A DNA stretch of 64,000 nucleotides, taken from an uncultured bacterium. GTDB lineage: Bacteria; Vulcanimicrobiota; Xenobia; Xenobiales; Xenobiaceae. Location of the stretch: positions 6,463-70,462 of the forward strand of contig CATXCY010000010.1 of NCBI GenBank assembly GCA_958366945.1, in the 5' to 3' direction. The notes below the pieces were generated by a model. It saw nothing but the letters and a program-made list of their open reading frames with translations. It ran no database searches and was not told where the DNA came from. How positions within the stretch are numbered: position 1 is the first letter of the stretch; every line of letters begins with the position of its first letter. This document shows positions 1 to 64,000 of the stretch, one piece after another. A program made the translations under genes and the position numbers.

Positions 1-1439
1 CCGGCTTATATGCTACAGCTCCGGCGACCGAGGGCGGCTTAGGAGTAACCGCCGCTAAATTCGGTATTATCTTAATGGTCTGGTCTGGCTTCCAAGGATT
101 TGTACCCATTTTTGTTGGTGGCTTAGCCGATCGCTATGGATATAAATTAATGATTGGCATTTCTACGGCCGTAAAAATGGGCGCATATTTAATCATGGCC
201 GCTTTCCCAACTTTTTATGGATTTTTGTTGGGGGCTGTTTGCTTGGCTACAGGAACGGCTATATTTAAGCCTGGCATTCAAGGCACTTTAGCCAAATCGA
301 CTAAGCCGGAAAATAGTTCTATGGCTTGGGGAGTGTTCTATCAAACTGTAAATATCGGTGGTTTTATAGGCCCTGTTTTGGCTGGTTTTTTGCGTAAGAT
401 GGAATGGAGCCACGTCTTTTTGGCTTGTGCCCTGATTATTGCTTGTAATTTTCTACTTTTACTTACCTATAAAGAACCTGGCTTAGAAGAACGTTTGGCT
501 TTGGCCAAAGAGCGCGAGAAAAACAAAGAGAAACAGCGCAATATCGTTTGGGAAACTATAAACGAATTAAAACGCCCTCATTTATGCGTATTTTTGGCTA
601 TTTTTACTGGCTTCTACTTCATGTTTAATTGCATGTTTGACGTTTTGCCTTTGCATATTCGAGATTGGGTAGACAGCCGCGATGTAGTTACTACTGTTTC
701 TCACTTCCTTAATACTGATAATGCCATAGTCAGTTTTGTAATGATTTTGGACAAGACGAAAACCTTCATTCAGCCGGAAGGTATGTTGAACTTAAACTGT
801 GGCATGATCATGTTTACATGCTTCTTCTTTGCTTGGTTATCGTCTAAAATGCGCATTCTGCGCAGTATCGCCTTGGGGACTGCTTTGGCCGCTGTGTCAA
901 TGTGCTTAATTGGTATTTCCCATATGGGATGGTTCTGTTTATTGTCGATTGCTGTATTTAGCGTCGGAGAAATGCTTTCCAGCCCTAAATTTAGCGAATT
1001 TGTGGGCACTCACCTAGCTTCTAGCGATAAAAAAGGCATGTATTTAGGCTTGGGACAGATGTCTTTTGCTATAGGCTCAACTTTAGAAGGACTCGTCGCT
1101 CCCAGGCTTTACGACAAGCTGGCCTCTAAGGATACTTTCTCTAGACAGATGTTAGTAGATACTAATTTAATGACGCCAGATCAAGCAGCGGCTATTCAGC
1201 CAGGAGAAGCTTTCAATCAATTGGTGGCTTTAAGTGGCCGTACAGCTGAGGATTTGACTCAGTTTATGTATCACCATCACAATGTGGCTGCCATGTGGGA
1301 AATTATGGCTTGTATCGGTTTTGTAACCGCTTTGCTTATTTTGGCTTACTCTGTATGGTGGGCCAAAACTGGTCAGAGTGCTGCTGTAACAGCTACTTCC
1401 GTTCCCGCTAAAGTGGATAGCGAAGGCAAGGCTGAATAA
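1..1439 (+). CDS. MFS transporter (5'-partial; reading frame open to window start)
   Basis: Frame of the ORF at 75 stays open back to nt 3 with no stop. The 454-aa translation is highly hydrophobic with many TM segments and MFS-like loop motifs (GGLADRYGYK, G-rich helices). The C-terminus is hydrophilic. Confidence 0.65.
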   Translation, partial: GLYATAPATEGGLGVTAAKFGIILMVWSGFQGFVPIFVGGLADRYGYKLMIGISTAVKMGAYLIMAAFPTFYGFLLGAVCLATGTAIFKPGIQGTLAKSTKPENSSMAWGVFYQTVNIGGFIGPVLAGFLRKMEWSHVFLACALIIACNFLLLLTYKEPGLEERLALAKEREKNKEKQRNIVWETINELKRPHLCVFLAIFTGFYFMFNCMFDVLPLHIRDWVDSRDVVTTVSHFLNTDNAIVSFVMILDKTKTFIQPEGMLNLNCGMIMFTCFFFAWLSSKMRILRSIALGTALAAVSMCLIGISHMGWFCLLSIAVFSVGEMLSSPKFSEFVGTHLASSDKKGMYLGLGQMSFAIGSTLEGLVAPRLYDKLASKDTFSRQMLVDTNLMTPDQAAAIQPGEAFNQLVALSGRTAEDLTQFMYHHHNVAAMWEIMACIGFVTALLILAYSVWWAKTGQSAAVTATSVPAKVDSEGKAE

Positions 1440-1480
1440 TAAAAAAAACAACTAAATCGAGCGATAAATTAAAGTATAAT

Positions 1481-1516
1481 AAAAGGCAGAAGCTATTTAG
1501 CTTCTGCCTTTTATTT
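1481..1516. terminator. Bidirectional rho-independent terminator between convergent genes
   Basis: aaaaGGCAGAAGCTatttAGCTTCTGCCttttattt: perfect GC-rich stem flanked by an A-run and a T-run. Confidence 0.7.
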
Positions 1517-1546
1517 AGAAATGATCACTGACAAATGTAGCAATAA

Positions 1547-3757
1547 TTAGGGCTGTCGGACTTTTTGATAAATTTCGTCAAGTCGGCGATTGGGAGTTTG
1601 ATTAAGTTGGACTTTAAATGCTTTTTGTAAGTTTTCAAAGGTTTTAGCGGCCAATTGTGGTTGTTGTATGGCTATATATGCTTGCATAAGCAAATAAGTA
1701 CATTGCTCGTGGAGTGGCTCTAAGCTTATGGCCTGAGAGGTTGTCTCGACCAATTCCGGCCAATCTCTTTGCCTATATTGATAAGAGGCTAGTTCTGTGA
1801 GGGCTTGCAAGGATATGTAATCGAGACGAACTCTCTTTAACGTGGCCCACTCCATAGAGCATTGGGGCAGAAAATGGCCCTGACTTAATTGTTTAATTTC
1901 TTTGAGTAAATGGATATTTTTGTTGGCTCTATATTGTCTCCATAATTTCTCCAAACTTTGCCAATCGGCAATTACTCTCAGGCGTGGGTTGGGTGCCAGA
2001 GCCGAAGAACAACGCGCTATGGGATCAAAATCTGGGCATTTGTCTTTAAAGATCTTTTTAATGATAGATAAAGCTTTCCAAAGGCAAGCTTGTCCGTTGC
2101 TACTTTCAGGCCAAAATTCCTCGATAATTTGCTCACAGCTTAGATATGCACCGTGATTCAATAAACGCAGTAGCAAATGTTTGGCTTTTTGAGTTGTCCA
2201 AAGTTTTGCTTCTATTGTTTCACCATTTAGTTTTACGGAACATTGTCCCAAAAGTTTGAGTTCTAGAGTGGGGGTAGAGAGCGCAGCAGTAATTGATGGT
2301 GGAGATAAGCTTGAGTTCATCGTGTTTATGTTAAGTTGTTCAAGGAAAGTATAGGAAAGTTGCTTTTTCCATCTTGTGGCAAAGCGTTTTAGTTGAGTTA
2401 TATGCTCAGGTGCAAAGCTTTGTTTAGACAACATTTCCACAATTTGGGCACTTTGCCAGCGCAGTAGTTTAACCAACTTGCTTTCCAGCGGACAGGGCAA
2501 CTGGCAATGCTGGTACAGGAAGTTTAACAGTAAAGGTAGCAGCCAGGGCAAGTCTATTTCCATTTGGAGTTCGTGCTTGGCTTTAAGTAAATTACCTAAA
2601 GCTTGGCTAATTTGCTCTGCTTTTACTGGTAAACAGCTTGAACTGGCCAGAATAGATCTAGAATAATGGGGCTCCAATTGCAGCTGATCTAAGATTGTTT
2701 GGGCTTTTTGCAATTCACTGAGGAAATATCGGCAATCGACTTTTATATATAGTAGATACGCTTCCAAGGCTGTCCTAGCCCAGACAGGAGGCCCCAAAGA
2801 CTTTGCTATTTGCATAGCTGATTGTAAGTAATTCAGAGCTTGTTTATTTTGTGAATTGCGCAAACAAAGAGCAGCCAAGCGCAATTGGGCTTTGATACCG
2901 CTTAAAGTTGGCTGTGTGCTTAAATGTTTTAAAATTTTCTCTGCTTCTTGCCAATATCCGCAATGGAAAAACGTAGAAGCCAGAGAGAGGTCGGCTAAGT
3001 CTTCTTTGGCATGGAGGCTGGAAGTATTTGGTTGTAAAGAAGCTGATAAGGCAGAGTCGATTATATATCTGGCCAGAGAAAATTCTGGCTTGGAGTAGTT
3101 TTTGAGGAAGCTGTCCTCCCACAATTCTAGACTTTTAGCAGAATTGTACCAGTGTTTTTGGGCAGATAAAGCTTGAAGGACGGCCCCTATTTCTATTTCC
3201 TGAACTATTGGAGATTCCAAATTCGCTTGCTGAGCCAAACTTTTCGCTAAAAGACCAGCTTGCTGGGCTGTTTTTACTGTATGGTCGCTAAAGCGACCTT
3301 CCAAAAAGCTGTTCAGCAAAGTCTGAATTGACCACGAGTGCAAAGCTTGTAAGCACAAGCTTTCTTCGCGTTGTTGTTGGTGTTGACGGGTTAATTTCAG
3401 AAGGCGGCCGATACGCTCTAAAAAAATGCTCACTTCGAAGGGTTTTCGCAAATAGTCGGCGACACTGAAACGGAGGGATCGTATCGAATCTTCCTCACTG
3501 ACAGTTTTGGTAATAGCTAAAACTGCCGCTTCTTTTAGATAATGATGCACTCTGGAAAGAGTCCGGTAGCTACTTAAATTACCAGAATGCACATCTAAAA
3601 CAACTAAATCGAATAATTTGCGTGAGGAGATCGCGACAGCTTTTTCCCCCCTGGCCGCAGCCATTACGTCAAATCCTTCGTCTTGAAGGACGCTAGCGAG
3701 CTTCTCTCGCAACGGCGCGTCATCTTCAAGCACCAGAATTCGTGCTGTCTTGATCAC
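1547..3757 (-). CDS. Hybrid response regulator: N-terminal receiver (REC) domain, central helical/TPR-like region, C-terminal winged-helix plus BTAD (SARP-type) DNA-binding/activator module
   Basis: GTG start. The N-terminus RILVLEDDAPLRE...FDLVVLDV...YLRKPF is a canonical CheY-like receiver with the acidic pocket and phospho-Asp. The C-terminus LKLLGQCSVKLNGETIEAKLWTTQKAKHLLLRLL...EQIIEEFWPE resembles the OmpR/SARP winged helix. It is followed by a BTAD-like segment (LEPLHEQCTYLLMQAYIAIQQPQLAAKTFENLQKAFKVQLNQTPNRRLDEIYQKV). Confidence 0.6.
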   Translation of the reverse strand: MIKTARILVLEDDAPLREKLASVLQDEGFDVMAAARGEKAVAISSRKLFDLVVLDVHSGNLSSYRTLSRVHHYLKEAAVLAITKTVSEEDSIRSLRFSVADYLRKPFEVSIFLERIGRLLKLTRQHQQQREESLCLQALHSWSIQTLLNSFLEGRFSDHTVKTAQQAGLLAKSLAQQANLESPIVQEIEIGAVLQALSAQKHWYNSAKSLELWEDSFLKNYSKPEFSLARYIIDSALSASLQPNTSSLHAKEDLADLSLASTFFHCGYWQEAEKILKHLSTQPTLSGIKAQLRLAALCLRNSQNKQALNYLQSAMQIAKSLGPPVWARTALEAYLLYIKVDCRYFLSELQKAQTILDQLQLEPHYSRSILASSSCLPVKAEQISQALGNLLKAKHELQMEIDLPWLLPLLLNFLYQHCQLPCPLESKLVKLLRWQSAQIVEMLSKQSFAPEHITQLKRFATRWKKQLSYTFLEQLNINTMNSSLSPPSITAALSTPTLELKLLGQCSVKLNGETIEAKLWTTQKAKHLLLRLLNHGAYLSCEQIIEEFWPESSNGQACLWKALSIIKKIFKDKCPDFDPIARCSSALAPNPRLRVIADWQSLEKLWRQYRANKNIHLLKEIKQLSQGHFLPQCSMEWATLKRVRLDYISLQALTELASYQYRQRDWPELVETTSQAISLEPLHEQCTYLLMQAYIAIQQPQLAAKTFENLQKAFKVQLNQTPNRRLDEIYQKVRQP

Positions 3758-3883
3758 GTATCTATAATTAAATTCTATATAAGTTGATTTCCTGCCACTT
3801 AGTCAGCAAAAAATTTCCAGTTTATTTCAGTGGTGTAGTTTATAACCGTAATAGCTAATTTATCCATAAGGGGGGAAATCTTT
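3758..3883. promoter_or_regulatory. Divergent promoter region between the REC-SARP regulator (-) and the pilus/T2SS-like operon (+)
   Basis: AT-rich 126-bp spacer between divergent starts. A strong RBS (aagggggg) lies just before the ATG at 3884. Confidence 0.35.
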
Positions 3884-4264
3884 ATGCTGAATTTTTTACC
3901 TGTTTTGTTAGACAAAGCTAAAAAACGCACCCTTTCGCCTTATGAATTTTCCAGACGCTGGCACTATATAAAATTAGGTATAGAAGAGCGTTGTGTTGGA
4001 GTGCAGCAAGAATTTGAAGAGGTACGTCGCCAGGCTTCTGGACGTGTTTCTAAAGGCAGAGTAGATAAACTTTTAAAAGGTGTCAGTGAAAAGGAAATTG
4101 AGCATTGGAAAGTGCTGGTTATTTGTATAGAAAACTGGCTGGAGCGCAGCGGCGGTTTTGCCTATTTGCAGCAAGCTCAACATTCCTTTGAAGTTGTCGA
4201 AAAACTTTGGAATAAAAGAATTAAAGCTCTCAAAGCGGTATGGGAAAGAGAAATAATAAGCTGA
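3884..4264 (+). CDS. Hypothetical protein (first gene of pilus/T2SS-like operon)
   Basis: ATG preceded by the RBS aagggggg. 126 aa, charged/helical, no recognisable motif. Confidence 0.5.
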   Translation: MLNFLPVLLDKAKKRTLSPYEFSRRWHYIKLGIEERCVGVQQEFEEVRRQASGRVSKGRVDKLLKGVSEKEIEHWKVLVICIENWLERSGGFAYLQQAQHSFEVVEKLWNKRIKALKAVWEREIIS

Positions 4265-4318
4265 GTTTATCTATAACGGAAGACTGTATTCTGCCGCAAT
4301 TCGAAGGGGAAAGGTATT

Positions 4319-4879
4319 TTGCTGCATACGTACTTAGGACATATTAACAATTGGCAATGGTTGAAAAGCCGAAGTTCGTCTGGCAAGCGCTTCGGCTTAC
4401 GCCACCATAATCAGCGAGGCGGAGCCTTAATTTTAGCTATGATGCTGACAACTGTGATGCTCATTTTGGGGGCCGCCCATCTTTTTGCCTTGCAAAGTGA
4501 ACGCCGATTCTCTGGGGTTCAGGAACGCAATTTACAAGCTTGGTATTTAGCAAAATCAGGATGCGATTATTTTTTCTATTATTGCCAGGGCGGTTCCCCA
4601 TCTTTTTTGCTAGAAGCGCCTGGTAACAAGTTGTCAGCGGAGCAAAAAGCTGATTCTGGTGAGTTGATATTAGCAAAAGTTCCTGTAGTTGAGGGGCTAG
4701 ACCATTATTATTTTGAAATAAGTCGCTTATCTGCTAAGGTCGTAAGAGTTAGAGGAGTAGTCGAAGGAACTTTAAGCAGTAGTGGTAAGCCTACTTGTTT
4801 AGAAACCAGTCTTTATATCGTGCGCGATTCCGCAGGGGGGTGGAAAAATGCAACATACGAACAAAGGCCCAATTTATAG
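4319..4879 (+). CDS. GspK-like minor pseudopilin (type II secretion / type IV pilus family)
   Basis: TTG start 5 nt after the RBS gaaggggaaagg. The N-terminus ...QRGGALILAMMLTTVMLILGAAHLF resembles the GspK N-terminal helix (QRG-A-L, hydrophobic stretch, no Glu at +5). It overlaps the next gene by 32 nt. Confidence 0.45.
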   Translation: MLHTYLGHINNWQWLKSRSSSGKRFGLRHHNQRGGALILAMMLTTVMLILGAAHLFALQSERRFSGVQERNLQAWYLAKSGCDYFFYYCQGGSPSFLLEAPGNKLSAEQKADSGELILAKVPVVEGLDHYYFEISRLSAKVVRVRGVVEGTLSSSGKPTCLETSLYIVRDSAGGWKNATYEQRPNL

Positions 4880-5510
4880 AAGAAAAAGTTTGGGCATTAC
4901 TCTTGTAGAGCTATTAATATGTTGTGCCTTGACGGTTCTTTTCGTAAGTTTGGTCGGTCAACTTAGTTTGGCTTCCGTGCGCAACTATAAGCATAGCGAG
5001 ATGGGCATGAGAGCTATGCGCTCTGCTGCTATAGCCATGGAAGTAATGAGCCGTGATTTGCGCTCTTGTGAGCAAATACTTTGGCCTAAAATTAGTGCCA
5101 ATACTTGGCGCCAAGGCTATCGTCTTTGCGGTGATGATAAGCTTGGTTTCAAATTCATTTTTCGCCAAGCTCCGGCTGCAGACGGTAAAGTTTCCATTGT
5201 TGGCTTTCATTGGGACTCTGAAAGCAAAATTTTAACTAGATGTTTGTATCGGCCAGAATTTAAGCCCAATGCTGATAATTTATCCGATCCCAAGCAAATA
5301 AATTCACGGCGTATTTTAGCACGTGAATTATCTTCTATAAGCGTAAATTCTGTTAATTGGCGCATGCGCGGTGGTTTGCAATTCCTGGAACTCAGTTTAA
5401 CAATCTCTTTTAGTGAACTGGAATCACATAAAAATAAACTTCGCGTCAAAAACGACAAAGAAAAACTATTTAGGAATTTATATACAGAAATTGAAATTTT
5501 GGGGGTGTAG
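4848..5510 (+). CDS. Prepilin-type N-terminal cleavage/methylation domain protein (minor pseudopilin)
   Basis: ATG after the RBS gggggtgg. The N-terminus KSLG|ITLVELLICCALTVLFVSLVG has a class-III signal: G at -1, Glu at +5 and a hydrophobic helix. Confidence 0.6.
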   Translation: MQHTNKGPIYRRKSLGITLVELLICCALTVLFVSLVGQLSLASVRNYKHSEMGMRAMRSAAIAMEVMSRDLRSCEQILWPKISANTWRQGYRLCGDDKLGFKFIFRQAPAADGKVSIVGFHWDSESKILTRCLYRPEFKPNADNLSDPKQINSRRILARELSSISVNSVNWRMRGGLQFLELSLTISFSELESHKNKLRVKNDKEKLFRNLYTEIEILGV

Positions 5511-5516
5511 TTCAGT

Positions 5517-6786
5517 GAAAAAAAAGGCATTGCGTGCTTATACTTTGCTAGAGCTGATGATGGGAATATTTCTGGTCTTTTGCGCTGCTGGTTACTTGCT
5601 GGGAACTTATGCCTTTGGAGCTAGAGCTAGCTTGAGTACAGATCGCTTTACAGCGGCTGTAAACTTGGGCCAAGCAAAAATGGAAGAATTACAAAACTGT
5701 CCATCGGCGCATTTGCTTACGGAGCAAAAAGGCAAGTTCCCTTACCCTCATCAAGATTACTATTGGCATATAAAAGTTTCAGCTTTTAGTAAAGACTTCA
5801 ATTTGCTTACTGTGCGTACAGGCCAAAACGGCGCTCCTTTATGCACATTGCGTCGACTTATCAACACTGCTTCGTACACTTCTATAGATGCTCACATCTA
5901 CGATAGTGAAACTATTTTTACTGACAATAGTTCTAAGTTGCCTTTTGCCAAAGTCTCTTTTTGGGAGCCCTTTGCAACTACGCCTAAAACTGTTGGAGCT
6001 GCTGTCAACTGGCCCACGGGAGCAATTTGTGGCCATCCAGGATTGGGGATCGTTTGGGCTTCGCATAGTCAACAACCCAAGATCATGCAAATGCTTTTTA
6101 ATGCCGAGGGCAAGAATATTGCTTGTAAGACTATTGAAGTGCCTGCTAACAATCAGGGATACAGAGCTCACATAATTGATTTAGCTGCTGATAAGATGGG
6201 CAACTTCCTTTTTTGTGCTGACAGTGCCAATAGAGCTTTGTGGGTGTTAGATGATTCAGGCAGCAGTGGAGGAGACTATTCGTGGAAAGACGGTCTGTGT
6301 TTAGTAAGTAAACAAAAACCTATACAGGATTTGCGCGGAATTGCTTGTGATCAATACGGTAGCACTATTTGGCTTTGCGAAGGTGCTCCCCGTCGTTTGC
6401 GTCAGTTCTATTGGGGAAAAATGCCTAAAGAAGGAGTACAAGAAAAAATTAACTCCTTTTCTGGATGGGGCGAAATTGTGGATGTGCCTTTCTCTGGATC
6501 GGGGCGTTTGCATTCTGTCGCTGTCAATAGTTGGGGGTCTGCCATTTATACTATCGATAATAGTTTCGTTTACACTCTAATTTTTCAAGAAAATGGTGAC
6601 TGTGGTATTTGGCAGCAAATCCCTATGTCGGAAGCGTTGCGCAAAGCTCAACCTAGAGCTTTATGGATTGATCCTGGTAACAGCCGTTTATATATAAATA
6701 CGCTTGCAGGAGGACAGTGGGCAGCGGCGCCTTCGATAGATGGTACTTTAAAAAGCAGTAGTTTCAGTCGGATAAATTGGAGGTAA
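5517..6786 (+). CDS. Pilin-like protein with C-terminal NHL/beta-propeller-like domain (start placed at internal GTG; ORF track begins at 5413)
   Basis: GTG after the RBS gggggtg. The N-terminus VKKKALRA|YTLLELMMGIFLVF is prepilin-like with Glu at +5. The C-terminal ~250 aa show repeated Trp/Gly/Asp-rich blade-like motifs (LRGIACDQYGSTIWLCE, LHSVAVNSWGSAIYTID, PRALWIDPGNSRLYIN). Confidence 0.5.
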
Positions 6787-6791
6787 ATATA

Positions 6792-7823
6792 ATGGAGAAA
6801 ATTTTTATCTACCGCCAACTTGGAGTAATGCTTCGTTCTGGAGTTCATGTTGTCAAAGCTTTGGAAGCTGTCGCTCATTGTTGCAAATATAAAGACGAGC
6901 AAAACATTTGGTTGGAAGTGAGTCAAGAAGTTTGTCGAGGGAGTACTTTAACTCAGGCTTGGAGTTCGCATCCTGAATACTTTGAGTTGATAGAAGTAGG
7001 GCTAATTAAAGCTGGCGAAGCCTCTTGCGCTCTGGACGAAATTTGCTTTGATATTTCAAAGTTCTTTTCTATGGAGTTGGAGCTAAAACGTAAATTAAGT
7101 TCAGCTTTGCAATATCCATTGACGGTATGCTTGGGATTTGCCGTTTTAAGTTGTCTGGTTGCACTACATATTATTCCTTCATTTGCTCCTATCTTTGATT
7201 CTTTGGCCAGATTGCCTTTACCAACTTTAGTTTTATTGGGCTTTGTATCTTTATTGCAAAATAAAGCGCTTTGGGCTATTTGCGGAAGTTCTGTTTTAGC
7301 TTTTTGTCTAGCTTTAAAAACTTATCGCTTTTCTTCATACGGGCAGAGAAAATGGCAAATGTTTGTGCTGACCGTCCCTTTATTGGGTAAAATTGTCAGA
7401 AATATCGTTACCGCTCGTTTTTGCCACACACTGGCTGTACTTTTGCGCAGTGGTTTGCCGTTGAATAGCTCTTTGCAAATAACTGGTTTAGCTTTAGCTA
7501 ACTACCCGTTGGCTTCAGCTTTAGAACACACTATATCTGGAGTTAATCAAGGCTATGAGTTTAGTGAAGCCTTGCAAATAGGCAAGTATTTCTCCAAGAC
7601 ATTCATAAATGCTATGCGTGTAGCTACTGAGGCTAATAGCTTAGATGATGTTTTAGAGCGTTTGAGCAAGTTCTATAACGAACAAGTTAATTGTGATATA
7701 AGCAAATTCACAGTTTTAATCGAGCCCGTTTTGCTCTGTGTTATGGGGGTAGGTACTGCTGGGGTGCTTTTAGCCTTATTTGCACCTTTATATGAATTTA
7801 TCAATTTAAGCGCTGTTTTATAG
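6792..7823 (+). CDS. Type II secretion / type IV pilus platform protein, GspF/PilC family
   Basis: ATG 8 nt after the RBS ggagg. Two T2SSF repeats: IFIYRQLGVMLRSGVHVVKALEAV and TARFCHTLAVLLRSGLPLNSSLQITG...ATEANSLDDVLERL. Polytopic TM segments. Confidence 0.7.
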   Translation: MEKIFIYRQLGVMLRSGVHVVKALEAVAHCCKYKDEQNIWLEVSQEVCRGSTLTQAWSSHPEYFELIEVGLIKAGEASCALDEICFDISKFFSMELELKRKLSSALQYPLTVCLGFAVLSCLVALHIIPSFAPIFDSLARLPLPTLVLLGFVSLLQNKALWAICGSSVLAFCLALKTYRFSSYGQRKWQMFVLTVPLLGKIVRNIVTARFCHTLAVLLRSGLPLNSSLQITGLALANYPLASALEHTISGVNQGYEFSEALQIGKYFSKTFINAMRVATEANSLDDVLERLSKFYNEQVNCDISKFTVLIEPVLLCVMGVGTAGVLLALFAPLYEFINLSAVL

Positions 7824-7843
7824 GTAAGATTATAGGGGGAGAT

Positions 7844-8917
7844 ATGAGTAAAGAACATCATGTAATTATTTATGATCAAGATTGCATAGTTGGTGATATG
7901 CTTATCTATGCATTGCAAAATACAAATTGTAGAATCACTCGCCTAAGGGGGAATGCTGCGCGGCTTATCGACCAATTGCTCAAACAAAAAGCCGATCTTC
8001 TGATAGCCAACTCTGGCCCAAATCTTGGCAATTTATTACATTTGCTTCGATGTTGTCGTGCTAAATATCCTCAACAAAAGCAAATTTTAATTACGGCTGC
8101 TTGGAATAATTTAGATGAAATGCTCAAAGGTGAAAAAATAGAAGCTGTGCTTTTGAAGCCTTTTAAGCTAAGTCAGCTTAAGGAAATAATTGAAAATTTG
8201 CTTCCTGAAGAAAGGCCGATTGCGCAAATGAACTGGCGCAAAAAACTTTTGGGAGTCAAACGATGGATCGTCAATATGTTTCAGGATCTTAAACTTAAAA
8301 ATGTATTGGAGGGAATTAAGCAAAAATTAAAGCGGTTATGGCGATGTTGGCTTTTAAAAAGTATAGAAGATGAACGCTTACAAATGTTCAAGTTGGCTTA
8401 TCACTTTTGTCAATCAAAATTCGCTAGCCATAAGGGCATTTTAGACCTGTGGTTGTATTTAGAATTTTTGGAGAGGCGTTACCTTCTAGCCAAATGTGGT
8501 GTAAATGTTGAGCGTGACGCTTTGCAATTTTATTATGCTACTCTCAGAAGCAAACTTGAGCGAGGCCTTTGCGGTTGGGCTGTTTCACTTAAAGGTGGTG
8601 ACGGCTTGGGCCCAGAACTGGATTCTGCTCAATTTTCAAAGTTTTATTATCGACTCAAAAATAAAGAATTGAGCTTTAGTTGCTTTATACAAGCAGCCCA
8701 AGCCAGACTTGTGCGTTGGGCTCTAAGTCGTCCTTCAGCCGTCAGCATACACAAAATGCTTAAAAAAACACCCCTTACACTTCGAAAAACTTCGTCTTGG
8801 CAATCATTGTCCGACAAGAGACGAATTGAACAACTCAAAGCAGAAGCCGAAATTCTAGCCTTGACTTCGACTAATGAACACGAACTAAAAGAAGTTTTTC
8901 AAAAAGTGTGGTGCTGA
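7844..8917 (+). CDS. Pseudo-receiver domain protein with C-terminal helical domain of unknown function
   Basis: RBS gggggag. The N-terminus HHVIIYDQD...ADLLIANSGPN...LLKPFKL has a receiver-like fold, but the phospho-acceptor Asp position reads LLIAN, so there is no Asp. Confidence 0.45.
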   Translation: MSKEHHVIIYDQDCIVGDMLIYALQNTNCRITRLRGNAARLIDQLLKQKADLLIANSGPNLGNLLHLLRCCRAKYPQQKQILITAAWNNLDEMLKGEKIEAVLLKPFKLSQLKEIIENLLPEERPIAQMNWRKKLLGVKRWIVNMFQDLKLKNVLEGIKQKLKRLWRCWLLKSIEDERLQMFKLAYHFCQSKFASHKGILDLWLYLEFLERRYLLAKCGVNVERDALQFYYATLRSKLERGLCGWAVSLKGGDGLGPELDSAQFSKFYYRLKNKELSFSCFIQAAQARLVRWALSRPSAVSIHKMLKKTPLTLRKTSSWQSLSDKRRIEQLKAEAEILALTSTNEHELKEVFQKVWC

Positions 8918-8973
8918 CGGCCACAGATTAGTGCGGCTTGGCTTATTTCTCAAGTTTGCTCAACAACCATTTC

Positions 8974-9354
8974 CTACTTTTTATTTTTTGTACCGCCGGT
9001 AAATACTGAACCAAAACGGGCCAACTTGCTAAAAACGCCAAAGTGTTTTCTTATAGCTTTAATTTGCTCGGCACTGACAAAAATGCCTTGACAATGTTCA
9101 CATCTTGGTAAAGTTAAGTCAAATTCATCGATGTGCTCATTTTTGAGATCGAAGCCACAGTGCGGGCATTTCATGTAGTGAATGTTGGCCGCTTGTTCCT
9201 CTTCTTGCTTAGCCTGTTTCTCTCTCGTCTCTCTGGTCTTTTTTAGTTCGAGTAGCAGTCTTTCTTCATGCTCACGCAAGCCTCTGGCAGTATCATGTTT
9301 GCTGGCTAGTTGGTCTTGAGTTTTGCCTCTTCCGGACAAACTATCATTACTCAT
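8974..9354 (-). CDS. Zinc-ribbon domain protein
   Basis: CPHCG...x24...CEHCQG four-Cys ribbon after a charged coiled-coil-like N-terminus. Confidence 0.4.
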   Translation of the reverse strand: MSNDSLSGRGKTQDQLASKHDTARGLREHEERLLLELKKTRETREKQAKQEEEQAANIHYMKCPHCGFDLKNEHIDEFDLTLPRCEHCQGIFVSAEQIKAIRKHFGVFSKLARFGSVFTGGTKNKK

Positions 9355-9518
9355 TTATATACAACCTCCGAAATGTCGGGTACGCGAACTGCAACAGTTT
9401 CAAATTCGCCTGTTAATTATTTTCCCCTTTGTAAAAAAGTTAACGTCTAGCCTAAGAGCAGGAAGGCCAGATCTTGCATAAAATTTAGACGACAAGTTGT
9501 TTTTGAGGAAGATTCAGT

Positions 9519-10325
9519 ATGGAATTCTATTGCGAAGAAATACGTGATTGGGTGCATGAAAATTATCAAGCTGCCTATTGCTTGGGCACAGGTGCTCTTA
9601 CTCTGGCCGCTTGGGCATTATGTCCGGAAAAATATAGAAAAGCTTCTGTTTTCTTTGGAGCCTACAGTGCCATTCTTACTCTAGGCGCTCTCTTAGAACC
9701 TTGCGTCAATGTTACTTCATCTTTATATGGAGAAGTTCTTGCCTATGGCAGTCGCCAAGGCCATAAAATTGCTCTTACTTTCGATGATGGCCCCCATCCT
9801 CTCAACACTCCTTTGATTTTAGATGTTTTGGCTAAGGAAAATGTTAAGGCCTCATTTTTCTGTGTAGGACAAAATGTTCTTGAGTTTCCAAAATTAGTCA
9901 AGCGCATTAAAGCTGAAGGCCACTTGGTAGGTTCGCATAGCTTTTCGCATTGTAATTTCTTAGGCTGTACGCCAGGTCGCGCTCGTCGAGAAATCGCTGA
10001 AGGCGGTTTAGCTTTGGAAGCAGTTTTAGGTGAAAAAACGCGCTATTATCGTCCTCCTTACGGAATGCGTTATCCTTGGAATTTGGCTGATGGCAGTCGC
10101 TTGCGCCAGTTAGCTGTGTTGTGGTCTAATTGTCCTCGTGATTGGCAGCTCCCTGGAACTGATGTTATTGCCCAAAGGGTAGTATCTCAAGCCAAGCCCG
10201 GAGATATTGTTTTGTTGCATGATGGTGGCGGAGATCGCGAGCAAACTGCTCAGGCCTTACCTTTGATTATTGCTGGTTTGCGTGAGCGTGGCTTTGAATT
10301 TGTGCGTGTTGATGAATTAATCTAA
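9519..10325 (+). CDS. Polysaccharide deacetylase (NodB homology / CE4 family), membrane-anchored
   Basis: IALTFDDGPHPLNTPLILDVL...ASFFCVGQNV...EGHLVGSHSFSH: TFDDGP and His motifs typical of CE4. Hydrophobic N-terminal segment. Confidence 0.8.
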   Translation: MEFYCEEIRDWVHENYQAAYCLGTGALTLAAWALCPEKYRKASVFFGAYSAILTLGALLEPCVNVTSSLYGEVLAYGSRQGHKIALTFDDGPHPLNTPLILDVLAKENVKASFFCVGQNVLEFPKLVKRIKAEGHLVGSHSFSHCNFLGCTPGRARREIAEGGLALEAVLGEKTRYYRPPYGMRYPWNLADGSRLRQLAVLWSNCPRDWQLPGTDVIAQRVVSQAKPGDIVLLHDGGGDREQTAQALPLIIAGLRERGFEFVRVDELI

Positions 10326-10382
10326 AAATATTTCCATTTTCACTATCTGCAATTTTCTTGGAAAATTTTTTTGCAAATAAAA

Positions 10383-12479
10383 ATGAACAAACAGCCTAAA
10401 GTACGCCTTTTGGAAAAGAGTGTTTATGAGCGCATTGCTGCCGGAGAAGTTGTTGATCGCCCGGCTTCGGTTGTAAAAGAACTGGTAGAAAATGCTCTCG
10501 ATGCCGCTTCAAGTAAAATTAGTGTGAATATTCGCGGCGGTGGTAGAGAACTTATGCAAGTTGTAGATGATGGATGCGGAATGAGCAGTGAGGATGCTCG
10601 TTTAGCTGTTCAGCGTTTTGCAACTTCCAAAATAAAAGAATGGGAAGATCTAGACAACCTTTTTACTTTGGGATTTCGCGGTGAGGCTTTGCCCAGTATC
10701 GCCGCCGTCTCTCGCTTGGAAATTCGCACTTGCCAAGCTGGCGATCTTGAAGGTACTCTTCTCACCATGGAAGGAGCAAGCGAGCCGAATTTAAGTGTTT
10801 GCGCTGCTGTGCCTGGAACTCGCATTACAGTACGTGATCTCTTTTACAATACTCCGGCCCGTTTAAAATTTTTGCGTTCTGCAGGCGCCGAAAGCGCTCA
10901 AATTATCGATCTTTTAGGGCGTTTGGCCGCAGCTTGGCCCGAAGTCGCCTTTACGCTTCACTCCAATGATCGGGAAATTTTTTCTTTTACTGCCGATATG
11001 GGCAGCGACAAACGCTTAGCCAAACTGTGGAAATTGGATAGCACCAGTTTTATACCTATTTTTGACAGTGCTGAGGGCATGAGCATAGATGGTTTCGTGG
11101 CTCGTCCAGATGTGGCTAAAAGCAATCGCACCTATCAATTATTTGTCATGAATGGGCGAGTAATACGCTCGCAAAATCTTTCTCAGGCTCTATTGGAAGG
11201 TTTCTCGCCTTTGGTTGAAAAGGGCCGCTTTCCTGTGGGAATGTTGCGTTTGACCGTCGATCCAGCTTTTGTCGATGTCAATGTTCATCCTACCAAGTTG
11301 GAAGTAAGGTTCGCCGAGCCACGACCTGTGTTTTCTTTGGTATACAGAGCCGTCAGTAAAGCTTTGGAAGTTTATCGTGCTGATAGTGTCTTGCCCAAAC
11401 ATTTCGATTTCTTAGCTCGTAAAGCCGAAGCTCAAAGAGAAATGTCTATAGCTTCCTCTCGAATAGACGAAGCTTGCCTAGATGAAAAAAAATCAGAACA
11501 TATTGTCACAGCGGATACTGAAAGTAAGAAAGCTCTTTCGGCTAGTCAGGTTGAAAGGCAAAAGACACCTTCTGGTCGTTTGTATCTTCCAGAATCTGCT
11601 TTTAGCAATAAGTGCTTAGAAAAAGAAGTTACGCCCGCTTGTAAGCCCTTGGCTGGCAAAGCAAAATTAGCTCTGGAATTGTATACGCCTTTAAATGATG
11701 AGCGTGCTGCTTCAGATTCGTCTCAAGCTTCCCCAAGCACACATTCTGGAGACGAGCGCCAACTTGGAACGAGGGCGGTTGATGAAGTTATAGCCGAATC
11801 AAAACAAGAAAAAGCTGTCGCAACTTCTGAAACTTCTCATAATTCTGTACCTTTGCAACAGGGTGAGCTGTGGCGCGGTACGGTCGCAACGGAAGTTCCT
11901 AAATTCAAAGTACTTGGGCAAGTATACAAAACTTTTATAGTTGGATTATGTGAAGACAAGTTGTGGTTGGTCGATCAGCATACAGCTCAAGAACGCATCA
12001 ACTACGAGAAATTTGCCAATATACAAGCTCTAAGTGAACGATCACAAGGATTGCTTATTCCTGAAATAGTGGAATTTACTCCTCACGTCAGTCAGTTTTT
12101 GCAAGATAGTTTAGATTCTTTTCGCGAGTATGGCTATGAGGTAGAGAGCTTTGGCCCGGAACGTTTTGCTTTGAGAGGAGTGCCTGTTGCTTTACCTTTG
12201 CAAAAAGCTGCTGCCACTTTTGCCGAGTTGGTGGAAGAGCTAGCTGGGGAATTTATCTCTGTTCGCGATAATATCCGTGAGCATATGAGGGAAAAAATTA
12301 GAGCCATGGCTAGTTGCAAAGCCGCTGTCAAAGCTGGAGATGTTCTCAGCTTTGAAGCCATGGAAGGCTTGGTAAACAATATGCTTAAAGTTGAGCATTC
12401 ACTTTATTGTCCGCATGGTCGTCCCACTAGAATTATTTTAGAGGAAAAAGTACTAGAGCGTCTTTTCCATCGTATTTGA
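10383..12479 (+). CDS. mutL: DNA mismatch repair protein MutL
   Basis: IAAGEVVDRPASVVKELVENALDA...VVDDGCGMS GHKL ATPase motifs, and a C-terminal dimerisation domain. ATG at 10383 preferred over the TTG at 10371. Confidence 0.9.
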   Translation: MNKQPKVRLLEKSVYERIAAGEVVDRPASVVKELVENALDAASSKISVNIRGGGRELMQVVDDGCGMSSEDARLAVQRFATSKIKEWEDLDNLFTLGFRGEALPSIAAVSRLEIRTCQAGDLEGTLLTMEGASEPNLSVCAAVPGTRITVRDLFYNTPARLKFLRSAGAESAQIIDLLGRLAAAWPEVAFTLHSNDREIFSFTADMGSDKRLAKLWKLDSTSFIPIFDSAEGMSIDGFVARPDVAKSNRTYQLFVMNGRVIRSQNLSQALLEGFSPLVEKGRFPVGMLRLTVDPAFVDVNVHPTKLEVRFAEPRPVFSLVYRAVSKALEVYRADSVLPKHFDFLARKAEAQREMSIASSRIDEACLDEKKSEHIVTADTESKKALSASQVERQKTPSGRLYLPESAFSNKCLEKEVTPACKPLAGKAKLALELYTPLNDERAASDSSQASPSTHSGDERQLGTRAVDEVIAESKQEKAVATSETSHNSVPLQQGELWRGTVATEVPKFKVLGQVYKTFIVGLCEDKLWLVDQHTAQERINYEKFANIQALSERSQGLLIPEIVEFTPHVSQFLQDSLDSFREYGYEVESFGPERFALRGVPVALPLQKAAATFAELVEELAGEFISVRDNIREHMREKIRAMASCKAAVKAGDVLSFEAMEGLVNNMLKVEHSLYCPHGRPTRIILEEKVLERLFHRI

Positions 12480-12496
12480 GCAAATATCCAATAAAT

Positions 12497-12550
12497 AAAG
12501 AGAACAACCGCAGTCCGTTTGTGACTAAAAGAGGTTGTTCTCTTTATTTT
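12497..12550. terminator. Bidirectional rho-independent terminator (mutL / fic convergent)
   Basis: aaAGAGAACAACCgcagtccgtttgtgactaaaagaGGTTGTTCTCTttatttt. Confidence 0.7.
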
Positions 12551-12577
12551 GCGATCTAGTTTGGCGCTAAAAAGTAA

Positions 12578-13846
12578 TTAATTGATAACTTGGTGCAACT
12601 CTTTGCGGTTCATACAATTGAGATATATCTCTTCCAGGACGTATTTTACTTCATGATCGTTGCGCTTTTGCAATCCTTTTGTCACGATCAGAAAACGAGC
12701 AGCGAAGCTGTCGGGGATCTTCTCGAAAGGCATATGTAACATGTTCAGCATATGGCCCAAAATAATACGTGCAGTACGACTGTTTCCATCTTGGAAAGGA
12801 TGAATATGCACAAACTCGTTATAAGCGTAAGCGCACAAATCGAGAGCTTCTTCAAAAGTAGAAGGCTCGCAGCCTGATAGATTGTCAACTAACTGGCGCA
12901 ATCGCTGAGGAATTTCGTTAATAGGAGCAGGCTTGAAGTTGGGGTTATTAGCTATGACCACCTCATGATCTCGATAAACGCCACCAAAGTTTGTGTTGGC
13001 CATGGCTAAATGGTGATATTCGCGCAAAATATCTACGGTCAACCTTTTGCCGTCGCGACTGTATTCTTGCATCTTTTGCCAAGAATTTTCGTAACACTCC
13101 TTAGAAGCAGGATCGAACATTTCCGAATCTTCTTTTTCGACGCTTTCTTTTATCTCTTCTCCCAAAGGAGAAAGCCCCCAATTGCGTCCCGCTAGGTTTT
13201 TGTTATGAAAGAGTTCCATAGCCGCTTGCAACTGGGGATCGTCTGGATTTTGAAAATTCTCAGTGCGTCCTTCCAAAAATTGCTCTAAGGGCATCTTTCT
13301 CCTAAAAAAGAAAGACTTGGCACGTTTGATCTTTAAATAGTCGCATAAACCGTCCAAGAATATGTTCTCTACCATGCGTCCGGTAAATGGCTCATAGCTA
13401 TAAATAAGCAACAGAGCATTATCTACTAAACGACAGAGTAAAGCTGGATCTAAAAGCTCGGCAGGTACATCTCGATTATTAAAATGATCGCTTCTGTAGG
13501 CTTTTTTCAAGAAAGCAATCATTTGTTCGGAAAAATAAAAATTGTAGTCGCAATTAGAAGCTAGAGCGAAAGAGAGCGTTTGTCGCAAATTCTTAGCCAC
13601 TTGCGATTTATTGTTAAGAATGTAGTGATCGCGACTATCGCAGACAATTAGCCCTTCTTCTTCTAAGTCATACAGGGGCTTAATTAAAGAACGCTCACGA
13701 TCGACATGTAAGATGTGAGCTAGTCTGGTCAGAGCAATCCCTTCCGGGCGTCCGGCTACGCAAGCAAAAAGATCCCATCTGGTAATATCTTGAGAACTTA
13801 AATGAAAGCTGTGATTTGAAGGGAGAGACATTTTTGCAATACCCAA
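12578..13846 (-). CDS. Fic/DOC family protein with N-terminal winged-helix-like region
   Basis: Fic active-site motif HPFQDGNSRTAR (HxFx(D/E)GN(G/S)RxxR). Confidence 0.8.
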   Translation of the reverse strand: MGIAKMSLPSNHSFHLSSQDITRWDLFACVAGRPEGIALTRLAHILHVDRERSLIKPLYDLEEEGLIVCDSRDHYILNNKSQVAKNLRQTLSFALASNCDYNFYFSEQMIAFLKKAYRSDHFNNRDVPAELLDPALLCRLVDNALLLIYSYEPFTGRMVENIFLDGLCDYLKIKRAKSFFFRRKMPLEQFLEGRTENFQNPDDPQLQAAMELFHNKNLAGRNWGLSPLGEEIKESVEKEDSEMFDPASKECYENSWQKMQEYSRDGKRLTVDILREYHHLAMANTNFGGVYRDHEVVIANNPNFKPAPINEIPQRLRQLVDNLSGCEPSTFEEALDLCAYAYNEFVHIHPFQDGNSRTARIILGHMLNMLHMPFEKIPDSFAARFLIVTKGLQKRNDHEVKYVLEEIYLNCMNRKELHQVIN

Positions 13847-14002
13847 TCCTAAAAGTTGACTCCCCCTCTTCTATAGTTCGTTTATATATCCTAGCAAGGG
13901 TGTCAATTTTGAGAGCGCCTTGAAGTCGGCCTTCCAATTTCTTAGACAAAATTTCTTTTTATTTGAAGGAGTGGAGGGCCTTTAATTGAATGCGCACTCA
14001 TC

Positions 14003-14422
14003 ATGTTTTCAGAAGTAATCTCTTATCATGCCTCTTCTACGGGCTCTGCCCAGGGGCTTTATAACGTCACCCAGCAGATTAACGATGTTGTAAAGCACAG
14101 CAACATCGAAAATGGTATGTGCAACCTTTTTGTTTTGCATACTTCCTGCAGTTTGTGCATTCAAGAGAATCATGACCCCAACGCTCGTCATGACCTCGAA
14201 GAGTGGATGAAGCGCACTATTCCCTTTACCGACTGGTTCAAACATGTCGAAGAAGGCGAAGATGATATGCCTTCCCATATTAAGTCCGCTATTACCAACG
14301 TTTGCTTGACCATTCCCGTTATCGATGGCAAGTTGGCTATGGGACAGTGGCAGGGTATCTATCTTTGGGAACACCGCAACAACCCTGGCGCTCGCAAAAT
14401 CCGCGTTACTCTTTGGAGCTAA
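14003..14422 (+). CDS. YjbQ/UPF0047 family protein (secondary thiamine-phosphate synthase-like)
   Basis: 139 aa. LTIPVIDGKLAMGQWQGIYLWEHR is characteristic of the YjbQ family. Confidence 0.7.
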   Translation: MFSEVISYHASSTGSAQGLYNVTQQINDVVKHSNIENGMCNLFVLHTSCSLCIQENHDPNARHDLEEWMKRTIPFTDWFKHVEEGEDDMPSHIKSAITNVCLTIPVIDGKLAMGQWQGIYLWEHRNNPGARKIRVTLWS

Positions 14423-14449
14423 TTTTAACGCTTTCGAATTAAGCATGGT

Positions 14450-15157
14450 ATGACTGCAGAACGTTTACAGAAACTTATGGCTTCCGGTGGGGTTGGCTCA
14501 CGTCGACATTGTGAGTCTCTCATTACCGGTGGACAAGTAAAAGTAAACGGTCGGGTCGCTTCTTTAGGCGATAAGGCCGATCTTGACAGTGATGATGTTG
14601 AAGTCGTTGGTTGGGGAAAACTCGCCAAGGCTGTGTCTGAGAGAATTTACGTTGTTCTCAATAAACCTCGTGGCTTTGTCTCTACTGTTAAGGATCAAGC
14701 TGATCGTCCTACTGTTATGGAATTCGTCAAAGATATTCCTACCCGCATATATCCTGTCGGAAGATTGGATCGCGATACGGAAGGTCTCCTCATTTTTACC
14801 AATGATGGAGATTTGACCAATAAATTGCTCCACCCCAGCAGTTTGATCGATAAAGTTTATGTTGCCAATGTGGATGTAACTCCAGGTGAGCGCGAAGTTG
14901 GCTTCTTGGAAGAGGGAGTTTGCCTCGATGACGGTTGGACCGCTCCTGCCAAAGTAAAAATTTTGGCGGACAATGTCGTGCAAATAACTATCCATGAGGG
15001 GCGCAAGCGTCAAGTACGTCGTATGTTGGCCGCTGTAGGCTGTAAAGTCAAGAAACTGGAGAGAATAAAACTGGGGCCGATCAACTTAGGCAATCTGCCT
15101 CGTGGCAAGTATCGTCACTTGAGTGAAAGTGAAATAAAAGCTCTGAAAAAATTGTAA
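14450..15157 (+). CDS. rRNA pseudouridine synthase (RluB/RsuA family) with N-terminal S4 domain
   Basis: S4-like N-terminus (RLQKLMASGGVGSRRHCESLI), catalytic motif GRLDRDTEGLLIFTNDGDL, C-terminal KRQVRRM. Confidence 0.85.
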   Translation: MTAERLQKLMASGGVGSRRHCESLITGGQVKVNGRVASLGDKADLDSDDVEVVGWGKLAKAVSERIYVVLNKPRGFVSTVKDQADRPTVMEFVKDIPTRIYPVGRLDRDTEGLLIFTNDGDLTNKLLHPSSLIDKVYVANVDVTPGEREVGFLEEGVCLDDGWTAPAKVKILADNVVQITIHEGRKRQVRRMLAAVGCKVKKLERIKLGPINLGNLPRGKYRHLSESEIKALKKL

Positions 15158-15182
15158 GATTCAGAATTACTTGCCCTTATAG

Positions 15183-15211
15183 AAAAGCTCCCTGTCGGGA
15201 GCTTTTTTTGT
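15183..15211. terminator. Rho-independent terminator
   Basis: AAAAGCTCCCtgtcGGGAGCTTTTTTtg. Confidence 0.75.
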
Positions 15212-15241
15212 TGATCTTCTTATTTAGCGTCCAAGCTGACG

Positions 15242-15934
15242 TTAGATAAAGAGCCCTTGCTTCTTGGCTAGACGGCGCACAGTTTTGATATCTGCGCACA
15301 ATTTATCGTATTTGGGAAAAAAGAAGCGCTCTACCAAAAAACTCGTTTTTCCGTCGCTGATTACAGTATAGTCAAAGGGGCTTTTTGTTTGCTTCGTCTC
15401 GGTTGCTGTTTGAAAATCTTTCCAAGCCATATTTACTGGCTTGTCGTGTCCATTGTCATAGATTAAGTGGACAGGTGTAAGAGTAATAGTTCTGTTTCGA
15501 AATCTATAATAAGAAATGATTATCATGCACAGGCTGACAATAGCCAACAATATAGGCACAGAGGCTAAGATAATTACGTCCGGTTCGATTATGTCTCCAC
15601 GGCCGCTTATCATTAGAATACCCGATCTTATAAGCAAGACGGCCAGGACGGCGATGATGAAAGAAATAATATAAAAATTCTTCATAGAAGACTTGTAAAT
15701 GACTTTTTTGTCAAGTACATCGTCTTTACTTTCAGTAGCTGCCGAATTGCCAACAGGAGGAACCTGAGGATCGGAAGTATTATCTGAGCCCTGAGAGGGT
15801 GCGCCTTTTAATGTATCTTTACTCACCTTTGGCAAGTTATGGAAAAAAGTCAGAAATCCTTTTTGCAAAGCTTCGGAGGCTACACTGTCGCTTGCTGCAG
15901 AGGAGTTGTCTACTAAAAAGACGGAGTGGAACAA
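15242..15934 (-). CDS. Membrane protein with C-terminal bacterial PH-like domain (true start probably downstream of the annotated one)
   Basis: Two TM helices (FYIISFIIAVLAVLLI; ILASVPILLAIVSLCMIII) followed by YTVISDGKTSFLVERFFFPK. The annotated 5' end overlaps the divergent dnaG start, so an internal start is likely. Confidence 0.4.
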   Translation of the reverse strand: MFHSVFLVDNSSAASDSVASEALQKGFLTFFHNLPKVSKDTLKGAPSQGSDNTSDPQVPPVGNSAATESKDDVLDKKVIYKSSMKNFYIISFIIAVLAVLLIRSGILMISGRGDIIEPDVIILASVPILLAIVSLCMIIISYYRFRNRTITLTPVHLIYDNGHDKPVNMAWKDFQTATETKQTKSPFDYTVISDGKTSFLVERFFFPKYDKLCADIKTVRRLAKKQGLFI

Positions 15935-17677
15935 GCTGTGAAAATTCCGGAATCAGCTATCAATGAAATAAATAACCGTATAGAAATTACTGAAGTCATA
16001 GGTCGCTATTTGCAACTTAGGAGAGTCGGCAGTAAGTATGTCGGTTTATGTCCTTTTCATAATGAAAAAACTCCCTCGTTTAGTGTAGATCCTGATCGTC
16101 GCTTTTGGTATTGCTTTGGGTGTAAGCAAGGTGGAAATATTTTCCAATTTCTAATGAAAATGGAAGGCATGGGATTTCCTGAGGCTGTACGCAAATTGGC
16201 TGAAGAAGCCGGAGTGGAAATAAAGTGGGAAAATGATAGCTCCAAGCAAGATACTACCAGGCAAAGATACTTGCAACTTTTAGATCGTGTTTGCAAATAT
16301 TACAGTCACGTTTTATTCGAAACTGTGGAGGGGGCTCCAGGTCGTGAGTATTTGTTGCAGAGGCGTATTTCAAAGAGCGTGGCAGAAAAGTTTCGTTTAG
16401 GATTTGCACCTAGCAATGCTGCACCTTTGTTAAAAATAGTACATGAAGCCGGTTTTAGTGATGAAGAATTAGTTAATTGTGGCATATTCATTAGAAAAGA
16501 ACGTGGCGTGCGTGAACTTCTCAGCGGTCGCTTGATTTTTCCTATAGCTGATTTTCAAGGGCGTATTATTGCTATGGGTGGACGTATTTTGGGGACGGGT
16601 CTTCCTAAATACATAAATTCTCCGGAGACGGAAGTCTATTCCAAGAGATGTCATTTATATGGTCTCAATGTTGCCCGGGGGCCAATTTCGCGTGAAAATA
16701 GAGCTATAGTTGTTGAAGGGTATCTCGATGTTATTTCCATGCATCAAATAGGCTTTGATTGCTGTGTCGCTTCTTTGGGCACTGCTTTAACAACTGAACA
16801 AGCCAAATTATTAAAGCGTTATGCTACTCAAGTTATCTTGGCTTATGATGGTGATTCTGCTGGAGCTAAAGCTATCATTAAAGCTAATGATGTTTTGGAA
16901 GAAGAGGGATTACAAGTTGTAACTGCAGTTTGGCCTGATGGCGAAGATCCTGATTCTATGGCTGCCCGTGGTCGTCTGGCTGTTGAAGAAGTTCTCAAAG
17001 AAAAAATAGGTATCGTAAAATTTGTAATTCAGAGGCAACTTAAGCTGACAGATACGACTACTCCTGAAGGCAAAGAAAATTTAGTTAAGCTCGTACTTCC
17101 ATTTATTGAAAAAATTCAAGATCCAGTACGTCGTGATGCTTATGTGAGAGAGTTGGCCTATTATAGCGGCTTTTCTGAAAGTAAATTGGCACTGTATTTA
17201 CGCCGTCGCAAGCACAAAATTGATTATCACTCTTTTTCAGAGCCAAAATTACGCACTCGTCTTCTCAATACTGAAGAAAAATTATTTAGTTTGTGCACGG
17301 CACATCCAGAATGGTTGGAACAAGTTAAAAAGATTATCAGTCCAAGTTTAATAGATGATGAATATATGCGTCATTGGTTTGAGAAGCTTTGGCTTTTAGA
17401 TAAACAGGATGGACCTATTAGCGTTACCGAACTTTTGGGTGAAGGAGCTTCTGAAGATGATTGTGCTAAACTTACCGAGATTATGGCTTATGATCGCTTA
17501 GATTCCAACTTTGAGGATGCTATTCAGTTGGCTTCTAATATAAGAAATGAAAATTTAAAGAAATCTTTGGATAGAATAAAGTATCAAATGTTCGAAAAAA
17601 TGGCTTCCGGAAATATGACTGAAGATGATCCTCTTTATTTGGAATATATGAATTTGCAAAAGATATTGCGCGGATAA
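15926..17677 (+). CDS. dnaG: DNA primase DnaG
   Basis: CHC2 zinc finger CPFHNEKTPSFSV...YCFGCKQGG, and a TOPRIM region (EGYLDVIS...YDGDSAG). GTG start after the RBS acggag. Confidence 0.9.
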   Translation: MEQAVKIPESAINEINNRIEITEVIGRYLQLRRVGSKYVGLCPFHNEKTPSFSVDPDRRFWYCFGCKQGGNIFQFLMKMEGMGFPEAVRKLAEEAGVEIKWENDSSKQDTTRQRYLQLLDRVCKYYSHVLFETVEGAPGREYLLQRRISKSVAEKFRLGFAPSNAAPLLKIVHEAGFSDEELVNCGIFIRKERGVRELLSGRLIFPIADFQGRIIAMGGRILGTGLPKYINSPETEVYSKRCHLYGLNVARGPISRENRAIVVEGYLDVISMHQIGFDCCVASLGTALTTEQAKLLKRYATQVILAYDGDSAGAKAIIKANDVLEEEGLQVVTAVWPDGEDPDSMAARGRLAVEEVLKEKIGIVKFVIQRQLKLTDTTTPEGKENLVKLVLPFIEKIQDPVRRDAYVRELAYYSGFSESKLALYLRRRKHKIDYHSFSEPKLRTRLLNTEEKLFSLCTAHPEWLEQVKKIISPSLIDDEYMRHWFEKLWLLDKQDGPISVTELLGEGASEDDCAKLTEIMAYDRLDSNFEDAIQLASNIRNENLKKSLDRIKYQMFEKMASGNMTEDDPLYLEYMNLQKILRG

Positions 17678-18152
17678 AGTTAAGGAAGTTACATATTTTT
17701 ATAAAGTCATTGGCTTTGTTATCGGTCAAAGTGTGGCTGTGAGCAAAAAGCCTCATAACAAAAAGCAGGAAAAACCATTTTTCTTAGGTATTAACAAAAG
17801 CTGTTGTCAATGGTAAAGAGATATGCTTATTTGCACAACAGTCAGAGTTGTGCCTGACGATTTATGCTAGGCACTTTGATAGAAAAAAACAACATAATTG
17901 TATATGAGGTATTGTCGGGCAGAGTTTATGGCAGGAAATGGAATTTTATACCGTTCCAAAATTTGTTCTAGGTCTGTTCGATACTTGTCGGCTTTTTGTC
18001 GAAATATTGCAGCTTCGGACAAGCGAATAAGCTCTCTGTGGAGGGGGGCTTTCGGCCTTCTTCCGAAAGTGCAGAGTTTGTAGGCTGCTTATGTTAGCAG
18101 CATGTGAGACAAGATTCTGTTTTTTTTTAGCAGCGTAAGGTAAAGGTTTGTT

Positions 18153-19889
18153 ATGGAAAATATAAGGGGAGAAAAGCACACCAAGAGTATTGCGGAATTG
18201 GACCTAGGTACTTCTATGTCTGATTTATGTCTTGGAGCGGATCTCAGCTCGAGTGATAACCTTGGACTTGGTACTGTGGGGTCGGCTGCGAGCTACGGAG
18301 CATACGATTGTGAGGATCTGGATTTGGTAGATTCTGCTCCGTCCTCCAATTTTGACGAGCCTCCGGAACTTGTTGCTCCTGAATTGGCTCAAAAGAAGAG
18401 AGCGGAAGCTGCCAAGCATGCCGAACTTGAACTTAAGTTGGAAGAAGCCAGACAACAGCTCAAGAAAGCTGAGGCTAATAAGTCAAAATCTGTTAAGGTA
18501 GCGCACAAGCCCTCCAAAGCCAAGAAAAAGACCGATAGTTCTGTAGAGGTTACTGTAGACGATCCTGTACGCCAATATTTAAAAGAAATTGGTAGGGTCG
18601 AATTACTTACTCCGGAGCGAGAGTGTGAGCTGGCTCAGAGCATTGAAAAAGGCAATGAGGCTGCTGAGACTTTGCTTATGGAGCCAGGCTTCCGCGAATT
18701 AGTTTTGGATCTTTTAAGCGAAGTAGCTGATAAACGTGATGTCCCCGGATTTTCTCTCACTTTAGATGAAACTGAGCCTGATATAAATAAAGAAGATGAC
18801 ATTAATGATGCGGCACCAACTTCACATAGCACCTTGATTGATGTCGTCAATAGGCTTAAAACTTGTGATTCCAAAGTTTGGAAAATTAAGTTCCGTGAAT
18901 TGGTTGAACGTCAAAAGCTGGTTGAGGAGTGCTTCAACGAGGCTAAGCGTCAGTACCGTTTAGGAATACTCAAAGATGTAAAAAACGAAGTTCCCAAGGC
19001 CACTGAGCGTCTGAAACGCTTTGAAGATCTGGATAAATTGGTCAGAGCCGGAAGCTCTTCAAAACGTGATCTTACCGAAGCCAACTTACGTTTGGTAGTC
19101 AGCATAGCTAAAAAATATATTAGTCGTGGTATGCTCTTTTTGGATCTTATCCAAGAAGGCAATTTAGGCCTTATTCGTGCCGTAGAAAAATTTAATTATC
19201 GCAAAGGGTATAAGTTTAGTACATACGCCACGTGGTGGATTCGTCAAGCTATTACCAGAGCCTTGGCTGATCAAGCCCGTACTATCCGTATCCCTGTGCA
19301 TATGGTTGAAACGATCAATCGCCTTACTCGTGTCACTAGATTGCTGTTGCAAGAAAATGGCCGCGATCCAACGGTAGAAGAGATTGCTATGCGCATGTAT
19401 CCTATCGATGAAGATGCGCTTTGCAACGAGTTGAGTGAGCTTTACAAAGAGACCATTACTCCTGAGAATAAGCGCTATCAAGAAAAAGTAGCAGAGCGAA
19501 AGCGCAGTGCTGAAGCTAAAGTGCGTGAAATTCAAAAGATCGCTCAGGAGCCCATTTCTTTGGAAACTCCTATCGGTGAAGAAGAAGATTCTCACTTAGG
19601 AGATTTTATCGAGGATGAGGGAGCTGTCGCTCCGGCCGAAGCTGCTGCTAGAGTGTGGCTTAGTGAGCGTATAAAGGAAGTTTTGGATAAACTTTCGGTG
19701 CGCGAGCGGGAAGTGCTTGAGTTGCGTTTTGGCTTGCGTGATGGCCATACGCGTACTTTGGAAGAAGTAGGCAGCATCTTCAAAGTTACACGTGAGCGTA
19801 TCCGTCAAATTGAAGCTAAGGCTTTGCGCAAATTGCGTTTACCTGAGCCGCGTAAATTCTTGCAAGATTATTGGGATGCTAATAATTAA
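18153..19889 (+). CDS. rpoD: RNA polymerase primary sigma factor (sigma-70 family) RpoD
   Basis: Region 1.2 [17 protein letters not shown], region 2 [60 protein letters not shown], region 4 [27 protein letters not shown]. Confidence 0.92.
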
Positions 19890-19920
19890 GCTGCTGTTAT
19901 AAGCGGCCGCAAAAAAGTGG

Positions 19921-20898
19921 TTGGAGTTGAAAGATATGTTTAGTGGCAAGTTGCAGAAGTTCTTTGGTGGCCTGTTTGGGCGCTGTTTAAGAGCTTCTGT
20001 TGTGAGTGTGGGGCTGTTGGCTATTCTTGGTGGTGGCGCTCAGGCAGCTGAAAACCATACTGGTGCTGTAGTAAAGGCGCCCGCTAAAACACAGGCAATA
20101 TCAGCGCAAAAGTCCACTGCCGATGTCAGGGCAACTTCTGCTTCTCCTTCCAAGGCGGCCGCTTCGTCTGCTTCTGCTGAAAAAAAACAAGGTGCTTCTG
20201 AGATAAAAACTCAAACTCTTAGCCGTAAGGCTTTGGGGGTGCGTGCGTATGCTCGTATGCAAGTGCTGATCGAGTATTATTTTATGGAGAGTGGCTTGTA
20301 TCCAGTCAGCTTAAAAGCGCTGGAGCACAGTTTCAATGTTGGCTTGCCTGCCGATGCACCTAAAGTTGTCTTGGGAAATGATCCTCTCTCTGGCAAGCCT
20401 TTTGTCTACGAAGTCAGTAAAGATCGTCACCACTACACTTTGTCTGTGCCTGAGCCTGCCCAATATGGCCAGGACATTCCTAATTTGGAAACGATTGATT
20501 GGGGATGGTTGCTTTTAGCTGCAGAGGGAAAGCGCATGGAGCGCTTACTCTCCGACTGTACCAGAAATATTAACGAATTGGCTACCGCTTGCGAAATTTA
20601 TGCTAAAGATCACAATAAGGCCTTTCCTGCCAAATTAGAGTCTTTGCGCCCTCAATATATGTTTCGCGAATTGCGTTGTCCCGCTTCCGGAAAACCGTAT
20701 ATCTATGTTTTTAGGCGCGGCGGTTACACTATAGAGTGTCCTGAGGCCAACAAGCACGGTTTAGGGTCAGTAAAATATGACTCCGACAAGGGGCTTTTTG
20801 TTACTGGCGCCGACAGTGAAAAATCCCAAGAAACTAAAGCTGAAGCCAAGTCTAATGATAAGTCTGCCCCAAAAGCGCAAGGCAAGATCAAACAATAA
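19921..20898 (+). CDS. Hypothetical secreted protein
   Basis: Sec-type signal peptide (LLAILGGGAQA|AEN), a Ser/Ala-rich linker, a Cys-containing C-terminal domain. Confidence 0.5.
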   Translation: MELKDMFSGKLQKFFGGLFGRCLRASVVSVGLLAILGGGAQAAENHTGAVVKAPAKTQAISAQKSTADVRATSASPSKAAASSASAEKKQGASEIKTQTLSRKALGVRAYARMQVLIEYYFMESGLYPVSLKALEHSFNVGLPADAPKVVLGNDPLSGKPFVYEVSKDRHHYTLSVPEPAQYGQDIPNLETIDWGWLLLAAEGKRMERLLSDCTRNINELATACEIYAKDHNKAFPAKLESLRPQYMFRELRCPASGKPYIYVFRRGGYTIECPEANKHGLGSVKYDSDKGLFVTGADSEKSQETKAEAKSNDKSAPKAQGKIKQ

Positions 20899-21058
20899 CG
20901 TCGATTTTTGTGCTTGTTTGCCTATCTGTCACTAGGCAATAATTTTATGATTTTTCGTCAGATAATTTGAATATGCTCAAGCGTCTTGAGAATCAAGCTT
21001 AAGTCGTTCTCAGGACGCTCTTTTTTTGTATTTTTGATTTACTTGAAAGGTTTGAATA

Positions 21059-22980
21059 TGGAACTTATTCCTTTTACTCAATGGCCACTTAATAATGCTT
21101 TGCAAGAAAGTTTACAAAAAGCTGGCTTCACCACTCCTACCGAGGTACAGCAAGCTTGTTGGGATGATGTTTTAGCTGGAACTGATCTATTGGTTCAGTC
21201 TTGTACAGGAACAGGAAAAACTTTAGCCTTCTCTTTGCCTCTTCTTAATAATCCAGACAATACGCGTCCGGCTTCTATTTTGGTAGTTTTGCCCACCAGG
21301 GAATTGGCTATGCAAGTAGCTAGAGTAATAAATTCTCTTGGTACCAAAGCCGCTTTGTTGTATGGTGGAGGAAGTTATCACGAGCAAATGCGCTCTTTAA
21401 AGCAAGGAGCTCCAGTTATTGTCGGTACTCCTGGACGTTTGATCGACCATATTGAGCGTGGCTCTTTAGATTTAAGCGGCTGCCGAGCTTTAGTTTTAGA
21501 TGAAGCTGACGAAATTCTGGATATGGGTTTTGCCGAAGAATTAGATAAAATTTTGGCTTCTTTACCAGCAGAGCGTCAAACATTGCTTTTCTCAGCCACC
21601 ATGCCAGCTGAGATGGAAGAACTGGCTCAGAAAACTTTACGTGAAGATTGTCATCGCATTTCAATAAGCGTGGGTTTGACGGCAGCTCACGATATAAGCC
21701 ATGAAGTCTATTTAGTAGCTAAGGAGTGGCGTGCTAAAGCTCTTTGCAATATCTTACATGCCGAAGCTCCGCAATTGGCTATTATTTTCTGCCATACTAA
21801 AGTGGAAACAGATGAGCTCACGCAAACTTTGATCCACTCTGGCTTAAACGTGCTTTCTTTACACGGTGATATGGCCCAGGCTGAACGGACGCGTACTTTA
21901 AGTAGTTTCCGCAGTGGAGCTGCTAAATATTTGGTCGCTACTGATGTAGCTGCTCGAGGTTTGGATGTTGATGGAGTGACCCACGTAATAAATATGGCTC
22001 CTCCGCAAAATACTGAAACTTATATCCATCGTGTCGGCCGTACAGGTAGAGCTGGTAAGCGTGGCACAGCTATCACATTTGTGGCTAGACATGAACTTAA
22101 CCGTTTTAAGAGGTTGGTAGGTAAAGCCAAAATTGATATTGAGATTGGCAAGTTACCACAAGCTGAAGAAGTACGCCGTCGCATAAAAGCTGACTTCCAT
22201 AAAGAAGTGACAGAAAGATTGGCTTCTGTCGTTAATGAAGATTACCGGCTTTTGGCAGCTGAATTACTTAGCTATCTAAGTCCTTCCGATAGTTTGGCCG
22301 CTGTGCTTAGTATGTTGCCTAGGGCCAGAGCCATTTTTACAGCCGGTTGCAATGTATCTGTGCAAGAGCTTGATAGAGGCAGCCGCCGCAGTAAAGCTGA
22401 GCGCAATAGCCTTTTGGACAAAGCAGCCAAAAAGGCCGGTGCTGCAGCTGCTGAAGGCATGAGTTATATTCAGATAAATTTGGGACGCAGCGATGGTATC
22501 AACGTTCAGGCCATCTTGCGCATGTTGGCTGAAGCTGCTTCTTTATCAAAAACTGAAGTAGGCGATGTAGAATTGCGCTCTCACACTACTTTTGTGGAAC
22601 TTCCCAGTGAAGATACTGCTGCAGTTTTAGAAGCTTTGAATCATTATGACTTTGGCCCAGTGCGCTTGAGGGCTCGTTTAATTACACCCGAAAAACTTAA
22701 AGTGCTATTACCTGTTGAAGTAAAATCGGTTAAACATAAAAATGGTTTCAAAGAACGCCACGAGACTAAGGGTAGACGTGGTGAAGGACGCAAAAACGGT
22801 GGACGCAACTTTACCAAAGACGATAAGGGCAAACGGACTCACAGTAATGAGCACAGGAGTGGCCGACGCGGAGCATCTAACCACGCTTTCAAAGGCTCTG
22901 ATTCTGGAAATAGACGTGGACTTAAAAAAGACAGTTTCAATAGGGGAGGTCGAGCCCAGCGCAGAAATAAAAAATATTAG
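21059..22980 (+). CDS. DEAD-box ATP-dependent RNA helicase with DbpA-like C-terminal region and basic RGG-rich tail
   Basis: Q motif TPTEVQQ, motif I SCTGTGKT, motif II VLDEADEIL, motif III SAT, motif VI HRVGRTGRAG. ATG at 21059 after the RBS gaaagg (ORF track extends to 20986). Confidence 0.88.
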
Positions 22981-23006
22981 CTAAGTTAAGGGGAGTGCGT
23001 TTTTGT

Positions 23007-24692
23007 ATGTTATGTAAAGTAACTCTGCCTCACGGTGTTCAAGAAGTTTCCAACGATACTTTTATTTGCGATGTATTATGTCGCGATTTAGGTATAGATG
23101 GCTCGGCGCAAGCCATGAAATTGCCTCTGTGCATAAACCATTTGCGTAAGGTTGGCTACGTAGGAGCTCAAGTTGACGGTGAAATTGTCGATTTGAAAGC
23201 TCGCATAGCATCCGATTGCAAGATTACTCCTCTTACTAACGACGATTATTTTGGCCGCCATATTGTTACACGCAGTTCTGCCTATCTGTTAGTGTATGCC
23301 GCTAAATTGGTTAATCCTGAAGCTGCTTTGGAAATCGGTCAGTCTTTGCACAGTCAGTTATTCTTTTATGTTAAAAATGTAGAAGATATCGAAGCGTTTG
23401 GGAAAGAAGTCAATGACACATTCGCTAAGCTTTGTGCTAAGAGGGTGCCATTTAAAACTAGCTTAGTTCCTCCTTCTGCCGCTTTAAATATGGTAGACGA
23501 TCCTGATGGCGATAGACGTTACGTTGTCAATTGCTGGGTAGGATCTAAATTCGGTGTAGTCAACATCGGTGATTATACCGATTTGGCCTACGGACCTTTT
23601 GTGCCGGATGCCGGATTCTTGCGCTCTATCAAGGTTGTGGGCATACCAGAGGGTTTACTTTTAGCCCAGGAGCCGGTGCAACTTCCTTCTGAAGAGTTGA
23701 AAAGCTTTATGCTTGGAGCTGCTACTCAGGCTAAAAATTGGAATAAGCGCATGAATATCGACACCGTTGGCAAATTGAATCGGTTAATTTTGAGCGGTGA
23801 AGGTCAGAACTTAGTGCAAGTAAGTGAAACTTTGCACGAATTGCGCATAGGTGAAATCGCTCACGATATTCTTTCTCGCCCCGGTATCAAAGTCGTCTTT
23901 ATTTCCGGCCCTTCCAGCTCGGGAAAAACTAGCACGGTACGTCGTCTTTCCACTCACTTGCAAGCTATGGGAAAACGCACTGTTTATGTCGGTCTGGACG
24001 ATTATTATTTGCCTTGTGAGCAATGTCCGCGTGATGAAAAGGGTGACTACGATTTTGAAGCTATTGAAGCTTTGAATTTGCAGCGTATTAAGAGCGATTT
24101 ACAATCTTTAGTGGATGGTAAAGTCACCAAAATACCGCGCTTTGATTTTGTCAATCAGCGTCCTTTCCCCGCCGAAGAAGAGAGCTCGCTTTGTTTAGGC
24201 GATGATCAAATTCTGCTTATTGAAGGTATTCACGGCCTCAATCCGGCTATTACTGATGCCATATCCAGAGATAAACGTTATGCCATTTTTGTGAGCGCTT
24301 TGCCGCAGCTTAACATGGACAATGTTAATAGGGTTCCTACCACTTATGCGCGCTTGTTACGTCGTATCATTAGAGATAGGCGCTATAGAGGTGTGTCAGC
24401 TGATAGCACCATCAAGCGCTGGCCTAGTGTTCGACGAGGAGAAAATAAATATATTTTCCCCCATCAAAGCCGTTCAGACGCCATTTTTAATTCGGCTTTA
24501 GCTTATGAGCTGGCTGTTTTCCGCCATTATGCTTGGCCTTACCTTTTAGAAGTGCCTGAAGATAGCCCCTCTTACATAATGGCTAGAGATATGCTGCGCT
24601 TTTTAACTAAAGTAGTACCTATGGATTCAGAGTGGATTCCTAAAAACTCAGTTTTACGTGAATTCTTAGGTGGCAGTATTTACCAATACTAA
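23007..24692 (+). CDS. ThrRS-N-terminal-like (TGS) domain fused to uridine kinase/phosphoribulokinase-family P-loop kinase
   Basis: N-terminus KVTLPHGVQEV...AQVDGEIVDLKARIASDCKITPLT is TGS-like. P-loop VVFISGPSSSGKTSTVRRL and the downstream YVGLDDYY are typical of the uridine kinase family. ATG at 23007 after the RBS aaggggag. Confidence 0.6.
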   Translation: MLCKVTLPHGVQEVSNDTFICDVLCRDLGIDGSAQAMKLPLCINHLRKVGYVGAQVDGEIVDLKARIASDCKITPLTNDDYFGRHIVTRSSAYLLVYAAKLVNPEAALEIGQSLHSQLFFYVKNVEDIEAFGKEVNDTFAKLCAKRVPFKTSLVPPSAALNMVDDPDGDRRYVVNCWVGSKFGVVNIGDYTDLAYGPFVPDAGFLRSIKVVGIPEGLLLAQEPVQLPSEELKSFMLGAATQAKNWNKRMNIDTVGKLNRLILSGEGQNLVQVSETLHELRIGEIAHDILSRPGIKVVFISGPSSSGKTSTVRRLSTHLQAMGKRTVYVGLDDYYLPCEQCPRDEKGDYDFEAIEALNLQRIKSDLQSLVDGKVTKIPRFDFVNQRPFPAEEESSLCLGDDQILLIEGIHGLNPAITDAISRDKRYAIFVSALPQLNMDNVNRVPTTYARLLRRIIRDRRYRGVSADSTIKRWPSVRRGENKYIFPHQSRSDAIFNSALAYELAVFRHYAWPYLLEVPEDSPSYIMARDMLRFLTKVVPMDSEWIPKNSVLREFLGGSIYQY

Positions 24693-24704
24693 TAAATATT
24701 GAAT

Positions 24705-24755
24705 AAAACGCTCCATTGGGTTGCAACAGAAACCGAGTAGAGCGTTTTTTTTTGT
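24705..24755 (+). terminator. Rho-independent terminator after the kinase gene
   Basis: AAAACGCTC...(structured loop)...GAGCGTTTTTTTTT. Confidence 0.5.
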
Positions 24756-24864
24756 CTTTTATTACTCTTTCGCAATAACTATTGATATGCTAAACTGATC
24801 TTGCGCTCATATGTGAAGCGATTGAGCGATATAATCACATATCATATATAGAGGGGGAAGTGGT

Positions 24865-25881
24865 ATGGTAAAAATAAGTTCTGCCCAAAGTGGCACTTTT
24901 GCTGACGGTAGTATCGCAATATCTAGTTATAAAGCCAAAGCAGGCTACAGCGATAAGCCTGATTATCAAGCCGAGCAAATAGACAAGGGAGACAGTCTGT
25001 CCTTAACAACAGATATTGGCTCCTTTTTTAATTTTAACCATTTGTCTTCTGGACATCTTCGTCAAGGTACATTAAGTACATCTTCAACAAAGCAAGAACA
25101 AGTTTCTCCAAATTCTCTTATACCCAGACACTTAAGTGAGCAAGAAGCTGAAGCTTTATCCAACCAGCAACTCAAAGCAGAATATGGACGCCATAGTCAA
25201 ATATCTTCTGATTCGGAAGCCAAACAGCAGAAATGTATTAGTCGCTCCATTGTCTTAAGCCAAAATAGGGAGCAAGCTTTGCATATGAATAGGCTGAGCT
25301 CTACTTTGAAACAAAGCGGCCGAAAATTGGCACAGCAGGCTTTGGCTCAGATCGCTTCTGGAGTGGCACTTTACGCTTCAGGAGCGGCTATGGAAGCTGC
25401 GGGTAAGGCTATGCTTGGTTGTCCTTTTACCAAAGCTGCTGGCATGGCCCTCGTATCGAAAGGCAAAGCTTTGAAACAACGTGGTATGCAAATGCGCCAA
25501 TATGGGCAAAAATTGGAGCTTAGTTCTAAAAATTTATTGAGCTCTGGGCTCAGCTTAGGAGCTTCTGCCAATAAACAGATTAACTATGTTAAAAACGCTT
25601 GGCAAGCTCTCAATAATATTTATCAACAAATAAAAACTGTGGGAAATTTAGCCAAAAGTAGTATGCTTTGTGCTGAAAATGTGGGACGTAAACGTGGCCT
25701 TTCTTTTACTTCCACGCCTAGTGGAAATAAATTAAAGGTTGGATTGTCTGCTTCCAAAATTGACAATGCGGTTGTGAGCACGTCAAGTAAGGTAACCAAT
25801 TCGAAAAGTTCAGCCGTTACCAGCAGTGCCGTAAAGCCCCTGGCTTTAGTCATGGGGAGTATGCCAATTGAAGTAAAATAG
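24865..25881 (+). CDS. Hypothetical Ser/Ala/Gln-rich protein (first gene of paralog cassette)
   Basis: Strong RBS agagggggaag. 338 aa, low complexity, no signal peptide. Helical Ala/Gly/Met-rich central segment. Confidence 0.5.
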   Translation: MVKISSAQSGTFADGSIAISSYKAKAGYSDKPDYQAEQIDKGDSLSLTTDIGSFFNFNHLSSGHLRQGTLSTSSTKQEQVSPNSLIPRHLSEQEAEALSNQQLKAEYGRHSQISSDSEAKQQKCISRSIVLSQNREQALHMNRLSSTLKQSGRKLAQQALAQIASGVALYASGAAMEAAGKAMLGCPFTKAAGMALVSKGKALKQRGMQMRQYGQKLELSSKNLLSSGLSLGASANKQINYVKNAWQALNNIYQQIKTVGNLAKSSMLCAENVGRKRGLSFTSTPSGNKLKVGLSASKIDNAVVSTSSKVTNSKSSAVTSSAVKPLALVMGSMPIEVK

Positions 25882-26031
25882 CGGCGTAATTTTATACTTC
25901 TGCCAATCACTTTGCCTGCTGCTTTTGTCTATTCGGAGGCAAAGTGATTGTTCATTATAGAAAATTTTATATTCCATTGCTGGATAAAAATACAGGAAGC
26001 CCTGCAATACAATAGAACTTTCTACAGTATC

Positions 26032-27249
26032 ATGGCTAAATTTCCAGTGCTAGACGATAACTTTCCACGTATTATTCCTTCTTTCAGACAGTTAGTAAAA
26101 ATTATGTCCGAATGTGTGGCCGGCGGAGTTAGCTTAACTTGTACCGCCTTTGAGTTCCGCCAATGTGATGCTGCTTTAGGAACAGCTTTGGGCAATTTTA
26201 TGGAAGTTTTGCGCTTAAAAGAACTTCCTCCAGAGCGCAATGAAGCAATTAACGAAATAGTGCTTTTGTTTACGCGTATGAGTTCCGAAATGGCCAAATT
26301 AGAAACAGCTCTGAGTATGGATGCTACAGCTGCGGCCGTTTCTTGTGTGGCCAATATTTACGATCACTTAAAAGATTTGGAAGAATTAAATATGGACTTG
26401 AAAGCCGCTGTTGGCGATAGCCATATTTATTCCGAAGTGCCGGTGGTGGACAGTTTACTGCGAGCGGGCAATTTTGTCTTAGAAACTAACGGAGCCGAAT
26501 GGGAAGCTCTGAGTGCCCGTTTGGAAGCTCTTATTCCTCAGTGGAATGAGATCGTCTCTGGTACTGGACTGCCGGAAGAACTAATTCGCCACGACAGAGC
26601 GTTGGAGCGCCTCGTTGAGGTACTTAACGAGCGAAATTTAGAAGCTTTGCCAAAAGTTCTGGAAGAAGTAAAATCCAGCGGCGAAGATCTGGTCAACTTC
26701 CAAGATAGTCAAATAGACACCGATACTTCCTCTGTAGTTTTGTGCCCCTATTGTGGTAAGCCTATGATCGAGGGTAGTAAGAAGTGCTTCTCTTGCGGCG
26801 CCAGGATGCCAGAAGAATTTGAGCGAGATTCTACAGCCGACAAAGATTCTGAAAAAGGCGAAGCGGCTTATGAAGGCATGCCAGAATATGTACAGCGTAT
26901 TATGGATATCGCTCAAGAACTTCCCAATAATGCCAAGATGATTCGTCCTTTCAAACGTGCTGTGGGAGAATTGCGTAGACGTGTAGCCGATGCCAATTCG
27001 CGTATCAATAAAATGGCTTCTTCTAAAATTAAGACCACTCCGGAAGAACGCGAAAATATTGATGGCATCGTAGATTTAGCTAATACTTGCATAGAAAATC
27101 TCTCTAAAGCCGTTGAGCTTTTGGAGGAGTTTGAACCACCTGTCGACAGGTTCCATTTGCAATGTGCTTTGGAAGTTATGGTTAAAGCGGTCAAAGAAAT
27201 GCGTGGCATGGGCGGTTTGGCTCAAAAATATCGCAATTCTAAAAAGTAA
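26032..27249 (+). CDS. Zn-ribbon-containing helical protein, paralog A
   Basis: N-terminal motif FPVLDDNFPRIIP and central CPYCG...CFSCG ribbon. It aligns along its length to the next gene. Internal ATG chosen (ORF track starts at 25948). Confidence 0.5.
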   Translation: MAKFPVLDDNFPRIIPSFRQLVKIMSECVAGGVSLTCTAFEFRQCDAALGTALGNFMEVLRLKELPPERNEAINEIVLLFTRMSSEMAKLETALSMDATAAAVSCVANIYDHLKDLEELNMDLKAAVGDSHIYSEVPVVDSLLRAGNFVLETNGAEWEALSARLEALIPQWNEIVSGTGLPEELIRHDRALERLVEVLNERNLEALPKVLEEVKSSGEDLVNFQDSQIDTDTSSVVLCPYCGKPMIEGSKKCFSCGARMPEEFERDSTADKDSEKGEAAYEGMPEYVQRIMDIAQELPNNAKMIRPFKRAVGELRRRVADANSRINKMASSKIKTTPEERENIDGIVDLANTCIENLSKAVELLEEFEPPVDRFHLQCALEVMVKAVKEMRGMGGLAQKYRNSKK

Positions 27250-27294
27250 TCAGTTCTCTTTTGCGTGCACATGACACAGCTCATTGGAGGTACC

Positions 27295-28485
27295 ATGGTA
27301 GATAAGCTGCCTAAGCTAGATGATTCTTTCCCCAAATTGATTCCCCATTTGCGTACTTTTGTAAGTGGTTTGGAACATTGTATAGTCAATAAAGAACCTC
27401 TTTCCCAGCTTCGTGAAGAATTACACCAATGCGATGTTGTTATGTCTGCTTTTGTACTGGCTTTTAAGTACAGTGTGCGCGGCTATGACTACAACGAAGA
27501 AGAACTGGAACATATCGCTCAAGTTTATGCCGATATTGAAGGTGTCGGTGGTGTGCTTTCTTCTCTCATTTGTGATTTAAAAGACGATGATGTCGAAGGC
27601 GCTGTACGTGATGTTAATGCTCTGGTCAATCAGTTGAAAGAAACTGAAAAAAGCTTAGCCAAGCTCGAAGAACTAAGAAATTCCAAGGCAAAGATTTCTG
27701 AATTTGACAGCATTGATGGAGTCCTTAAAGCTGGTCAGGCCGTGGTTGAGGGACGTCGTGGTTGGGAAATGTTGGAAAATCGTCTCGACTATTTGCGCCC
27801 ATCTTTTGATAAGCTGGTCGCTTGCAACTCTTTGCCTGAGCATATAGAAGATTATTGCGAAGCTTTAGATAATTTATTTAGAGTTTGCGAATGTCAATCT
27901 GTAGAAGAATTACCTGCCGCCTTAGAAGCTTTAAAAGCGACTGGTGATGTACTGATAGAAAAATATAAAGAAGCTAAAGCTAAACAAGAAGCTTTGGCTG
28001 CACAACAAGTTTGGCATTGCCCTAAGTGTGGTTGTGAAGTCAGTGAATGGGATAAGCGTTGTCCTTCTTGTGGAATGAGGCTGCCTGAGCGTATCGTCAG
28101 TGAAGTAGGGACTGAGAATAATTGTTTATTGCCCATGTTACCTACATGCGTGCAAACAATTTTAGATAGCGTAAGCTCTTTGCGCGAAGGTAATGATGCT
28201 TGGGCCGAGTTCTCAGCTGGATTGCATGAATATGGCAAATTTGTAGGCGAGCTTAAAGATAGGTACGCCTCTTTGCCAGAAAGTGTTTTTAATGGCGCTG
28301 AAGCAGAAGGTGAGTCTTTGATTCTATCTCGCGAAGCTATGGAAGAAGGACTCACTAAATTAGAAAATGCCTATTATGTATGTGAACACATGCAAAATGG
28401 TGGCGAAGTTAGCGATGAGGAACTCGATTCTACGCTAGAAAGCATGATTGAGGGAGTAGAACAAACACGTCAAATAGCTGGTTAA
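27295..28485 (+). CDS. Zn-ribbon-containing helical protein, paralog B
   Basis: ATG after the RBS ggagg. N-terminus LPKLDDSFPKLIP, ribbon CPKCG...CPSCG, acidic helical regions. Collinear with paralog A. Confidence 0.55.
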   Translation: MVDKLPKLDDSFPKLIPHLRTFVSGLEHCIVNKEPLSQLREELHQCDVVMSAFVLAFKYSVRGYDYNEEELEHIAQVYADIEGVGGVLSSLICDLKDDDVEGAVRDVNALVNQLKETEKSLAKLEELRNSKAKISEFDSIDGVLKAGQAVVEGRRGWEMLENRLDYLRPSFDKLVACNSLPEHIEDYCEALDNLFRVCECQSVEELPAALEALKATGDVLIEKYKEAKAKQEALAAQQVWHCPKCGCEVSEWDKRCPSCGMRLPERIVSEVGTENNCLLPMLPTCVQTILDSVSSLREGNDAWAEFSAGLHEYGKFVGELKDRYASLPESVFNGAEAEGESLILSREAMEEGLTKLENAYYVCEHMQNGGEVSDEELDSTLESMIEGVEQTRQIAG

Positions 28486-28513
28486 AATTTCCCAAAGTTT
28501 GTCTTTTTCTATA

Positions 28514-28569
28514 ATACCCGCAAAAGTACGCGAGCTGCTTAGAAGTGCGTACAAAGCGGGTATTTTTTG
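28514..28569 (+). terminator. Strong rho-independent terminator
   Basis: ATACCCGCaaaaGTACGCgagctgcttagaagtGCGTACaaaGCGGGTATTTTTTgt: nested hairpin plus T-run. Confidence 0.75.
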
Positions 28570-28680
28570 TGATGAGTTAATTAAAAATATTCTATAAAAA
28601 ATTTGCCTGCAACTCTTTACTTTTAGGCCTTGTGCCTTGAAAATAAGGACAAGTCTAGTTTTAAAAGAGAGGTAATTCTC

Positions 28681-29814
28681 ATGGGTGTTTTATCTACTGC
28701 TTCTACTATAGCTATGATGACGGCTAACGATTACAAGAATGCTCAAGCCATCTATGCTAATATGCAACAACAGGCTACGCTTGCCCAGAATGGTGGTATG
28801 GGAGTTCTTACCCAGCAAGCTCTTAAGGCTGCCTCCGCGCAGAATATGGAATTGCTTAATCAGCAAGCCGCGCAAGCCGCTAAAGCTTCCTCTGGCTCTT
28901 CTTCTATCGATTCTATATCATCTTCTTTTAGTGACCAGATTCAGCAACTGACCTCTTCCAATCTTTCTGTCACTGATCAGATTAGCCAGATTACTTCCGC
29001 TTCTGGTATGTCTGCTTCTTCTGCTGCTGGTTTTTCTACTTCTACAGATTTTACTCAGGCTATTATTGATAGCATTTCTTCTGCTAGCAAGTCTTCTTCC
29101 AGCTCCAGCACCAATAGCGACGTAATGACTAGCGCTACCAATATGCTGAAGACTTACTTCAAACAGTTCTGCCCTGGCATGAGCGATGAGCAAATTTCTG
29201 CTATTTGCAAATTTGCCGCCTCTCAGTATGGTGACCTGGCTAAGGCCATGGATATGAGTTCCTTAACTTCTAGCGTTATGGGCTCTTCTTCTACCGGCAG
29301 TGCCAGCAGCTCTGGAAGTGCTAGCAGTGTAGGTAACAATGGCAACTACGGCGCCAATAAGGGCGTAAGCGGTTTGCTTTCCGATGCTGGCGCTATGGTT
29401 GGTATGACTGAGCAGTCTAATGCTGCTTCTATTAACAAAATCACCAAAAAGAGTGGTATCAATTGCCAGACTACCCCTTGGTGCGCTGCTTGGGCAATGA
29501 ATATGCTCAAAGACCATGGTGTGTTGGATACTTCTTCTTGCTCCAACGTCAACTATTGTCCCACTATCGTAAACTGGGCCAAAAAAGAAAATATTTGGGC
29601 TGGTCGCGGTTCTTACACTCCTCAAGCTGGTGACGCGATCCTCTTCGACTGGCAGGGTGATGGTACTTCCGATCACATTGGTATCGTAGAAAAAGTCGCC
29701 AACGGTAAGGTTTATACCATTGAAGGTAACTCTTCTGACTCCGTGGCCAGAAGAAGCTACAGCTTGAGCAGTAGCAAAGTTATGGGCTATATCAACTGCG
29801 CCGCTCAAAAATAA
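28681..29814 (+). CDS. Polymorphic-toxin-like protein: low-complexity N-terminal region, conserved internal module, C-terminal CHAP-domain peptidoglycan amidase/peptidase
   Basis: ATG after the RBS agagagg. C-terminus TPWCAAWAMNML...AGDAILFDWQGDGTSDHIGIVEKVANGKVYTIEGNSS has the CHAP Cys and His motifs. No signal peptide. Confidence 0.6.
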   Translation: MGVLSTASTIAMMTANDYKNAQAIYANMQQQATLAQNGGMGVLTQQALKAASAQNMELLNQQAAQAAKASSGSSSIDSISSSFSDQIQQLTSSNLSVTDQISQITSASGMSASSAAGFSTSTDFTQAIIDSISSASKSSSSSSTNSDVMTSATNMLKTYFKQFCPGMSDEQISAICKFAASQYGDLAKAMDMSSLTSSVMGSSSTGSASSSGSASSVGNNGNYGANKGVSGLLSDAGAMVGMTEQSNAASINKITKKSGINCQTTPWCAAWAMNMLKDHGVLDTSSCSNVNYCPTIVNWAKKENIWAGRGSYTPQAGDAILFDWQGDGTSDHIGIVEKVANGKVYTIEGNSSDSVARRSYSLSSSKVMGYINCAAQK

Positions 29815-29844
29815 GTAAATAGCACTATATAGCTTTGCAATAAC

Positions 29845-29888
29845 AACTCCCTCCGAGTATAAATTTAGCTCGGGGGGAGTTTTCTTTT
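29845..29888 (+). terminator. Rho-independent terminator
   Basis: AACTCCCTCCGAGtataaatttagCTCGGGGGGAGTTttctttt. Confidence 0.75.
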
Positions 29889-29993
29889 GACTAAGATTAG
29901 ATGCAAATAAAGAAATAATAAAGAAAAGTCTAGACGCCTTGGCAAGCTGTCGTTATACATAAGAAACTACTTTTTAGGTTTGGAAGGTGCGTT

Positions 29994-30938
29994 ATGTCTT
30001 TGCCATCTATCACCATGAATTTCTTGGCTGCGCAAGGTGTTGCGGGATTGCCAACCAGTTCCAATAGTGCAAGCACTGGCGTTAATAGTACTGCTGTTTC
30101 TGCTCTTGATAGCGCTTCTCTTAGTTCTTTAGCTACAGCAGGAACTGATGGATTGGCCAACCTTGGCTCTTTGTCTGATTACTTGTCTGGTCAGGCCTCT
30201 GGAAGTTCTGGCAGCAGTGCCTCTTTGGGACTTTCTGGCAGTGCCGATTTTGCTTCCATGGTTGGTGAAATTGCCAAGCAATATAAGGGCAGCAGTTCTT
30301 CTTCTGCCAACAATCAGGTAATGTCCACTGCTGCCAATATGTTAAAAACATATTTTAAGCAATTTTGTCCTGGTATGAGTGACGACCAGATTACCGCTAT
30401 TTGTAATATGGCCTCTGCACAATACGGCGATTTAGCTAAAGCTATGGATATGAGTTCTTTAACTTCCAGTGTTATGGGCTCTTCTTCTGCTGCTTCTGGA
30501 GCTACTGGCGCTTCTTCTAGTGCTGGTTCTTCCGCAGTTTCAAAAGTAAGTGCCAAAGACGTTAAGGGTACCGCTTGGGGCAAGGCTTTAGCTGCTGACG
30601 CAGAGTCTCATGCCACAGGTAGCGGCGGCTGGTGCTTCAAATATGTGCGCCAAGCTTTAGAGCGCCATGGAGTTACTGGAGTTGGTGGCGCCAGTGCTTA
30701 TATGGCTGCCGATCAATTAGCCCGCAATAGTAACTTCAAAGAAATTAGTGTTTCAGAATCAGATCTTCGCAATTTGCCTGCAGGTTATGTTGTCGTTTGG
30801 AATAGAGGTAACGGTGCTAGTAGGCAGCATGGCCATATTTGCATCTCTTTAGGCGATGGTAGAGAAGCTTCTGACGTTATTCGCAAAATGACTCAAGGAT
30901 ATGGCACTTCCTTTAGAGTTTTTCAGCCTGTAAAATAA
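29994..30938 (+). CDS. Polymorphic-toxin-like protein: low-complexity N-terminal region, same conserved internal module, C-terminal Tae4-like papain-fold peptidoglycan amidase
   Basis: C-terminus GGWCFKYVRQALERHG...AGYVVVWNRGNGASRQHGHICISLGDG parallels the Cys (xCxxxxxxLxxxG) and His (GH-hydrophobic) motifs of the Tae4 family of gamma-D-glutamyl-mDAP amidases. No signal peptide. Confidence 0.55.
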   Translation: MSLPSITMNFLAAQGVAGLPTSSNSASTGVNSTAVSALDSASLSSLATAGTDGLANLGSLSDYLSGQASGSSGSSASLGLSGSADFASMVGEIAKQYKGSSSSSANNQVMSTAANMLKTYFKQFCPGMSDDQITAICNMASAQYGDLAKAMDMSSLTSSVMGSSSAASGATGASSSAGSSAVSKVSAKDVKGTAWGKALAADAESHATGSGGWCFKYVRQALERHGVTGVGGASAYMAADQLARNSNFKEISVSESDLRNLPAGYVVVWNRGNGASRQHGHICISLGDGREASDVIRKMTQGYGTSFRVFQPVK

Positions 30939-30956
30939 GTTGCTATTAAAATAAAA

Positions 30957-31000
30957 AATAACGTTCTGTCTATATTTCATTTGCAGAACGTTATTTTTTT
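30957..31000. terminator. Bidirectional rho-independent terminator (convergent genes)
   Basis: aaaataAATAACGTTCTGtctatatttcatttgCAGAACGTTATTTTTTT. Confidence 0.75.
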
Positions 31001-31044
31001 GCTCACTTATAAAAATAATTGTTTGTTATTTTCTATACAACCAA

Positions 31045-33303
31045 CTAATCAAACATTTTATCTAATTCGGCTTTTTTAAAGCGTTGAGGCTCGTGACCAG
31101 TCCAGTCGATCACAAAATAAATCTTTTCTGGTTGTTGTATTTTGCTGAAAAAACGTATTTGATCTGTAGGTAGCATTTTATAATTGTAATACCAGCCAGT
31201 GGGAGAGGGTTTGGAAATTCCTTTGGCATGAAGATGGCGAGCACCTTTAGGGAAGAAGGGCATAACTCGTGCAGCCAATTTCTCGCCTAAAACTTTGCAC
31301 CCCATATCGCCGCGCATTATTAAGCGGAGGTGGGGAGCGAAGAGTAAGCTGCTTTCAAAGCCTACCGTCTGCCCTTGAAAATCGCCTTCTACGGTATCGC
31401 GAATTATCAATCTTTGTTCTGTAGGCTTAAAAAGAAGCTCACGTCTTAAACTTAAAACTAAACCGTTAGTTAGATGAGCTTGACGCCTTGTCCACAAGAG
31501 TACATCCGCTCCTCCTTTTCTTTCCCTATACAAAGGAGAGCAAAAAACGTAACCCTCTTTATGTATCTCAGTTATATTGTCAGGAAAATCTATGCGTTCG
31601 GAAGCGTTCAAATCTCCCAAATAGGCCACTTTAAAAGGCGAAACTTCCTCGGCAAGTGTGGGAGCGGAATGGGAAAAAAAGCTATTTAAATAAGGATAAG
31701 CGCTGCTAGAAATAGTGGAAAAACCAGCATCTATAAGGAATGGCTCATTTTCTATAGTTAAAAATATTGATAAGAAATCACAATGTGGCTGGGGCACAGC
31801 TTGGTGTAAATTGGGAGCTTTATAAAAACCTTTAGTTAGATCGGCAGTTGGACAACCTTTTATAATGGCCTGAGAACTGTTGGCTCCCCAATGATCACGC
31901 ACACTGCCTATACCATTGGCAACGAAATAAAAACTTGTCTCTTCAGGAAAATAATCTCCTCGACCAGCACCAAATTTGGCGGTGAGCTCTGGAGTAGGAG
32001 CTACCCACCAAGACACTTCCGCAGGCATACGCTCTATGCCACATAAGAATTCGTCATGGTCGAAAACTATGGCACCCAGACATAATAAAGTCTGAATATA
32101 CTCGGATATAGAGGATTGCCTTCCCATAAATCCTGGAGCACAAAATGTGCCTATATGAGGAGCTACTTTATTGGTGCCGTTAATAGCTTGCAAAGCTTCA
32201 AGAGAAATGCGCAGCGCTTCTGATAAATATTGCGGAGTTTGGGTATGATTGCTTACATGCTGCAATACAGGCAATAGCATCCATTCTAAAGCCGCACAAT
32301 GAGCGCATAAAGATCCACTTAAATGTAACCCGCTACTTCCAAACTCACGTTCAATAAGGTCTAAAAGCTTAGACTCTGCAACTGAACGCCACCGCTTAGA
32401 TAATTTTAATTCAGGAAAATTGCTTGCGAATACATAGAGACAGGCTGCAGCAGGGAACGATAAAACTGTATCGTAGCGAAGGTGCCAAGCCAAAGCTGCT
32501 CCGTGTACGATCATCGTTTCCATTATTTTCGCGAAAATACGGGGCGTAAAAGCAGAGCTGTGTAAACACATATCAACGGCAATCATCCAGTTCATCAGCC
32601 TGATGGCTACCGTATCAAAATTTAGCCAGTTTACACCTATCCAAAGAGGATTGCTGGCTCCCCATTCAGTCGCTTGAATGAGAATCTCGGAAGCGTATTT
32701 GTCCTGTTTGCTAAGCCAATAAGAGCGGGCCAAAGTGAGAAAATGATAATGCTCATTTAGCTCCCAGGTACGATCCAAAGAAGGATACTTGGCTAAGGGA
32801 GATTCGCTCAGATTGGCTTTATTATCCGGAGATAAAACTTTTCTCAGCTCTTTAACGGCAGTTCTAGGCCAGCTTCTAGAGCAAAAATCGGAAAACCAAT
32901 CAATGTTGCCAGTGAAAGTTTCTTGTTGGTTGGAAAGATAAGAAGAAAAAGTATGCCTCATCGCTTGCTGCGTCGAGTCACTGAGCTCTTTGACAGCTGA
33001 AGGAGAGGATTTAAACGCATTTGCAACTTCCTTGGTGTCTGAATGTCGCAAAAATAGCGTAGGGCGACTGCGGTCGCGGAAGTGATTGAAGAGCGCTTCC
33101 GCGGCCTTATCAGGTTGATCGTGCAAAGAATAATTTTTTGCTTCCTCGATTCCAGGTGCTCCAGAGAATTGCCCAAACAAATATTTGTCTTGCAAATCGT
33201 AAGTAGAACAACTGTCGTAAGCCAAATCGACCTGAGCCTCCAAGCTAAATGGCATGGAAGAAGTGATTATATTCTTACGTAACCAAGGAAACATATTATC
33301 CAA
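31045..33303 (-). CDS. Heparinase II/III-like (alginate-lyase superfamily) protein
   Basis: 752 aa. N-terminal alpha/alpha toroid-like region with W/N/R-rich motifs (WIGVNWLNFDTVAIRLMNWMIAVD) and a C-terminal beta-sandwich-like region. Immediately downstream of a DegT aminotransferase. Confidence 0.55.
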   Translation of the reverse strand: MDNMFPWLRKNIITSSMPFSLEAQVDLAYDSCSTYDLQDKYLFGQFSGAPGIEEAKNYSLHDQPDKAAEALFNHFRDRSRPTLFLRHSDTKEVANAFKSSPSAVKELSDSTQQAMRHTFSSYLSNQQETFTGNIDWFSDFCSRSWPRTAVKELRKVLSPDNKANLSESPLAKYPSLDRTWELNEHYHFLTLARSYWLSKQDKYASEILIQATEWGASNPLWIGVNWLNFDTVAIRLMNWMIAVDMCLHSSAFTPRIFAKIMETMIVHGAALAWHLRYDTVLSFPAAACLYVFASNFPELKLSKRWRSVAESKLLDLIEREFGSSGLHLSGSLCAHCAALEWMLLPVLQHVSNHTQTPQYLSEALRISLEALQAINGTNKVAPHIGTFCAPGFMGRQSSISEYIQTLLCLGAIVFDHDEFLCGIERMPAEVSWWVAPTPELTAKFGAGRGDYFPEETSFYFVANGIGSVRDHWGANSSQAIIKGCPTADLTKGFYKAPNLHQAVPQPHCDFLSIFLTIENEPFLIDAGFSTISSSAYPYLNSFFSHSAPTLAEEVSPFKVAYLGDLNASERIDFPDNITEIHKEGYVFCSPLYRERKGGADVLLWTRRQAHLTNGLVLSLRRELLFKPTEQRLIIRDTVEGDFQGQTVGFESSLLFAPHLRLIMRGDMGCKVLGEKLAARVMPFFPKGARHLHAKGISKPSPTGWYYNYKMLPTDQIRFFSKIQQPEKIYFVIDWTGHEPQRFKKAELDKMFD

Positions 33304-33315
33304 GCCGCAGATCTC

Positions 33316-34416
33316 CTAATGACGAGGGAAATTCTTAATTGTAGATACTACAGTGGCAATTTGCTCGTCGCTAAGTTCGGGGAACATAGGCAAGGACATG
33401 ACTTCTTTTTGCACTTGCTCGCAAATTGGCAAAGAGCCTTCCTTCATGCCGCTGGATGCAAAAGTTTTTTGCAAGTGAAGGCATACTGGGTAGTAAATGG
33501 CCGGACCAACACCGTTTTCACGCATATAATCGAAAAGCTCGTCACGATGAGGAGTGCGAATAGTGTACTGGTGGAAGACGTGATGGAAACCTTCGCGCTC
33601 AAGAGGAGTGATCACTCCGCTGTCTTTCAGAGCTTCTGTGTATTTTTGAGCTACAGAGCGACGCTTTTTATTCCACTCATCGACATGTTTGAGCTTGACG
33701 CGCAAAGCGGCAGCCTGAATTTCGTCTAAACGACTATTGGTGCCTAAAATTTCGTGATAGTATCTGACCTTACTGCCGTGACCGCGCAGCATTTGCACTT
33801 TTTCAAAGTACTCGTCGCTATTGGTTAAAACCATACCGCCGTCGCCAATACCGCCTAAGTTTTTGCTGGGGAAGAACGAGAAACAGCTGAGATCGCCGAA
33901 TCCTCCGACTTTTTTGCCATCTACGCAAGCTCCGGTAGCTTGAGCGCAGTCTTCAATTAAAGCTAAATTGTGCTCTTGGCAAATAGCCTTAATGGCTTTG
34001 ACATCGGCAGCGTGTCCGTAAAGGTGGACGCAAATTACAGCTTTGGTATGTGGAGTGATAGCTTTCTTTAAGCTTTCCGGATCTAAAGTAAAAGTGCGAG
34101 GGTCAATATCGGCAAATACAACTTTGGAACCAGCCAAAGCTACAGCGCCGGCGGAAGCTACAAAAGTGAAGGAAGGGACGATAACTTCATCGTCGGCTTT
34201 AAGATCTAGGGCTCTCACTGCCAATTGCAGAGCATCAGTGCCGTTCCCTACGCCTATACCGTGTTTAACTCCGTTCCAAGCCGCAAACTCTTCTTCGAAA
34301 GCTTTTACTTCGGGGCCTAAAACATATGCAGTAGAGCGCAGAACTTTCAGTACGGCTGCTTCCAATTCATCTTGGATTTGAGAGTACTGAGTGCGAAGCT
34401 CTAAAATAGGGATCAT
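33316..34416 (-). CDS. DegT/DnrJ/EryC1/StrS-family PLP-dependent sugar aminotransferase
   Basis: VIVPSFTFVASAGAVALAG, DCAQATGA, FSFFPSKNLG (PLP lysine). 366 aa. Confidence 0.88.
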   Translation of the reverse strand: MIPILELRTQYSQIQDELEAAVLKVLRSTAYVLGPEVKAFEEEFAAWNGVKHGIGVGNGTDALQLAVRALDLKADDEVIVPSFTFVASAGAVALAGSKVVFADIDPRTFTLDPESLKKAITPHTKAVICVHLYGHAADVKAIKAICQEHNLALIEDCAQATGACVDGKKVGGFGDLSCFSFFPSKNLGGIGDGGMVLTNSDEYFEKVQMLRGHGSKVRYYHEILGTNSRLDEIQAAALRVKLKHVDEWNKKRRSVAQKYTEALKDSGVITPLEREGFHHVFHQYTIRTPHRDELFDYMRENGVGPAIYYPVCLHLQKTFASSGMKEGSLPICEQVQKEVMSLPMFPELSDEQIATVVSTIKNFPRH

Positions 34417-34768
34417 AAATATGTCTCCTTCTATCCGTTCATCAGGAGCGGAACCGCTTTGATGGCAGAAAATTTCTCAGACTGAGTAAAATTTTCCGTC
34501 GGCAAAATATAGGTGATAAAAAATATCCAATCGGATTTTTGGCGTAGTATTGAAAATGCTTGTCTAAATGCCAAAACAGCGAGGGACGTACCGCTGCTCC
34601 AAAAACTGGAAGCACGGTTCGGCCAAATTGTTTCAGCGGAAGTATAGCACTCCAAAGACCTTACAAGCCACCTATTTTCCAAGCATAAGGGGCAAGCCCT
34701 GCCAAAACAGGTGATTTTTTTGTAACGAGGTCAAGTGAAGCGGCCGAAACTACGTCAAAAGTATGTTA

Positions 34769-36583
34769 TTAACCTTTGCTGCGTACTTCAAACTCTAAGC
34801 GCCATTTAGGAATGGAGTCTTGGCAACACCAAACTTCTAAGGTACCTACTTCGGTTACATAAGTTTCTAAAGTAACTGGTACTACTTTACCAATTTCTCC
34901 CGCTTCAGCCGGTAAAGTAATTTGCAACGAAGGCAATTCTTCTATATCGTCTTCCCAATCGTCGATTAAGTCACCAATTTTATCTTGCTGTCGACAAGTG
35001 GAAGCTAAAAATCTAAATTCAGCCAGTTCGCCTATGACCAGGCCGAAACTGCGATTAGGTAGACGCTCGCGTGAGTCTTCTTCCATGCCGAAAGGAGCGA
35101 CGCATAAAGCTTTAATGGGAGGAACAAGACCAGGAACAGCTGGCATGGAAGTTTCGATACCAACATAATAAGAGCGATTGGTACCGGCTTTAATTCTTAT
35201 TCCAGAACCTTGACTAGCCAAACCGCTGCGCACGGCTCCGCGAGCTACGGCCAAGTCGTAGTCCGCTCCTACTAATTCTTTGGCGGGAGGAGCTCCCACA
35301 GATTCTAACCAAGAGTTTACCGTTTCCAATAAACGACGGCGCAAGATGGGAGCTTTCAGCACGCCTCCGTTAAAGAGAATTGCTGTAGGAGCAAAAATGG
35401 GAGCGGAGCCATCTTCTGGTTTATTGGCTGCCAAAAATCTGGCCAAATGTTTGGTGATAGCCGGATTCGATTCAAAAGGCAAGCCCAATTCGCGCAAACC
35501 ACTTTGACGAGACCGTTCAGCTTGTTCATCAAGGGAACATTTAGGGAAGAATCCGTCTACAATTAGTTGCTCGGTAACTTGGCGGCTTAAGGAGTCGGCA
35601 ATGGAAGAAGCTATTAAGCTGCTGCCGCGTCCAGGAATGGTGACGCTCCACTCTTCCTCGGCGTATTCTTGTAACAGTTGCTCTTTGGCTGTGCGGCAAG
35701 CATGGGTGAGGACTTGCATTTGCCAAGCGTCAAGCTTAATTTTACGCTCTGATTTTAGCTTTTGCTGCATATACACAGCCAAAGTCAGATCCATGTTGTC
35801 TCCGCCAAGTAAGAGATGATCTCCTACAGCTGAGCGCTCTAAGCATAAGCTGCCGCCTTGGTCGGCTACAGTAATAAGGCTAAAGTCGGTAGTTCCTCCA
35901 CCTATATCACATACTAAAATTTTGTCTCCGACTGCTACTTGAGAGCGCCAATCTTCTTCAGTGTTAACCAACCAAGCATAAAAAGCGGCTTGAGGCTCTT
36001 CTAAGAGGGTTAAATTTTTGATGCCAGCTTTTTGAGCTGCTTGAACGGTTAGTTCTCTAGCTATCGTATCAAAGGAAGCAGGTACAGTTAAAACGACTTG
36101 CTGATCTTCTAAGGGCTGATCGGGGTGTTCAAAATTCCAAGCTGAACGTAAATGCTCCAAATAACGAGCCGAAGCGTCAATGGGGGAGATATGCTCCACT
36201 TCTTCGGGAGCGTTCCAAGGCAAAATAGGAGCACTGCGATCTATTTGCTCACTAGAAAGCCAAGACTTGGCTGAAGAAACAACTCTGTGGGGAACTTTAG
36301 CGCCTTGCTCACGGGCCATATATCCGACTATGTCTTTGGCCTCTTTATCCCAAGGCAATTCGATACTATGGGCTGGCAATTCGTGGGAGCCGGGGAAGTA
36401 AAGAAATGAAGGCAGAGTCTTGCGTGGCTCTACTGTAGCCGGATAGGTAAGCTGAGGAACAGCAAAATGATTTATAGGAGGAGTCTCTTTAGCTGCCTTC
36501 GCTTGTGCTGAAATGGATTCCGGATCAGACCAAGCTAAAGCGCAATTTGTTGTTCCCAAGTCTATACCTATAATCATATGCAA
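34769..36583 (-). CDS. Hsp70-family (actin-like ATPase) protein, non-canonical
   Basis: IIGIDLGTTNCALAW, VLTVPASFDTIARELTVQAAQKAGI, VCDIGGGTTDFSLI. Confidence 0.8.
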   Translation of the reverse strand: MHMIIGIDLGTTNCALAWSDPESISAQAKAAKETPPINHFAVPQLTYPATVEPRKTLPSFLYFPGSHELPAHSIELPWDKEAKDIVGYMAREQGAKVPHRVVSSAKSWLSSEQIDRSAPILPWNAPEEVEHISPIDASARYLEHLRSAWNFEHPDQPLEDQQVVLTVPASFDTIARELTVQAAQKAGIKNLTLLEEPQAAFYAWLVNTEEDWRSQVAVGDKILVCDIGGGTTDFSLITVADQGGSLCLERSAVGDHLLLGGDNMDLTLAVYMQQKLKSERKIKLDAWQMQVLTHACRTAKEQLLQEYAEEEWSVTIPGRGSSLIASSIADSLSRQVTEQLIVDGFFPKCSLDEQAERSRQSGLRELGLPFESNPAITKHLARFLAANKPEDGSAPIFAPTAILFNGGVLKAPILRRRLLETVNSWLESVGAPPAKELVGADYDLAVARGAVRSGLASQGSGIRIKAGTNRSYYVGIETSMPAVPGLVPPIKALCVAPFGMEEDSRERLPNRSFGLVIGELAEFRFLASTCRQQDKIGDLIDDWEDDIEELPSLQITLPAEAGEIGKVVPVTLETYVTEVGTLEVWCCQDSIPKWRLEFEVRSKG

Positions 36584-36624
36584 ACGTCTCCCAGAATAGT
36601 TTATAAAAGTCCCAATTTACCAGG

Positions 36625-37131
36625 CTATAACTCTACTTCAGCCGGACAAATAACGTCTGAATCTTCGTCCTGAGCGCTTTGGGGCAAATTGGCTTTTTGT
36701 AAGCGCCAGCCTTTGTGACGCAAGATCCCTTTGAAGGGCGGATCGCCTTCTACTTTGCCTACCAAACGAATTGCGCCTGGATCGAAGCCGTCTTCTACAG
36801 TAATTTCTATACCTTCTTCTTCGGTACGGATAGGCTCCAGAATCAAATACTCTTGGACAGCTTTGCGGCAGCCTTTATAAACAGTAGATTTTACTACAGC
36901 TCCGACTTGAGCGTCAGGGACATTCTCTAAATCTTCTTGCAAAAAGTCTATAAGCCGTCCTTCTCTCTGAAGCAAAGCTAAAACTCCTACCGCACCGGGA
37001 TAAAGCGAAGGTACTCCGGACGGAGTTTCTTGAACAACTTCGCGATCTGCCAGCAGAAGAGCCAACTTTTCGGCAAATTCTTTATTAAACAAAGCTTTGA
37101 AAAAAGCTTTAAAAGCTGTGATTATACGCAT
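36625..37131 (-). CDS. Small acidic protein, possibly DUF2760-like Hsp70 partner
   Basis: 168 aa, N-terminus MRIITAFKAFFKALF, directly downstream of the Hsp70-like gene on the same strand. Confidence 0.35.
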   Translation of the reverse strand: MRIITAFKAFFKALFNKEFAEKLALLLADREVVQETPSGVPSLYPGAVGVLALLQREGRLIDFLQEDLENVPDAQVGAVVKSTVYKGCRKAVQEYLILEPIRTEEEGIEITVEDGFDPGAIRLVGKVEGDPPFKGILRHKGWRLQKANLPQSAQDEDSDVICPAEVEL

Positions 37132-37259
37132 GATCTAAATTTTTGCCAAATTGGTGTCGACTCCTTGCCTTTATGTAATGTGGTAACAGCCGACGCTTCT
37201 TGACCGAAGTAAAACCTCTCTAACTGTAGATTCTTTTATCAGTGCATTGACACTATTGG

Positions 37260-38210
37260 TTAGCTGGCGCAGGCACGTTGCAATCTGTCTCTAACTGCGG
37301 CCCAACTTTCTTCATTTTGTGGTGGTTGTTCTATAAGAATGGATTGCGGCCGCAAGCTGTCCGCATACCTAAGCATACTATAAATAGATTGAGCGTATGC
37401 TTGAGGATCGTTTGGCAAACTGAGGCAGCGTACTTGTTGAGCATCAGGTATTGTCAACTTGTGCATAGCTAAAACTACCAATGGTGATGGATTGCATTTT
37501 ATAAGCTCAGATAACTCGGCGCCAGATACCATTCGTGCTGGAGTGTTGGGAGCGTAATGCTTCTTCAAGGTGCCTGGAGCTTTGCTGCCTTGGCCGCAAG
37601 CAATGGGAAAACCAGCAATTTCGCTAATTACTGAAGCACTAAGCATACCTGGACGGACAATGACTGGTTTATCCTTGGAAAAATCGACAATGGTAGATTC
37701 TACACCTACGGCACAAGGGCCGCCGTCCAGTATGTATTTAAGCTGATCGCCAAATTCTTCGCGTACGTGTTCAGCGCTGGTAGGGCTGATATGACCGAAG
37801 CGATTGGCTGAAGGGCCGATAATACCACGCCCGAACACGGAAATAAGCTCTCTGGTTAAGGGATGAGCTGGAATCCTTATTCCTACGCTATCTTGGCCAC
37901 CGGTTACTTGTGGCAATACTTCAGGGCGTTTGGGCAAAATAAGGGTCATGGGGCCTGGCCAAAAATGTTCAGCTAATTTGCGGGCTGCTTCTGGCACCTC
38001 TCTAGCCCAAAGCTCCAATTTGTCTAAACTATCTAAGTGGACAATAGAAGGATGATCGGCTGGTCTACCTTTTAGGGCGTACACTTTGCGGATAGCTTCT
38101 ATATTGGATGCATCTGCTCCTAAACCGTATACTGTTTCCGTAGGAAAAGCGACCATACCGCCTTGGGCCAACTCTTGAGCCGCTTGTTTTATAAGTTCGT
38201 TGTCAAACAT
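37260..38210 (-). CDS. L-threonylcarbamoyladenylate synthase (Sua5/YrdC/TsaC family, long Sua5 form)
   Basis: GGMVAFPTETVYGLGADASN YrdC motif plus a C-terminal Sua5 domain. 316 aa. Confidence 0.88.
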   Translation of the reverse strand: MFDNELIKQAAQELAQGGMVAFPTETVYGLGADASNIEAIRKVYALKGRPADHPSIVHLDSLDKLELWAREVPEAARKLAEHFWPGPMTLILPKRPEVLPQVTGGQDSVGIRIPAHPLTRELISVFGRGIIGPSANRFGHISPTSAEHVREEFGDQLKYILDGGPCAVGVESTIVDFSKDKPVIVRPGMLSASVISEIAGFPIACGQGSKAPGTLKKHYAPNTPARMVSGAELSELIKCNPSPLVVLAMHKLTIPDAQQVRCLSLPNDPQAYAQSIYSMLRYADSLRPQSILIEQPPQNEESWAAVRDRLQRACAS

Positions 38211-38368
38211 ATTTACGACTTTCTTTATTAAGGTGAAATCTTAAGGTTGCGGCGCTACTTCGCACAAAAAGAAAACCGTCCCCCCGCATGAAGGGACGGT
38301 TCATCGATTTTTTGAAGTTTCGAAAGACGAAAACAACCTAAAATCAGTAGATCGTTAGCTGATTTTTT

Positions 38369-38689
38369 TTAGCGGCGGGCTCCACCGTGATTTTTGAAGC
38401 ACTCCGCGCAATAAATGGGCTTATCGTTGCGAGGGCGGAAAGGTACTTTGGCGGTTTTGCCGCACTCAGCGCAAACTACTTCGAACATTTCACGAGTACC
38501 GTTAGAACGGCCTAAAGAGCCATTTTCACGCTCGCGTTTGTGGTTGCGGCGACACTCTGGGCAGCGGCGGGGATCACTGGAAAAACCTTTAGAACTGTAA
38601 AACTCTTGTTCACCGGCTGTAAAAACGAAAGTCTCGCCACAATCACAGCAAGTTAAAGTACGATCAGAAAACACTCTAATTTCCTCCAA
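38369..38689 (-). CDS. Internally duplicated zinc-ribbon protein (2 x CxxC...CxxC)
   Basis: CCDCGETFVFTAGEQEFY...CPECRRNH and CAECGKTAKVPF...CAECFKNH. Confidence 0.5.
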   Translation of the reverse strand: MEEIRVFSDRTLTCCDCGETFVFTAGEQEFYSSKGFSSDPRRCPECRRNHKRERENGSLGRSNGTREMFEVVCAECGKTAKVPFRPRNDKPIYCAECFKNHGGARR

Positions 38690-39176
38690 CAGGAAGTTGC
38701 CAACGGGAATGCGAGCTTCTCGACATACTTCCCAGGGGTCTAAACCCAGGAATCATCGGATACCAACAAATTTCGCCTGCTAAAATGCAGGTCTTACGAG
38801 TTCTCTCCGCAATGGATGATGCCCCACCCATATTTATTTTGACTAAATACAAGCAACGAAACAACCAGCATTAAGGGAAGCCGTAGCTTTTATTCCAATT
38901 CGCACCAAAATTGTAGACCGCCCCTAAAAAGTAGTCAAGGAGTGAAAGTGGCGAAAGGTTAAGAAAAATTTAATTAAATTGAGCTGAATTTTGCTTATAA
39001 TGCGCCTTTCTGCATGAATAAAGAGAATGAAAATGTATATCTCTCGAATCTACCTTTTCTAGTAAAAAAATAAAATCAATCAATAAAATATTGCACTTTG
39101 TCCTATCGCTTTATTTATGGAAAAAATCCTATAAATGTACCAAGTAAAAAGTACTTAACCTAAAAGCAAGTATAAT

Positions 39177-40880
39177 CTATTGACTGATTAATTTGCGCAA
39201 ATCCCCGTATTGTCTGATCTTAAACCAAGTTAATTCTCCGTTAAGTAAGTAACGCCAGGCTACAGCTCCCATTTTTATGAAATTAGTTGCCCAAGCTAAA
39301 TAAAACGGAAATTGCCAATGACGTTTAAAAAAATCTCGTCGCTCTAGCAAGAAATTTATGAAACTTTTGGGTATGAACGATTTTGAAGCCAGACAGTATA
39401 TAGCTAAATAAAAGCGATCTTCTGGACTACGAGGCCAATCCATCGAAACACGGAACTGCTTCCAAGCTTTGTTGTTCATGCCTTCAACCTCATCGGGAGA
39501 AAGTTTGCCTTCAGCCAGTAATCTTTTGGTTATGGCTGTGCCTGGAAAATAGTTAAGTGAGTAAAAATAGACGTCGTAAGGGCGTTCTAGCTCTAACATA
39601 AACTTGGCTGTTTCTAATTTCATCTTTTCATCGGCCCAAGGGTTGTCGATAATTAGATCATAAACAGCTGATATGCCCAGTTGTTTGTTGAATTTGGAAA
39701 AGGCTAGTATATTATCGTTGCCCGGTATGCGGTTATGAACAGCCAAACTTTCCTGCGGTGAGCCGCTTTCGATGCCTGTTTGCATTCGGACCAAGCCGGC
39801 TTTTTTTAGCTTCTCCAGAAAAGGCTGACGTAACATAGGTGGTATAAGCATACATTCAAAGGGCAAACCTATACGCTGTGGATATTTTGAGCAGAATTCG
39901 TCTACCCATGAGGGAGGGGCTGCAAAAGCTGTATCATCATCTATTTTTACTCTAGCCAAACGGGGAAAATGCTTTTTTATATATTCAAGCTCGCCTAAAA
40001 TGTGCTCTACGGAGCGTAGACGATAAAATTTTTGTTTGTCGGCCGCAAATTTTTCGCGCAGAATAGATACATAACAGTAAGAACAATTATAAGGACAGCC
40101 CCGTGAACAATAAATTCTGTATTCAGCTGTTCTCTTCCAGGGCTCTTCATTGTGAATTTTTTTATCTTCTATATAAAACTTATTGAAATCGTCTACATCT
40201 GGATAAGGCAATTCGTCCAAGTTGGCAATTAGAGGGCGCATTTCGTTTTTGTAAATTTTGTCTCCCAACTTTGCCCAAATATTGGGAATATCGCCGGTAA
40301 AATTATTGCTGTATAGAGCCTCGCATAAGTCTATAAGTGGAGCTTCTCCTTCGCCCAGACAGAGATAATCGGCGCAATCTAAAGCTCCTTCGGGGACAGC
40401 AGTAACGTGAATACCGCCCCAACATACTGGTAAATCAGAAAAGCGTTTTTTTAGTGCTTTGGTAAGCTCTTTTACCATTGGCAACAAGCTAGAAATAAAG
40501 CCTATGCCTACAAGATTGGCTTGTTTGTCGGCTATAATTTTGAATACCAACTCTAGTTCTTGAGCTGAAGGCATTTCCAATTTGTTATTTACCCAATCGC
40601 GCAAGAAAATTAGATCCACCTGGAAACCGGCGCGGCGTAAAGCTGCTGATAAGTAGCGCAAACCGGAATTTTCAACGCTGTAAATAGCTATTAATATTAC
40701 ATTAAATTGTTTTGGCTCTCCGTACCAACCAGAGCGAGGTGCCCAGGGAGCATGAATTTGTTTCTGTGCCGATCCTAAAGCCGGATCGAAAAGAGCCTCT
40801 GCCGATCCTGGAGAAGCGCCGGGAGCAGTTAATTTTGATGAAAAATTGTCATAAGTAATAGTTTTATCTGAATTTAACAT
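39177..40880 (-). CDS. B12-binding-domain radical SAM protein
   Basis: N-terminal B12-binding Rossmann region (VILIAIYSVENSGLRYLSAALRRAGF), radical SAM motif CSRGCPYNCSYC. Overlaps the upstream gene by 7 nt. Confidence 0.8.
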   Translation of the reverse strand: MLNSDKTITYDNFSSKLTAPGASPGSAEALFDPALGSAQKQIHAPWAPRSGWYGEPKQFNVILIAIYSVENSGLRYLSAALRRAGFQVDLIFLRDWVNNKLEMPSAQELELVFKIIADKQANLVGIGFISSLLPMVKELTKALKKRFSDLPVCWGGIHVTAVPEGALDCADYLCLGEGEAPLIDLCEALYSNNFTGDIPNIWAKLGDKIYKNEMRPLIANLDELPYPDVDDFNKFYIEDKKIHNEEPWKRTAEYRIYCSRGCPYNCSYCYVSILREKFAADKQKFYRLRSVEHILGELEYIKKHFPRLARVKIDDDTAFAAPPSWVDEFCSKYPQRIGLPFECMLIPPMLRQPFLEKLKKAGLVRMQTGIESGSPQESLAVHNRIPGNDNILAFSKFNKQLGISAVYDLIIDNPWADEKMKLETAKFMLELERPYDVYFYSLNYFPGTAITKRLLAEGKLSPDEVEGMNNKAWKQFRVSMDWPRSPEDRFYLAIYCLASKSFIPKSFINFLLERRDFFKRHWQFPFYLAWATNFIKMGAVAWRYLLNGELTWFKIRQYGDLRKLISQ

Positions 40881-42049
40881 AGCGGACTTACCCTTTTTAT
40901 TTCGTTAGCTAGATCCGAGGGAGAAGGCAGAGGCTTAGCGGAAAAACGGCGGAAATTCATGCGCAGAGCGTTAAAAAAAGCGGAGGTATTATGCAAAGTT
41001 AAAGCTATCTCCCACCAACAAGGACGCAAGCAAGCTCGACAATTATGACGCAAATTTTTGAGATAATTTAAGTCGCGTTTTTGCTGGTACCAATTTACAA
41101 AATCGCTTTCATAGACTTTGGGCGCTTTACTGGAAGCGTCATTTTGAAAATGACACATAGAGTAAGTGCCGCTTGGGCTGATAGAAAAACTAAGGCCGCC
41201 AGTTTGGCAATCTGTTCCTGTGCCCCAATAATTGGTATTCGTCTGTTGCGCAGTAGTAGATTTTGTGCTGTCGGCAGCTTTTAAGAAATTGACCATAGCT
41301 TTTAAATAAGGCTCAGAATTAAAAATCGGTGATTGTGGTTGCCGTTTAGCTTGTAATATGTAGTTAAGCAATTTGTTGAGAGCGGCTTCATCTTTTTCAC
41401 TAAAGCGCATTGCTTCTGAATCAGCAGAACAAGCCAGAATTTCTCCTTGATAGCTGTGTCTTTCTAAGGGAACTAAAGATAAATAAAAATTATAGGCTTT
41501 GGCTATAGCTAGCATTTGCGGAATATCTTTTATATTGCGCGTTGAAACTACACAATTTAAGATGCCAGTTCCGCCACGTTTACGAATTATTTCCGCCCAA
41601 AATTTAATTCGCTCAATTATCTTTTCCCAAATTTCTGGCTTGTGGCATATTTCACTCTGAACTTGGGGATGAGGAGTATCTAAAGAAATTGAAATGTGAC
41701 GCAACCCAGCCTCGACTACTGCCATATGTAATTCCTCTGTGCCTGCTAGGGCGTTGGTCAAGACTCTAGTTTCAATTCCTCTGTCGATAAAAGCTTTGAC
41801 TATTTTAGGTAAGTCTGGGCGCAGAAAAGGTTCACCACCTCCCAGAGAAATGGCCATAGTGCCGAGGCGACGCAGATTATCGGCTGTGGATTCTATTTGC
41901 GCAATTGTAAGTTCTTCGTCTTGACGCCCTTTTTTCCATAATCCACACATGGCACAAGTGAGGTTGCAGCGGTGAGTCAAGCCAAAATGAACATATATAG
42001 GTGTGTTGCCGTTCCAAAAAGCTTTAACAAGCGACCAAGGGTTTTTCAC
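40874..42049 (-). CDS. Radical SAM protein with C-terminal SPASM-like Cys cluster
   Basis: THRCNLTCAMCG (CxxxCxxC), GGGEPFLRPDL, C-terminal CRACLRPCWWE. Confidence 0.75.
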   Translation of the reverse strand: MKNPWSLVKAFWNGNTPIYVHFGLTHRCNLTCAMCGLWKKGRQDEELTIAQIESTADNLRRLGTMAISLGGGEPFLRPDLPKIVKAFIDRGIETRVLTNALAGTEELHMAVVEAGLRHISISLDTPHPQVQSEICHKPEIWEKIIERIKFWAEIIRKRGGTGILNCVVSTRNIKDIPQMLAIAKAYNFYLSLVPLERHSYQGEILACSADSEAMRFSEKDEAALNKLLNYILQAKRQPQSPIFNSEPYLKAMVNFLKAADSTKSTTAQQTNTNYWGTGTDCQTGGLSFSISPSGTYSMCHFQNDASSKAPKVYESDFVNWYQQKRDLNYLKNLRHNCRACLRPCWWEIALTLHNTSAFFNALRMNFRRFSAKPLPSPSDLANEIKRVSPLC

Positions 42050-43503
42050 AATTTCAGGATCTCCCAGCCAGCTTTTAATTTGCGGGCCATATCATTAAAA
42101 TTTTTAAGCTCTAGCAACTTGCGGAACATTTGCTTAGGGCGCAAATAAAAGCGTTTGAAAGCTTTATCGCATAGAGAGCTGAGCTCTGAGGCTGTAAAAA
42201 ATTCTGTCCATACTTGAGGCTTAAAATCAGGATATGGATTGGCCAAAAAATTCTCCCAATGTTGCGGATCGAGAATGCCTCTAGCTACACCTTGATCATA
42301 AATCAAAGTGTTAGGATAAGGAGTTAAAATTCCAAATAGAGCGTAATCAGGATCGAGAGAAATGGCAAAATCTACAGTACGATTTATTTCATCTATAGAA
42401 CTGTCATGAGGACAGCCGATCATAAAGTAGCATACCGTAGTTAAACCTTCATCAGTAAGCATTTTGAAGGCCTGACGCACCTTATCTGTAGTCAGATTTT
42501 TATTTAAAGCCTTCATACCAGCATCTGTACCAGACTCAACTCCTATATGCACTCTGGTACAACCTGCCAAACGCATAGCTTTTACGGTTTCTGGAGTTAG
42601 GCAATTGGCGCGGGCTCGAATATTCCAATTTACTTTAATGGAGCGTTTATTTATTTCTTCACAAATAGCCAAAACGCGGTCTCGACGGACGTTAAAGGTA
42701 TCGTCTACTATATATATTTCATGTACACCTAAATTGGCGCAAACTTCCATTTCATCTACTACTGACTTGGCACTTCGCCAACGCCAGGTAGTACGTCCGG
42801 GAGTGTTGCAAAAAGAACATTTGTAAGGACAGCCACGGCTGGTTAAGAGAGAAGTTGCTATAGCTTCACTACCCAAAACGTAGCTATACTTGCGGTAGTC
42901 TAGTATCTCGCGTCGAGGAAAAGGTAGTTTATCCAAATCGTCTATGGGTGGTCGTGAACATGTTTGCACGATATTCCCTTGATTGTCTTTAAAAAATAAG
43001 CCTGCAATGTTGCGCAAGCTATTTTCTAAAGTTTGACAATCGTAACCGTGGCTGTCGCTCCAGGAGGCTAAGTGGGCTTGCACAACTTCTGTAAAAGCTT
43101 CTTCTCCTTCAAAGGGAATGCAACCATCCAAACATTGGTATTTCATGCACTGTTGGGGAAAATCAGAAACATGCGGGCCGCCCCACCAAACCTTTACCGT
43201 TTTACCCAAATCTTTTTTTACCGACTCAGATACTTGAATCATGTCAATTAGATCATGAGTATGACCGGTTAGGCCTACTATTTGTGGTTTATAGTCAATT
43301 ATAAGTTTGCGCAATTGCTCAAGGTGAAGATGATCGGCCAAACAATCGATAAGACGTGTTTCTACCTGAGTATACTTATGGAGATGGGCTTCTATATAAA
43401 GCAAGCCTAAAGGCGGAATAGTGTTGGTTTCCGCATTTACCGTAGTTGGCACTTCTGAGGATATACTGTTGTCACGTGGTGGATTTATTAAAAGGATTCT
43501 CAT
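42046..43503 (-). CDS. B12-binding-domain radical SAM protein
   Basis: MRILLINPP N-terminus, radical SAM motif TSRGCPYKCSFCNTP. Confidence 0.82.
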   Translation of the reverse strand: MRILLINPPRDNSISSEVPTTVNAETNTIPPLGLLYIEAHLHKYTQVETRLIDCLADHLHLEQLRKLIIDYKPQIVGLTGHTHDLIDMIQVSESVKKDLGKTVKVWWGGPHVSDFPQQCMKYQCLDGCIPFEGEEAFTEVVQAHLASWSDSHGYDCQTLENSLRNIAGLFFKDNQGNIVQTCSRPPIDDLDKLPFPRREILDYRKYSYVLGSEAIATSLLTSRGCPYKCSFCNTPGRTTWRWRSAKSVVDEMEVCANLGVHEIYIVDDTFNVRRDRVLAICEEINKRSIKVNWNIRARANCLTPETVKAMRLAGCTRVHIGVESGTDAGMKALNKNLTTDKVRQAFKMLTDEGLTTVCYFMIGCPHDSSIDEINRTVDFAISLDPDYALFGILTPYPNTLIYDQGVARGILDPQHWENFLANPYPDFKPQVWTEFFTASELSSLCDKAFKRFYLRPKQMFRKLLELKNFNDMARKLKAGWEILKL

Positions 43504-43567
43504 AAGGTTGTTTTGACAGCTCTCGGACTTTTATTGCATGTATATGCATTGATTAATTAGCGGATTG

Positions 43568-44596
43568 TTAGGAGCGCAGTTTGTTGCCCATTGCCATAAC
43601 CCATTGCAAAATAGTGCGATGATTGAGAGAAAAAAGTAGGTTGTACTCAGTAAAGCAAGTAGCCGAACAACTTTGGCAAGGCAATAGCTTTTGTCTGAGT
43701 TGCTTGGCTGCTTCAGCAAAACCTAATTCTATGGCATTGGGCCCCTGTTGATCACCTATAAGCAAAGAACAAGGATAAAGGCATCCATCTGCGTCTATAT
43801 TCAAATAGAACTGTCCGGCCCAACATTTTTTCCAAGCAGATCCACTGTCTGTAGAAGTGTTGTGACTGTAGTCTTTCCAATTGATAAGATGATCCAAACA
43901 CTGAATGGAATTACCTATCTTGCGCCCTTTAAGTTTAGCTTCTTTCAAATATTGTAAACATTCTCGATATTCTTCGTCAGAAGGGCGCAAGGGGTTGTTC
44001 ACTCCAAAATGATCGCTGTGATGCAATACTTGGAAAGTGGGAGTAAAACCATACTTTTCTGCTTCTTTTAAGATCCAGTCTACTTTGTAAATATTGTTAA
44101 TGGTTAAAACTGTAATAGTCCATAAAGCAACTGGACTTTGGGAGGCAATTTCTATGGCCGCCATCGCCTTTTCATAGGAGCCAGGCTCACGGTTGGCGTC
44201 ATGCGCTTCCTGAGGGCCGTCCAAAGATATGATTAAATGATCTAACTTTTCCAAGAGCTTAGTCTTTTGGGAAATGAGATATCCGTTAGTGTCTAGGGTT
44301 GTATATAAATTATTCTCTTTGGCACAACTGACGATTTCTTCAATATCAGGACGCAACAAAGGCTCGCCGCCCCAAATGCCCAAACGCTGAATACCGCAGG
44401 CTGCCATTTCTCGAATCAGTTTTCGCATTTGCTCTGTGCTCAATTCTGGCTGACGGCGGGCTGGAATTTTGCAATAGCGACAGTGCGACTGACAAGCATT
44501 ATTGGTGGCGATAGTGGCAAAAATCGGAGTTGGAGCACCGCTTAGGCGCCCTTTTAGGACGGCTGCTCCGGCTTTAGCCATGGTAATGAATTTCAT
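43568..44596 (-). CDS. Radical SAM protein with SPASM-like C-terminal Cys cluster
   Basis: NNACQSHCRYCK (CxxxCxxC), GGEPLLRPDI, C-terminal CQSCSATC and CLYPC. Confidence 0.75.
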   Translation of the reverse strand: MKFITMAKAGAAVLKGRLSGAPTPIFATIATNNACQSHCRYCKIPARRQPELSTEQMRKLIREMAACGIQRLGIWGGEPLLRPDIEEIVSCAKENNLYTTLDTNGYLISQKTKLLEKLDHLIISLDGPQEAHDANREPGSYEKAMAAIEIASQSPVALWTITVLTINNIYKVDWILKEAEKYGFTPTFQVLHHSDHFGVNNPLRPSDEEYRECLQYLKEAKLKGRKIGNSIQCLDHLINWKDYSHNTSTDSGSAWKKCWAGQFYLNIDADGCLYPCSLLIGDQQGPNAIELGFAEAAKQLRQKLLPCQSCSATCFTEYNLLFSLNHRTILQWVMAMGNKLRS

Positions 44597-44623
44597 GTTG
44601 CTTTTTGTCTCTCCGTATTGTGC

Positions 44624-46423
44624 CTAGTTTTTTTGAGAGTCAGTCGACTCGACTGCCTCTGCCGGAACATGCTCACTTACGACTGCTGAGTCGGAGCTGT
44701 TGCTCTTGCTTAAAGTTGTATTTTTGCGTAAAGCTAAAATGTTTTTGGCAACTGAAGAAGCAACTGGTCTGGCTGAAAGCGGTAGAGCCGCTGGTCGCGG
44801 AGGAGCAGTGTGTGTAGCAGCTGCTGTAGGCAACGGCGGAGCTACTGGTCGCGGAGGAGCAGCGTGTGTGGCAGCTGCTGTAGGCAACGGCGGAGTTACT
44901 GGTCGCGGAGGAGCAGCGTGGGTAGCAGCTGTTGTAGGCAACGGAGGAGCAGCTGTTCGCGAAGGAGCAGCGTGGGTAGTAGCAATAGGAGCAGCCAAGT
45001 CGGAATCAATATCGTAGGTGGCAGCTTCATCTATGACGGCGGCTCTGGCTTTGGTAAGGCTGTTATGTTTTGTCGGCTCATTTGTTTTTCTGTAGGTAAC
45101 AGAGTGGGGCTTTTCGTTTTTCACTTGGGGCAGAGCAAATTCTTTCTGCCCTCCGTAGTGAAGAATAGTGTCCAGCGAATAGCGGCACCCCTCAACTATG
45201 CGTTCTAAGTCGGCATCTTTAAGTCTAGGATAAATAGGTAAATGTAATTGCACACGGGCTAACAAGTTAGCGTTGGTCAACTTGCTAGTATAGCTAACAG
45301 AATCAGATAAAATGGAAATTTGCTGAATTGGTTTTAAATATCCTGGAGATGTATCGATGGCATGACTGGAAAGTTGTCTAGCTAATTTTTCATTTTCAAT
45401 ATGGCCGATTACAAATGAATTAAAGACCGATTCGCCATAGTCGGGATATTCAGGAATAATCAGTCCTGGTAAATCGGCTTGCTTAAAAAGCTTAATCAAT
45501 TTTTTGCCATTTTGCGTACGCAGCGCGTTCTGCTCTTCAGCCCAGTCTAGCAAGCGGCGTCCCAAAGCGGCTTGTGCTGGTGAGGGCTTAAAGCTTATAT
45601 CAGGAGCGTTAGTATTGACACTATCTTCAAACATGCTATGCAAGGCATCCTTGCCTAAAAAAGACCAACCGATGCTTAGCAAAATATAAGCGCTAGCTGT
45701 AAAACCTAAAGTTGTCGTACCTGCCCACATAGCTGCGGCTTTGAATATTTGGGGATAAATAGAAGAGCTGGGAGCTATATAGGAGTCTTCCATGCGCAAG
45801 GTTGCTATTTCAGCTAAATGCTGATCTTGGAAAACGGCCATACCGCCGCCCAAGGTGGTGAAATTTTTCGTCAAGGCAAACGAGAAAATAGCCGCATCAC
45901 CGAAAGAACCTGCTTTTTTGCCATTTATGGTTGCGCCAAAACCTTGGGCGCAGTCTTCAATTACAAATATGTTTTTGCTTCTAGCTATAGTAGCGAGCTC
46001 TTCTGCAGGAGCTGGACAGCCATACATATGGGTAATAATAATAGCGGAAACGCCTTCCCAATCTTCATCTTTGATAGTTTCGGGGCCCATTACCCAGCTG
46101 CCCTGACGAATATCTACTAAGTGTGGTTGGAGGCCGGCAGCAATGATGGTGGAAGGAATAGAGTGATGGGTCCAAGCTGGGATCATCACCTTAGAATGGG
46201 GCGCTAAGTTCAGACATTGTAAAATAAGGTACAGCGCACCTCTAGCCGAATTCATATAAATAGCTTTTTTGACGCCTATATGTTCGGCGAATTTATTTTC
46301 GAATTTTTCTACTTCGCTGTTTCTTGCCTGACTTATTTCGCTGATAAACCATTGAATGTCTGTAAAATTTAGGGCTAAGTCGAACCTAGGAATTGGCCAC
46401 CCGTTTTTCAAAAAATTTGACAT
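44624..46423 (-). CDS. DegT-like PLP aminotransferase fused to C-terminal proline-rich tandem-repeat and Ser-rich tail
   Basis: DCAQGFGA...GSFGDAAIFSFALTKN (PLP Lys). The C-terminus carries four AATHAAPPRPVxPPLPT repeats encoded by 51-bp tandem repeats. Confidence 0.65.
   Translation of the reverse strand: MSNFLKNGWPIPRFDLALNFTDIQWFISEISQARNSEVEKFENKFAEHIGVKKAIYMNSARGALYLILQCLNLAPHSKVMIPAWTHHSIPSTIIAAGLQPHLVDIRQGSWVMGPETIKDEDWEGVSAIIITHMYGCPAPAEELATIARSKNIFVIEDCAQGFGATINGKKAGSFGDAAIFSFALTKNFTTLGGGMAVFQDQHLAEIATLRMEDSYIAPSSSIYPQIFKAAAMWAGTTTLGFTASAYILLSIGWSFLGKDALHSMFEDSVNTNAPDISFKPSPAQAALGRRLLDWAEEQNALRTQNGKKLIKLFKQADLPGLIIPEYPDYGESVFNSFVIGHIENEKLARQLSSHAIDTSPGYLKPIQQISILSDSVSYTSKLTNANLLARVQLHLPIYPRLKDADLERIVEGCRYSLDTILHYGGQKEFALPQVKNEKPHSVTYRKTNEPTKHNSLTKARAAVIDEAATYDIDSDLAAPIATTHAAPSRTAAPPLPTTAATHAAPPRPVTPPLPTAAATHAAPPRPVAPPLPTAAATHTAPPRPAALPLSARPVASSVAKNILALRKNTTLSKSNSSDSAVVSEHVPAEAVESTDSQKN
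44781..44990. repeat. Coding tandem direct repeat, about 4 units of 51 bp
   Basis: gcagctgctgtaggcaacggcggag(c/t)tactggtcgcggaggagcagcgtg(t/g)gt(g/a) repeated head-to-tail on the + strand. It encodes the PxxP repeats of the minus-strand aminotransferase. Confidence 0.8.
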
Positions 46424-46607
46424 CTTACTGCGTATTGACTAATCCTATCCAGATCAACTCTAAGGTAGCTTCGGTCTAAGGCTGGTAGCTACCGACAGAA
46501 AAGTCAATTATCCCTTTCTGAAAATTAGATTGTCTATTTTGTGCGTTGTCAGTGAAAGCAATAAACTGAAATTTCAAGACTTATTTTCCGCTCAAATTTA
46601 GGAAATA

Positions 46608-47996
46608 TCAATTAACTTCCTTCAATACGGACTCTTCTTGAGCGCTTAAATTATCGAGTTTTAGAAGATATTTGGCCGCTGTACTTAACGAATTCTCTAT
46701 TGAATGATCCAAGTTGTTATACCAGAATCTGCCTGTTCTCCCCAAAAGCTCTAAATTCTCAAATTCTGAGCATTCTTTTTCCAAAGAGTTGAGCTTATCG
46801 ATATAGTTTAAACTGTATATAGGATATGCATCCCTAATCTTTTCTAACTTTGTATCTAAAACTTTGAAACTTTCGTCTATAACTTTTACTTGCTTCAATT
46901 CTTTTAATAAGCGAGGAAGTTGCTTTTCCGGATCTTGCCATAAATCGTCTTGGTAGCGGCAAGTAATTTCCAGACAAAGGCCACCTTTGCGGGCAGGCAC
47001 GCAGTCTGAACTAAAATAAGCAGGGTTGGATAGGCGAGAAAATAGCAAATTTTTATCACCGAAATAACACCATTGAGAGCGTTGTAAAGGCTCTTTGTCT
47101 AGCATTACATTGCATATCAGCTGGGAACGATAATCTAGTTCTGTGGGAGTGAGTGACAACTTGGCTGCCAATTCGTTAATAGAAGCGCTCCAGGCAACTT
47201 GTTCACAGTCGAAAGTGGCTTGTGTTGTAACTACCTTCTCAATTCTTTGGTGTCCATTAACCGTAGGAGCGCAAATGAGTTCGGTTACATCACAATTAGT
47301 GATGATCTCTCCGCCCAGTTTTTCAATTTGTCTTTGGCAGCTTTCCCAAAAGGCACAGATTCCACCCTGTTTGGGATAAAGGAAATTGAGCTCGGCTTTT
47401 TTGGGAAGCAGCATGAGCTTAAAAATCTCAAACAGAGAAGCTGTGTTGACGTTGTCATCAATAGTCGCTCTCTCCAAGCCAATCTTGGCCCAATTCCTAT
47501 GAGTTTGTTCAGTTGAAATACCGACAAATTTTTCGGTGTAATCTTTGAAAAATGTTTCGTAAAGCGTTTTCCCGTAGCGGCAAAGTACATACTCCTTGAA
47601 AGATTGGCTAGGACGTTGGCTGCGTCCTGTTCTCAGGATCATGTCTAGACCAGCTTGAATGGCAATATGCAAAGGCAATTTAGCTATGGTCGCCAAGCGG
47701 AGAGGCCAATCATGATATTGTCCCATAAAGTAAACTTGGGAGAAACGTTGAATTTCCGTAAATCGATCTTGATGGATCTCTTTTAGAAAGCGATTTACTT
47801 TAGGATTTTGCGAGTAAAAACGATGTGGCCCTATATCAAAAGTCCACTCTCCGTAGTGAAAGCTGCGCGACAAGCCTCCCGCTTTTTTCTCGCGCTCCAA
47901 TACAGTTACAGGCAATCCTGCTTTACAGAGATAATAGGCCAAAGTCAGGCCGGCTGCCCCTCCGCCGACTATTACATAGCGCTTCACAGAAACCAC
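46608..47996 (-). CDS. FAD/NAD(P)-binding oxidoreductase (amine-oxidase / UDP-galactopyranose-mutase-like fold)
   Basis: N-terminal dinucleotide-binding motif YVIVGGGAAGLTLAYYL...VLEREKKAGG. Confidence 0.65.
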   Translation of the reverse strand: MVSVKRYVIVGGGAAGLTLAYYLCKAGLPVTVLEREKKAGGLSRSFHYGEWTFDIGPHRFYSQNPKVNRFLKEIHQDRFTEIQRFSQVYFMGQYHDWPLRLATIAKLPLHIAIQAGLDMILRTGRSQRPSQSFKEYVLCRYGKTLYETFFKDYTEKFVGISTEQTHRNWAKIGLERATIDDNVNTASLFEIFKLMLLPKKAELNFLYPKQGGICAFWESCQRQIEKLGGEIITNCDVTELICAPTVNGHQRIEKVVTTQATFDCEQVAWSASINELAAKLSLTPTELDYRSQLICNVMLDKEPLQRSQWCYFGDKNLLFSRLSNPAYFSSDCVPARKGGLCLEITCRYQDDLWQDPEKQLPRLLKELKQVKVIDESFKVLDTKLEKIRDAYPIYSLNYIDKLNSLEKECSEFENLELLGRTGRFWYNNLDHSIENSLSTAAKYLLKLDNLSAQEESVLKEVN

Positions 47997-48852
47997 CTAA
48001 AAAAACAAAGTATCAGGGCTTCAGAATAAGGTTGCGCCATGTCGGTTGTAGCATGTACCTCAATAGGAGCCTTTTCTTTAAACCACCTACTTCCATTCCT
48101 CAGCCAAGGCGGGGGTGGTTCTTCTTGAATATAAGTCTAACCTGCTATTTTTCGGGGATTTTGCCGCATCTTAGACTGTAAAAAAATATTATAAAATTTT
48201 AACATCGCGCCATAATTTAAAAATAAAAAAATATTTTTTGGGCTTGGTCTCAATAAGTAAAATATTATCTCATATACAGTGTATGCTTTGGCTGAATAAA
48301 GCGATATGTCTCATTTCTGCCCCTGCTAGATGCTATATGTGGAACCTAATATATACAATATAGTGTTAAAAAATCACTATATATAGTATAAAAAGCAGGA
48401 AAAATGTGCTCAGAAGTCGCATGTTTACTTTCTGGTTTGAATTGACGAAATCAGCTGTGATAGTTAGTATCAGAGAAGATGCGGAGTAGGGTGCGGTACT
48501 TATTAGGACGGTTGAAGCTGTGTGCGGGGGCCTCCATAGGTTGAGAAAATATGGCAGTTCTGGTAGCGCCGAAGCAGACAATGCTCATATAAATAAAGAT
48601 CCGGAGGCGGAGATCTTTGAAGAGTATGGCTGGTAACAATACAAAGGGAGTTATGTATCCTCTAAGAGCTCAGCTTAGCCTAAACGATTGGCAGCGAGTA
48701 AGTACAGATAAGGCTTTGGCAGAGTTTTCTGGTATAGCTAGATATACAACTATAAAATTTGCTTTAAAATCCGCTTCTTCTTTTTCGTCTGTAAAAAATA
48801 TTAACAGTAAGTTGAAAAAAATATAAGGGTTTTGCTTTCGGCATAAAATCAA
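47997..48852. promoter_or_regulatory. Long AT-rich divergent intergenic region (radical SAM operon leader / rsmH promoter)
   Basis: About 850 bp with no convincing ORF, extreme AT runs and several TATAAT-like hexamers. Confidence 0.3.
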
Positions 48853-49842
48853 ATGAGCGAATATCATGTTCCCGTTCTTCTACATGAAGTTCTGGATTTT
48901 CTGAAAATTGAGCGCGGCGGTATATATTTGGATGCGACTTTAGGAGGCGGCGGCCATACTTTGGCTATCTTACAAAAGTTGCGCGAGTGCGGTGGCGGTA
49001 GTTTATTTTCTATAGATCAAGATCCTGAGGCTATAGCCGAAGCTACGAAAGCTATAGATGCTAGTGGAGTTTTGCAAGGAGAAGCTGGCAAGAGAGTTTC
49101 TTTCAAGATTTTGCGTGGCAATTTCTCTAACATGAAGGAACTACTTGCCCAGGATGGAATTTTTAGAGTTAACGGTATTCTTATGGATTTGGGGGTATCT
49201 TCTCACCAACTCGATGCACCTTGGCGTGGCTTTTCCTTTAGATACGACGGAAACTTAGATATGAGGATGTCTGATTCTGAAGAAGTGGCCAGTGCTGCCG
49301 ATTTGGTCAATAGTGCGTCCTACGAAGACTTATATCGAATAATAAGCGATTATGGAGAAGAACGCTTCGCCGGGAGGATAGCTCGAGCTATCGTTGCTGA
49401 GCGAGAATTAAAGCCTATAGCTACTACCTTCGAGTTAGCCAACCTTATCTCTCATGTTGTCCCCGCTCCCAGAGCTTCCTCACACGGTAAAGGCAAAGCT
49501 ATACATCCGGCCACTCGAACTTTTCAAGCTTTGCGCATTGCGGTAAATGACGAACTGACTGTTTTAGAAGAAGGCGTACATGCTGCTATCGGGCTGCTTG
49601 ATGCGGGTGGGCGTATCGCTGTGATCAGCTATCACTCTTTAGAAGATCGTATTATCAAGACGGCTATAAAACAATGCTTGGGACACTGCACCTGTCCCCC
49701 TCTGGCTCCTATTTGTACTTGTGGAGCTAAGGCTACTCTCAAAGAAATCACAAAGCGCCCAGTGGCTCCAAGCGATGAAGAATTAAAATTAAATCCGCGC
49801 TCTCGTTCGGCTAAGTTGCGTGTAGCCGAGCGTTTGCAATGA
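48853..49842 (+). CDS. rsmH: 16S rRNA (cytosine1402-N4)-methyltransferase RsmH (MraW)
   Basis: YHVPVLLHEVLDFL, YLDATLGGGGH, DLGVSSHQLD. Confidence 0.92.
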   Translation: MSEYHVPVLLHEVLDFLKIERGGIYLDATLGGGGHTLAILQKLRECGGGSLFSIDQDPEAIAEATKAIDASGVLQGEAGKRVSFKILRGNFSNMKELLAQDGIFRVNGILMDLGVSSHQLDAPWRGFSFRYDGNLDMRMSDSEEVASAADLVNSASYEDLYRIISDYGEERFAGRIARAIVAERELKPIATTFELANLISHVVPAPRASSHGKGKAIHPATRTFQALRIAVNDELTVLEEGVHAAIGLLDAGGRIAVISYHSLEDRIIKTAIKQCLGHCTCPPLAPICTCGAKATLKEITKRPVAPSDEELKLNPRSRSAKLRVAERLQ

Positions 49843-49927
49843 AAGGTTGTCTCTACCTTTAGAGGTTGCCTTTTAGGTAAAAAAATTAGTTATTTTACGC
49901 AAGTTTTTCTGTGGTGGAGGAAAACAA

Positions 49928-50404
49928 ATGTCTCAGTTTAGTGTGCGTCCTGCTATCAGTGTAGGCAGGTTGCCTGAATGGACTAGACAAATTCGGAGGC
50001 GGGCAGTGCGTTCAACGGAGGGCTTGAGCACTATTTCGGCTCAGGCTAAGGCTGAAATTCCTAAGCTAGCTACCGTTCCTAAAGTATGGTGCTTTTGTGT
50101 TGCGGCCGTATTGCTATCGTTTTTATTCTTGGTTACTTTGCAATATGCCGGCATAGTGGAAGTGCAATACGAACTGAATAGAGCTCAGTGTAAGCTGTCC
50201 AGCCTAGAGAAACAAAAGGTTGAGGCCGACTTGCAAGTCGAACAGTTGTCTTCTTTGAAGAGAATCTCTGAGCAAGCTCTCAAATTAGGTATGGAATACC
50301 CCTCCGCCGACGGTGTGCAAGTAGTGCGCGTATCTGTTGCTGATAATGGCAAAGTAAACGTCGCTTACGTGCCTTCGACGAACTCTGCTGATTATAAGCC
50401 ATAA
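49928..50404 (+). CDS. ftsL: FtsL-like cell-division protein (single TM helix plus coiled coil)
   Basis: Position between rsmH and ftsI. TM helix VWCFCVAAVLLSFLFLVTL followed by a Leu-heptad-rich stretch. Confidence 0.5.
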   Translation: MSQFSVRPAISVGRLPEWTRQIRRRAVRSTEGLSTISAQAKAEIPKLATVPKVWCFCVAAVLLSFLFLVTLQYAGIVEVQYELNRAQCKLSSLEKQKVEADLQVEQLSSLKRISEQALKLGMEYPSADGVQVVRVSVADNGKVNVAYVPSTNSADYKP

Positions 50405-50486
50405 GCAAAGCGTAAAGCCTACGTTATTCTTTTGAAGCATATATAAAGTGTTTTCAGGTGGCGCTGCTTTAGAATTTAAGATTGAG

Positions 50487-50518
50487 ATCTGCGCAGGTTT
50501 CTGCGCGGATATTTTTTT
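50487..50518 (+). terminator. Rho-independent terminator inside the dcw cluster (ftsL-ftsI spacer)
   Basis: ATCTGCGCAGgtttCTGCGCGGATatTTTTTTg: 10-bp stem with one G-U pair, plus a T-run. Confidence 0.6.
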
Positions 50519-50672
50519 GTGGTATCCAAGGTTGAGGCAAAGAGCTTAAGGCAGTCGTTTGAACATAAAATTTTAGATTTATACCTCGTTCATCGGTAAA
50601 GTGTTATCTAAGTTCAAGGTGGTCTGGTTCTATCCATTCGAACCTTTGTTAATGGGCAAAAAAGTTTAAAGT

Positions 50673-52550
50673 ATGGACAAACTCTGGAAAGAAACCTTTA
50701 AACAAAGAGCTATATTGGTTTTTGTACTGCTGCTGGTGTTTCTGGGCATAGTTATGCTCAGGCAACTCTGGCTTCAGTGTTTTAATGACAGCTTTTATAA
50801 ATATGAAGCGCGAAAGAAGCAAAGCTATCTAAAACAAGTTGTGGGGGTCAAGCGTGGTCTTAGAGGTGATATTCTTGACCGCAATCATCAGGCCTTAGCT
50901 ACCAGCAGTGATCGTCGCTCTATCAATAGCCATCCCTATCAAATAAAAGATCCTGCCTTAGTTAGTACTTGGCTGGCTCCTATTTTGAAAATGGACCAGG
51001 GGAAGCTCTATTCCATTTTAAGTAGCGATGAAACTTTTGTTAATTTGAAGTACAAAGCGCCTGACGAGATGTGCGATGCTGTAAAAAAACTTTACAGAGA
51101 GAAGCAACCTGAAGACGATCCTGACGATGAGACCAAAAATCCTTTATATGGTATCGAAGTTGTCAGAGAAAATTCTGGCCATCGTTTTTATCCCAAAGGG
51201 CGTTTAGCTTCACATATTTTAGGTATTGTCAATCGTGACGAAGAAGGAGTAGAAGGAACAGAGCTTCTCTTCGATCGTGAGCTTGCTCCTCAAACTTATA
51301 ATTTAGATGAAGAGATGGACGTTGCCGGCAATACTATTCCCGGAGCTCCTTCAGCTGCAGCAAAAAAGAACAAAGAATTTGATGAAGCCTCTCTCAATGG
51401 CAGTAGTATCGTTCTTACCATAGACGAGCGTATTCAGTTTATAGTTGAAGAAGAACTGAGAAAAACAGTAGCGCAGTTTAATGCTTTTGGCGGATCTATA
51501 GTAGTTCTTGATGCAAAAAACGCCGATATTTTGGCTATGGCTACTTATCCTGACTTTGATCCGGCCACCTATTATAAGTTCCCCCAAGAGCGCTGGCGCA
51601 ATAGGGCCGTTTGCGATGTTTATGAGCCTGGATCTATTTTCAAAGTTTTATCTGCTGGTGTGGCTATTAACAATGGCTACAGAGCCAGTTCCCAGTTCTA
51701 TTGTCCTGGCCGTCTCTATATAGAGGGCGATGTCGTCAACAATGCCGATGATGGACTTTATTCTAAAGGATACGAGACCATTGCCGATATTGTAGCTTAC
51801 TCTTTTAACACCGGAACGGCGTCTTTCGCTTTAGAGTTGGGCAAGAAAAAAATGGGCGAAGGTCTGGATAAATTTGGCATTGGCCACGTTACTGGTACAG
51901 AGGTTTTGGGCGAATCTTGCGGTCTTTTCGATAACTGGGAAGACTGGGGACGCTTTAGATTGGCCAATATTTCCTTTGGACAGGGAGTAGCCATTACACC
52001 TTTGCAATTGGCTTCTGCTGTACAAGCTATTGCTAATGACGGTGTGCGTATGAAACCCCATCTAGTAAAAGAAATTCTTACTCCGGATGGCAAAGTTGTA
52101 CACGAGTACATACGCAAAGAAGCCGATGAAGACAGGAATGGAGCTTACAAGGAAGTTATTCATTCGCTTAAGCCGGAAGTTTTGAGCAAGCCCATGACTA
52201 AGAGTGGGGCCCGGGAAATGCGTGAAGTTATGGCTGGAGTAATTAGCCATGGTACCGGTTCCAGGGCTAGAGTGCCCGGCTATAAAGTTGGAGGCAAAAC
52301 TGGTACTGCTCAGGTTGCTGGTGAGCACGGCTATATGGAAGGACAATATATAGCTGGTTTTGTGGGCATAGCTCCTATAGACAATCCTGAAGTGGTAGTT
52401 GTTGTGAAGATTGAAAGGCCCGGGCCTATATATTACGGTGGTTTGGTGGCTGCTCCGGTTTTCAATAAAGTTTGCACCAAGATTTTGCCTGTGTTGGGAG
52501 TACCTCCAACTCCGGGCTATAAACAACTGAATCCGGAAACGGGTTTATAA
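50673..52550 (+). CDS. ftsI: Peptidoglycan D,D-transpeptidase FtsI (class B PBP)
   Basis: SIFK (SxxK), SFN (SxN), KTGT motifs. N-terminal TM anchor. Confidence 0.9.
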   Translation: MDKLWKETFKQRAILVFVLLLVFLGIVMLRQLWLQCFNDSFYKYEARKKQSYLKQVVGVKRGLRGDILDRNHQALATSSDRRSINSHPYQIKDPALVSTWLAPILKMDQGKLYSILSSDETFVNLKYKAPDEMCDAVKKLYREKQPEDDPDDETKNPLYGIEVVRENSGHRFYPKGRLASHILGIVNRDEEGVEGTELLFDRELAPQTYNLDEEMDVAGNTIPGAPSAAAKKNKEFDEASLNGSSIVLTIDERIQFIVEEELRKTVAQFNAFGGSIVVLDAKNADILAMATYPDFDPATYYKFPQERWRNRAVCDVYEPGSIFKVLSAGVAINNGYRASSQFYCPGRLYIEGDVVNNADDGLYSKGYETIADIVAYSFNTGTASFALELGKKKMGEGLDKFGIGHVTGTEVLGESCGLFDNWEDWGRFRLANISFGQGVAITPLQLASAVQAIANDGVRMKPHLVKEILTPDGKVVHEYIRKEADEDRNGAYKEVIHSLKPEVLSKPMTKSGAREMREVMAGVISHGTGSRARVPGYKVGGKTGTAQVAGEHGYMEGQYIAGFVGIAPIDNPEVVVVVKIERPGPIYYGGLVAAPVFNKVCTKILPVLGVPPTPGYKQLNPETGL

Positions 52551-52590
52551 AAGGTACGTTGAGTAAAGTGAGGAGAACTCGAAAAAAGTT

Positions 52591-54192
52591 ATGGCAAGCA
52601 TAGCTGAGTTAAGTCAACTGCTGAAACATGCTGAAATTATAGGCGATCCTTGTGTGGAAGTTAGCGGCTTGAGTTGCGATTCCCGACAAGTAAAGCCAGG
52701 AGATCTTTTTGTTTGCGTTACTGGCTTCCAAAGTGATGGCCATGCTTTCGCCGCTGACGCTGTGGCCAAAGGGGCTAAAGCTTTGGTTGTAGAGCATATC
52801 CCTGAAAGCGTAGCCAATTCTGGGATCACATTCATAAAGACGAATAAGGCTCGTCGGGCTCTGGCCATCTTGGCGGCTCACTTTTTTGGCAATCCGGCTC
52901 AAAAATTGCTTAATATCGGTATTACCGGCACGAACGGCAAAACTACTACTTCCTACTTGGTAGAAGCTGTGCTGAAAGCTGCTGGTTACGATCCAGGCAT
53001 GTTAGGTACCATTGAAGCTCATGTGGCCGGAGAAGTGCAAAAACTTTCCAATACTACTCCTGGTTCTTTCGACTTACATAAAATGTTTGCTCAAATGGTA
53101 GAAGCCGGGCAAGACAGTGTCGTTATGGAAGTATCTTCTCACGCCATAGCTTTGGATCGCGTCTATGGTATACCTTATGACATTGCTGTCTTTACCAACT
53201 TAACTCAGGATCACTTAGATTTCCATGGTACTATGGAAAACTATTTCCAAGCCAAGGCGAAACTCTTCACTCGTCTGGGCGTTTATGGCGAAAGAGCTGT
53301 GGGGCCTTTTGCCGTGATTAATTTGGATGATCCTTACAGTGAACGTCTTATCGGCCTTATCAAAGATAGAGTTCCAGTTATCACTTACGGAACTAGCCAC
53401 AAAGCCGATGTACGTGCTTTCAATGTGGTTGCTGGCCCCAGCGGCTTGAGCTTTACGCTTGAGACTAGAGTTGGTGAGCGTGACGTTAACTTGCAACTAT
53501 CCGGTTTATTCAATTTGCACAATGCCTTGGCAGCTGTGGCTGTGGGCATGGCTTTGCGTATTGGCTTGGATTGTGTCGTTAAGGCGCTTGAATCAGTAGC
53601 TGCAGTTCCCGGACGCTTCCAATTGGTGCGTATGGGACAAAGTTTTACAGTTATTGTCGATTATGCCCACACTCCCGATGGCTTAGAGCATTTGCTTGAT
53701 TCGGCTCGTCTAATTACGACTGGACGCCTTTGTTTGGTCTTCGGATGTGGAGGCGATCGTGATAAGGGAAAACGTCCTATTATGGGACGCTTGGCTGTAG
53801 AAAAAGCGGACAAAGTTTATATTACTACAGATAATCCGCGCAGCGAAGCTCCTGAGAGTATTGTCAAGCAAATCTTGTCTGGCATTTCTACCGCTAATAT
53901 GGAGCACGTTGAAATTATTTACGATAGGGCTGAAGCTATAGAAAAAGCGATAAGCAATGCCAAGCCTGGTGACACTGTCGTTATTGCTGGCAAAGGGCAT
54001 GAGACTTATCAAAAATTCGGTGATCACACTACCCATTTCGATGATGTTGAGCAGGCGAAGAAGGCTTTAAGCAAATCTGCTCTTCAGTCTGGAGCTTTAG
54101 ATACTTTGGCTGCTAGCCGTATCCGCATGCACACTGCCTGGAATCGTCGAGCTTTGGATCATAGTCGTTACGTTATCGGCAGCGCTCTTTAA
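52591..54192 (+). CDS. murE: UDP-N-acetylmuramoyl-L-alanyl-D-glutamate--2,6-diaminopimelate ligase MurE
   Basis: GITGTNGKTTTSYL P-loop, and the DNPRSE motif typical of mDAP-adding MurE. Confidence 0.92.
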   Translation: MASIAELSQLLKHAEIIGDPCVEVSGLSCDSRQVKPGDLFVCVTGFQSDGHAFAADAVAKGAKALVVEHIPESVANSGITFIKTNKARRALAILAAHFFGNPAQKLLNIGITGTNGKTTTSYLVEAVLKAAGYDPGMLGTIEAHVAGEVQKLSNTTPGSFDLHKMFAQMVEAGQDSVVMEVSSHAIALDRVYGIPYDIAVFTNLTQDHLDFHGTMENYFQAKAKLFTRLGVYGERAVGPFAVINLDDPYSERLIGLIKDRVPVITYGTSHKADVRAFNVVAGPSGLSFTLETRVGERDVNLQLSGLFNLHNALAAVAVGMALRIGLDCVVKALESVAAVPGRFQLVRMGQSFTVIVDYAHTPDGLEHLLDSARLITTGRLCLVFGCGGDRDKGKRPIMGRLAVEKADKVYITTDNPRSEAPESIVKQILSGISTANMEHVEIIYDRAEAIEKAISNAKPGDTVVIAGKGHETYQKFGDHTTHFDDVEQAKKALSKSALQSGALDTLAASRIRMHTAWNRRALDHSRYVIGSAL

Positions 54193-54301
54193 TTTTACCT
54201 ATTTTCGGCAGTCCTCTCACCTTGAATTGCTTTTGTATTCTTGATGAGGGGACTTTGTTGTACAGTTATCTTTTTAGAAACGGAACTTATCAATCTGAAT
54301 T

Positions 54302-55792
54302 ATGGACAAAATTTGGCAAGCTGATGCTGTGGCTCGGGTACTCAACACCGAATTTCCCAAAAATATAGCCAACGATTATTGTTTTACTGGAATTTTTACC
54401 GACAGCAGACATCCTGTGGCGGGAGGGTTGTTTGTTCCTTTGTGCGGAGAGCGTTTCAATGCTCACAAATTTGTGCAATCTGCTTTGCAAGGAGGCGCGG
54501 CCGCGTCTCTTTGGTCGAGGCGTGAAGCTGGAGAAATTGAAGTACCTGAAGCCTATCGAGATCGCCTAATTTACGTAGACTCTGGTTTGCAAGCTTATCT
54601 GTTGCTTAGTGGCTACTATATGCACTTCTGTGGAGTTAAAGTTTTAGGTATAACTGGTTCTGTAGGCAAAACTACTACTAAAGATTTCGCTAAGGCCATT
54701 TTGGGGCAAAAATATTGTGTGGGAGCTACGCTCGCCAATCACAACAATGAGGTAGGTTTTGCCGAAACTTTGCTTTCTTTAAGCCGAGAGAGCGAATGGG
54801 CTGTTGTAGAAATGGGCATGAGAGCTCGCGGAGAGATAGAGCGTTTGGCTAAAATTGCCCAGCCCCAAGTCAGTATTATTACTACCATCGGTGAATCTCA
54901 TTTAGAACGTTTGGGTACTCGTCGGGAAATTGCCTTAGCTAAAGCCGAGTTATTGGACTATAGCTCTAAAGATGGTGTGGCTATTTTGCCTGCCGATTCC
55001 GATTTTTATGAACTTTTGTGCGAACATGCTCTAGGAAAGCGTGTTTCTTTTGCTGTTAGCAGCGCTGAGGCCGATTGGCATTTGTTGGCAACTGAAGAAA
55101 AAATTCTTTTGGGAGAACACTCTAAAGATTCTGCTATGCGGCGCTTAATCTGTGGGCAAATGGTGCGTTTTGTCTGCCCTGAAGGGGAAAAAGAACTTTT
55201 CTTACCTGCGCCGGGACGCCATAATTGTGTCAATATGTTGGCTGCTTTGGCTGCTGGCTATGAAGTGGGTATTTCGGTAGAGGAGGCGGCTCAAGGATTA
55301 GCTTCTTGCAAACTTACTGGCAAGCGTTTGGAAATGGAAATAGCTCCAGATGGCACAGTTTTAATTGACGATTCTTATAATGCTGCTCCCAGTTCTGTGA
55401 AAGCTGCTTTGGAGCTATTAGCCAAATTGCCGGAGCTATCGGTAGATAAAGGCCAGATCGCTAATTGCCAAACTAAGAAAAGACAGCGCATAGCCATTTT
55501 GGGAGATATGCTTGAATTGGGTGGCAATGAGCGACAAATGCACGAGGAATTAGGAACTGTCTGTGCCGATTGCTGTGTGGATCTTTTAATAGGTGTGGGC
55601 GAATTGAGCCGTTATACGGTACGCAATGCTCAAGAGCATGGCTTGAAGACCGTTTGGGCCGCCGATTTTGAGCAAGCGTTGGAAAAGCTAAATGCTCTGC
55701 GTCAGCCTGGCGATTATCTGTTAGTAAAAGCCTCTCATTCGATCAATCTTTCCGCTTTAGCTCAAAAGATTAGAGCAAATTATGTTGTATAA
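54302..55792 (+). CDS. murF: UDP-N-acetylmuramoyl-tripeptide--D-alanyl-D-alanine ligase MurF
   Basis: GITGSVGKTTTKDF. Mur ligase domain order. Confidence 0.9.
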   Translation: MDKIWQADAVARVLNTEFPKNIANDYCFTGIFTDSRHPVAGGLFVPLCGERFNAHKFVQSALQGGAAASLWSRREAGEIEVPEAYRDRLIYVDSGLQAYLLLSGYYMHFCGVKVLGITGSVGKTTTKDFAKAILGQKYCVGATLANHNNEVGFAETLLSLSRESEWAVVEMGMRARGEIERLAKIAQPQVSIITTIGESHLERLGTRREIALAKAELLDYSSKDGVAILPADSDFYELLCEHALGKRVSFAVSSAEADWHLLATEEKILLGEHSKDSAMRRLICGQMVRFVCPEGEKELFLPAPGRHNCVNMLAALAAGYEVGISVEEAAQGLASCKLTGKRLEMEIAPDGTVLIDDSYNAAPSSVKAALELLAKLPELSVDKGQIANCQTKKRQRIAILGDMLELGGNERQMHEELGTVCADCCVDLLIGVGELSRYTVRNAQEHGLKTVWAADFEQALEKLNALRQPGDYLLVKASHSINLSALAQKIRANYVV

Positions 55793-55835
55793 TGGGCGAT
55801 ATTTTTGATTATAAAATTAAAGAAAGAGGCGCTTT

Positions 55836-56810
55836 ATGTGTAGTTTGCCTTGGCTGCATTCTGTTGGATTGGCTATTCTGACTGGTTTGGGATTAGCTTT
55901 GGTAAGTATGCCCATCTTTTTGCGATGGGCTAAAGGTCATGGTTGGGGACAGGAGGTTCGAGAAGAAGGGCCTAAAGCTCACCTTTCCAAGGCTGGCACT
56001 CCTACTATGGGAGGAATTGTACTGATTTTAGCTGGCTTAATCGCCAGTTTTTGGGCTCCCAATAGCCTAGACTTGTGGATATTCCGCTTTACAGTAGTAG
56101 TTTGTGCTGGTGTGGGCATGGTCGACGACTTAAGCAAACTTATGAAACATCGCAGCTTAGGCCTAAAAGCGCGTCATAAGATGGCTGTGCTATTGGTACT
56201 GGGTCTGATCCTTTTCGCTTATTTGGCTCTTACTCGCCAAAATTTTGGTGTAAATATTCCATTAGTTGGCTTTGTTGGCAGCACTTGGGTTGTGCTGGCC
56301 GTTACCCTTTTACTCACTAGCGGTACCGTCAATGCTGTAAATTTAACTGACGGCTTAGACGGCTTGGCTGGAGGTACATGCACGGCCGCTTTGTTGGCGT
56401 ACTCAGCTATCGCCGCTCACACTGGTCATACCGAGTTGTGCATTGCTTCTGCGGCCATGGCTGGAGCTTGTGTAGGTTTCCTTTGGTATAATGTTTTCCC
56501 GGCTAGAGTTTTTATGGGAGATACCGGATCTCTGGCTTTGGGAGGAGCTTTAGCATCCTTGGCCCTTTTGACCGGAACAGAATTTTTACTTGTTTTGGTG
56601 GGCGGAATTTTTGTTATAGAAGCCCTTTCCGTAATCATTCAAGTTTCTTACTTTAAGTTAACTAATGGTAAGCGCATCTTTAAGATGAGCCCTATTCACC
56701 ATCACTTTGAACTGAGTGGTTTACATGAAGTTCAGGTAACGGCTCGCTTTACGATTATTTCCGTAATTTTAGCTTTGTTAGGCGTTCTTTATTGCTTGGG
56801 AGGTCTATAA
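55836..56810 (+). CDS. mraY: Phospho-N-acetylmuramoyl-pentapeptide-transferase MraY
   Basis: GTPTMGG, DDxxK, polytopic membrane protein. Confidence 0.92.
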   Translation: MCSLPWLHSVGLAILTGLGLALVSMPIFLRWAKGHGWGQEVREEGPKAHLSKAGTPTMGGIVLILAGLIASFWAPNSLDLWIFRFTVVVCAGVGMVDDLSKLMKHRSLGLKARHKMAVLLVLGLILFAYLALTRQNFGVNIPLVGFVGSTWVVLAVTLLLTSGTVNAVNLTDGLDGLAGGTCTAALLAYSAIAAHTGHTELCIASAAMAGACVGFLWYNVFPARVFMGDTGSLALGGALASLALLTGTEFLLVLVGGIFVIEALSVIIQVSYFKLTNGKRIFKMSPIHHHFELSGLHEVQVTARFTIISVILALLGVLYCLGGL

Positions 56811-58246
56811 TGACTAATTCCAATATGATTCACGATTATAAAGGCAAAAATATTGCCGTCTTGGGGATGGGCAAAAGTGGCATAGCTTTAGCTGAAGTGC
56901 TCAGTCAGCGTGGTGCCCATGTTTTAGTTAGCGATACTAGAAGTGCTGAACAATTGGGGGCAGCTGTTGAAACATTAAGCAAGCTTCCTGTCGAGTATGA
57001 ATGTGGCGGCCATTCTGAGCGTGTGTTAGCAAGTGATATTATCGTCATCAGCCCTGGCGTCTCGATTCACAGTCCACTGATAGAGAAGGCGCTCTCAATG
57101 GGTGTTAAAGTGCTGGGTGAAGTGGAAATTGCTTGGAGTATTTCTCCAGCTCCCTTTATTGCCGTAACTGGTACCAATGGTAAATCTACTACTGTTACTT
57201 TGATTGATCGTATGCTGGGAGAGCGCTCCGTATTGGCAGGCAATATCGGCAATCCGTTGGTAGCTGAAGTAGGTAAAGCTCGTCCTGATGGCTTCGTTAC
57301 GGCGGAAATATCTAGCTTTCAATTAGAAAGTGTCGATCAATTCCATCCTCATATCGGCGTACTTACCAATGTAACTCCCGATCATTTGGACCGTCACCCC
57401 AATTTAGAAGAATACTTCGCTGCTAAAGCTCGTCTTTTTGCTCGTATGGGCCCCAAAGATTTGGCTATTTTCAGCGATGATGATCCTGAGGCTAAACGCA
57501 TGGCCAAACTTTTGCGTGAAGGTAAGTTGCCCTCTTGGTTACCTACTTATCCCGCTCCCGAAGTTCCGGCTTGTCCTCAGATTATGACCTTTTCAGTCGA
57601 TCATCCAGTAGCTAAAGGTACTTGGTATGAAAAAGGCTTAATTTGGTATCGCAATGAATCTTGTGCCGAGCCGGTAGTTGAATGGAATGAAGATGAATAT
57701 CCTGGCTTACCTGGACCTCACAATTTAGCCAATGCTTTGGCCGCCACTGCTGTAGCTCGTTTTCTTCATGTCGATCAAGAGACTATTCGCCGCGCTTTTG
57801 TGGCTCATAAGCCTTTGCACTATCGCATGGAAGAAGTGCGCAATTATAAAGGAGTTCGTTTTATTGACGACTCTAAAGCTACCAATACCAGCTCGGTAAT
57901 AGCTGCTGTTGATGCTTTTAAGAGCGCCCCTCTAGTGTTGATCGCTGGAGGTAAAGACAAAGGTTTCGATTTTTCTCCTTTAGGGAAAGCTATTATTGAT
58001 TGCTGTGATTATCTGATTCTCATTGGAGAGGCTGCCGATAGGTTGGAAAAGTCTGTTTTGCAATTTGGAACTTTGCCTATTTCCCGCGCGGCTAGTTTAG
58101 AAGAGGCTGTCAATTTAGGTTGGGAAAAAGTGAAAGAAAGTGGCGGTACGGTACTTCTCTCTCCGGCTTGTTCCAGCTTCGATATGTTCCACAACGCTGA
58201 AGAGCGGGGCCAGCTTTTTGCCGAGTATGCACTTAAAATCCGCTAG
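56810..58246 (+). CDS. murD: UDP-N-acetylmuramoylalanine--D-glutamate ligase MurD
   Basis: KNIAVLGMGKSG, AVTGTNGKSTTVTLI. ATG at 56810 after the RBS gggagg, overlapping the mraY stop. Confidence 0.9.
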   Translation: MTNSNMIHDYKGKNIAVLGMGKSGIALAEVLSQRGAHVLVSDTRSAEQLGAAVETLSKLPVEYECGGHSERVLASDIIVISPGVSIHSPLIEKALSMGVKVLGEVEIAWSISPAPFIAVTGTNGKSTTVTLIDRMLGERSVLAGNIGNPLVAEVGKARPDGFVTAEISSFQLESVDQFHPHIGVLTNVTPDHLDRHPNLEEYFAAKARLFARMGPKDLAIFSDDDPEAKRMAKLLREGKLPSWLPTYPAPEVPACPQIMTFSVDHPVAKGTWYEKGLIWYRNESCAEPVVEWNEDEYPGLPGPHNLANALAATAVARFLHVDQETIRRAFVAHKPLHYRMEEVRNYKGVRFIDDSKATNTSSVIAAVDAFKSAPLVLIAGGKDKGFDFSPLGKAIIDCCDYLILIGEAADRLEKSVLQFGTLPISRAASLEEAVNLGWEKVKESGGTVLLSPACSSFDMFHNAEERGQLFAEYALKIR

Positions 58247-58281
58247 GATGCCCGATGAAAAAGGCCGGAGGTCGCATATAA

Positions 58282-59778
58282 TTGAAATTTGAATATTTTA
58301 ATAAACCGCTGACGGGCGCTATCCTGACCATTATCTTATCTTTGGTTGGTTTCGGGCTTTTGATTATGCTTTCGGCTTCTTTGGGATTGGGAGCCATGTC
58401 GGCAGAGTATGAGTATAGCTCGCTCCATTTTTTTGTACGTCAACTTCTTTTCATGATTGTTGGCTTAATATTAATGTTTGTCATATATAAAGGCCCAGAT
58501 ATTAGCAAGTTGCGCAGTAAGTTCACTTGGCCGTTGATAATCGTTACTGGCATCTTGTTGGTTTGGGCCTTATGTACTCCTTCCGTAAATGGTGTGCGCC
58601 GTTGGATTAGTGTAGGCGGTTTCCGTTTTCAACCTGGTGAATTGGCCAAACTGACTATAGTTTTGCTTTGGGCTTGGTATTTGGTTAACAAGCGCAAAAA
58701 AATTATGGAAGTCAGTCGAACTCAAGCGGCATCTGTCAAAAGCAAAAATGGCAGTCAGGAAAAAAAATCCTGGTTGTCTATTTTTAGCAAAGATTGGTTA
58801 AAAGCGCAGTGGAGGGGAGCTTTCGAAAGTATTAAAGTGCTTTGGCCGGCTATGTTTATTACCGTTTTAATTCTTACTCTGATTGAAATTGGTAAAGACT
58901 TAGGTACAGTTATTGTTATTGTTGCCACTATGGCAATTATGATTTTTGTAGCCGGTACCGCCTTGGAGCTGATGACTATGGCCGTTTTAGGTGGCTGTGT
59001 GGGAGTTGTAGCTCTACTTTTAAAAGAGTCTTACCGTGTGTCTCGTATTGCTTATTGGCTGGATCCTTTTGCATATCAAGAAAAGGGCGGATATCAAGCG
59101 GTAAACTCTTTTATTGCCATTGGCTCTGGTGGCTTTTGGGGAGTAGGCATACCGTTTTCGCGTCAAAAATTTGATTTTCTGCCGGAAATGCACTGCGACT
59201 TTATTTATGCCATTGTCTGTGAAGAGCTGGGCTTTGCTGGAGCTTTTGGTCTTTTGCTTCTATTCGTTTGCTTAATTTGCTGTTGTTTGCGCATTGCTTC
59301 CGATTGCAAAGATCCTTACAAGTCGATGGTCGCTTTTGGTATTGCTGTTCAGGTAACTGGCCAGGCTCTATTCAATATTGGTGTAGTGACTGGCTTGCTT
59401 CCTAATAAAGGTTTACCTTTGCCATTTGTCTCGGCTGGTGGTAGCTCGCTCATTGTTACCTTAATTTCTATGGGCATATTGCTGAATATTTCCAGATATG
59501 TTGAAACTAATCCTAAGCAAGACATAATTCCTCCCAAGAAGCGCAAAATTCCGCGTGAGGGAGCCACTATTTCTTCTTCGGATCAGCAAGTTTGCGTTAC
59601 TCCAGTTAATAGCAATGAATGGGAAGCTATTGTCGCTGTATCTCGCGTAAAAAGTGAAGCTAAGTTGCCTCGTCCGGCTATTAAGGCCAGTTGGTCGTCT
59701 GCTGTCGAAGCATCTGCCAATAATGACAATTCTGAGGATGATCCTAAAGAAAATATAGAACAAAAGCCATTAGCTTAA
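58282..59778 (+). CDS. ftsW: SEDS-family peptidoglycan glycosyltransferase FtsW with long cytoplasmic C-terminal tail
   Basis: GVRRWISVGGFRFQPGELAKL. The polytopic core is about 390 aa, followed by a roughly 100-aa hydrophilic tail. Confidence 0.85.
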   Translation: MKFEYFNKPLTGAILTIILSLVGFGLLIMLSASLGLGAMSAEYEYSSLHFFVRQLLFMIVGLILMFVIYKGPDISKLRSKFTWPLIIVTGILLVWALCTPSVNGVRRWISVGGFRFQPGELAKLTIVLLWAWYLVNKRKKIMEVSRTQAASVKSKNGSQEKKSWLSIFSKDWLKAQWRGAFESIKVLWPAMFITVLILTLIEIGKDLGTVIVIVATMAIMIFVAGTALELMTMAVLGGCVGVVALLLKESYRVSRIAYWLDPFAYQEKGGYQAVNSFIAIGSGGFWGVGIPFSRQKFDFLPEMHCDFIYAIVCEELGFAGAFGLLLLFVCLICCCLRIASDCKDPYKSMVAFGIAVQVTGQALFNIGVVTGLLPNKGLPLPFVSAGGSSLIVTLISMGILLNISRYVETNPKQDIIPPKKRKIPREGATISSSDQQVCVTPVNSNEWEAIVAVSRVKSEAKLPRPAIKASWSSAVEASANNDNSEDDPKENIEQKPLA

Positions 59779-60120
59779 GTTCTTGGTAACAATGCTCTAT
59801 AAGGAGCCGCCTGATCGGATTACTCTAAGTAAAGGTGTCTCGATTTGGCGGCTGCTTATTTGCAATTACAATTAGCACTACAATGACTCATCTTGGTATA
59901 CAGCATCAGCTTTTCTCTTGTTGAGGTATCAGGCAAACTCAAAATAATTTTAACTAAATGCCTAATTATAAAACAGACTTATGCTTAAGAGCCAATTTGT
60001 TCTGCTTAAATGTTGTAAAATGGACCCGCTTAGCCAGGAAGTCGCACTTATTTTGACCAATAGTAAGCGGCAAGTTTTTCCAGGGGTGCAGTCGTTTTGC
60101 CAGAAGATAATCAGAGCCAG

Positions 60121-61488
60121 ATGAAAAATGAACAGCAGCAGCGTTCTGCCGCTCGTCCTTTAACAGCAATTTCTCCAGAAGTGGCCAAAGCTATAGCCAA
60201 AGCTTTCGGCAATCGTAAAGCTTCCAACTCAGCTTCCGAGGTGCTGGGCCAGCAGCAAAAAGGAACTGAAGCAAGTAAGAGCGCTCAAGCTCTTGGGCAG
60301 TTGCCTTTTTCTAGTGAGAACACTTTTTTGCCGTCTCCGGTCAATGTTCTTATGGGTTCTCAGCCCCTGAAAGTAGCTTTTGCTGGTGGAGGTACTGGAG
60401 GCCATTTATATCCCGCTTTAGCTGTGGCTGAGGTTCTCAGACAGAATGGCGTTCAAACTTTATTCTTCGACTCTTACCGTGGTGTAGGTCGAGAAATCGT
60501 AGGGCCGCTGGGTTATAATCTCAAAAATATCCATGCTCAAGGGCTTAGTGGCAGTATTTTTAATAAACTTTTGGCTGTAGGCAAGACTGGCCTGGGCTTT
60601 TTGGAAAGTTTGTATCATCTTTCGATTTTTAAGCCTGCTATTGTGGTTGCTTCCGGTGGCTACGTTTGCGCTCCTGTGGCTTTGGCGGCTGCTTGCTTAG
60701 ATATTCCTATTTTGCTTATGGAGCAAAACGCTTTCTTGGGCAAATCGGCTAAGTTTATTTCTTACTTAGCTCAGAAAGTATGTTTGTCTTTACCAGGCAA
60801 TTATGGCGCTGCAGTAAGTTCCAAAGCTGTTTTGACTGGCAACCCGGTGCGCACTTCCATCTTGCTTAAGGGAAGGGCCGAGGCTAGACAGGCTTTGCAA
60901 ATCCCTGCTGAGCGTTGCTGTGTGGTAGCTATGGGTGGAAGTCAGGGAGCATCCAGCTTAAATAATGCTATTTTGGCCGCTTTGCCTACTTTGGCTGATC
61001 GTGAACTTACCCTAATTCATCTTACTGGGCCCAAACATATTGAAGAAGTTACTGCTCGTAGCGTCGACTTAGTAAATGCTCACAAGATAGATTATCGCCC
61101 TCTGGCTTATACTGAAGATATGGCTTCTTTGTATGCTGTTGCCAATTTGATTATTTGCCGCTCCGGAGCTACTACTTTGGCAGAAATTACCGCTCGTGGC
61201 TTGCCTTCTATTTTGGTTCCCTATCCTTACGCTGCCGAAAATCATCAGGAAGCGAATGCCAGAATATTAGAAAATAATGGAGCTGCTCAGGTAATTTTAG
61301 ATAAGCAAGTTGAAGCTGAGCTGACTAGCAACTTAGTCTCCCTTTTGGAAGACAAAGAAAAATTAGCAACAATGGCCCGTGCCTCCGCCTCCTTGGGACA
61401 CAAGGGTGCTACCGAGGCTGTTATTGCTCAAATTCTTGAGATTATCTATAAAAATAGAACTAAAGCTTTATCCAAAAAAGGGCGCTAA
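60121..61488 (+). CDS. murG: Undecaprenyldiphospho-muramoylpentapeptide beta-N-acetylglucosaminyltransferase MurG (N-terminal boundary uncertain: TTG 60097, ATG 60121 or ATG 60352)
   Basis: LKVAFAGGGTGGHLYPALAVAEVL G-loop, C-terminal GGSQGA. The upstream in-frame Lys/Gln/Ala-rich stretch is of uncertain reality. Confidence 0.8.
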   Translation: MKNEQQQRSAARPLTAISPEVAKAIAKAFGNRKASNSASEVLGQQQKGTEASKSAQALGQLPFSSENTFLPSPVNVLMGSQPLKVAFAGGGTGGHLYPALAVAEVLRQNGVQTLFFDSYRGVGREIVGPLGYNLKNIHAQGLSGSIFNKLLAVGKTGLGFLESLYHLSIFKPAIVVASGGYVCAPVALAAACLDIPILLMEQNAFLGKSAKFISYLAQKVCLSLPGNYGAAVSSKAVLTGNPVRTSILLKGRAEARQALQIPAERCCVVAMGGSQGASSLNNAILAALPTLADRELTLIHLTGPKHIEEVTARSVDLVNAHKIDYRPLAYTEDMASLYAVANLIICRSGATTLAEITARGLPSILVPYPYAAENHQEANARILENNGAAQVILDKQVEAELTSNLVSLLEDKEKLATMARASASLGHKGATEAVIAQILEIIYKNRTKALSKKGR

Positions 61489-61595
61489 GAGCGTCCGCTG
61501 GGGCAAGCAACTTGTCTTCTTAAATTGCTTGCCTACGTTTTGTTCCGGCCTTCAGTCCAATTACCTAGTAACCGTTTACTGAAGGTTGCAAAATT

Positions 61596-63047
61596 ATGAT
61601 TAGAATGAAAGGTAACGTCATGTTGGACTTTAAACATGCCCATTTTGTTGGTATTGGGGGAATTGGTATGAGCGGTATCGCTCGTATTCTGTTACAGATG
61701 GGACATAGCGTTTCTGGTTCCGACTTGAAGAGCTCACGTATTACTCAGCGCTTAGAAGAGCTGGGAGCCCAAATTTTTTGTGGTCATAGTGCGGCTAACG
61801 TACCTGCCGACACTGATATCTTAGTGGTCTCTTCTGCCGTGCCAGCCGACAATCCGGAAGTTATGGAAGCTAAAAAACGCCATATTTTAATCGTGCAGCG
61901 CGGTCACATGCTTAGCTTGCTTATGAAACCTACCAAAGGTATAGCCGTAGCCGGTACTCATGGTAAAACTACCACTACTTCTATGATTGCTACTATGTTG
62001 GAGAGCGCTAATTTGCATCCAACAGTAGTTGTAGGCGGTGAGCTGAACGATTTAGGATCTAATGCCAAATTGGGTGACGGCAGTTATCTGGTGGCCGAGG
62101 CTGATGAATCTGACGCTTCTTTTGTCGATCTTTCTCCTTACGCGGCTGTGATAACTAGCATCGACCCTGATGTTAACTTATCTACTGAAGCTTATTGCGA
62201 TTGTGGCTATGATCATAAAAAGACTGGTCAGCGCGTAGAAGAACTCTTTTTACAATTCGCTCACCGTGTAGCTGAAGATGGCTTCGTGGTAATGTGTGGT
62301 GATCATGAAGGAGTTCGTTCTCTTATCCCTAGAGTAAAACGCAAAGTTATTTCTTACGGTTTGGGTAAAGATAATGAAATTCACGCTATAGATGTCAGCT
62401 TTGCCGATTATGCATCTCGATGCACTGTAGTGCGCAATGGTCAGAAGTTGGGCGAACTCATTTTGCGTGTGCCCGGTTTGCATAATATCCAGAATGCTTT
62501 AGCCACAGTAGCGATTGGTTTAGAAATAGGCTTGAAGTTTGAAGACATCTCTCGCTATATGGCTGGTTTTAGAGGAGTACAACGCCGCTTCCAAATTTTA
62601 GGCGAGTTTGACGGTGTTACTATTGTAGACGATTATGCTCACAATCCTAGCAAAATTAAAGCGGCCATAAAAGCTGCTCATACGGGCGAGGCTAAGCGAG
62701 TTATCGCTGTTTTCCAGCCTCATCGTTATACTCGCACTAAATTCTTCCAGGACGAATATTGTACTATTTTCGGCGAAGCTGATGTTCTGTTGGTGACTGA
62801 TGTTTACTCTGCCGGTGAAAAACCTATTGAGGGTGTAAGTGCGGAAGCCATTGTAGAAGGTGTACGCAAGTTCGGCGCTCCTCACGATGTAGTTTATGTT
62901 CCTACAGCTGCTGATATTTTGGATTATATCGGTAAGAATTGTCGTGCTGGTGATATTGTAATCTTCTTAGGTGCTGGCGACATAAATAAATGTGCTGTCC
63001 GCTGTGCCGAATTTTTAACCGCCCCGTCTCAGCCTTGTGCTAACTGA
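61596..63047 (+). CDS. murC: UDP-N-acetylmuramate--L-alanine ligase MurC
   Basis: HFVGIGGIGMSGIARIL, GTHGKTTTTSMI. Confidence 0.92.
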   Translation: MIRMKGNVMLDFKHAHFVGIGGIGMSGIARILLQMGHSVSGSDLKSSRITQRLEELGAQIFCGHSAANVPADTDILVVSSAVPADNPEVMEAKKRHILIVQRGHMLSLLMKPTKGIAVAGTHGKTTTTSMIATMLESANLHPTVVVGGELNDLGSNAKLGDGSYLVAEADESDASFVDLSPYAAVITSIDPDVNLSTEAYCDCGYDHKKTGQRVEELFLQFAHRVAEDGFVVMCGDHEGVRSLIPRVKRKVISYGLGKDNEIHAIDVSFADYASRCTVVRNGQKLGELILRVPGLHNIQNALATVAIGLEIGLKFEDISRYMAGFRGVQRRFQILGEFDGVTIVDDYAHNPSKIKAAIKAAHTGEAKRVIAVFQPHRYTRTKFFQDEYCTIFGEADVLLVTDVYSAGEKPIEGVSAEAIVEGVRKFGAPHDVVYVPTAADILDYIGKNCRAGDIVIFLGAGDINKCAVRCAEFLTAPSQPCAN

Positions 63048-63170
63048 GCGTCTCTAACTTTTTAAGGCTTTATTGAGGGCATGTTGCCTATACATTAGGG
63101 CAGCTGTCCTCTTTTGTTCCGGCTTTGGCCCAGACTACTAGACAATAACGAGGAATAGACCGTGCATTCC

Positions 63171-64000
63171 ATGCATTTGCTGCGGCGAGTATTATTGATA
63201 ATCTTTTTCTGTATGGCCCAGGGTATATTTCTTCTTTCGCCTGTATTTAAGATCGCTCACGTTCGTGTGGAAGGTAACACCCTTTTTAGTGCCGAGGAGG
63301 TAGAACGCGAATCTCCTTATAAAACCGGCTTGCTTTATTGGGCCGTGTGGCTAAATTGTGGGTCTCATCCTCTAATCGATTCGGCCATTTTGGAAAACAG
63401 TGTTTCTCTGGAGAGAAACGGCCAAGTTGTTATAAAGATAAAAGAGCGTCAGCCTGCGGTATTAGTATATTCAGAAAAGGGCCGTAACCATTGGTTTATT
63501 GTCGATAAAGAAGGTTATATTCTGAGCGAAGAGCGTCCTGGCTTTGATTGTCCTCGCCTCAAGGTCGATTTTGATGTACCTAGGCGTGGACAGATGAAAA
63601 ATGCTCTGATTAATGTTGTACTTAAGGCTGCTCCTCAATTTGAAAAAACTATCGATATAAAGCCTTTATTCTATTCTGTGGACAGTGTACAAAGCGTCAG
63701 TGCTCATATCAATTTTTTGGATCATGAAACTCTTATTAAGTTAGGTACTTTGGATAATTTTGATGTTAAATTGGAAATTGCTCGTACTTTGCTTAATCAG
63801 TTTAAGATGAAGCTGAAAAAGGTAGACATAATCGATGTTCGCTTTAATAATGTTTTTATAAAAGAATATAAACCTGACAAAGTAACAGCGTCTGCTGCTT
63901 CTAAAGATAGCGCTAAAGAGGGTGAGGAAAACAACTCGTCTGAGCCTGTTTCTGAGCAACAGTCTACTAATGAAACTGAGTCTAGAGCTGAAGTTGGTAA
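63171..64000 (+). CDS. ftsQ: FtsQ/DivIB-like cell-division protein (3'-partial; frame open to window end)
   Basis: ATG after the RBS aggaatag. TM helix LLIIFFCMAQGIFLL, then POTRA-like IAHVRVEGNTLFSAEEV. No stop codon before nt 64000. Confidence 0.6.
   Translation, partial: MHLLRRVLLIIFFCMAQGIFLLSPVFKIAHVRVEGNTLFSAEEVERESPYKTGLLYWAVWLNCGSHPLIDSAILENSVSLERNGQVVIKIKERQPAVLVYSEKGRNHWFIVDKEGYILSEERPGFDCPRLKVDFDVPRRGQMKNALINVVLKAAPQFEKTIDIKPLFYSVDSVQSVSAHINFLDHETLIKLGTLDNFDVKLEIARTLLNQFKMKLKKVDIIDVRFNNVFIKEYKPDKVTASAASKDSAKEGEENNSSEPVSEQQSTNETESRAEVG

Follow-up and report, generated by a model that had tools for sequence, protein, structure and literature searches.

Modular type IV pilins, in which the filament presents a grafted functional module, probably at its tip, are established and widespread (PMC8179133). 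S. sanguinis PilB (vWA) and PilC (lectin), ETEC CofB and Thermus ComZ all follow this design, a small N-terminal pilin joined to a functional module. In the T4aP systems with FimU-PilVWXE-PilY1 (P. aeruginosa) or PilY1 clusters (M. xanthus), there are instead four or five low-abundance pilins, including one of PilX_N type, and a separate PilY1 supplies the beta-propeller. The GspK-GspI-GspJ tip of the T2SS combines one minor pilin that lacks the glutamate at position 5 (E5) with two that bear it, and pilus function may also involve pseudo-receiver proteins, such as FrzS of M. xanthus, which acts on pili. Here we compare with these systems a locus of Candidatus Xenobia (Vulcanimicrobiota/Eremiobacterota), a lineage of gut and rumen MAGs, found in a 64-kb stretch of DNA (the window). 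With a probability of about 60%, we read its six genes, A to F, as a module for the tip/priming pilins and the platform of a type IV filament machine (T4aP/T2SS clade) with its motor encoded elsewhere. The features are as follows.

1547..3757, minus strand: R, response regulator made up of a REC domain, a TPR-rich middle and, at the C-terminus, a BTAD (SARP-like) domain (Pfam, synteny).
3758..3883, no strand: putative divergent promoter/operator spacer (conserved blocks, sequence reading).
3884..4264, plus strand: A, 126-aa cytoplasmic protein matching no known family, first gene of the cassette (conservation).
4319..4879, plus strand: B, PilX_N/GspK-type pilin-like protein lacking E5, proposed cap subunit (Pfam, alignment).
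4848..5510, plus strand: C, prepilin with the class III signal KSLG|ITLVE (invariant motif).
5515..6786, plus strand: D, modular pilin with the class III signal LRA|YTLLE, proposed tip adhesin or receptor (model, Foldseek, alignment).
6792..7823, plus strand: E, PilC/GspF-family inner-membrane platform of 343 aa (T2SSF, GspF/PilC models).
7844..8917, plus strand: F, CheY-fold receiver-like domain (1-120) followed by a helical domain (~150-355) (model, Foldseek).

The six genes are packed tightly between 3884 and 8917 of the window, spaced at -32 to +54 nt and each preceded by a G-rich Shine-Dalgarno sequence. Their synteny is kept in at least 10 species-level lineages, in which the identity of D is as low as 41%; eight GTDB species and further deep lineages carry A-F as a unit with differing flanks in some, and the composition is intact even at two loci (L024 and L025) with AnmK upstream and an M23 peptidase downstream. 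Across lineages, cassette identity falls to about 41-46% with reading frames intact, while dN/dS values of 0.05-0.16 for every gene, at interspecies dS of 0.4-1.4, indicate purifying selection. An earlier note on this DNA had described a partial operon; the three pilin-like proteins and GspF platform it reported are there, but they belong to a complete conserved six-gene unit, not a truncated operon, and gene A, the first in the interval (3884-4264), had been left undescribed. The pseudogenised remnants that the note had named beforehand as an alternative are refuted by the composition, fixed despite differing flanks, and by the purifying selection.

Each of B, C and D has one hydrophobic helix, at the N-terminus, and conserved features of a class III signal; a comparison with Gsp proteins placed none of them in a GspH/I/J/K orthogroup. 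In the eight aligned orthologues of B, a long leader and an invariant Gly34 are followed by ALILAMML... with no Glu at +5, leaving a mature protein of about 150 aa with a single N-terminal TM segment. B exceeds the Pfam PilX_N cut-off (1.3e-06; 28.7 against 25.5 bits), matches the GspK model over its first 53 positions only (25 bits against a cut-off of 130) and E. coli GspK over the helix only (hhalign, 30% probability), and finds ComGG faintly (E = 0.063). Its earlier description as GspK-like therefore suits the E5-less N-terminal segment but not the rest of a protein half the size of GspK and below the GspK model cut-off. C, which overlaps B by 32 nt and has a mature length of ~204 aa, is the G|ITLVE prepilin-type protein it was taken for, with G16, T18 and E21 invariant in eight orthologues; it scores under the N_methyl cut-off (0.0059), its profile matches are to geopilin/PilA N-termini only, and hhalign gives GspJ 27% over 109 columns.

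D starts at the conserved position 5515, as against an ORF start at 5413, and its Y+1 (Y9) and E+5 (E13) are invariant in 12 sequences; the -1 residue is Ala in most lineages and Gly in two deep ones. Its AlphaFold model (pLDDT 72.7) comprises a helix (2-60), a four-stranded sheet (70-117), disorder (120-162) and a beta-propeller (168-419), predicting a pilin module (~1-118), a disordered linker of ~45 aa and a 5-6-bladed NHL/YVTN-like propeller (~168-419). Confidence in the models of D and F is moderate (pLDDT 73-75); they rest on shallow alignments of 12 and 6 sequences respectively. Foldseek relates D to 6/7-bladed propellers at E about 1e-9 (2e-9 and weaker), in agreement with the pilin-beta-propeller fusion proposed earlier; by profile, it weakly matches designed six-blade 'Pizza' propellers (3e-5), and its pilin module weakly matches XpsI/GspI. 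No Pfam family, PilY1 included, is found in D, and its homologues form only 13 clusters, all of Xenobia type. D matches the modular pilin design exactly, its module being a propeller without a database signature, on a linker that is long and predicted to be disordered, in a family limited to Xenobia. Where T4aP systems have a separate PilY1, here a pilin carries the propeller by fusion; the propeller looks NHL/YVTN-like without the PF05567 signature, and the pilins number three. The T2SS tip is alike in combining one E5-less cap and two E5-bearing minor pilins with a GspF-family platform, and in placing a bulky extra domain on one subunit; however, B, C and D all fall short of the GspI/J/K models, and the bulky part is a propeller, attached C-terminally to the smallest pilin module, where GspK has an inserted alpha-domain.

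E is unambiguously a T2SSF-family platform, with the two repeats (8e-42) that had been read in it and three TM segments; it starts at ATG 6792, and 51 blocks of public contigs contain the identical 343-aa protein. Its dN/dS is 0.06-0.11. The GspF model (190.6 bits, the alignment beginning at profile position 60) and two PilC models (182 and 173.5 bits) score it about equally, and all equivalog cut-offs lie above it, so its sequence does not distinguish T4P from T2SS. M. xanthus PilC aligns at 9e-41 over residues 83-412, GspF domains at only 1e-5. Canonical PilC/GspF proteins have an N-terminal extension of 60-80 aa, their first repeat beginning at 64-72; E has none. This absence, like the Ala in place of Gly at the -1 position of D, was counted against the main reading. 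The closest relatives of E outside the cassette lineages (P0026-28, 35% identity) have its RFC and LANYPL motifs and are likewise short at the N-terminus. As stand-alone platform genes they share their contigs with two pilT-like genes and, at L010, with a pilB-like gene that has MshEN and T2SSE domains; this shows that the platform clade of E works with non-adjacent ATPase genes in a T4aP-type context.

All frames of the 64 kb are free of T2SSE Walker A motifs and of further prepilin motifs, Pfam scans of every ORF of 150 aa or more recovered no missing component, and in tblastn searches of the window and 20 related loci with E. coli GspC/D/E/G/H/I/J/K/L/M/O, PilT and a PilB fragment only GspF matched. 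As the earlier note had it, the window lacks an ATPase, secretin and major pilin; these and a prepilin peptidase were likewise not found in the 6 kb that follow it on the right, or up to 10 kb from the cassette on at least 12 related contigs, the searches covering the window and 10 kb on either side of the cassette in relatives. This local absence weighs against the main reading, in which a motor encoded in trans is assumed.

R adjoins A divergently in eight GTDB species and at L022, a synteny that holds in most lineages, and at another locus (L007) a HisKA/HATPase kinase adjoins R. The divergent REC-SARP regulator recognised earlier is present in its REC (Pfam Response_reg, 2.1e-14) and BTAD (1.4e-09; 38.9 bits against a cut-off of 22.1) domains, but no profile found the wHTH that a SARP should have. 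The REC domain of R retains its acceptor Asp ('DLVVLD'), and its dN/dS is 0.09. The spacer contains ATTTCC at 3787-3792 and 3813-3818 and, 11 bp from the second of these, ATTTCA at 3824-3829, with a TATAAC -10-like element (3841-3846), a TATAAT (3763-3768) and a GGGGGG Shine-Dalgarno sequence (3870-3875). A generic sigma-70 scan of it gave no score above chance. Two of its blocks, TTTCCTGC and AATTTC..TTTATTTCAG, are invariant in an alignment of seven species, non-coding sequence conserved while flanking-gene dS is 0.4-1.4. The conserved blocks make the spacer a putative regulator binding site, and together with the conserved divergent synteny they suggest that R controls the cassette.

A has no TM segment and no Pfam, NCBIfam or PDB match, whether searched singly or as a set of 10 members; it is conserved throughout the cassette lineages, with two invariant Cys and dN/dS of 0.05-0.16. 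In F, the REC domain is weak by sequence (E = 0.005), yet the fold is clear in the model (pLDDT 74.8), with a TM-score of about 0.8 to CheY/Spo0F/KdpE by Foldseek and the CpaE receiver-like domain also among the matches. The receiver-like residues are D11, D13, T84, K105 and, at the acceptor position, Asn56. Asn occupies this position in eight of nine orthologous rows, the window included, and the wider family reads N/N/N/E/D/D, so that 'pseudo-receiver' fits F in this lineage; deeper relatives have Asp or Glu there. Only six relatives at E <= 1e-10 occur among 1.84 billion representatives, and the helical domain, to which Foldseek found no specific structural match, is lineage-specific. F resembles FrzS-like pseudo-receivers in having a CheY fold without a phosphorylatable Asp, then a helical domain, and a genetic link to pili, a likeness without demonstrated sequence relationship; it differs in its unmatched C-terminal domain and in the Asp or Glu of its deeper orthologues.

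The cassette might alternatively encode a T2SS pseudopilus tip (GspI/J/K-like) with GspF, in which a short pseudopilus capped by B, C and D pushes folded exoproteins through a secretin encoded elsewhere. We consider this unlikely, even though GspF gives the top NCBIfam score for E, the B N-terminus and the D pilin module match GspK and XpsI/GspI weakly, the GspK-GspI-GspJ pattern is reproduced and the phylum is diderm (PMC9758169). The scores lie far under the equivalog cut-offs with the PilC models nearly equal, the best solved relative of E by sequence is M. xanthus PilC, and no GspC, D, E, G, H, L or M was found nearby by tblastn, nor does GspO adjoin the cassette. B lacks the GspK alpha-domain, its ~150 mature residues comparing with about 300, and a propeller head on a 45-aa tether suits a surface adhesin over a periplasmic piston tip. 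The closest outgroup platform genes, moreover, share contigs with pilT-like genes, which to our knowledge the T2SS does not use.

Much less probable still is a Com-type competence pseudopilus for DNA uptake, its minor pilins priming a DNA-binding filament on a short ComGB-like platform. In length E equals ComGB, and it aligns to the whole model (9-343 against 4-332 of 332), but of six platform models ComGB gives the lowest score (99 bits, where the cut-off is 240), and the faint ComGG match of B has to be set against comG operons that differ in gene order and content, and against comGA, comEA, comEC and comC not found in the window or flanks. DNA uptake does involve modular minor pilins, ComZ for example (PMC8179133); the phylum, however, is diderm (PMC9758169). 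An autonomous or decaying locus, either the relic of a lost pilus or a device independent of a PilB/GspE ATPase, is just as improbable. It would accommodate the shortened E, the lost phospho-acceptor of F and the failure, in every lineage, to find a motor, a peptidase, a secretin or a major pilin within reach, but not the intact frames under purifying selection, the conservation of the cassette down to 41-46% identity or the pilT-like genes, and pilB on L010, that accompany the sister-clade platforms; we also know of no ATPase-independent type IV filament.

The preferred reading of A-F as a tip/priming-pilin and platform module agrees with the earlier note, whose minor-pilin/tip module with a GspF-type platform, without a local motor and beside a REC-SARP-like regulator, was consistent with every test run. 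What is directly seen is gene content, motifs, folds, conservation and the local absence of motor genes; by analogy with T4aP and T2SS machines, the mechanism would run as follows. N-terminal hydrophobic helices would insert B, C and D into the inner membrane, where a prepilin peptidase encoded elsewhere is predicted to cleave them after Gly34, Gly16 and Ala8. The three would form a small initiation complex on E, capped at the top by B, with D supplying a propeller head on a flexible linker; a PilB/GspE-type ATPase, also encoded elsewhere, would then drive E to polymerise a major pilin, again from elsewhere, beneath this complex, carrying the propeller to the tip of the filament to act as adhesin or receptor. 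Like the T4aP/PilY1 operons, the cassette would use low-abundance pilins to prime assembly on a PilC-family platform and display a beta-propeller at the tip, and it lies apart from the major pilin gene, probably under two-component control. R would probably activate transcription via the conserved ATTTCC/ATTTCA repeats overlapping the -35 region. The cassette departs from T4aP in placing the platform gene inside the minor-pilin operon instead of beside pilB, in the missing N-terminal extension of E and in adding the lineage-specific cytoplasmic A and F. These two, F being receiver-like and probably phosphorylation-independent in this lineage, may serve as accessory factors that most likely couple or gate the shortened platform.

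Encoding pilin-like proteins and a platform without a motor, the cassette is a lineage-specific variant of a known T4P/T2SS-like machine, not a machine of a new kind. A single member of the phylum has been cultured, a diderm that moves by type IV pili (PMC9758169). In Xenobia, the gene fusion in D would achieve what the non-pilin PilY1 does by binding minor pilins.

The stretch from 3884 to 8917 of the window had been read in the earlier note as a partial T2SS/T4P-like operon of pilins and a GspF platform protein, and that description holds: six tightly packed open reading frames, A to F, carry the motifs and domains in question and diverge from a regulator gene, R. Intergenic distances within the cassette range from -32 to +54 nt, and a G-rich Shine-Dalgarno sequence lies upstream of each of its genes. 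Its best explanation is a tip or priming-pilin and platform module of a type IV filament whose motor would be encoded elsewhere; the locus is a lineage-specific variant of the minor-pilin and platform operon of such filaments.

Genes of the cassette and its divergent regulator (window coordinates)
A, 3884-4264, plus strand: 126-aa cytoplasmic protein
B, 4319-4879, plus strand: PilX_N-type pilin without Glu at +5
C, 4848-5510, plus strand: G|ITLVE prepilin
D, 5515-6786, plus strand: A|YTLLE prepilin with a predicted beta-propeller
E, 6792-7823, plus strand: T2SSF platform protein, 343 aa
F, 7844-8917, plus strand: protein with a CheY fold and a helical domain
R, 1547-3757, minus strand: 736-aa REC and BTAD protein, divergent from A-F over a 126-bp spacer

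Two of these starts differ from a mechanical ORF list, D opening at GTG 5515 (5413 in the list) and E at ATG 6792 (TTG 6777 in the list); both match the gene calls of public contigs and are the conserved starts. The 343-aa form of E is recorded as an identical protein in 51 blocks of public contigs, and an exact-sequence look-up of the TTG-start form in public records returned none. Scanned for generic sigma-70 promoters and for terminators, the operon showed no signal beyond shuffle expectation.

The prepilin-type protein with a G|ITLVE site is C, in which the signal KSLG|ITLVE keeps G16, T18 and E21 invariant across eight orthologues. In D the corresponding site is LRA|YTLLE, with Tyr at +1 and Glu at +5 invariant across 12 sequences and a residue at -1 that is mostly Ala, or Gly in two deep lineages (P0011 and P0013). 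Both proteins show the class III signal pattern of a short leader ending in Gly or Ala, a hydrophobic alpha-1 and Glu at +5. B passes the Pfam PilX_N model (28.7 bits, threshold 25.5); in its sequence ALILAMML comes after an invariant Gly34, and position +5 carries no Glu. The label 'GspK-like' given to B survives for its N-terminus, where an alignment limited to the first 53 positions matches the GspK model, but fails as a family assignment, at 25.1 bits against an equivalog cut-off of 130. Assignment of B, C and D to GspH, I, J and K was considered and rejected: NCBIfam models, PDB profile searches and hhalign comparisons with the E. coli K-12 Gsp proteins matched the N-terminal helices alone. 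The hhalign probabilities were 30% for B-GspK, 27% for C-GspJ and 17% for D-GspI, and D scored 18.8 bits against the XpsI model (cut-off 150).

D is the pilin for which a structure was modelled (AlphaFold, pLDDT 72.7, from a 12-sequence alignment), with the following parts.

Parts of D in the AlphaFold model (residues)
2-60: helix
70-117: four-stranded sheet, forming with the helix a pilin module of GspI size
120-162: disordered stretch
168-419: beta-rich domain

The pilin fold, a long alpha-1 packed on an antiparallel beta-sheet, is present in this model. Foldseek matched the beta-rich domain to six- and seven-bladed propellers at E ~1e-9, among them 6-phosphogluconolactonase-like, YVTN, NHL and WD40 proteins; the top 50 matches are generic propellers of six or seven blades, and the sequence profile weakly matches the designed six-bladed Pizza propellers. 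The fusion of a pilin to a beta-propeller foreseen from the sequence is upheld in the model, and D, as modelled, is a modular pilin. The familiar point of comparison is PilY1, a non-pilin tip adhesin, whose function D may parallel as a propeller fused to a pilin; the PilY1/PilC adhesin signature itself (PF05567, IPR008707 propeller) is absent from D, with no Pfam match at E <= 0.1.

The platform protein E has the two repeats expected of a GspF/PilC protein (T2SSF, Pfam PF00482, 8e-42) and three transmembrane segments, with hydropathy peaks at 110-128, 146-177 and 313-331. Its alignment to Myxococcus xanthus PilC covers residues 83-412 of the latter (9e-41) and that to the GspF profile begins at profile position 60, so E is without the N-terminal extension of 60-80 residues that marks canonical PilC and GspF platforms; in E. 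coli GspF the first repeat begins at residue 64, in a canonical PilC (P0034) at residue 72. E falls below every NCBIfam equivalog cut-off, with 190.6 bits for GspF (cut-off 424), 182 and 173.5 for the PilC models (700), 158.8 for HofC (401) and 99.4 for ComGB (240), and its GspF and PilC scores are about equal.

The claim that ATPase, secretin and major pilin are missing from the window was confirmed by a motif scan, Pfam scans and tblastn. Across all frames of the 64 kb there is neither a T2SSE Walker A motif nor an additional prepilin motif. Among the remaining window ORFs of at least 150 aa, Pfam recovered no machine component; what it showed were housekeeping and glycan-modification genes, including dnaG, rpoD, a DEAD helicase, a radical-SAM cluster and the dcw cluster. 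When a PilT, a PilB fragment and the E. coli K-12 proteins GspC, D, E, G-M and O were also used as queries, tblastn of the window and 20 related loci matched GspF only. No GspE/PilB ATPase, major pilin, prepilin peptidase or secretin was found within the window or within 10 kb either side at related loci, no A24 prepilin peptidase gene in the window or its flanks, and nothing relevant in the 6 kb past its right end. A homologue search with the PilB fragment of a sister-clade contig returned generic PilBs, none of them Xenobia-labelled among the matches listed, and cluster look-ups for the ATPase gave no Xenobia label.

Clues to the motor come from the relatives of E. Beyond its cassette-bearing orthologues (at least 44% identity), the nearest are three proteins at 35% identity (P0026-28). 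Like E, they have a short N-terminus and carry the motifs RFC and LANYPL. Their genes stand alone, as in the following two contigs.

Stand-alone short PilC-like genes, the closest outgroup of E
L010, 2436-3614, and L012, 2904-3962: flanked by genes for TspO and a Na+/H+ antiporter

These contigs hold no relatives of A-D or F. They do carry two pilT-like genes about 4 kb off, and on L010 a pilB-like gene (MshEN and T2SSE) lies about 9 kb from the platform gene, so this platform clade works with non-adjacent ATPase genes in a T4aP-type context. The sole cultured member of the phylum is a diderm with type IV pilus motility (PMC9758169); we found no mention of pili in the Xenobia literature.

The cassette is framed by two cytoplasmic proteins. 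F, predicted to be a pseudo-receiver ending the operon, proves to be one: residues 1-120 of its model (pLDDT 74.8) adopt a CheY-like (beta-alpha)5 fold, at a TM-score of ~0.8 to CheY, Spo0F and KdpE by Foldseek, with K105-P106 invariant and T84 kept. In the window protein, as in seven of eight orthologues, Asn56 takes the place of the phospho-acceptor Asp at the end of beta-3. Deeper relatives have Asp or Glu at this position. The helical domain (~150-355) has no specific structural match by Foldseek, and at E <= 1e-10 the family comprises just six representatives in a set of 1.84 billion proteins. A has two invariant Cys residues; neither a family nor a fold was detected for it.

The divergent gene had been described as a REC-SARP regulator. 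Its REC and BTAD domains stand (BTAD at 1.4e-09, scoring 38.9 bits where the cut-off is 22.1), and the acceptor Asp is kept, but the OmpR-type winged helix expected of a SARP was not detected: no Trans_reg_C match at E <= 0.1 precedes BTAD, and a PDB search with residues 484-736 matched TPR proteins alone. A motif, LELKLLGQCSVKLNGE, resembles SARP wHTH starts in a comparison by eye. The spacer between R and A contains blocks that are invariant across seven species, the following among them.

Invariant blocks of the R-A spacer (window coordinates)
3787-3792 and 3813-3818: ATTTCC
3824-3829: ATTTCA, 11 bp from the second ATTTCC
3841-3846: TATAAC

Judged from the sequence, this layout would be compatible with a direct-repeat activator site overlapping a -35 region. 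R itself starts at GTG 3757 without a Shine-Dalgarno sequence, and on the upstream side the start nearly adjoins a conserved TATAATTAAAT block (3763-3773), so the mRNA of R may be leaderless. In Candidatus Bruticola R is 492 aa long and is without the central TPR region (~230 aa). Genes adjoining R differ by lineage: partner genes occur in rumen and deep lineages, as a 900-aa HisKA/HATPase histidine kinase in L007 (region 2440-7504, with R) and a 608-aa GAF-containing protein in L022 (region 2800-6527, with R), and the window genome has an MFS transporter gene there instead, with no partner.

The distribution of the cassette is narrow and its conservation strong. D and E homologues bear the names Candidatus Bruticola and UBP9, placing them in class Xenobia of Vulcanimicrobiota/Eremiobacterota, and their source samples are gut and rumen metagenomes. 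D has 13 homologue clusters only, at 41-99% identity, and the E gene was found, by E-specific peptide patterns among 185,579 species genomes, in eight species, all Xenobia-type. By tblastn, R and A-F keep one order in these genomes, save for a short contig (L015) that ends inside D, and the order is likewise kept in L007, L009 and L022. In the L024/L025 lineage A-F are intact beside other flanks (AnmK upstream, an M23 peptidase downstream), so A-F form the conserved unit, to which R is usually, not always, attached. In comparison with two species at dS 0.4-1.4, the seven window genes all have intact frames and dN/dS values of 0.05-0.16, which refutes the view that they are pseudogenes or remnants. 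An origin in a mobile element or prophage found no support, given a GC content per kb of 0.38-0.43 in the cassette against 0.431 in the window, housekeeping flanks and no integrase-type matches.

The surroundings hold several features in their own right. Convergent with F is a gene (8974-9354, minus strand) whose 126-aa product has a zinc ribbon and a weak, MqsA-like match (CxxC...CxxC); the gene keeps this position in most cassette lineages, and next to it come mutL and, before that, a polysaccharide deacetylase gene. A 422-aa Fic-domain protein (12578-13846, minus strand) is syntenic in all relatives examined. At 24865-29814 (plus strand), three family-less proteins in a row, two with an internal zinc-ribbon, precede a CHAP-domain, peptidoglycan hydrolase-like protein, and at 34769-37131 (minus strand) a 604-aa Hsp70-like ATPase is paired with a DUF2760 protein. 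A large cluster at 31045-47996 (minus strand) probably encodes an unusual pathway that modifies sugars or glycans; it comprises an FAD amine oxidase, a heparinase II/III-like protein, four radical-SAM enzymes (two with B12-binding domains) and two DegT/EryC1 aminotransferases. Cell-wall genes of the dcw cluster lie at 48853-63047, and the whole 64 kb yielded no tRNA genes and no Rfam families at the gathering threshold.

What is established about T4aP and T2SS machines lets us infer how such a module might work. A prepilin peptidase encoded in trans would process B, C and D, which would form an initiation complex on E, with B, lacking E5, as its cap, as GspK does. A PilB/GspE ATPase, likewise encoded in trans, would polymerise the major pilin beneath this complex, and the propeller of D would reach the filament tip on a flexible tether. 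Reading the locus instead as the tip of a T2SS with its GspF is less favoured: E scores about equally as GspF and PilC, and the scores of B and D on pseudopilin models lie far below the equivalog cut-offs. A Com-type system has little support, with ComGB the lowest-scoring of the platform models and no com genes in the window or its flanks, and an autonomous or decaying locus is unlikely because the genes are under purifying selection. Very improbable, too, is a reading in which Xenobia lack a canonical PilB/GspE partner for this platform, A and F replace the PilC extension as a new coupling or gating module, and the cassette forms a self-contained, signal-gated, tip-only pseudopilus with a beta-propeller receptor and an unprecedented source of power or trigger. 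The minor-pilin tip and platform reading of the earlier note was essentially right.

The locus is undescribed, yet it fits known principles, and current models are not overturned by it. Its notable features are the pilin-propeller fusion, an N-terminally short platform gene beside priming pilins, a receiver-like F without its phospho-acceptor and an A of no detectable family. A platform gene set among priming pilins, its N-terminus shortened, and an F whose acceptor position is Asp, Glu or Asn by lineage are both leads on the initiation and regulation of type IV filaments. The propeller head carried on the pilin itself would be a natural experiment in pilus-tip design, arriving at the same solution as PilY1. 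For Xenobia, an uncultured, animal-gut branch of Vulcanimicrobiota, the cassette is a strong candidate for a predicted organelle of attachment to host or particle.

Follow-up and report, generated by a model that had tools for sequence, protein, structure and literature searches.

The gene at 5515–6786 (+) of the 64-kb window, that is, of the whole 64,000-nucleotide stretch of DNA that was analyzed, encodes a 423-aa protein that is a real, unannotated example of a known modular-pilin design. It comes from an uncultured gut bacterium of the class Xenobia (Eremiobacterota) and combines a predicted prepilin N-terminus and a small pilin module of the GspI/PilV/ComGE ("I") class, as assigned by homology, with a predicted β-propeller of the NHL type. 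This protein, referred to here as I-NHL, is probably a modular minor pilin of the I class, through which an NHL propeller would become part of the complex that initiates a type IV filament and sits at its tip.

How the tips of type IV filaments gain specific binding is an active question. Two solutions are known: pilins may bear grafted modules, or a separate propeller protein, PilY1, docks on the K subunit. The I-NHL family would join both, with a propeller that forms one chain with the I subunit of its tip-initiation set, and it does so in an almost unstudied, uncultured lineage of the gut and rumen, the Xenobia. At ~420 aa, the protein is a compact candidate adhesin for structural and binding work, and its gene may serve as a marker of a dedicated pilin set in Eremiobacterota.

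Reading frame and genomic context

The ORF is real. It opens with a GTG at 5515, that is, 2 nt further upstream than the start (5517) given in the sequence-only reading of this DNA, and the position of this start is shared with homologs. A Shine-Dalgarno-like run (GGGGGTG) precedes it, and 4 nt separate it from the previous gene. A longer version of the ORF, starting from GTG 5413, was rejected on account of its ~100-nt overlap with the upstream gene and the lack of support from the starts of homologs.

The gene lies in an apparent operon with two further prepilin genes and a platform gene (Table 1).

Table 1. Genes of the apparent operon and its surroundings, and predicted parts of the I-NHL protein
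Feature	Position	Strand	Remarks
REC-TPR-BTAD regulator, divergent	1547..3757	-	Response_reg E 2e-14, BTAD E 1.4e-9; same position in loci L001 and L003
First gene of apparent operon	3884..4264	+	126-aa soluble protein, conserved in Xenobia loci, without family match
GspK/PilX-like minor pilin, cap type	4319..4879	+	...QRGG|ALILAMML, without Glu at +5
Second prepilin	4848..5510	+	KSLG|ITLVELL, Glu at +5, ~205 aa mature; orthologs all G|xT/SLxE
I-NHL leader peptide, MKKKALRA	5515..5538	+	Starts with GTG; cleavage by a prepilin peptidase predicted after Ala8
I-NHL pilin module, α1 helix, aa 9-60	5539..5694	+	Hydrophobic α1N with Glu13 (= +5), amphipathic α1C; from hydropathy and model helix 11-60
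I-NHL pilin head, four-stranded antiparallel sheet, aa 70-117	5722..5865	+	Model strands 70-74, 82-90, 95-104, 110-117
I-NHL blade 1, aa 121-165	5875..6009	+	Three modeled strands; conserved SIDAHxYDSE
I-NHL blade 2, aa 166-217	6010..6165	+	Four strands: 168-174, 179-184, 189-195, 201-208
I-NHL blade 3, aa 218-268	6166..6318	+	FxFCADSANRALWVLDDS, the best NHL-like motif; D236 and N239 conserved in at least 90% of 36 relatives
I-NHL blade 4, aa 269-326	6319..6492	+	W286 and R296 conserved in at least 90% of 36 relatives
I-NHL blade 5, aa 327-372	6493..6630	+	A336 and D348 conserved in at least 90% of 36 relatives
I-NHL blade 6, aa 373-423	6631..6786	+	Conserved C-terminal strand with ...WR end; stop codon 6784-6786 included
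PilC/GspF-type platform paralog	6792..7823	+	ATG 6792 after GGAGG; ORF listing starts at TTG 6777
Last gene of apparent operon	7844..8917	+	357 aa, degenerate receiver-like N-terminus; Response_reg E 5.5e-3, below cut-off; conserved at this place in Xenobia loci

The GspK/PilX-like gene, which probably starts further downstream than 4319, matched Pfam PilX_N (E 1.3e-6; 28.7 bits, where the cut-off is 25.5) and the N-terminus of GspK (E 1.1e-5), and the latter match recurs in its orthologs. For the second prepilin, NCBIfam and PDB profile searches matched the generic pilin N-terminus only, and it can be called J-class by position only. The platform paralog matched T2SSF (E 8e-42) and, under the equivalog cut-offs, GspF (E 5e-56) as well as PilC (E 2e-53); it is short, with ~60 N-terminal residues of the models missing. 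The divergent REC-TPR-BTAD protein is a candidate regulator of the operon. Genes for a prepilin peptidase, extension ATPase, major pilin, secretin or PilMNO were found nowhere in the 64-kb window, and a scan of 3600–9500 for promoters and terminators gave fewer sites than shuffled sequences did. The phylum has a single cultured member, a piliated diderm with pilMDTC genes, and V. alpinus, a cultured relative, carries pilD (PMC9758169).

The order of the operon around the I-NHL gene is conserved in Xenobia loci. The trio of K-like gene, second prepilin and I-NHL is kept in 3 of the 4 distant relatives inspected (L017, L018 and L020). A K-like gene stands in the equivalent place at every locus inspected except L019, where the two small pilin genes upstream of the I-NHL gene were not called. 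The platform gene adjoins the I-NHL gene in the Xenobia loci, L017 and L018, while neither L019 nor L020 has an adjacent one. The family is hosted by gut and rumen Xenobia, and every member found is named "hypothetical protein" or has no name.

The prepilin N-terminus and the pilin module

The N-terminus of I-NHL is MKKKALRA|YTLLELMMGIFLVFCAAGYLLG, with a single hydrophobic segment at aa 6–34 by hydropathy; the mature protein would start with YTLLE, which puts Glu13 at +5. A class III signal peptide with Glu at +5 had been proposed in the sequence-only reading and proved to be canonical. Among the 33 relatives with complete N-termini, the leaders are basic and 4–15 aa long, residue −1 is Gly 26 times and Ala 7 times, and all 33 have Ser or Thr at +2 and Glu at +5. 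These features are kept across relatives that are ~20% identical. Class III leaders are known to terminate in Gly or Ala (PMC10191384). The earlier reading had named a lack of prepilin processing as evidence against itself, and the N-terminus instead has a predicted signal peptide of canonical class III form, with Ala at −1 and a hydrophobic tail. A chance match was rejected because a six-frame regular-expression scan of the 64 kb found only two class III motifs with a hydrophobic tail, at 4893 and 5536, and both lie in adjacent genes. The Pfam model N_methyl (PF07963; IPR012902) did not match the protein itself at E up to 1; it did match 21 of the 36 full-length relatives at E ≤ 0.1 (best E 3.1e-6). 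Homology of these relatives to I-NHL extends over the full length, with profile E values of 1e-30 to 1e-120.

The likeness to a pilin, noted earlier for the N-terminus, goes beyond the signal peptide. In the AlphaFold model, aa 9–117 take the lollipop fold of a pilin, a long α1 helix followed by a four-strand sheet, with pLDDT ~86–96 in this region. A PDB profile search matched pilin N-termini (E 3.6e-4) and, marginally, GspI chains over the globular part (E 0.67–1.6). When the pilin module was isolated, the XpsI HMM matched aa 7–94 with E 8.4e-5, scoring 22.6 bits where the cut-off is 150. The I-class models matched many of the 28 relatives of the module (ComGE, 21; XpsI, 20; GspI, 19; PilV, 13), the best E values being 2e-12 to 8.5e-14; the I-class HMM score of I-NHL itself is far under the curated equivalog cut-off. 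Hundreds of pilins of 110–180 aa, aligning to aa 1–110 alone, were also recovered by profile search. By homology, then, the pilin module is classed as GspI/PilV/ComGE, with scores below the family cut-offs. Proteins of this class (TIGR01707, NF047828, TIGR02523 and NF041013; PDB 5bw0 and 5vtm) resemble the predicted head of I-NHL in size (~110 aa) and make-up (α1 and four strands), and, like I-NHL, they neighbor a K-like and another prepilin. The canonical ones end after the pilin head, whereas I-NHL adds a predicted 300-aa propeller.

The predicted propeller domain

The structure of I-NHL was modeled with AlphaFold on an alignment of 36 sequences (pLDDT 87.6, pTM 0.82). This model replaced an earlier one, built from 14 close sequences, which had a pLDDT of 72.5 and left aa 120–156 disordered. 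It contains a helix at 11–60, a four-strand sheet at 70–117 and strands from 124 to 420, giving a predicted layout of pilin module (aa 1–117), linker of ~6 residues (118–123) and propeller (about aa 121–423). The propeller comprises ~23 modeled strands, and the string of strands places the starts of the blades at 124, 168, 220, 273, 334 and 380. We therefore read it, tentatively, as six-bladed, in answer to the earlier call for a blade count, although the top fold matches are mostly seven-bladed.

A Foldseek search of the PDB returned β-propellers only among its top 50 matches (best E 4e-9), at 8–14% identity. The predicted fold thus agrees with the earlier proposal, which a model other than a propeller would have spoken against. 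The repeated blade-like motifs on which that proposal was based were recovered as well, since HMMs of single blades matched other blades: blade 3 matched blade 4 (E 5.5e-5), 4 matched 3 (2.5e-4), 6 matched 4 (3.4e-4) and 1 matched 4 (2.6e-3). The I-NHL sequence had no match when searched directly against Pfam and the PDB, and the NHL model (PF01436) did not match it at E up to 1. The propeller is assigned to the NHL type by homology, because 20 of the 36 full-length relatives match PF01436 at E ≤ 0.1 (best E 1.9e-12). The sequence-only reading had expected an NHL-like domain of ~250 aa; the type held through homology to the relatives, while the size has to be raised to ~300 aa (121–423). That the propeller is fused to the pilin itself also stood, as both are encoded by one 423-aa ORF, pilin module first, in line with the model and with the N_methyl and NHL matches of the relatives. 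In comparison with six-bladed NHL propellers (PF01436) and with SGL/lactonase propellers, I-NHL appears to have the same repeat motif and fold, but its sequence has drifted too far for the Pfam model to recognize it.

Proposed role and alternative explanations

In the mechanism that we favor, a prepilin peptidase would remove the MKKKALRA leader after Ala8, leaving a mature protein that starts with YTLLE and consists of a hydrophobic α1 with Glu5, a small four-strand head of the I class, a linker of ~6 residues and a six-bladed NHL-type propeller of ~300 aa. Together with the K-like cap pilin and the second prepilin, I-NHL would form the tip (initiation) complex from which the filament polymerizes, and the co-encoded paralog of the PilC/GspF platform would serve the same filament. 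At the tip of that filament, the propeller would be exposed and would bind a ligand as an adhesive module, taking the role of the non-covalently docked PilY1 propeller protein or of the grafted modules in PilB and PilC of Streptococcus sanguinis. The tip location has indirect support because the I-class module follows a K-like pilin without Glu5 as well as a second prepilin, and such a make-up would be expected of an I-J-K set. Cleavage, filament incorporation, an adhesive as opposed to a substrate-binding role, and pilus as opposed to pseudopilus are all points that we infer. As for ligands, we can only speculate; in Xenobia of the gut and rumen, one would think first of glycans or proteins from the host or its diet, or of other cells.

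The same I-class pilin module was also found fused to PD40 and RCC1 propellers, which suggests that propellers are favored tip cargo. A bolder version of the favored role, which we put forward tentatively and regard as rather doubtful, would make I-NHL a "cis-PilY1": a propeller adhesin of Eremiobacterota that has become part of the I subunit in a minimal K-J-I initiation complex with a platform paralog of its own, in which the propeller or the WR-ending C-terminal strand both licenses assembly and binds ligand. Along with the PD40 and RCC1 fusions, it would belong to a recurrent, undescribed class of propeller-tipped filaments that evolved independently of PilY1. If so, the propeller or the WR-ending strand would be needed for filament assembly in addition to ligand binding.

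Alternatively, I-NHL could be the GspI-type subunit of a T2SS-like pseudopilus, in which case the propeller would sit at a periplasmic tip and engage substrates or the secretin, and would be no surface adhesin. We consider this unlikely. The best single HMM matches of the pilin module are indeed the T2SS proteins XpsI and GspI, GspF is the best match of the platform protein, the K-like gene matches the N-terminus of GspK, and the phylum is diderm (PMC9758169). However, the ComGE and PilV models match relatives in numbers comparable to GspI, the PilC models score nearly as GspF on the platform protein, and the K-like pilin is small (~120–160 aa) and without the α-domain of GspK. Moreover, genes for the T2SS secretin and GspC/E/L/M were found neither in the 64-kb window nor in the 20-kb loci of the relatives; only a T2SSF paralog and, in L017, a PilT-like ATPase turned up. 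In this distant relative, the PilT-like retraction ATPase lies ~4–8 kb from the I-NHL gene, as do a PilZ protein and another T2SSF, and the presence of the first two points to a retractile pilus.

A second alternative, which we hold to be very improbable, would give the propeller an enzymatic in place of a binding function, for instance as a lyase or as an SGL/PON-type lactonase or arylesterase, with the pilin module serving to display or anchor it. Besides NHL, the 36 relatives match SGL (11), Arylesterase (5) and Vgb_lyase (1); the top fold matches in the PDB are propellers of the 6-phosphogluconolactonase type, and pilin-borne peptidase modules have already been catalogued (PMC8179133). These Pfam matches overlap, however, because SGL, Arylesterase and NHL have one repeat in common, and the fold matches are distant and, for the most part, of another blade number. 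The residues conserved in at least 90% of the relatives are the repeat-structural Asp, Asn, Trp and Arg of blades 3–5, with no evident metal-binding set among them.

Substrate-binding proteins with prepilin-type signals are also present in the archaeal "bindosome", and by this analogy the class III signal peptide could be only an anchor or export signal of a surface or periplasmic NHL protein that never polymerizes. This is the least probable reading of all: an assembly ATPase and a major pilin are absent from the window, and the platform gene is not adjacent in L019 and L020, but the whole I-class pilin head is conserved beyond the signal peptide, Glu5 is strictly conserved, and I-NHL is consistently accompanied by a K-like cap pilin together with a further prepilin.

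Comparison with known modular pilins and tip proteins

Modular pilins consist of a small pilin module to which a module that is not specific to pili has been grafted (PMC8179133). With its predicted pilin module, linker and propeller, the last identified as NHL through relatives, I-NHL falls within the definition of Raynaud et al. 2021 (PMC8179133). The nearest counterparts are PilB (pilin and vWA) and PilC (pilin and lectin) of S. sanguinis, whose partner in the tip complex is PilA, an I-like subunit (PMC8179133, PMC9934059, PMC10191384). They have in common with I-NHL an N-terminal pilin module, a short linker, a bulky module and the company of minor-pilin genes, and tip exposure, which for I-NHL is a prediction, is predicted or shown across the three. 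In I-NHL, however, the graft is a predicted six-bladed NHL propeller and its carrier is the I-class subunit, whereas the I-like PilA of S. sanguinis is unadorned; no sequence relationship between I-NHL and PilB or PilC is detectable.

Tip complexes of the I-J-K kind include a capping subunit without Glu5 (PMC10191384, PMC13533445), and PilY1 is held on the K subunit via its own C-terminal strand (PMC13533445). Like the type IVa tip adhesins PilC/PilY1, I-NHL would be a propeller protein that accompanies an I-J-K initiation complex at the filament tip, and its gene is beside minor pilin genes (PMC7541494, PMC13533445). But PilY1 is not a pilin and docks by C-terminal β-strand addition to K, while I-NHL is itself a predicted prepilin with its propeller covalently attached to I. 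In addition, the PilY1/PilC propeller (IPR008707, according to PMC8179133) carries variable N-terminal modules, whereas that of I-NHL is of the NHL type by homology. The PilY1/PilC family matched neither I-NHL in Pfam (E up to 1) nor, at E up to 0.1, a single one of the 36 relatives, on which grounds homology to PilY1 was rejected, and no PilY1 structure was among the top 50 Foldseek matches. The parallel to PilY1 would thus be functional only.

Other pilin-like tip subunits with extra domains, as in I-NHL, are GspK with its α-domain insert, the type IVb CofB/TcpB, ComZ and TadG/CpaL (PMC8179133, PMC13533445). They differ from I-NHL in the class of the carrier, which is K-like or a type IVb initiator, and in the folds carried, none of which is a propeller.

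Because the design principle has already been published, the I-NHL family extends current concepts and does not change them. No description of a fusion between a pilin and an NHL or other propeller was found in the literature searched. The combination of N_methyl and NHL is, however, probably among the architectures listed in the modular-pilin datasets of PMC8179133, because 20 of the relatives match both Pfam models.

The pilin–propeller gene and its N-terminus

The gene for the pilin–propeller protein, referred to here as I-NHL, lies on the + strand, terminates at the stop codon 6784–6786 and encodes 423 aa. Judged from the sequence, GTG 5515 is the biologically sensible start, since it lies 4 nt past the stop of the preceding gene, is preceded by GGGGGTG and coincides with the starts of the homologues. 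The resulting N-terminus is MKKKALRA/YTLLELMMGIFLVFCAAGYLLG (slash, predicted cleavage), with one hydrophobic segment at aa 6–34 by hydropathy. The G+C content of the gene (43.5%) matches that of the window (43.1%), and therefore there is no indication of foreign origin.

All 64 kb were scanned in six frames with the regular expression [GAS]-x-[ST]-h-h-E-h plus a hydrophobic tail, and only two convincing prepilin sites were detected (4893 and 5536), in neighbouring genes. In the 33 relatives with complete N-termini, Glu at +5 and Ser or Thr at +2 are invariant, position −1 is Gly (26) or Ala (7), and the leaders are basic and 4–15 residues long. Because class III leaders terminate in Gly or Ala (PMC10191384), the Ala at −1 in the I-NHL clade is canonical. 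The prepilin N-terminus noticed in the sequence-only reading is confirmed at the level of sequence.

Pfam did not match N_methyl in I-NHL itself; the model was matched in 21 of 36 relatives. The sole notable NCBIfam match of I-NHL was XpsI, the GspI equivalent (E 1e-3 over the whole protein, 8.4e-5 when the module was searched alone). Of 28 module sequences, 21 matched ComGE, 20 XpsI, 19 GspI and 13 PilV, with best E-values from 1e-7 to 1e-14. Across T2SS, type IVa pili and Com pili, these four correspond to one another as the "I" subunit. When PDB sequences were searched with a profile, pilin N-termini were retrieved (E 3.6e-4), but GspI chains were only marginal over the globular part (5bw0_B, E 0.67; 5vtm_V, E 1.6), and we therefore assign the N-terminal module to the I-class prepilins with moderate confidence.

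The propeller domain

A first AlphaFold model, built with 14 close sequences, reached a pLDDT of 72.5 and left aa 120–156 disordered; a second, built with 36 diverse family members, reached a pLDDT of 87.6 and a pTM of 0.82, with a linker of ~6 residues between the pilin sheet and the propeller. The strand pattern of the latter can be read as a six-bladed arrangement in which blade 1 has three modelled strands. In Foldseek searches of the PDB with either model, the top 50 were exclusively beta-propellers (best E 4e-9), of the lactonase/YVTN/WD40 and LRP6 YWTD types, at identities of 8–15%; as the majority are seven-bladed, these matches give the fold class and not the blade number. HMMs of single blades matched other blades of the protein (3 to 4, 5.5e-5; 4 to 3, 2.5e-4; 6 to 4, 3.4e-4; 1 to 4, 2.6e-3), so that aa 121–150 form a genuine blade and the blade-like repeats noticed in the sequence-only reading are confirmed.

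No repeat family was matched by Pfam in I-NHL itself. Among the 36 relatives, NHL was matched in 20 (best E 1.9e-12), SGL in 11 and Arylesterase in 5, and the PilY1/PilC family in none. The earlier label "NHL-like" therefore holds by homology, though not by a Pfam match in the protein. What is conserved at ≥90% across the family is structural to the repeat, namely Asp, Asn, Arg and Trp in blades 3–5, and includes no obvious catalytic set.

Distribution of the family

The gene family is lineage-restricted and unannotated, and every relative bearing a name is labelled "hypothetical protein". A word-indexed search returned 13 relatives, all full length (406–430 aa; 41–99% identity), the named ones from Candidatus Bruticola (Vulcanimicrobiota = Eremiobacterota, class Xenobia) or plain "bacterium". 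Close relatives in the genome-collection scan came from UBP9/UBA4705, Hadza human-gut MAGs, Bruticola MAGs and one goat-rumen MAG. At E ≤1e-3, 879 matches came from an exhaustive profile search; ~45 of them are full-length proteins of 370–500 aa with the same two-part architecture, and the others are short pilins (110–180 aa) aligned at positions 1–110 only. Among the distant relatives, one comes from a MAG with the label Armatimonadota. An 80%-identical fragment of the gene occurs in CAAGRW010000080.1, recorded as "Candidatus Riflebacteria", a MAG that is probably mislabelled or misbinned, as all other close relatives are UBP9/Xenobia.

Other proteins from the profile search carry different cargo behind N-termini that match the I-class pilin profile: an RCC1 propeller (P0119), PD40/TolB-like propeller repeats (P0075, P0080 and P0099, P0080 also matching T2SSI), NHL (P0067) and, by a weak match, a cytochrome c-like domain (P0045). 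At least three unrelated repeat families thus seem to have contributed propellers to I-class pilins, and with RCC1, PD40 and NHL on the same kind of N-terminus, such cargo appears to have arisen repeatedly and independently.

The apparent pilin operon

Between 3884 and 8917 every gene lies on the + strand and overlaps its neighbour or is separated from it by no more than 55 nt; the order is kept in Xenobia relatives down to 42% identity.

Features of the pilin operon, its neighbouring regulator and the I-NHL product
Feature	Position	Strand	Basis or remark
REC-TPR-BTAD (SARP/AfsR-like) regulator	1547–3757	−	divergent from pilin operon
126-aa soluble protein	3884–4264	+	no family match in Pfam or NCBIfam
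PilX_N/GspK-like (K-like) pilin	4319–4879	+	Pfam 28.7 bits (cut-off 25.5); ...QRGG/ALILAMML, no Glu5
Second prepilin	4848–5510	+	KSLG/ITLVELL
I-NHL	5515–6786	+	ORF and start analysis
PilC/GspF platform paralog	6792–7823	+	T2SSF, E 8e-42
357-aa protein, degenerate receiver-like N-terminus	7844–8917	+	receiver match, E 5.5e-3
I-NHL helix	aa 11–60		second AlphaFold model
I-NHL pilin sheet, four strands	aa 70–117		second AlphaFold model
I-NHL blade 1 strands	aa 124–126, 132–135, 145–148		second AlphaFold model
I-NHL five four-strand groups	starts aa 168, 220, 273, 334, 380; final strand ends 420		second AlphaFold model

The first and last genes of the operon flank the pilin and platform genes in all Xenobia loci, the last encoding ~350 aa. 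The regulator, which may control the operon, is in conserved synteny with it, and a histidine kinase is found beside it in one Xenobia relative (L001).

At ~20% identity, K-like pilin, prepilin and I-NHL persist as a trio and make up the conserved core. Among loci of distant relatives, the trio is followed by T2SSF in L017, with a PilT-like ATPase, a PilZ protein and a second T2SSF ~4–8 kb off; it is preceded by T2SSF in L018 and followed by unrelated genes in L020, and in L019 the small pilin genes upstream of I-NHL were not called. The platform paralog (here 6777–7823, +) is short, at 343–348 aa, and the GspF/PilC models align only from position ~60–70. The two T2SSF genes of L017, one beside the trio and the other near the ATPase, suggest that this pilin set has a dedicated platform protein. 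No type IV filament machinery was found in the rest of the window, which is housekeeping and includes MutL, DnaG, RpoD, a DEAD-box helicase, a radical-SAM/aminotransferase cluster and the dcw cluster.

A probable tip propeller

I-NHL is a prepilin, probably of the I class, to which a propeller is rigidly joined; its gene comes immediately after those of a K-like cap pilin and a second prepilin, and a platform gene is usually adjacent. Type IV filaments grow from a minor-pilin tip complex in which I and J dimerise and recognise K, the capping subunit, which lacks Glu5; the propeller protein PilY1 of type IVa pili is attached to K through its C-terminal strand (PMC10191384, PMC13533445, PMC7541494). 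Here, the leader would be removed after Ala8, the K-like pilin, second prepilin and I-NHL would assemble an initiation/tip complex on the platform protein, and the propeller would be displayed at the filament tip, binding a ligand. This model of a modular minor pilin with a tip propeller we regard as probable; given this model, we put the chance of an adhesive or ligand-binding function at about double that of catalysis. The sequence-only reading is supported at the level of a predicted pilin–propeller architecture and a likely tip location.

The K-like protein is small (~120–160 aa) and lacks both a PilY1 partner and the GspK alpha-domain, and so, speculatively, the propeller may occupy the space thus left. 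With a low probability, I-NHL could be a PilY1 in cis, licensing assembly as well as binding a ligand, within a minimal K-J-I system that has a platform protein of its own. The functional parallel to PilY1 drawn earlier is one of analogy, but I-NHL shows neither of the two features that define the PilY1 family.

A T2SS-like pseudopilus, with the propeller at its tip, is suggested by the GspI, GspF and GspK labels on I-NHL, the platform and the K-like protein, but is unlikely, as ComGE, PilV and PilC score equally, T2SS-specific genes were not found in the window or in the 20-kb loci of relatives, and PilT/PilZ genes lie near one distant relative. That the propeller is an enzyme displayed on a pilin is improbable, the SGL, arylesterase and lactonase similarities of the family probably reflecting only the shared repeat. 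Least probable is a membrane-anchored protein that never polymerises, because the whole pilin head is conserved, Glu5 is invariant and the pilin partners are constant.

I-NHL shares its design with the modular pilins (>1,200 proteins in 264 architectures), of which Streptococcus sanguinis PilB (vWA) and PilC (lectin) have been characterised (PMC8179133), and is an unannotated, lineage-restricted member of this known kind. The I-like PilA of S. sanguinis, however, bears no extra module (PMC10191384); in I-NHL it is the I subunit itself that carries one. Our literature search found no description of a pilin–propeller fusion; because many relatives match both models, the N_methyl+NHL architecture is probably already listed, without comment, in the PMC8179133 datasets.

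Other genes of the window and its relatives

A flagellar export gene (FHIPEP/FlhA) lies ~9 kb from the pilin operon in a Bruticola relative (L003, 1–725, −), which raises the possibility that these gut Xenobia are flagellated, in contrast to the cultured V. alpinus (PMC9758169). In the window, a 422-aa protein of conserved synteny (12578–13846, −) has a Fic motif (HPFQDGNSRTARI) and a winged-helix-like N-terminus, and its orthologues in L001 and L003 match Pfam Fic. Two adjacent, paralogous-looking proteins of ~400–430 aa (25948–28485, +) have a central zinc ribbon as their only recognisable feature, and a divergent Hsp70/actin-fold protein of 603 aa adjoins a DUF2760 protein (34769–37131, −). 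Four radical-SAM proteins in a run, two with B12-binding domains, together with a DegT-type aminotransferase fusion (39177–46423, −), and a heparinase II/III-like protein with a second DegT aminotransferase (31045–34416), may constitute a glycan or secondary-metabolite modification cluster.

Follow-up and report, generated by a model that had tools for sequence, protein, structure and literature searches.

Five genes (g1 to g5) on the + strand at positions 24865-30938 of the window, the 64-kb stretch of DNA analyzed here, include two genes for Zn-ribbon proteins (g2 and g3) and two for signal-less proteins with cell-wall hydrolase domains (g4 and g5). We see an even chance that they belong to a new system of exported cell-wall hydrolases in which a leader works with a partner protein (the leader-plus-partner reading), for which we infer binding, export and target. 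g4 and g5 would be the gut-Xenobia form of an Eremiobacterota-wide family that combines a non-enzymatic leader with interchangeable wall-degrading domains. The proposal builds on the observed domain identities, a shared module under selection, the lack of signal peptides, the pairing of the genes and the co-variation of partner clades with the leader. The same gene coordinates were obtained from independent gene calls on a near-identical contig.

g4 (28681-29814, + strand) encodes a 377-aa protein with a disordered, Ser/Gln-rich N-terminus, a module at residues 123-200 (nt 29047-29280) and, C-terminally, a CHAP domain at residues 264-350 (nt 29470-29730). The CHAP assignment of the initial annotation was borne out by PF05257 (49.3 bits, cut-off 26; E 7e-13), and the motifs PWCAAW and DHIGIV, for the catalytic Cys and His, could be read directly from the sequence. 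g4 further matches endolysin PHROGs (E 1.7e-17), and this endolysin-type CHAP was all that PADLOC and PHROGs returned for the cluster. The 314-aa product of g5 (29994-30938, + strand) has a disordered N-terminus, the module at residues 85-161 (nt 30246-30476) and a C-terminal Cys-His hydrolase domain at residues ~190-314 (nt 30561-30935). This domain had been taken for Tae4 (PF14113), which is neither its profile match nor its best structural relative; the fold is Tae3-type and NlpC/P60-like, with C214 and H281 invariant. Judged by sequence, the C-terminal domain of g4 (CHAP) is an amidase/endopeptidase domain and that of g5 a Tae3-like Cys-His endopeptidase domain, with putative activity. At loci L094-L098 the Tae3-like domain follows a lipoprotein signal or LysM, from which we infer that in other lineages it acts outside the cytoplasm, on the wall.

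The near-identical module claimed for g4 and g5 is indeed shared, over 78 aa with 54/78 identical residues (E 2e-32), and is predicted in g5 to form a helical hairpin. Comparison of the module codons gave 74% identity for DNA versus 83% for protein, with 24 synonymous and 9 non-synonymous changes; the module has been under purifying selection since an old duplication, and g4 and g5 are old paralogs. Recent gene conversion as the source of the module identity was rejected because synonymous sites are heavily diverged. In every genome having the module it is fused to a CHAP or a Tae3-like domain, in agreement with the swapped hydrolase C-termini described initially, and the CHAP domain is 95% identical between species in L008 and 85% in L009. 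A local HMM search found the module confined to the close gut lineage, a module-only profile search of 5.8 billion proteins returned one fragment, and the match to a 198-aa protein of L004 was not significant (E 0.17). A phage origin was likewise considered and rejected: no g2-like genes were found on viral contigs, and five 'viral' Tae3-like hits differ in architecture and bear signals.

g2 (26032-27249, + strand; 405 aa) and g3 (27295-28485, + strand; 396 aa) are collinear paralogs (107/407 identical, E 3e-36), of which g3 is evolving faster. As the initial annotation had stated, both contain the N-terminal motif (F/L)PxLDDxFP(R/K)(I/L)IP and a CPxCG...CxSCG ribbon. The ribbon is located at residues 238-258 of g2 (nt 26743-26805) and 241-263 of g3 (nt 28015-28083). 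The four ribbon cysteines are invariant across 22 family members and form the two CxxC knuckles of a Zn ribbon. Scores against the Zn-ribbon families PF13240 and PF13248 were 21-22 bits, under the cut-offs of 25-27, and the ribbon segment appears in the AF2 model as short beta-strands (residues 235-237 and 244-246) of low confidence (pLDDT 53-59). The AF2 model is otherwise all-helical, with three helical bundles in g2, and neither g2 nor g3 has a transmembrane segment or signal, which is consistent with soluble proteins. A relation to T6SS adaptors was not supported, as DUF4123, DUF1795 and DUF2169 matched neither g1-g3 at E<=1 nor 10 remote g2-like proteins at E<=0.1.

The remaining gene, g1 (24865-25881, + strand), encodes a 338-aa protein without known domain and with a Gly/Ala-rich amphipathic core (GVALYASGAAMEAAGKAMLGCPFTKAAGMALV). 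It has zero Pfam or NCBIfam matches and no PDB relative, and only 5 cluster representatives among 1.84 billion proteins are related to it; g1 is lineage-restricted. In L004/L005 and L008 a g1 homologue precedes g2, whereas L006/L007 and L009 have none. A kinship with the Gly-zipper/(MMQ)n protein of L026 was rejected, as the two are not related.

Intrinsic terminators, placed by sequence reading and folding, delimit the cluster and divide it. Its left edge is the terminator of an upstream PRK-family gene (24705-24753, + strand; hairpin and T-run, -20.5 kcal/mol, z -4.3) and its right edge a bidirectional terminator between g5 and a convergent heparinase II/III-like gene (30953-31002, + strand; -18.4 kcal/mol, z -7.1). 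Further terminators lie 3' of g3 (28513-28570, + strand; -23.5 kcal/mol, z -3.9) and 3' of g4 (29845-29890, + strand; 14-bp GC-rich stem and T-run, -25.1 kcal/mol, z -5.2). In the g1/g2 gap, folding of 25882-26031 gave a strong hairpin at 25904-25950 (+ strand), a possible terminator or attenuator in which a clear T-run is absent; a consensus scan for promoters and terminators was uninformative. g1-g5 comprise at least three transcription units and probably four (g1, g2-g3, g4 and g5). While each toxin-like gene is followed by its own strong terminator (hairpin and T-run 3' of g4 and g5), as had been noted, the term 'five-gene cassette' was overstated, since terminators divide the cluster. Nor is there one conserved five-gene operon: relatives hold g2-g3 alone, g4-g5 alone, or g1-g2-g3 with the 198-aa protein. 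The neighbors of the cluster are core genes, and the dcw cluster is 18 kb away.

The suggested functional tie between the Zn-ribbon paralogs and the hydrolases is strongly backed by adjacency that is kept in distant genomes. In a set of 78 independent Eremiobacterota loci, a Tae3-like gene is found <=400 bp from 15 of the 22 full-length g2-like genes (P 6.6e-16). A reciprocal scan with one g2-subfamily alignment as query found a gene with a Met-rich leader adjoining in 7/7 loci (4 Tae3-like, 2 GH19-like and 1 leader-only). These sequence comparisons indicate that the link between Zn-ribbon family and hydrolases is deep and Eremiobacterota-wide. The g2-like and hydrolase genes are divergent in 14 loci, several MAGs supply 4-6 loci each, and tandem arrays of four paralogs occur.

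Across the phylum the Met-rich leader precedes, in one protein, domains of the Tae3-like, GH19-like and SGNH-like (DUF459/SGNH) types. Outside gut Xenobia it usually consists of a Met/Gln-rich (MMQ)n helix and a following Gly/Pro/Met-rich linker; g4 and g5 lack this Met-rich helix of the soil relatives, and intermediates hint that their module may be homologous to the leader. The clades of g2-like proteins follow the leader subtype, whereas the catalytic domain varies inside a clade, a pattern that speaks more for a partner binding the leader than for an immunity protein. A KaiC-like ATPase and some small stand-alone proteins carry the (MMQ)n region as well; its presence on the ATPase implies that it is not exclusive to exported enzymes. 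Literature searches gave no result for secretion or polymorphic toxins in Eremiobacterota, nor for hydrolases with Met-rich leaders.

In the lineage of the window itself, the association between g2-like and hydrolase genes is loose. L006/L007 keep g2-g3 and lack the hydrolases, L009 keeps g4-g5 with no g2-like gene within 10 kb, and some related genomes combine g1-g2-g3 with the 198-aa protein (L004), which is non-enzymatic. L004/L005 have an insertion of an MmeI restriction-modification gene at the junction between the PRK gene and the heparinase-like gene. Among close relatives the hydrolase genes are present or absent at one syntenic site; together with the tandem arrays, such gain and loss is typical of accessory effector genes.

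The absence of Sec/Tat signals was confirmed for all five proteins, in which hydropathy analysis detected no hydrophobic h-region and no RR motif was seen. The maximum KD19 was 0.57 for g4 and 1.07 for g5, and their first 25 residues contain no Arg, no lipobox and one (g4) or no (g5) Lys. In many soil relatives the N-terminal region includes a Met/Gln-rich helix that is weakly hydrophobic (KD15 1.3-2.2) and lies 25-75 residues into the protein; g4 and g5 lack it. The N-terminal regions of g4 and g5 match no Pfam or NCBIfam domain, LXG and WXG100 included, nor any recognizable trafficking domain. As stated initially, T3SS, T6SS and T7SS genes are absent from the window; T6SS genes (hcp, vgrG, core), exporters and holin-like genes were not recurrent beside 79 related loci, and a C39-ABC transporter was found neither in the window nor recurrently near related loci. 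An FLGG-type, double-glycine-like motif is present in 61/188 relatives and missing in g4 and g5, and double-glycine/PCAT export of the family is a hypothesis. As the initial annotation had noted, no immunity-like ORF follows g4 or g5, and there is no room for one, the gaps of 179 bp and 106 bp being terminators and promoter space; no Tai3 (IseA-family) gene adjoins g4/g5, and the tandem arrays of L003 contain no ORFs between paralogs. The polymorphic-toxin reading was upheld for the common N-terminus and variable hydrolase C-termini and not for a downstream immunity gene, trafficking domain or secretion system, and the identity of g4 and g5 as toxins rather than autolysins is putative.

We propose that in g4 and g5 the catalytic domain is attached to an N-terminal region which has no signal, is mostly disordered and holds the predicted helical-hairpin module. 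A Zn-ribbon protein of the g2/g3 family would bind this leader in the cytoplasm as a chaperone, adaptor or gatekeeper, and the leader would carry the enzyme over the inner membrane of the diderm producer, using neither Sec nor Tat. A diderm envelope with thin peptidoglycan is described for the phylum's one cultured member (PMC9758169). Once exported, the enzyme may cut peptide links of peptidoglycan, and we favor the walls of competitors as target, since a diderm that releases the enzyme completely from its cell can do without an immunity protein. It is a less likely extension that Eremiobacterota own an unrecognized targeting and export pathway with the Met/Gln-rich leader as tag (a 50-78-aa helical module in gut Xenobia) and a Zn-ribbon/helical-bundle receptor (g2 and g3). 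The lack of an exporter in the window or as a recurrent neighbor and the lack of an immunity gene count against the leader-plus-partner reading, as does the 85-95% conservation of catalytic domains between species, which also fits housekeeping enzymes. The loose association in the window's own lineage, the missing Met-rich helix of g4 and g5 and the (MMQ)n region of the KaiC-like ATPase speak against it as well.

Such a housekeeping role is rather unlikely in our judgment. g4, g5 and their relatives would then be autolysins that remodel their own wall during growth, septum splitting or budding, and the Zn-ribbon protein a cytoplasmic regulator that links the cell cycle with their release or activity, a control logic like that of FtsEX-EnvC/PcsB or CwlO, to which homology is absent. 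The absent immunity genes, the CHAP conservation in L008 and L009 and the core-gene surroundings with the dcw cluster agree with autolysins, and the divergent layout recalls regulator-target pairs; gain and loss of hydrolase genes at one syntenic site, high copy number and four-paralog arrays do not. Moreover, Tae3-like, GH19 and endolysin-like CHAP domains are types typical of lytic weapons, and the export of signal-less enzymes would stay unexplained. That g4 and g5 are canonical polymorphic toxins of a known contact-dependent system (T6SS or T7SS) whose genes lie in another part of the genome, with g2/g3 as adaptors, is very improbable: PAAR, VgrG, Hcp, LXG, WXG, DUF4123, DUF1795 and DUF2169 are absent from all five proteins, such genes are neither in the window nor recurrent beside the related loci, and a Tai3/IseA-like immunity gene is missing, even though Tae3 is a T6SS effector family (PMC6099711, PMC12700454) and the common N-terminus with swapped C-termini would fit.

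The genes might also form no functional unit, g2-g3 being a core pair of unrelated function and g1, g4 and g5 independent insertions at a variable PRK/heparinase-like junction. Separate transcription units, the occurrence of g2-g3 alone in L006/L007 and of g4-g5 without g2-like genes in L009, and the MmeI insertion point in this direction, but adjacency of the families in distant soil lineages is far above chance, also in the reciprocal scan, and makes the idea improbable. Slightly less credit still is given to an intracellular action, in which assembly with the Zn-ribbon protein (e.g. into a condensate or scaffold) is driven by the Met/Gln- or Ser-rich regions of low complexity and the papain-like domains act on cytoplasmic wall precursors or peptides. 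It would account for the missing export signal and for the (MMQ)n region on the KaiC-like ATPase and small proteins, but is hard to reconcile with a leader common to three unrelated wall-degrading folds, the GH19 glycosidase included, and with Tae3-like relatives that bear a lipoprotein signal or LysM.

The leader-bearing hydrolase and its Zn-ribbon partner make up a phylum-wide two-gene module that was previously uncharacterized and raises the question of how lytic enzymes with no signal get out of a diderm cell when T6SS, phage holins and Sec/Tat are not involved. The leader-plus-partner reading predicts that the partner binds the leader, that the leader suffices for export and that the enzymes lyse walls. 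If these predictions hold, a delivery signal and its adaptor would be gained as a new pair, modular bacteriolytic enzymes would become available from a new source, a phylum of soils and animal guts that is almost uncultured, and hundreds of 'hypothetical' proteins of Eremiobacterota could be annotated more easily. The extension to an export pathway would, if true, amount to a secretion signal and adaptor of a new kind for diderm bacteria. Housekeeping autolysins would instead imply a new cytoplasm-to-wall control logic.

Compared with known systems, Tae3 of Ralstonia pickettii (Tae3/Tai3, PDB 4HZ9) has a single domain of ~120 aa, travels as T6SS cargo and comes with a gene for a periplasmic immunity protein of the IseA family, whereas g5 has a 190-aa N-terminal extension, no T6SS or immunity genes nearby and a linked partner, the cytoplasmic Zn-ribbon helical protein, that bears no relation to Tai3. 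Wall hydrolases without a classical cleavable signal are known as SAR endolysins and from holin/endopeptidase-dependent 'type 10' secretion, but g4 and g5 have no hydrophobic helix, no conserved holin-like neighbor and no phage context. About one third of the family resembles double-glycine leaders (C39-peptidase ABC) in having G-[VIL]-[GS]-[ND]-F-L-G-G ~30 residues before the catalytic domain, with hydrophobic residues at -4 and -7 from GG, although the upstream sequence is not the usual amphipathic leader and g4 and g5 lack the motif. With polymorphic toxins the g4/g5 family shares a selected common N-terminal region with alternative C-terminal hydrolases, tandem arrays and presence/absence variation; it differs in having no immunity genes or orphan toxin/immunity cassettes, in an N-terminal region that matches no known trafficking domain, and in that all payloads seen are wall or envelope hydrolases, with no nuclease, deaminase or similar. 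Finally, g2 and g3, proteins of ~400 aa with three helical bundles, a Zn ribbon and putative binding, have no sequence or fold similarity to effector chaperones and adaptors (T6SS Eag/DUF1795, DUF4123 and DUF2169; T7SS Lap for LXG toxins), but like these they are soluble, cytoplasmic, neighbor-encoded proteins that track the N-terminal region of the effector and not the toxin domain.

Independent gene calls on the near-identical contig L001 agreed on five + strand genes in the window, namely g1 (24865-25881), g2 (26032-27249), g3 (27295-28485), g4 (28681-29814) and g5 (29994-30938). The intergenic DNA was read and folded, and strong terminators were obtained 5' of g1 and 3' of g3, g4 and g5, in line with the initial annotation, which had placed a strong terminator after each toxin-like gene (g4 and g5). 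Between g1 and g2 lies a strong, near-perfect 17-bp hairpin (25904-25950) that lacks a clear T-run and may serve in termination, attenuation or RNA processing. The terminators together with this hairpin therefore delimit the units g1, g2-g3, g4 and g5 and no single operon. The initial annotation had also recorded that export signals and small immunity-like ORFs 3' of g4 and g5 are absent, and both points were confirmed: hydrophobic segments that might act as a signal or membrane anchor are missing from all five proteins, and the gaps of 179 bp after g4 and 106 bp after g5 leave no space for an immunity gene.

g4 (377 aa) and g5 (314 aa) have one stretch of 78 aa in common (the module; 69% identity, E 2e-32). 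Within its 53-codon core the proteins are 83% identical while the DNA is only 74% identical, and the codon differences comprise 24 synonymous and 9 non-synonymous ones. This pattern therefore indicates an old duplication and a module under selection; the same codon divergence rules out a recent gene conversion. Matches to a module HMM were confined to the close gut lineage, and each is followed by CHAP or a Tae3-like domain. Two paralogs in L009, a locus of a more distant Xenobia, share the module and its N-terminal flank (~75 residues); here, too, one C-terminus is CHAP and the other Tae3-like. The proposed combination of a shared module with swapped hydrolase C-termini was thus recovered beyond the window, in the gut lineage and in L009.

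The C-terminus of g4 is a CHAP domain, as first suggested (49.3 bits vs a cut-off of 26), and is of the endolysin type. In one assembly the g4 orthologue (P0106, 354 aa) carries a frameshift that removes the second half of CHAP; it may represent a pseudogene or result from misassembly. For g5 no Pfam match was obtained. AlphaFold, supplied with 30 homologues, modelled residues 190-314 confidently (pLDDT about 90-98) and two helices spanning the shared module (residues 103-151, pLDDT 83-90), with the first ~80 residues disordered. In a profile alignment the family motifs GWC-FKYVRQALE and GHEHGHISI fell onto GRC-AEYVRKAIE and GHPHGHMAI of Tae3, and C214 and H281 of g5 are invariant in the family. 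On this basis the Tae4-like identity initially given to g5 was replaced by Tae3-like, and the broader assignment to Tae-type wall amidases was retained. Tae3 cleaves the cross-links of peptidoglycan as a DD-endopeptidase, and its immunity protein Tai3 is a member of the IseA family (PMC12700454, PMC6099711).

g2 (405 aa) and g3 (396 aa) proved to be collinear paralogs, as had been proposed: they align over their full length (26% identity, E 3e-36) and share the N-terminal (F/L)PxLDDxFP(R/K)(I/L)IP motif and the central CPxCG...CxSCG ribbon. Zn-ribbon Pfam models match slightly under their cut-offs, and in the 22-member family alignment no column other than the four Cys is invariant. Species-representative genomes were searched with the Tae3-like domain, which yielded 213 matches and 79 retained loci. 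Most of the loci come from Eremiobacterota MAGs; a genome often has four to six of them, and tandem arrays occur among them. An iterated g2/g3 HMM located full-length g2-like genes at about a quarter of these loci; the encoded proteins, of ~380-480 aa and with about 20% identity to g2, keep the helical-Zn-ribbon-helical layout. Across 78 independent loci, 15 of the 22 full-length g2-like genes lie within 400 bp of a Tae3-like gene (P 6.6e-16 under uniform placement within a locus), and of the direct adjacencies in all fetched loci 14 are divergent and 5 co-directional, the hydrolase gene leading. Clustering of all neighbours gave no other recurrent family (ATPase, membrane protein or immunity-like), except for a 110-aa fragment-like g2 relative at six loci. 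A 110-aa acidic protein encoded directly downstream of the amidase in four loci (L043, L044, L048 and L050; for example L050:10371-10703) shows similarity to the central part of the g2 family (SLLRAGxxWLxGxL) and may be a truncated second partner. A reciprocal metagenome scan with a g2-like subfamily returned 7 loci, in which the partner was a divergent Tae3-like gene (4), a GH19-domain gene carrying the same N-terminus (2) or a 78-aa leader-only ORF (1).

Hydrolases adjoining g2-like genes carry a Met-rich leader of N-terminal NPMMMGG repeats and a MFMMMQMMQMMQMMMG helix, often followed by a motif of the GCGCGH type; a linker, PMPMPMP or Gly-rich, comes next. In the fetched loci the leader region is fused upstream of Tae3-like domains in 41 ORFs and of GH19 in 3, and it also precedes a DUF459/SGNH hydrolase. 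The Cys motif (GCGCGH, GGCCH or NCGCG) lies behind the Met-rich helix, some 45-60 residues into the protein, and is conserved in L051, L060, L073, L087-L090 and L093; together with the abundant Met it might form a metal (Cu/Zn) site. The (MMQ)n region was further detected on a KaiC-like P-loop ATPase (L038:6642-7679), as the C-terminus of a Gly-zipper protein (L026:6333-7109) and as a stand-alone ORF of 78 aa (L092:1425-1661), all three encoded on the - strand. The region may therefore serve more generally as a tag for assembly or recognition, and the three proteins are candidate components of the missing machinery.

Clades of g2-like proteins coincide with leader subtypes. In the largest clade the leader is constant while the catalytic domain of the partner is Tae3-like (8), GH19-like (3) or absent (1); the Zn-ribbon protein therefore tracks the leader and not the enzyme, which argues for a leader-binding role rather than catalytic-site immunity. 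The adaptor function initially proposed for the Zn-ribbon proteins thus gained support from adjacency and from the match between clades and leaders, and from these we infer the binding itself. A second N-terminal element, G-[VIL]-[GS]-[ND]-F-L-G-G, is conserved in 61 of 188 Tae3-like family members, ~30 residues upstream of the catalytic domain amid low-complexity Gly/Ser sequence (for example P0018 residues 97-108 and L011:11496-12263). The element is similar to double-glycine processing sites, but a transporter of the matching kind is not linked to the loci. g4 and g5 have neither the Met-rich helix nor the FLGG-type motif. Judging by intermediates in L010, L017 and L003 and by the family alignment, the module of g4 and g5 seems to sit where the leader sits, and the two may be homologous.

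The window originates from a gut member of Candidatus Xenobia, phylum Eremiobacterota (NCBI: Vulcanimicrobiota), and has a GC content of ~0.42-0.45; g2 shares 90% identity with a protein of 'Candidatus Bruticola sp.', and public assemblies hold near-identical and 90%-identical contigs. Xenobia/Eremiobacterota-type loci (L008, L011, L010, L016, L028, L047 and others) also sit in MAGs labelled Riflebacteria, Selenomonadaceae, Burkholderiales, Gammaproteobacteria or Deltaproteobacteria, probably through taxonomic mislabelling or binning errors. Among gut Xenobia, g1-g5 occupy the junction of a PRK-family gene and a conserved heparinase II/III-like, DegT, HSP70-like block, which is syntenic across all loci examined. 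This junction holds g1-g2-g3-g4-g5 in the window and L008, g2-g3 alone in L006/L007, and in L004/L005 an MmeI restriction-modification gene, g1-g2-g3 and a non-enzymatic, Ser/Gly/Met-rich protein of 198 aa; L009 has g4-g5 alone with a different left flank. With such subsets and the separate transcription units, the five genes do not form the cassette first described. g1 has only five related clusters among 1.84 billion representatives, and its homologues were found only upstream of g2. The MmeI-family gene (L004/L005 6170-8576) is an insertion that separates the PRK gene from the g1 homologue, and it marks the junction as a hotspot of gene gain. The larger ORFs of the window are ordinary core genes according to Pfam scans. 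Window positions 31045-47996, encoding heparinase II/III-like, two DegT aminotransferase, HSP70-like plus DUF2760, Sua5, three B12-binding/radical-SAM and one amine oxidase genes, are probably a glycan or lipid modification island, and a complete-looking dcw cluster (48853-63047; MraW, FtsI-type PBP, MurE, MurF, MraY, MurD, FtsW, MurG, MurC) follows 18 kb downstream of the hydrolase genes.

The best-supported explanation is a two-part system of modular wall hydrolases and a cytoplasmic Zn-ribbon protein. The N-terminal leader or module would be a handle recognised by the Zn-ribbon protein, and the enzyme would then be exported across the inner membrane and act on foreign walls. The main rival is a housekeeping system of autolysins under a cytoplasmic regulator; foreign walls are preferred over own walls because of presence/absence variation, tandem expansion and weapon-type folds. 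The sole cultured member of the Eremiobacterota is diderm: it has thin peptidoglycan and an outer membrane that bears LPS, and it lacks flagella (PMC9758169). A diderm producer that exported the enzyme past its own outer membrane would need no immunity protein.

Canonical T6SS/T7SS toxins are less likely: as initially reported for T3SS, T6SS and T7SS, Pfam scans detected no genes of these systems, nor C39-ABC genes, among the larger ORFs of the 64-kb window. The sole secretion-related machinery there is a type IV pilus/T2SS-like group (4319-8917) 17 kb upstream, with a PilX_N minor pilin (4319-4879) and, separated from it by unannotated ORFs, a T2SSF/PilC-like protein (6777-7823); it has no evident tie to the hydrolase cluster. 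An intracellular role, compatible with the missing signals, is also less likely. On IMG/VR contigs (L094-L098, GC 0.26-0.36) the Tae3-like domain follows either LysM or a lipoprotein signal with an LFGC/LLGC lipobox and a Cys-rich region. These are classical exported architectures in unrelated low-GC organisms, which supports a wall target outside the cytoplasm. Chance neighbours are less likely as well.

Literature searches gave no described counterpart of the leader, the partner family or the export machinery. That the pairing of leader and Zn-ribbon protein represents a truly new pathway of targeting and export is a tentative proposal, and we consider it rather unlikely at present. The catalytic domains are known, and so is the logic of a shared N-terminus, a swapped toxin domain and a chaperone.

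Follow-up and report, generated by a model that had tools for sequence, protein, structure and literature searches.

Acidic zinc-ribbon helical proteins of Vulcanimicrobiota encoded beside signal-less amidases with low-complexity N-termini

The paralogous pair and its genomic setting

The window, i.e. the whole stretch of 64,000 nucleotides that was analysed, contains two adjacent genes, here called A and B, separated by 45 nt (Table 1). A sequence-only reading of this DNA had described their products as low-identity paralogues of about 400 amino acids and had proposed pairwise alignment as a check. BLASTP gives an end-to-end alignment of the two proteins with 26% identity (E 3e-36), far above chance. 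Orthologues of A show 61-97% identity. The ORF of B has two possible starts (27265 and 27295), of which ATG 27295 is most likely the true one, given the GGAGG placed 5 nt ahead of it and the MVDKLP with which orthologues begin.

Table 1. Position and description of the genes and features at the A-B locus
Feature	Position	Strand	Description	Evidence
Upstream gene	24865..25881	+	338-aa basic Ser-rich protein, Gly/Ala-rich helical segment	
Paralogue A	26032..27249	+	405-aa acidic helical protein, central Cys4 zinc ribbon	ORF and AF2 model
N-terminal motif of A	26044..26079	+	PVLDDNFPRIIP	
Zinc ribbon of A	26743..26811	+	CPYCGKPMIEGSKKCFSCGARMP	Pfam sub-threshold match and alignment
Paralogue B	27295..28485	+	396-aa acidic helical zinc-ribbon protein	ORF and AF2 model
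Zinc ribbon of B	28018..28086	+	CPKCGCEVSEWDKRCPSCGMRLP	Pfam sub-threshold match and alignment
Terminator-like hairpin and U-tract	28513..28570	+	End of the A-B transcription unit	-23.5 kcal/mol, z -3.7
Neighbour 1	28681..29814	+	Ser/Gln-rich low-complexity N-terminus, C-terminal CHAP amidase domain	Pfam CHAP E 8e-13
Neighbour 2	29994..30938	+	Ser-rich low-complexity N-terminus, C-terminal CHAP-superfamily (Tae4-like) amidase domain	

Both proteins are acidic, with pI values of 4.88 (A) and 4.56 (B), and are predicted to be all-helical except for the central Cys4 zinc ribbon, as had been read from the sequence. Neither contains a transmembrane segment or a signal peptide. All the conserved blocks named earlier are present in the two proteins: the N-terminal motif of A and its counterpart in B (LPKLDDSFPKLI), a QCD motif, the blocks VVDSLLRAGNFVLE in A / SIDGVLKAGQAVVE in B and WEALSARLEALIP in A / WEMLENRLDYLRP in B, and the Cys4 motif (CPYCG-x9-CFSCG in A, CPKCG-x9-CPSCG in B).

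Terminator-like hairpins bound the A-B pair, and each of the two amidase genes that follow has its own, which makes A-B and the amidase genes neighbours and not a single operon. Judged by these predicted signals, A-B forms a separate transcription unit in the window. In the gut clade, the pair is found at a fixed syntenic site running from a PRK-like kinase gene to a heparinase II/III-like gene, and the variable genes around it include an MmeI restriction-modification gene, a 338/416-aa gene and the amidases. The 338-aa upstream gene occurs in the gut clade only, with no relatives found outside it, and its link to A and B is uncertain.

The neighbouring amidases

It had been claimed that two paralogous toxin-like genes lie downstream of the pair. 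Their amidase-like nature is borne out; their paralogy holds only for an internal module of 78 aa (69% identity) and not for the catalytic domains. The papain-like order of Cys and His, together with Pfam matching, places both neighbours in the CHAP / NlpC-P60 superfamily. The CHAP match of neighbour 1, which lacks a signal peptide, exceeds the Pfam cut-off. The domain of neighbour 2 contains a Cys within GGWCFKYV and a His within HGHICI, neither of which varies among 22 homologues; of these, 17 match CHAP (E up to 0.05), and no Pfam CHAP match was obtained for the window copy.

The sole PDB sequence match of the C-terminal domain of neighbour 2 is to 4hz9_A; it spans the Cys and His motifs and is weak (E 5e-4). 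PDB entries 4hz9 and 4hzb represent what we take to be the Tae4-Tai4 pair, a type VI amidase effector and its immunity protein. Likeness to this pair consists of the match itself and of a small ORF that follows the amidase in other loci, whereas the weakness of the match, the placement of most homologues in CHAP by Pfam, the lack of a signal peptide in the candidate immunity ORF and the lack of any T6SS context found set the two apart. This comparison applies to the amidase neighbours in the window and not to A and B.

Fusions of the amidase domain to PG_binding_1 and to signal peptides in other phyla point to extracytoplasmic peptidoglycan as its substrate. Vulcanimicrobiota amidases with low-complexity N-termini carry neither Sec nor Tat signals, and given such a substrate these signal-less versions would need another route or a helper. 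The Met/Gln-rich helix was also considered as a membrane anchor and rejected: the mean hydropathy of the MMQ repeats, estimated by hand, is about 0.5, suggesting an amphipathic helix and not a transmembrane segment.

A family restricted to Vulcanimicrobiota

Profile searches place A and B in a larger family of proteins of about 400-450 aa. About 65 distant full-length representatives align end to end with A and B and have the same architecture, and the features of the family are all found in the pair: a length of about 380-460 aa, an N-terminal helical region, S-E-x-P...LLRxG, CxxC-x10-11-CxxC...P and a C-terminal helical bundle. The four Cys of the zinc ribbon are the only residues invariant across the family. 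The N-terminal motif of A is specific to members of the gut clade and its sister clade, and TDLPAFNxL is found in its place in distant members. All named members belong to Vulcanimicrobiota / Eremiobacterota / Xenobia, so the family is confined to the uncultured phylum Vulcanimicrobiota (Eremiobacterota), in which only one cultivated representative has been described, in 2022 (PMC9758169). The broad family alignment gave almost no matches in a word-indexed search for homologues, and literature searches yielded nothing on this zinc-ribbon helical family. A phage origin is unsupported, since viral contigs gave no zinc-ribbon family member and only five amidase-domain matches.

The earlier statement that no known family is evident holds in sequence and fold searches. 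Against Pfam, A and B gave only zinc-ribbon matches below the curated cut-offs, the best being to Zn_ribbon_3 (22.2 bits, cut-off 27) and Zn_Ribbon_1 (22.1 bits, cut-off 25); their NCBIfam matches, likewise to zinc ribbons, were all far under the cut-offs, and none of the distant family members reached a cut-off in either collection. The CxxC-x10-11-CxxC knuckle pair of about 23 residues is common to A, B and the short Pfam zinc ribbons (Zn_Ribbon_1 PF13240, Zn_ribbon_3 PF13248, DZR PF12773), but A and B score 21-22 bits against thresholds of 25-27, with 6% of the protein covered, and this resemblance carries nothing on their function. PDB sequence searches with A, B and family profiles gave nothing significant, only zinc-ribbon and coiled-coil noise, including a weak match (E 1.8e-4) of the zinc-ribbon region, over about 40 residues, to 9sfa, a 'Putative regulatory protein'.

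AlphaFold models predict three four-helix bundles, the second and third of which are separated by the Cys4 zinc ribbon; for B, the AF2 model shows the three helical bundles and the ribbon with a pLDDT of 91. Foldseek searches of PDB with two models detected no significant structural neighbour (best E 0.009, TM about 0.2 over the whole chain). The best neighbours, i.e. the alpha-catenin M region, talin rod R7R8, vinculin head and FAK FAT, are tandem four-helix bundles, and the PDB entries listed include bound amphipathic helices (paxillin LD motifs, talin VBS). These bundles are eukaryotic and lack a zinc ribbon, and their likeness to A and B is generic (E >= 0.009), so the relation may be at most an analogy.

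Recurrent proximity to amidase genes

Two sets of loci were compared, 11 collected through the zinc-ribbon protein and 75 through the amidase domain, used as query in a genome scan. Partners, as the term is used here, end in a CHAP-superfamily amidase domain, begin with low-complexity sequence rich in Met/Gln/Gly or in Ser, and lack a signal peptide. Such an amidase flanks the family gene in 5 of the 11 loci (window, L007, L008, L086, L088). Three others (L089, L087, L003) have a flanking low-complexity protein that is either cut off at the end or without an amidase domain. The 198-aa downstream protein in L003 has no detectable homology to the shared mid-module of the window and was counted as a low-complexity protein only, not as an orthologue. 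In L004, L005 and L006 the A-B pair is kept and no such amidase gene is found, and none is nearby in L009 and L010.

From the amidase side, 14 of the 75 loci contained a full-length family member within 0-3.5 kb; all 14 lie in Vulcanimicrobiota-type MAGs, and the family gene is placed directly downstream of the amidase gene or divergent from it. For an estimated few family copies per genome, this adjacency is far above that expected from about 1.2 Mb of random flank. The 8 kb around most amidase paralogues contain no family member. In both sets, then, family genes are encoded beside amidases across lineages, as effector chaperones and adaptors are beside effectors. The sequence-only reading had made its proposal of paired roles depend on co-occurrence in other genomes, and this co-occurrence is seen. 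Functional pairing of the family with amidases is supported by recurrent adjacency in many independent Vulcanimicrobiota loci, although the link is not obligatory and the immunity role proposed alongside is unlikely. The catalytic domains of the partners vary (Pfam CHAP, Pfam NLPC_P60 and Tae4-like) and the low-complexity N-terminus is their common feature, so that the N-terminal region is probably what matters to the zinc-ribbon protein.

Possible functions of A and B

A chaperone or adaptor role for A and B is plausible. Our leading reading, held tentatively, is that they may be a cytoplasmic chaperone, adaptor or holding factor for the signal-less low-complexity amidases. A and B are duplicated members of a cytoplasmic family restricted to Vulcanimicrobiota that would work with unusual peptidoglycan amidases, in which a low-complexity region, generally Met/Gln/Gly-rich and Ser-rich in the gut lineage, precedes a CHAP, NlpC/P60 or Tae4-like domain. 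We infer that the helical bundles could physically bind this amphipathic N-terminal region in the cytoplasm, with A and B serving as a dedicated chaperone, a targeting adaptor or a holding factor until export or activation of the amidase. The helix-binding tandem bundles nearest in fold speak for this mechanism, generic as the likeness is. A and B of the gut clade might form a heterodimer. Counting against the reading are the loci with no amidase nearby, the many amidase paralogues far from any family gene, the separate transcription units in the window and the divergent orientation of about half of the linked loci; no secretion apparatus was identified.

It is very unlikely that A and B are immunity proteins or inhibitors that neutralize the neighbouring amidases in the cytoplasm of the producer. 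Toxin-like amidase genes do adjoin family genes in many loci, and no other gene beside the two window amidases is an obvious candidate for immunity. However, at least three catalytic domain types accompany the family and immunity proteins are normally domain-specific; a cytoplasmic protein of 400 aa without a signal peptide is set against a peptidoglycan target outside the cytoplasm; and a distinct family of ORFs of about 133 aa comes after the Tae4-like domain in 15 loci, whether or not these contain the zinc-ribbon gene. A and B show neither one-to-one specificity for a toxin domain nor location in the compartment of toxin action. The persistence of the pair in L004 without any amidase also speaks against it.

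Regulation of amidase expression or activity, for example by an acidic zinc-ribbon factor whose target is RNA polymerase or a transcription factor, or by a cytoplasmic signalling scaffold controlling wall hydrolysis, is unlikely, though less so. Family and amidase genes are transcribed divergently in L008, L056, L057, L059, L060, L086, L088 and L089; about half of the linked loci are arranged in this way, which regulators and their targets often are too. The A-B unit of the window is transcriptionally its own, the zinc ribbon is the one invariant element of the family, and its region is the part that weakly resembles 9sfa. Against this, that match is limited to the ribbon, A and B have no recognizable DNA-binding domain, their strongly acidic pI is unusual among nucleic-acid binders, and the two genes are co-directional and tightly spaced in L048, L052, L053 and L058. 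Alternatively, A and B could be lineage-specific housekeeping proteins unrelated to amidases, e.g. cytoskeletal or scaffolding, with the neighbourhood merely a shared variable genomic spot. The fixed gut-clade site, around which genes come and go, and the loci free of amidases (L004, L009, L010) are consistent with this idea, which we nevertheless consider rather improbable: adjacency recurs in distant lineages amid wholly different genes (L007, L008, L086, L088, L048-L060), and inherited synteny therefore cannot account for it.

Comparison with known adaptor systems

Dedicated chaperones and adaptors of polymorphic toxins and effectors include Eag/DUF1795 and DUF4123 adaptors in T6SS and the helical Lap partners associated with LXG proteins in T7SS. 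If A and B act as a chaperone or adaptor, the likeness would lie in a cytoplasmic accessory protein encoded beside a modular protein whose N-terminus is constant in type and whose C-terminal enzyme domain is swapped, and in the separate small putative immunity gene of some family loci. In contrast, A and B are much larger (400 aa, three bundles and a zinc ribbon), and T6SS and T7SS effectors carry PAAR, VgrG, Rhs or LXG where the partners here have Met/Gln/Gly-rich or Ser-rich low-complexity N-termini. No Pfam or fold match of A and B to DUF4123, DUF1795/Eag, DUF2169 or Lap/DUF3130 was detected, and the gene tables of the loci examined contained no T6SS or T7SS genes.

To our knowledge, most lineage-specific proteins of Vulcanimicrobiota have no assigned role, and one such family now gains a fold description and a reproducible genomic partner, the signal-less low-complexity wall amidases. 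A physical partnership would reveal how lytic enzymes that lack Sec and Tat signals are handled or exported in Vulcanimicrobiota and would define a new class of accessory proteins for modular amidase 'toxins'. Should the partnership not be physical, the family is one more phylum-specific protein with its function unassigned.

Homologues of the amidase domain are found mainly in Vampirovibrionales, Myxococcota, Bradymonadia and Bdellovibrionales, which are known or suspected predators. As a quite unlikely extension of the chaperone or adaptor reading, the family could be the cytoplasmic recognition part of an undescribed, signal-peptide-independent route that delivers N-terminally tagged lytic amidases in Xenobia, possibly for killing or preying on bacteria. 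Predatory behaviour has also been suggested for Eremiobacterota (PMC9259500).

Two paralogues of a phylum-restricted zinc-ribbon family

The two acidic helical Cys4 zinc-ribbon proteins A and B (pI 4.88 and 4.56) align end to end with 26% identity (E 3e-36), and every motif quoted for them in the sequence-only reading is present; they are, as had been proposed, real paralogues, and ancient ones, of a family restricted to one phylum. The N-terminal LDD-x-FP-x-IP motif stands in A and B but is limited to the gut clade (the gut-associated relatives: the window, L001-L006 and L011) and its nearest relatives rather than being family-wide, with TDLPAFNxL in its place in distant members. Close homologues form 10-11 clusters for each protein, the named ones being 'Candidatus Bruticola sp.' (Vulcanimicrobiota, class Xenobia). 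A search of 1.84 billion representative proteins with a profile built from 20 homologues of A and B gave 1334 matches at E up to 1e-3, many of them unrelated zinc-ribbon-repeat proteins; about 65 of the best 150 match in a single stretch, end to end, and have 380-460 aa and exactly two CxxC pairs. Source names of family members, where given, are all Vulcanimicrobiota, Eremiobacterota or Xenobia. In an alignment of 45 members, the four Cys are the sole invariant residues, and the order of elements is constant: N-terminal P-x-F-x-x-L, then helical regions and S-E-x-P-x-V-x-x-L-L-R-x-G, next the zinc ribbon with L-P after it, and finally a helical region at the C-terminus. The A and B clades are sisters in a neighbour-joining tree, which points to a duplication in the common ancestor of the gut clade. 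No database describes the family, and in that sense it is new.

AlphaFold2 models (A: 20 sequences, pLDDT 78, pTM 0.40; B: 64 sequences, pLDDT 91, pTM 0.61) predict for both proteins a fold of three four-helix bundles and a zinc ribbon. The bundles lie roughly at residues 18-130, 138-237 and 284-392 of B, with a small beta zinc ribbon (B residues 240-262) and a disordered linker between the second and third. Foldseek returned no PDB match at E up to 0.001 for either model. Its top matches, at E 0.009 or worse and a whole-chain TM of about 0.2, are the alpha-catenin M region, talin R7R8, the vinculin head and FAT domains, which are generic tandem helical bundles, crystallised in the matched entries with amphipathic helices bound. 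Searching the PDB by sequence gave matches to designed coiled coils and, over the zinc ribbon, to ribosomal eL40 and 9sfa ('putative regulatory protein'), and to nothing else. In some short proteins of about 150-180 aa, similarity to the family is confined to its zinc ribbon and C-terminal bundle (L030 and L034, 13219-13752, E about 1e-15; L007, 16388-16834, only 1e-4), so the family appears to be modular.

Gene organization in the window and in the gut clade

Five plus-strand ORFs lie between the PRK/uridine-kinase-like and heparinase II/III-like genes of the window (see table). B probably starts at ATG 27295, since GGAGG lies 5 nt upstream and orthologues begin MVDKLP. RNA folding of the intergenic regions revealed a strong hairpin with a U-tract 3' of the PRK gene, B, the CHAP gene and the last gene (z -3.7 to -5.6); a terminator scan does not report these four because it allows only 3-8 nt loops. 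Together with the 45-nt gap between A and B, the hairpins suggest that A and B form one bicistronic unit and that the two amidase genes are separate units.

Features of the window and of related loci in other genomes
Feature	Locus	Position	Strand	Remark
PRK/uridine-kinase-like gene	window	22995-24692		left flank of the five ORFs
338-aa basic (pI 9.9) Ser-rich protein, Gly/Ala-rich helical segment	window	24865-25881	+	just upstream of A
A, 405 aa	window	26032-27249	+	
B, 396 aa	window	27295-28485	+	
Protein with C-terminal CHAP domain	window	28681-29814	+	Pfam CHAP, E 8e-13
314-aa protein	window	29994-30938	+	no Pfam match
Heparinase II/III-like gene	window	31045-33303	-	convergent; right flank of the five ORFs
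Extreme Met/Gln/Gly-rich amidase	L052	7617-8387		
Extreme Met/Gln/Gly-rich amidase	L056	2946-3668		
Extreme Met/Gln/Gly-rich amidase	L007	9059-9925		
Extreme Met/Gln/Gly-rich amidase	L008	7542-8225	-	
Extreme Met/Gln/Gly-rich amidase	L086	2-604	-	
ORF of about 133 aa	L056	3682-4083		
ORF of about 133 aa	L008	7129-7542	-	
ORF of about 133 aa	L014, L017, L019-L021, L023, L038, L044, L046, L047, L057, L059, L060			

Gene order differs within the gut clade. L011 is colinear with the window; in L001-L003 (A 67% identical), PRK is followed by an MmeI-type restriction-modification gene, a 416-aa protein homologous to the 338-aa one, then A and B, a low-complexity protein of 198 aa and finally heparinase; L004-L006 (A 61% identical) have PRK, A, B and heparinase with no other genes. 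What stays constant is thus the A-B pair, with variable genes around it. In L001-L003, from a related species, the MmeI-type gene (6171-8576) separates the module from the PRK-like gene; it is lacking at 24692-24865 of the window, which makes this intergenic site a variable spot. Homologues of the 338-aa protein are found in the gut clade only (L011 and L001-L003, e.g. L003 8641-9891), with none in L004.

The amidase neighbours

Among 22 homologues of the C-terminal domain of the 314-aa protein, one Cys and one His are invariant, and 17 of the 22 match CHAP in Pfam with E values no higher than 0.05 (best E 1e-5); the sole PDB sequence match of the domain is 4hz9_A (E 5e-4), which we take to be Tae4. 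Peptidoglycan is the likely substrate, as suggested by fusions of the domain to PG_binding_1 in Sericytochromatia, Bdellovibrionales, Planctomycetota and Myxococcota, several with signal-peptide-like N-termini. Vulcanimicrobiota amidases carry Met/Gln/Gly/Pro-rich N-termini (e.g. MMQMMQMMQMMM and GMPMGMPMGMP) followed by Gly/Ser-rich linkers; the window's two amidase-like proteins and L012 are Ser-rich instead. No obvious Sec or Tat signal was seen in these proteins by inspection, and a full-text literature search found nothing comparable to the Met/Gln/Gly-rich N-termini. The window's two proteins and L012 have in common a 78-aa internal module (aa 123-200 of the CHAP gene product, aa 85-161 of the 314-aa protein; 69% identity between these two; MLKTYFKQFCPGMSD[ED]QI[ST]AIC...). 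BLAST shows no other relation between the window's two proteins in N-terminus or catalytic domain, a pattern suggestive of domain shuffling. Outside Vulcanimicrobiota (L061-L085), the amidase domain has its homologues mostly in Vampirovibrionales/Melainabacteria, Sericytochromatia, Myxococcota, Bradymonadia, Bdellovibrionales and Planctomycetota, several of which are known to be predatory.

Co-occurrence of family and amidase genes

Other genomes lend support to the pairing with toxin-like genes proposed from the sequence alone, as a facultative one. Scanning genomes with the 314-aa protein's C-terminal domain gave 75 loci, and at 14 of these the family HMM placed a full-length family member 0-3.5 kb away: immediately downstream in the same orientation (L048, L052, L053, L054, L058), divergent (L056, L057, L059, L060), or otherwise nearby (L011, L014, L021, L037, L047). 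It found none at the loci from other phyla, and several MAGs hold multiple amidase paralogues, just one of which adjoins a family member. Among loci found through the zinc-ribbon protein, L007 has, directly upstream, a Met/Gln/Gly-rich protein of 288 aa that ends in a Cys/His peptidase-like domain; L008 has two family paralogues with a 300-aa gene between them, adjoined by a divergent 227-aa Met/Gln-rich protein whose C-terminal domain shares 53% identity with the one in the 314-aa protein. Divergent neighbours also occur in L086 (Met/Gly-rich, NlpC-like), L088 (Met/Gly/Pro-rich, Pfam NLPC_P60) and L089 (a Met/Gly-rich ORF interrupted by the contig end); L087 has a 114-aa Gly/Met/Tyr-rich ORF upstream, and no low-complexity amidase-type neighbour lies near the family gene in L009 and L010. 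Given the estimated family copy number, family genes adjoin genes for CHAP-superfamily amidases with low-complexity N-termini far beyond chance, and the lineages concerned have no other synteny in common.

The Vulcanimicrobiota-type module also occurs in public MAG records under the labels Riflebacteria, Selenomonadaceae or Burkholderiales (L011, CAAGRW010000158.1; L013/L060; L014/L037/L047). The L011 amidase domain is 95% identical to that of the window, and the labels are probably wrong.

Possible functions of A and B

Across these loci the catalytic domain changes while the type of low-complexity N-terminus stays, and A and B look cytoplasmic whereas the amidase substrate lies outside the cytoplasm. 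On these grounds we tentatively infer, as the most economical reading, that A and B could be cytoplasmic partners that would bind the N-terminal region of the adjoining amidase, as a chaperone, targeting adaptor or holding factor. The immunity role also suggested by the sequence-only reading is very unlikely, given the promiscuity of the neighbouring catalytic domains, the size of A and B, their compartment and the existence of a separate family of about 133 aa. In 15 loci a member of the latter follows or directly adjoins the gene for the Tae4-like amidase, with or without a zinc-ribbon gene; these ORFs have no signal peptide, match DUF4245 only weakly and below threshold, do not occur in the window, and are a better immunity or inhibitor candidate than A and B.

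A regulator would fit the often divergent gene order and the separation into transcription units but is nevertheless rather unlikely, and a lineage-specific role unrelated to the amidases, to which loci where the A-B pair stands alone would point, is about equally so. The family most resembles a known kind of system, in which an accessory protein stands next to a modular cell-wall-degrading enzyme, and these results do not yet establish a new mechanism. In a phylum with almost no cultured members, the unusual Met/Gln-rich, signal-less amidases and their proposed dedicated partner merit targeted follow-up.

Other features of the window

An HSP70-like 604-aa gene and a DUF2760 gene form a pair (34769-37131, minus strand) whose position is kept in L001-L005. 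A division and cell-wall (dcw) cluster (48853-63047, plus strand), with MraW, a PBP transpeptidase and two Mur ligases among its genes, is found some 18 kb downstream and is not adjacent to A and B. On the minus strand (39177-46423), four radical-SAM genes in a run, two with B12-binding domains, precede a DegT-type aminotransferase, after which comes an amine-oxidase-like flavoprotein (46608-47996); this stretch may be a sugar- or metabolite-modification cluster.
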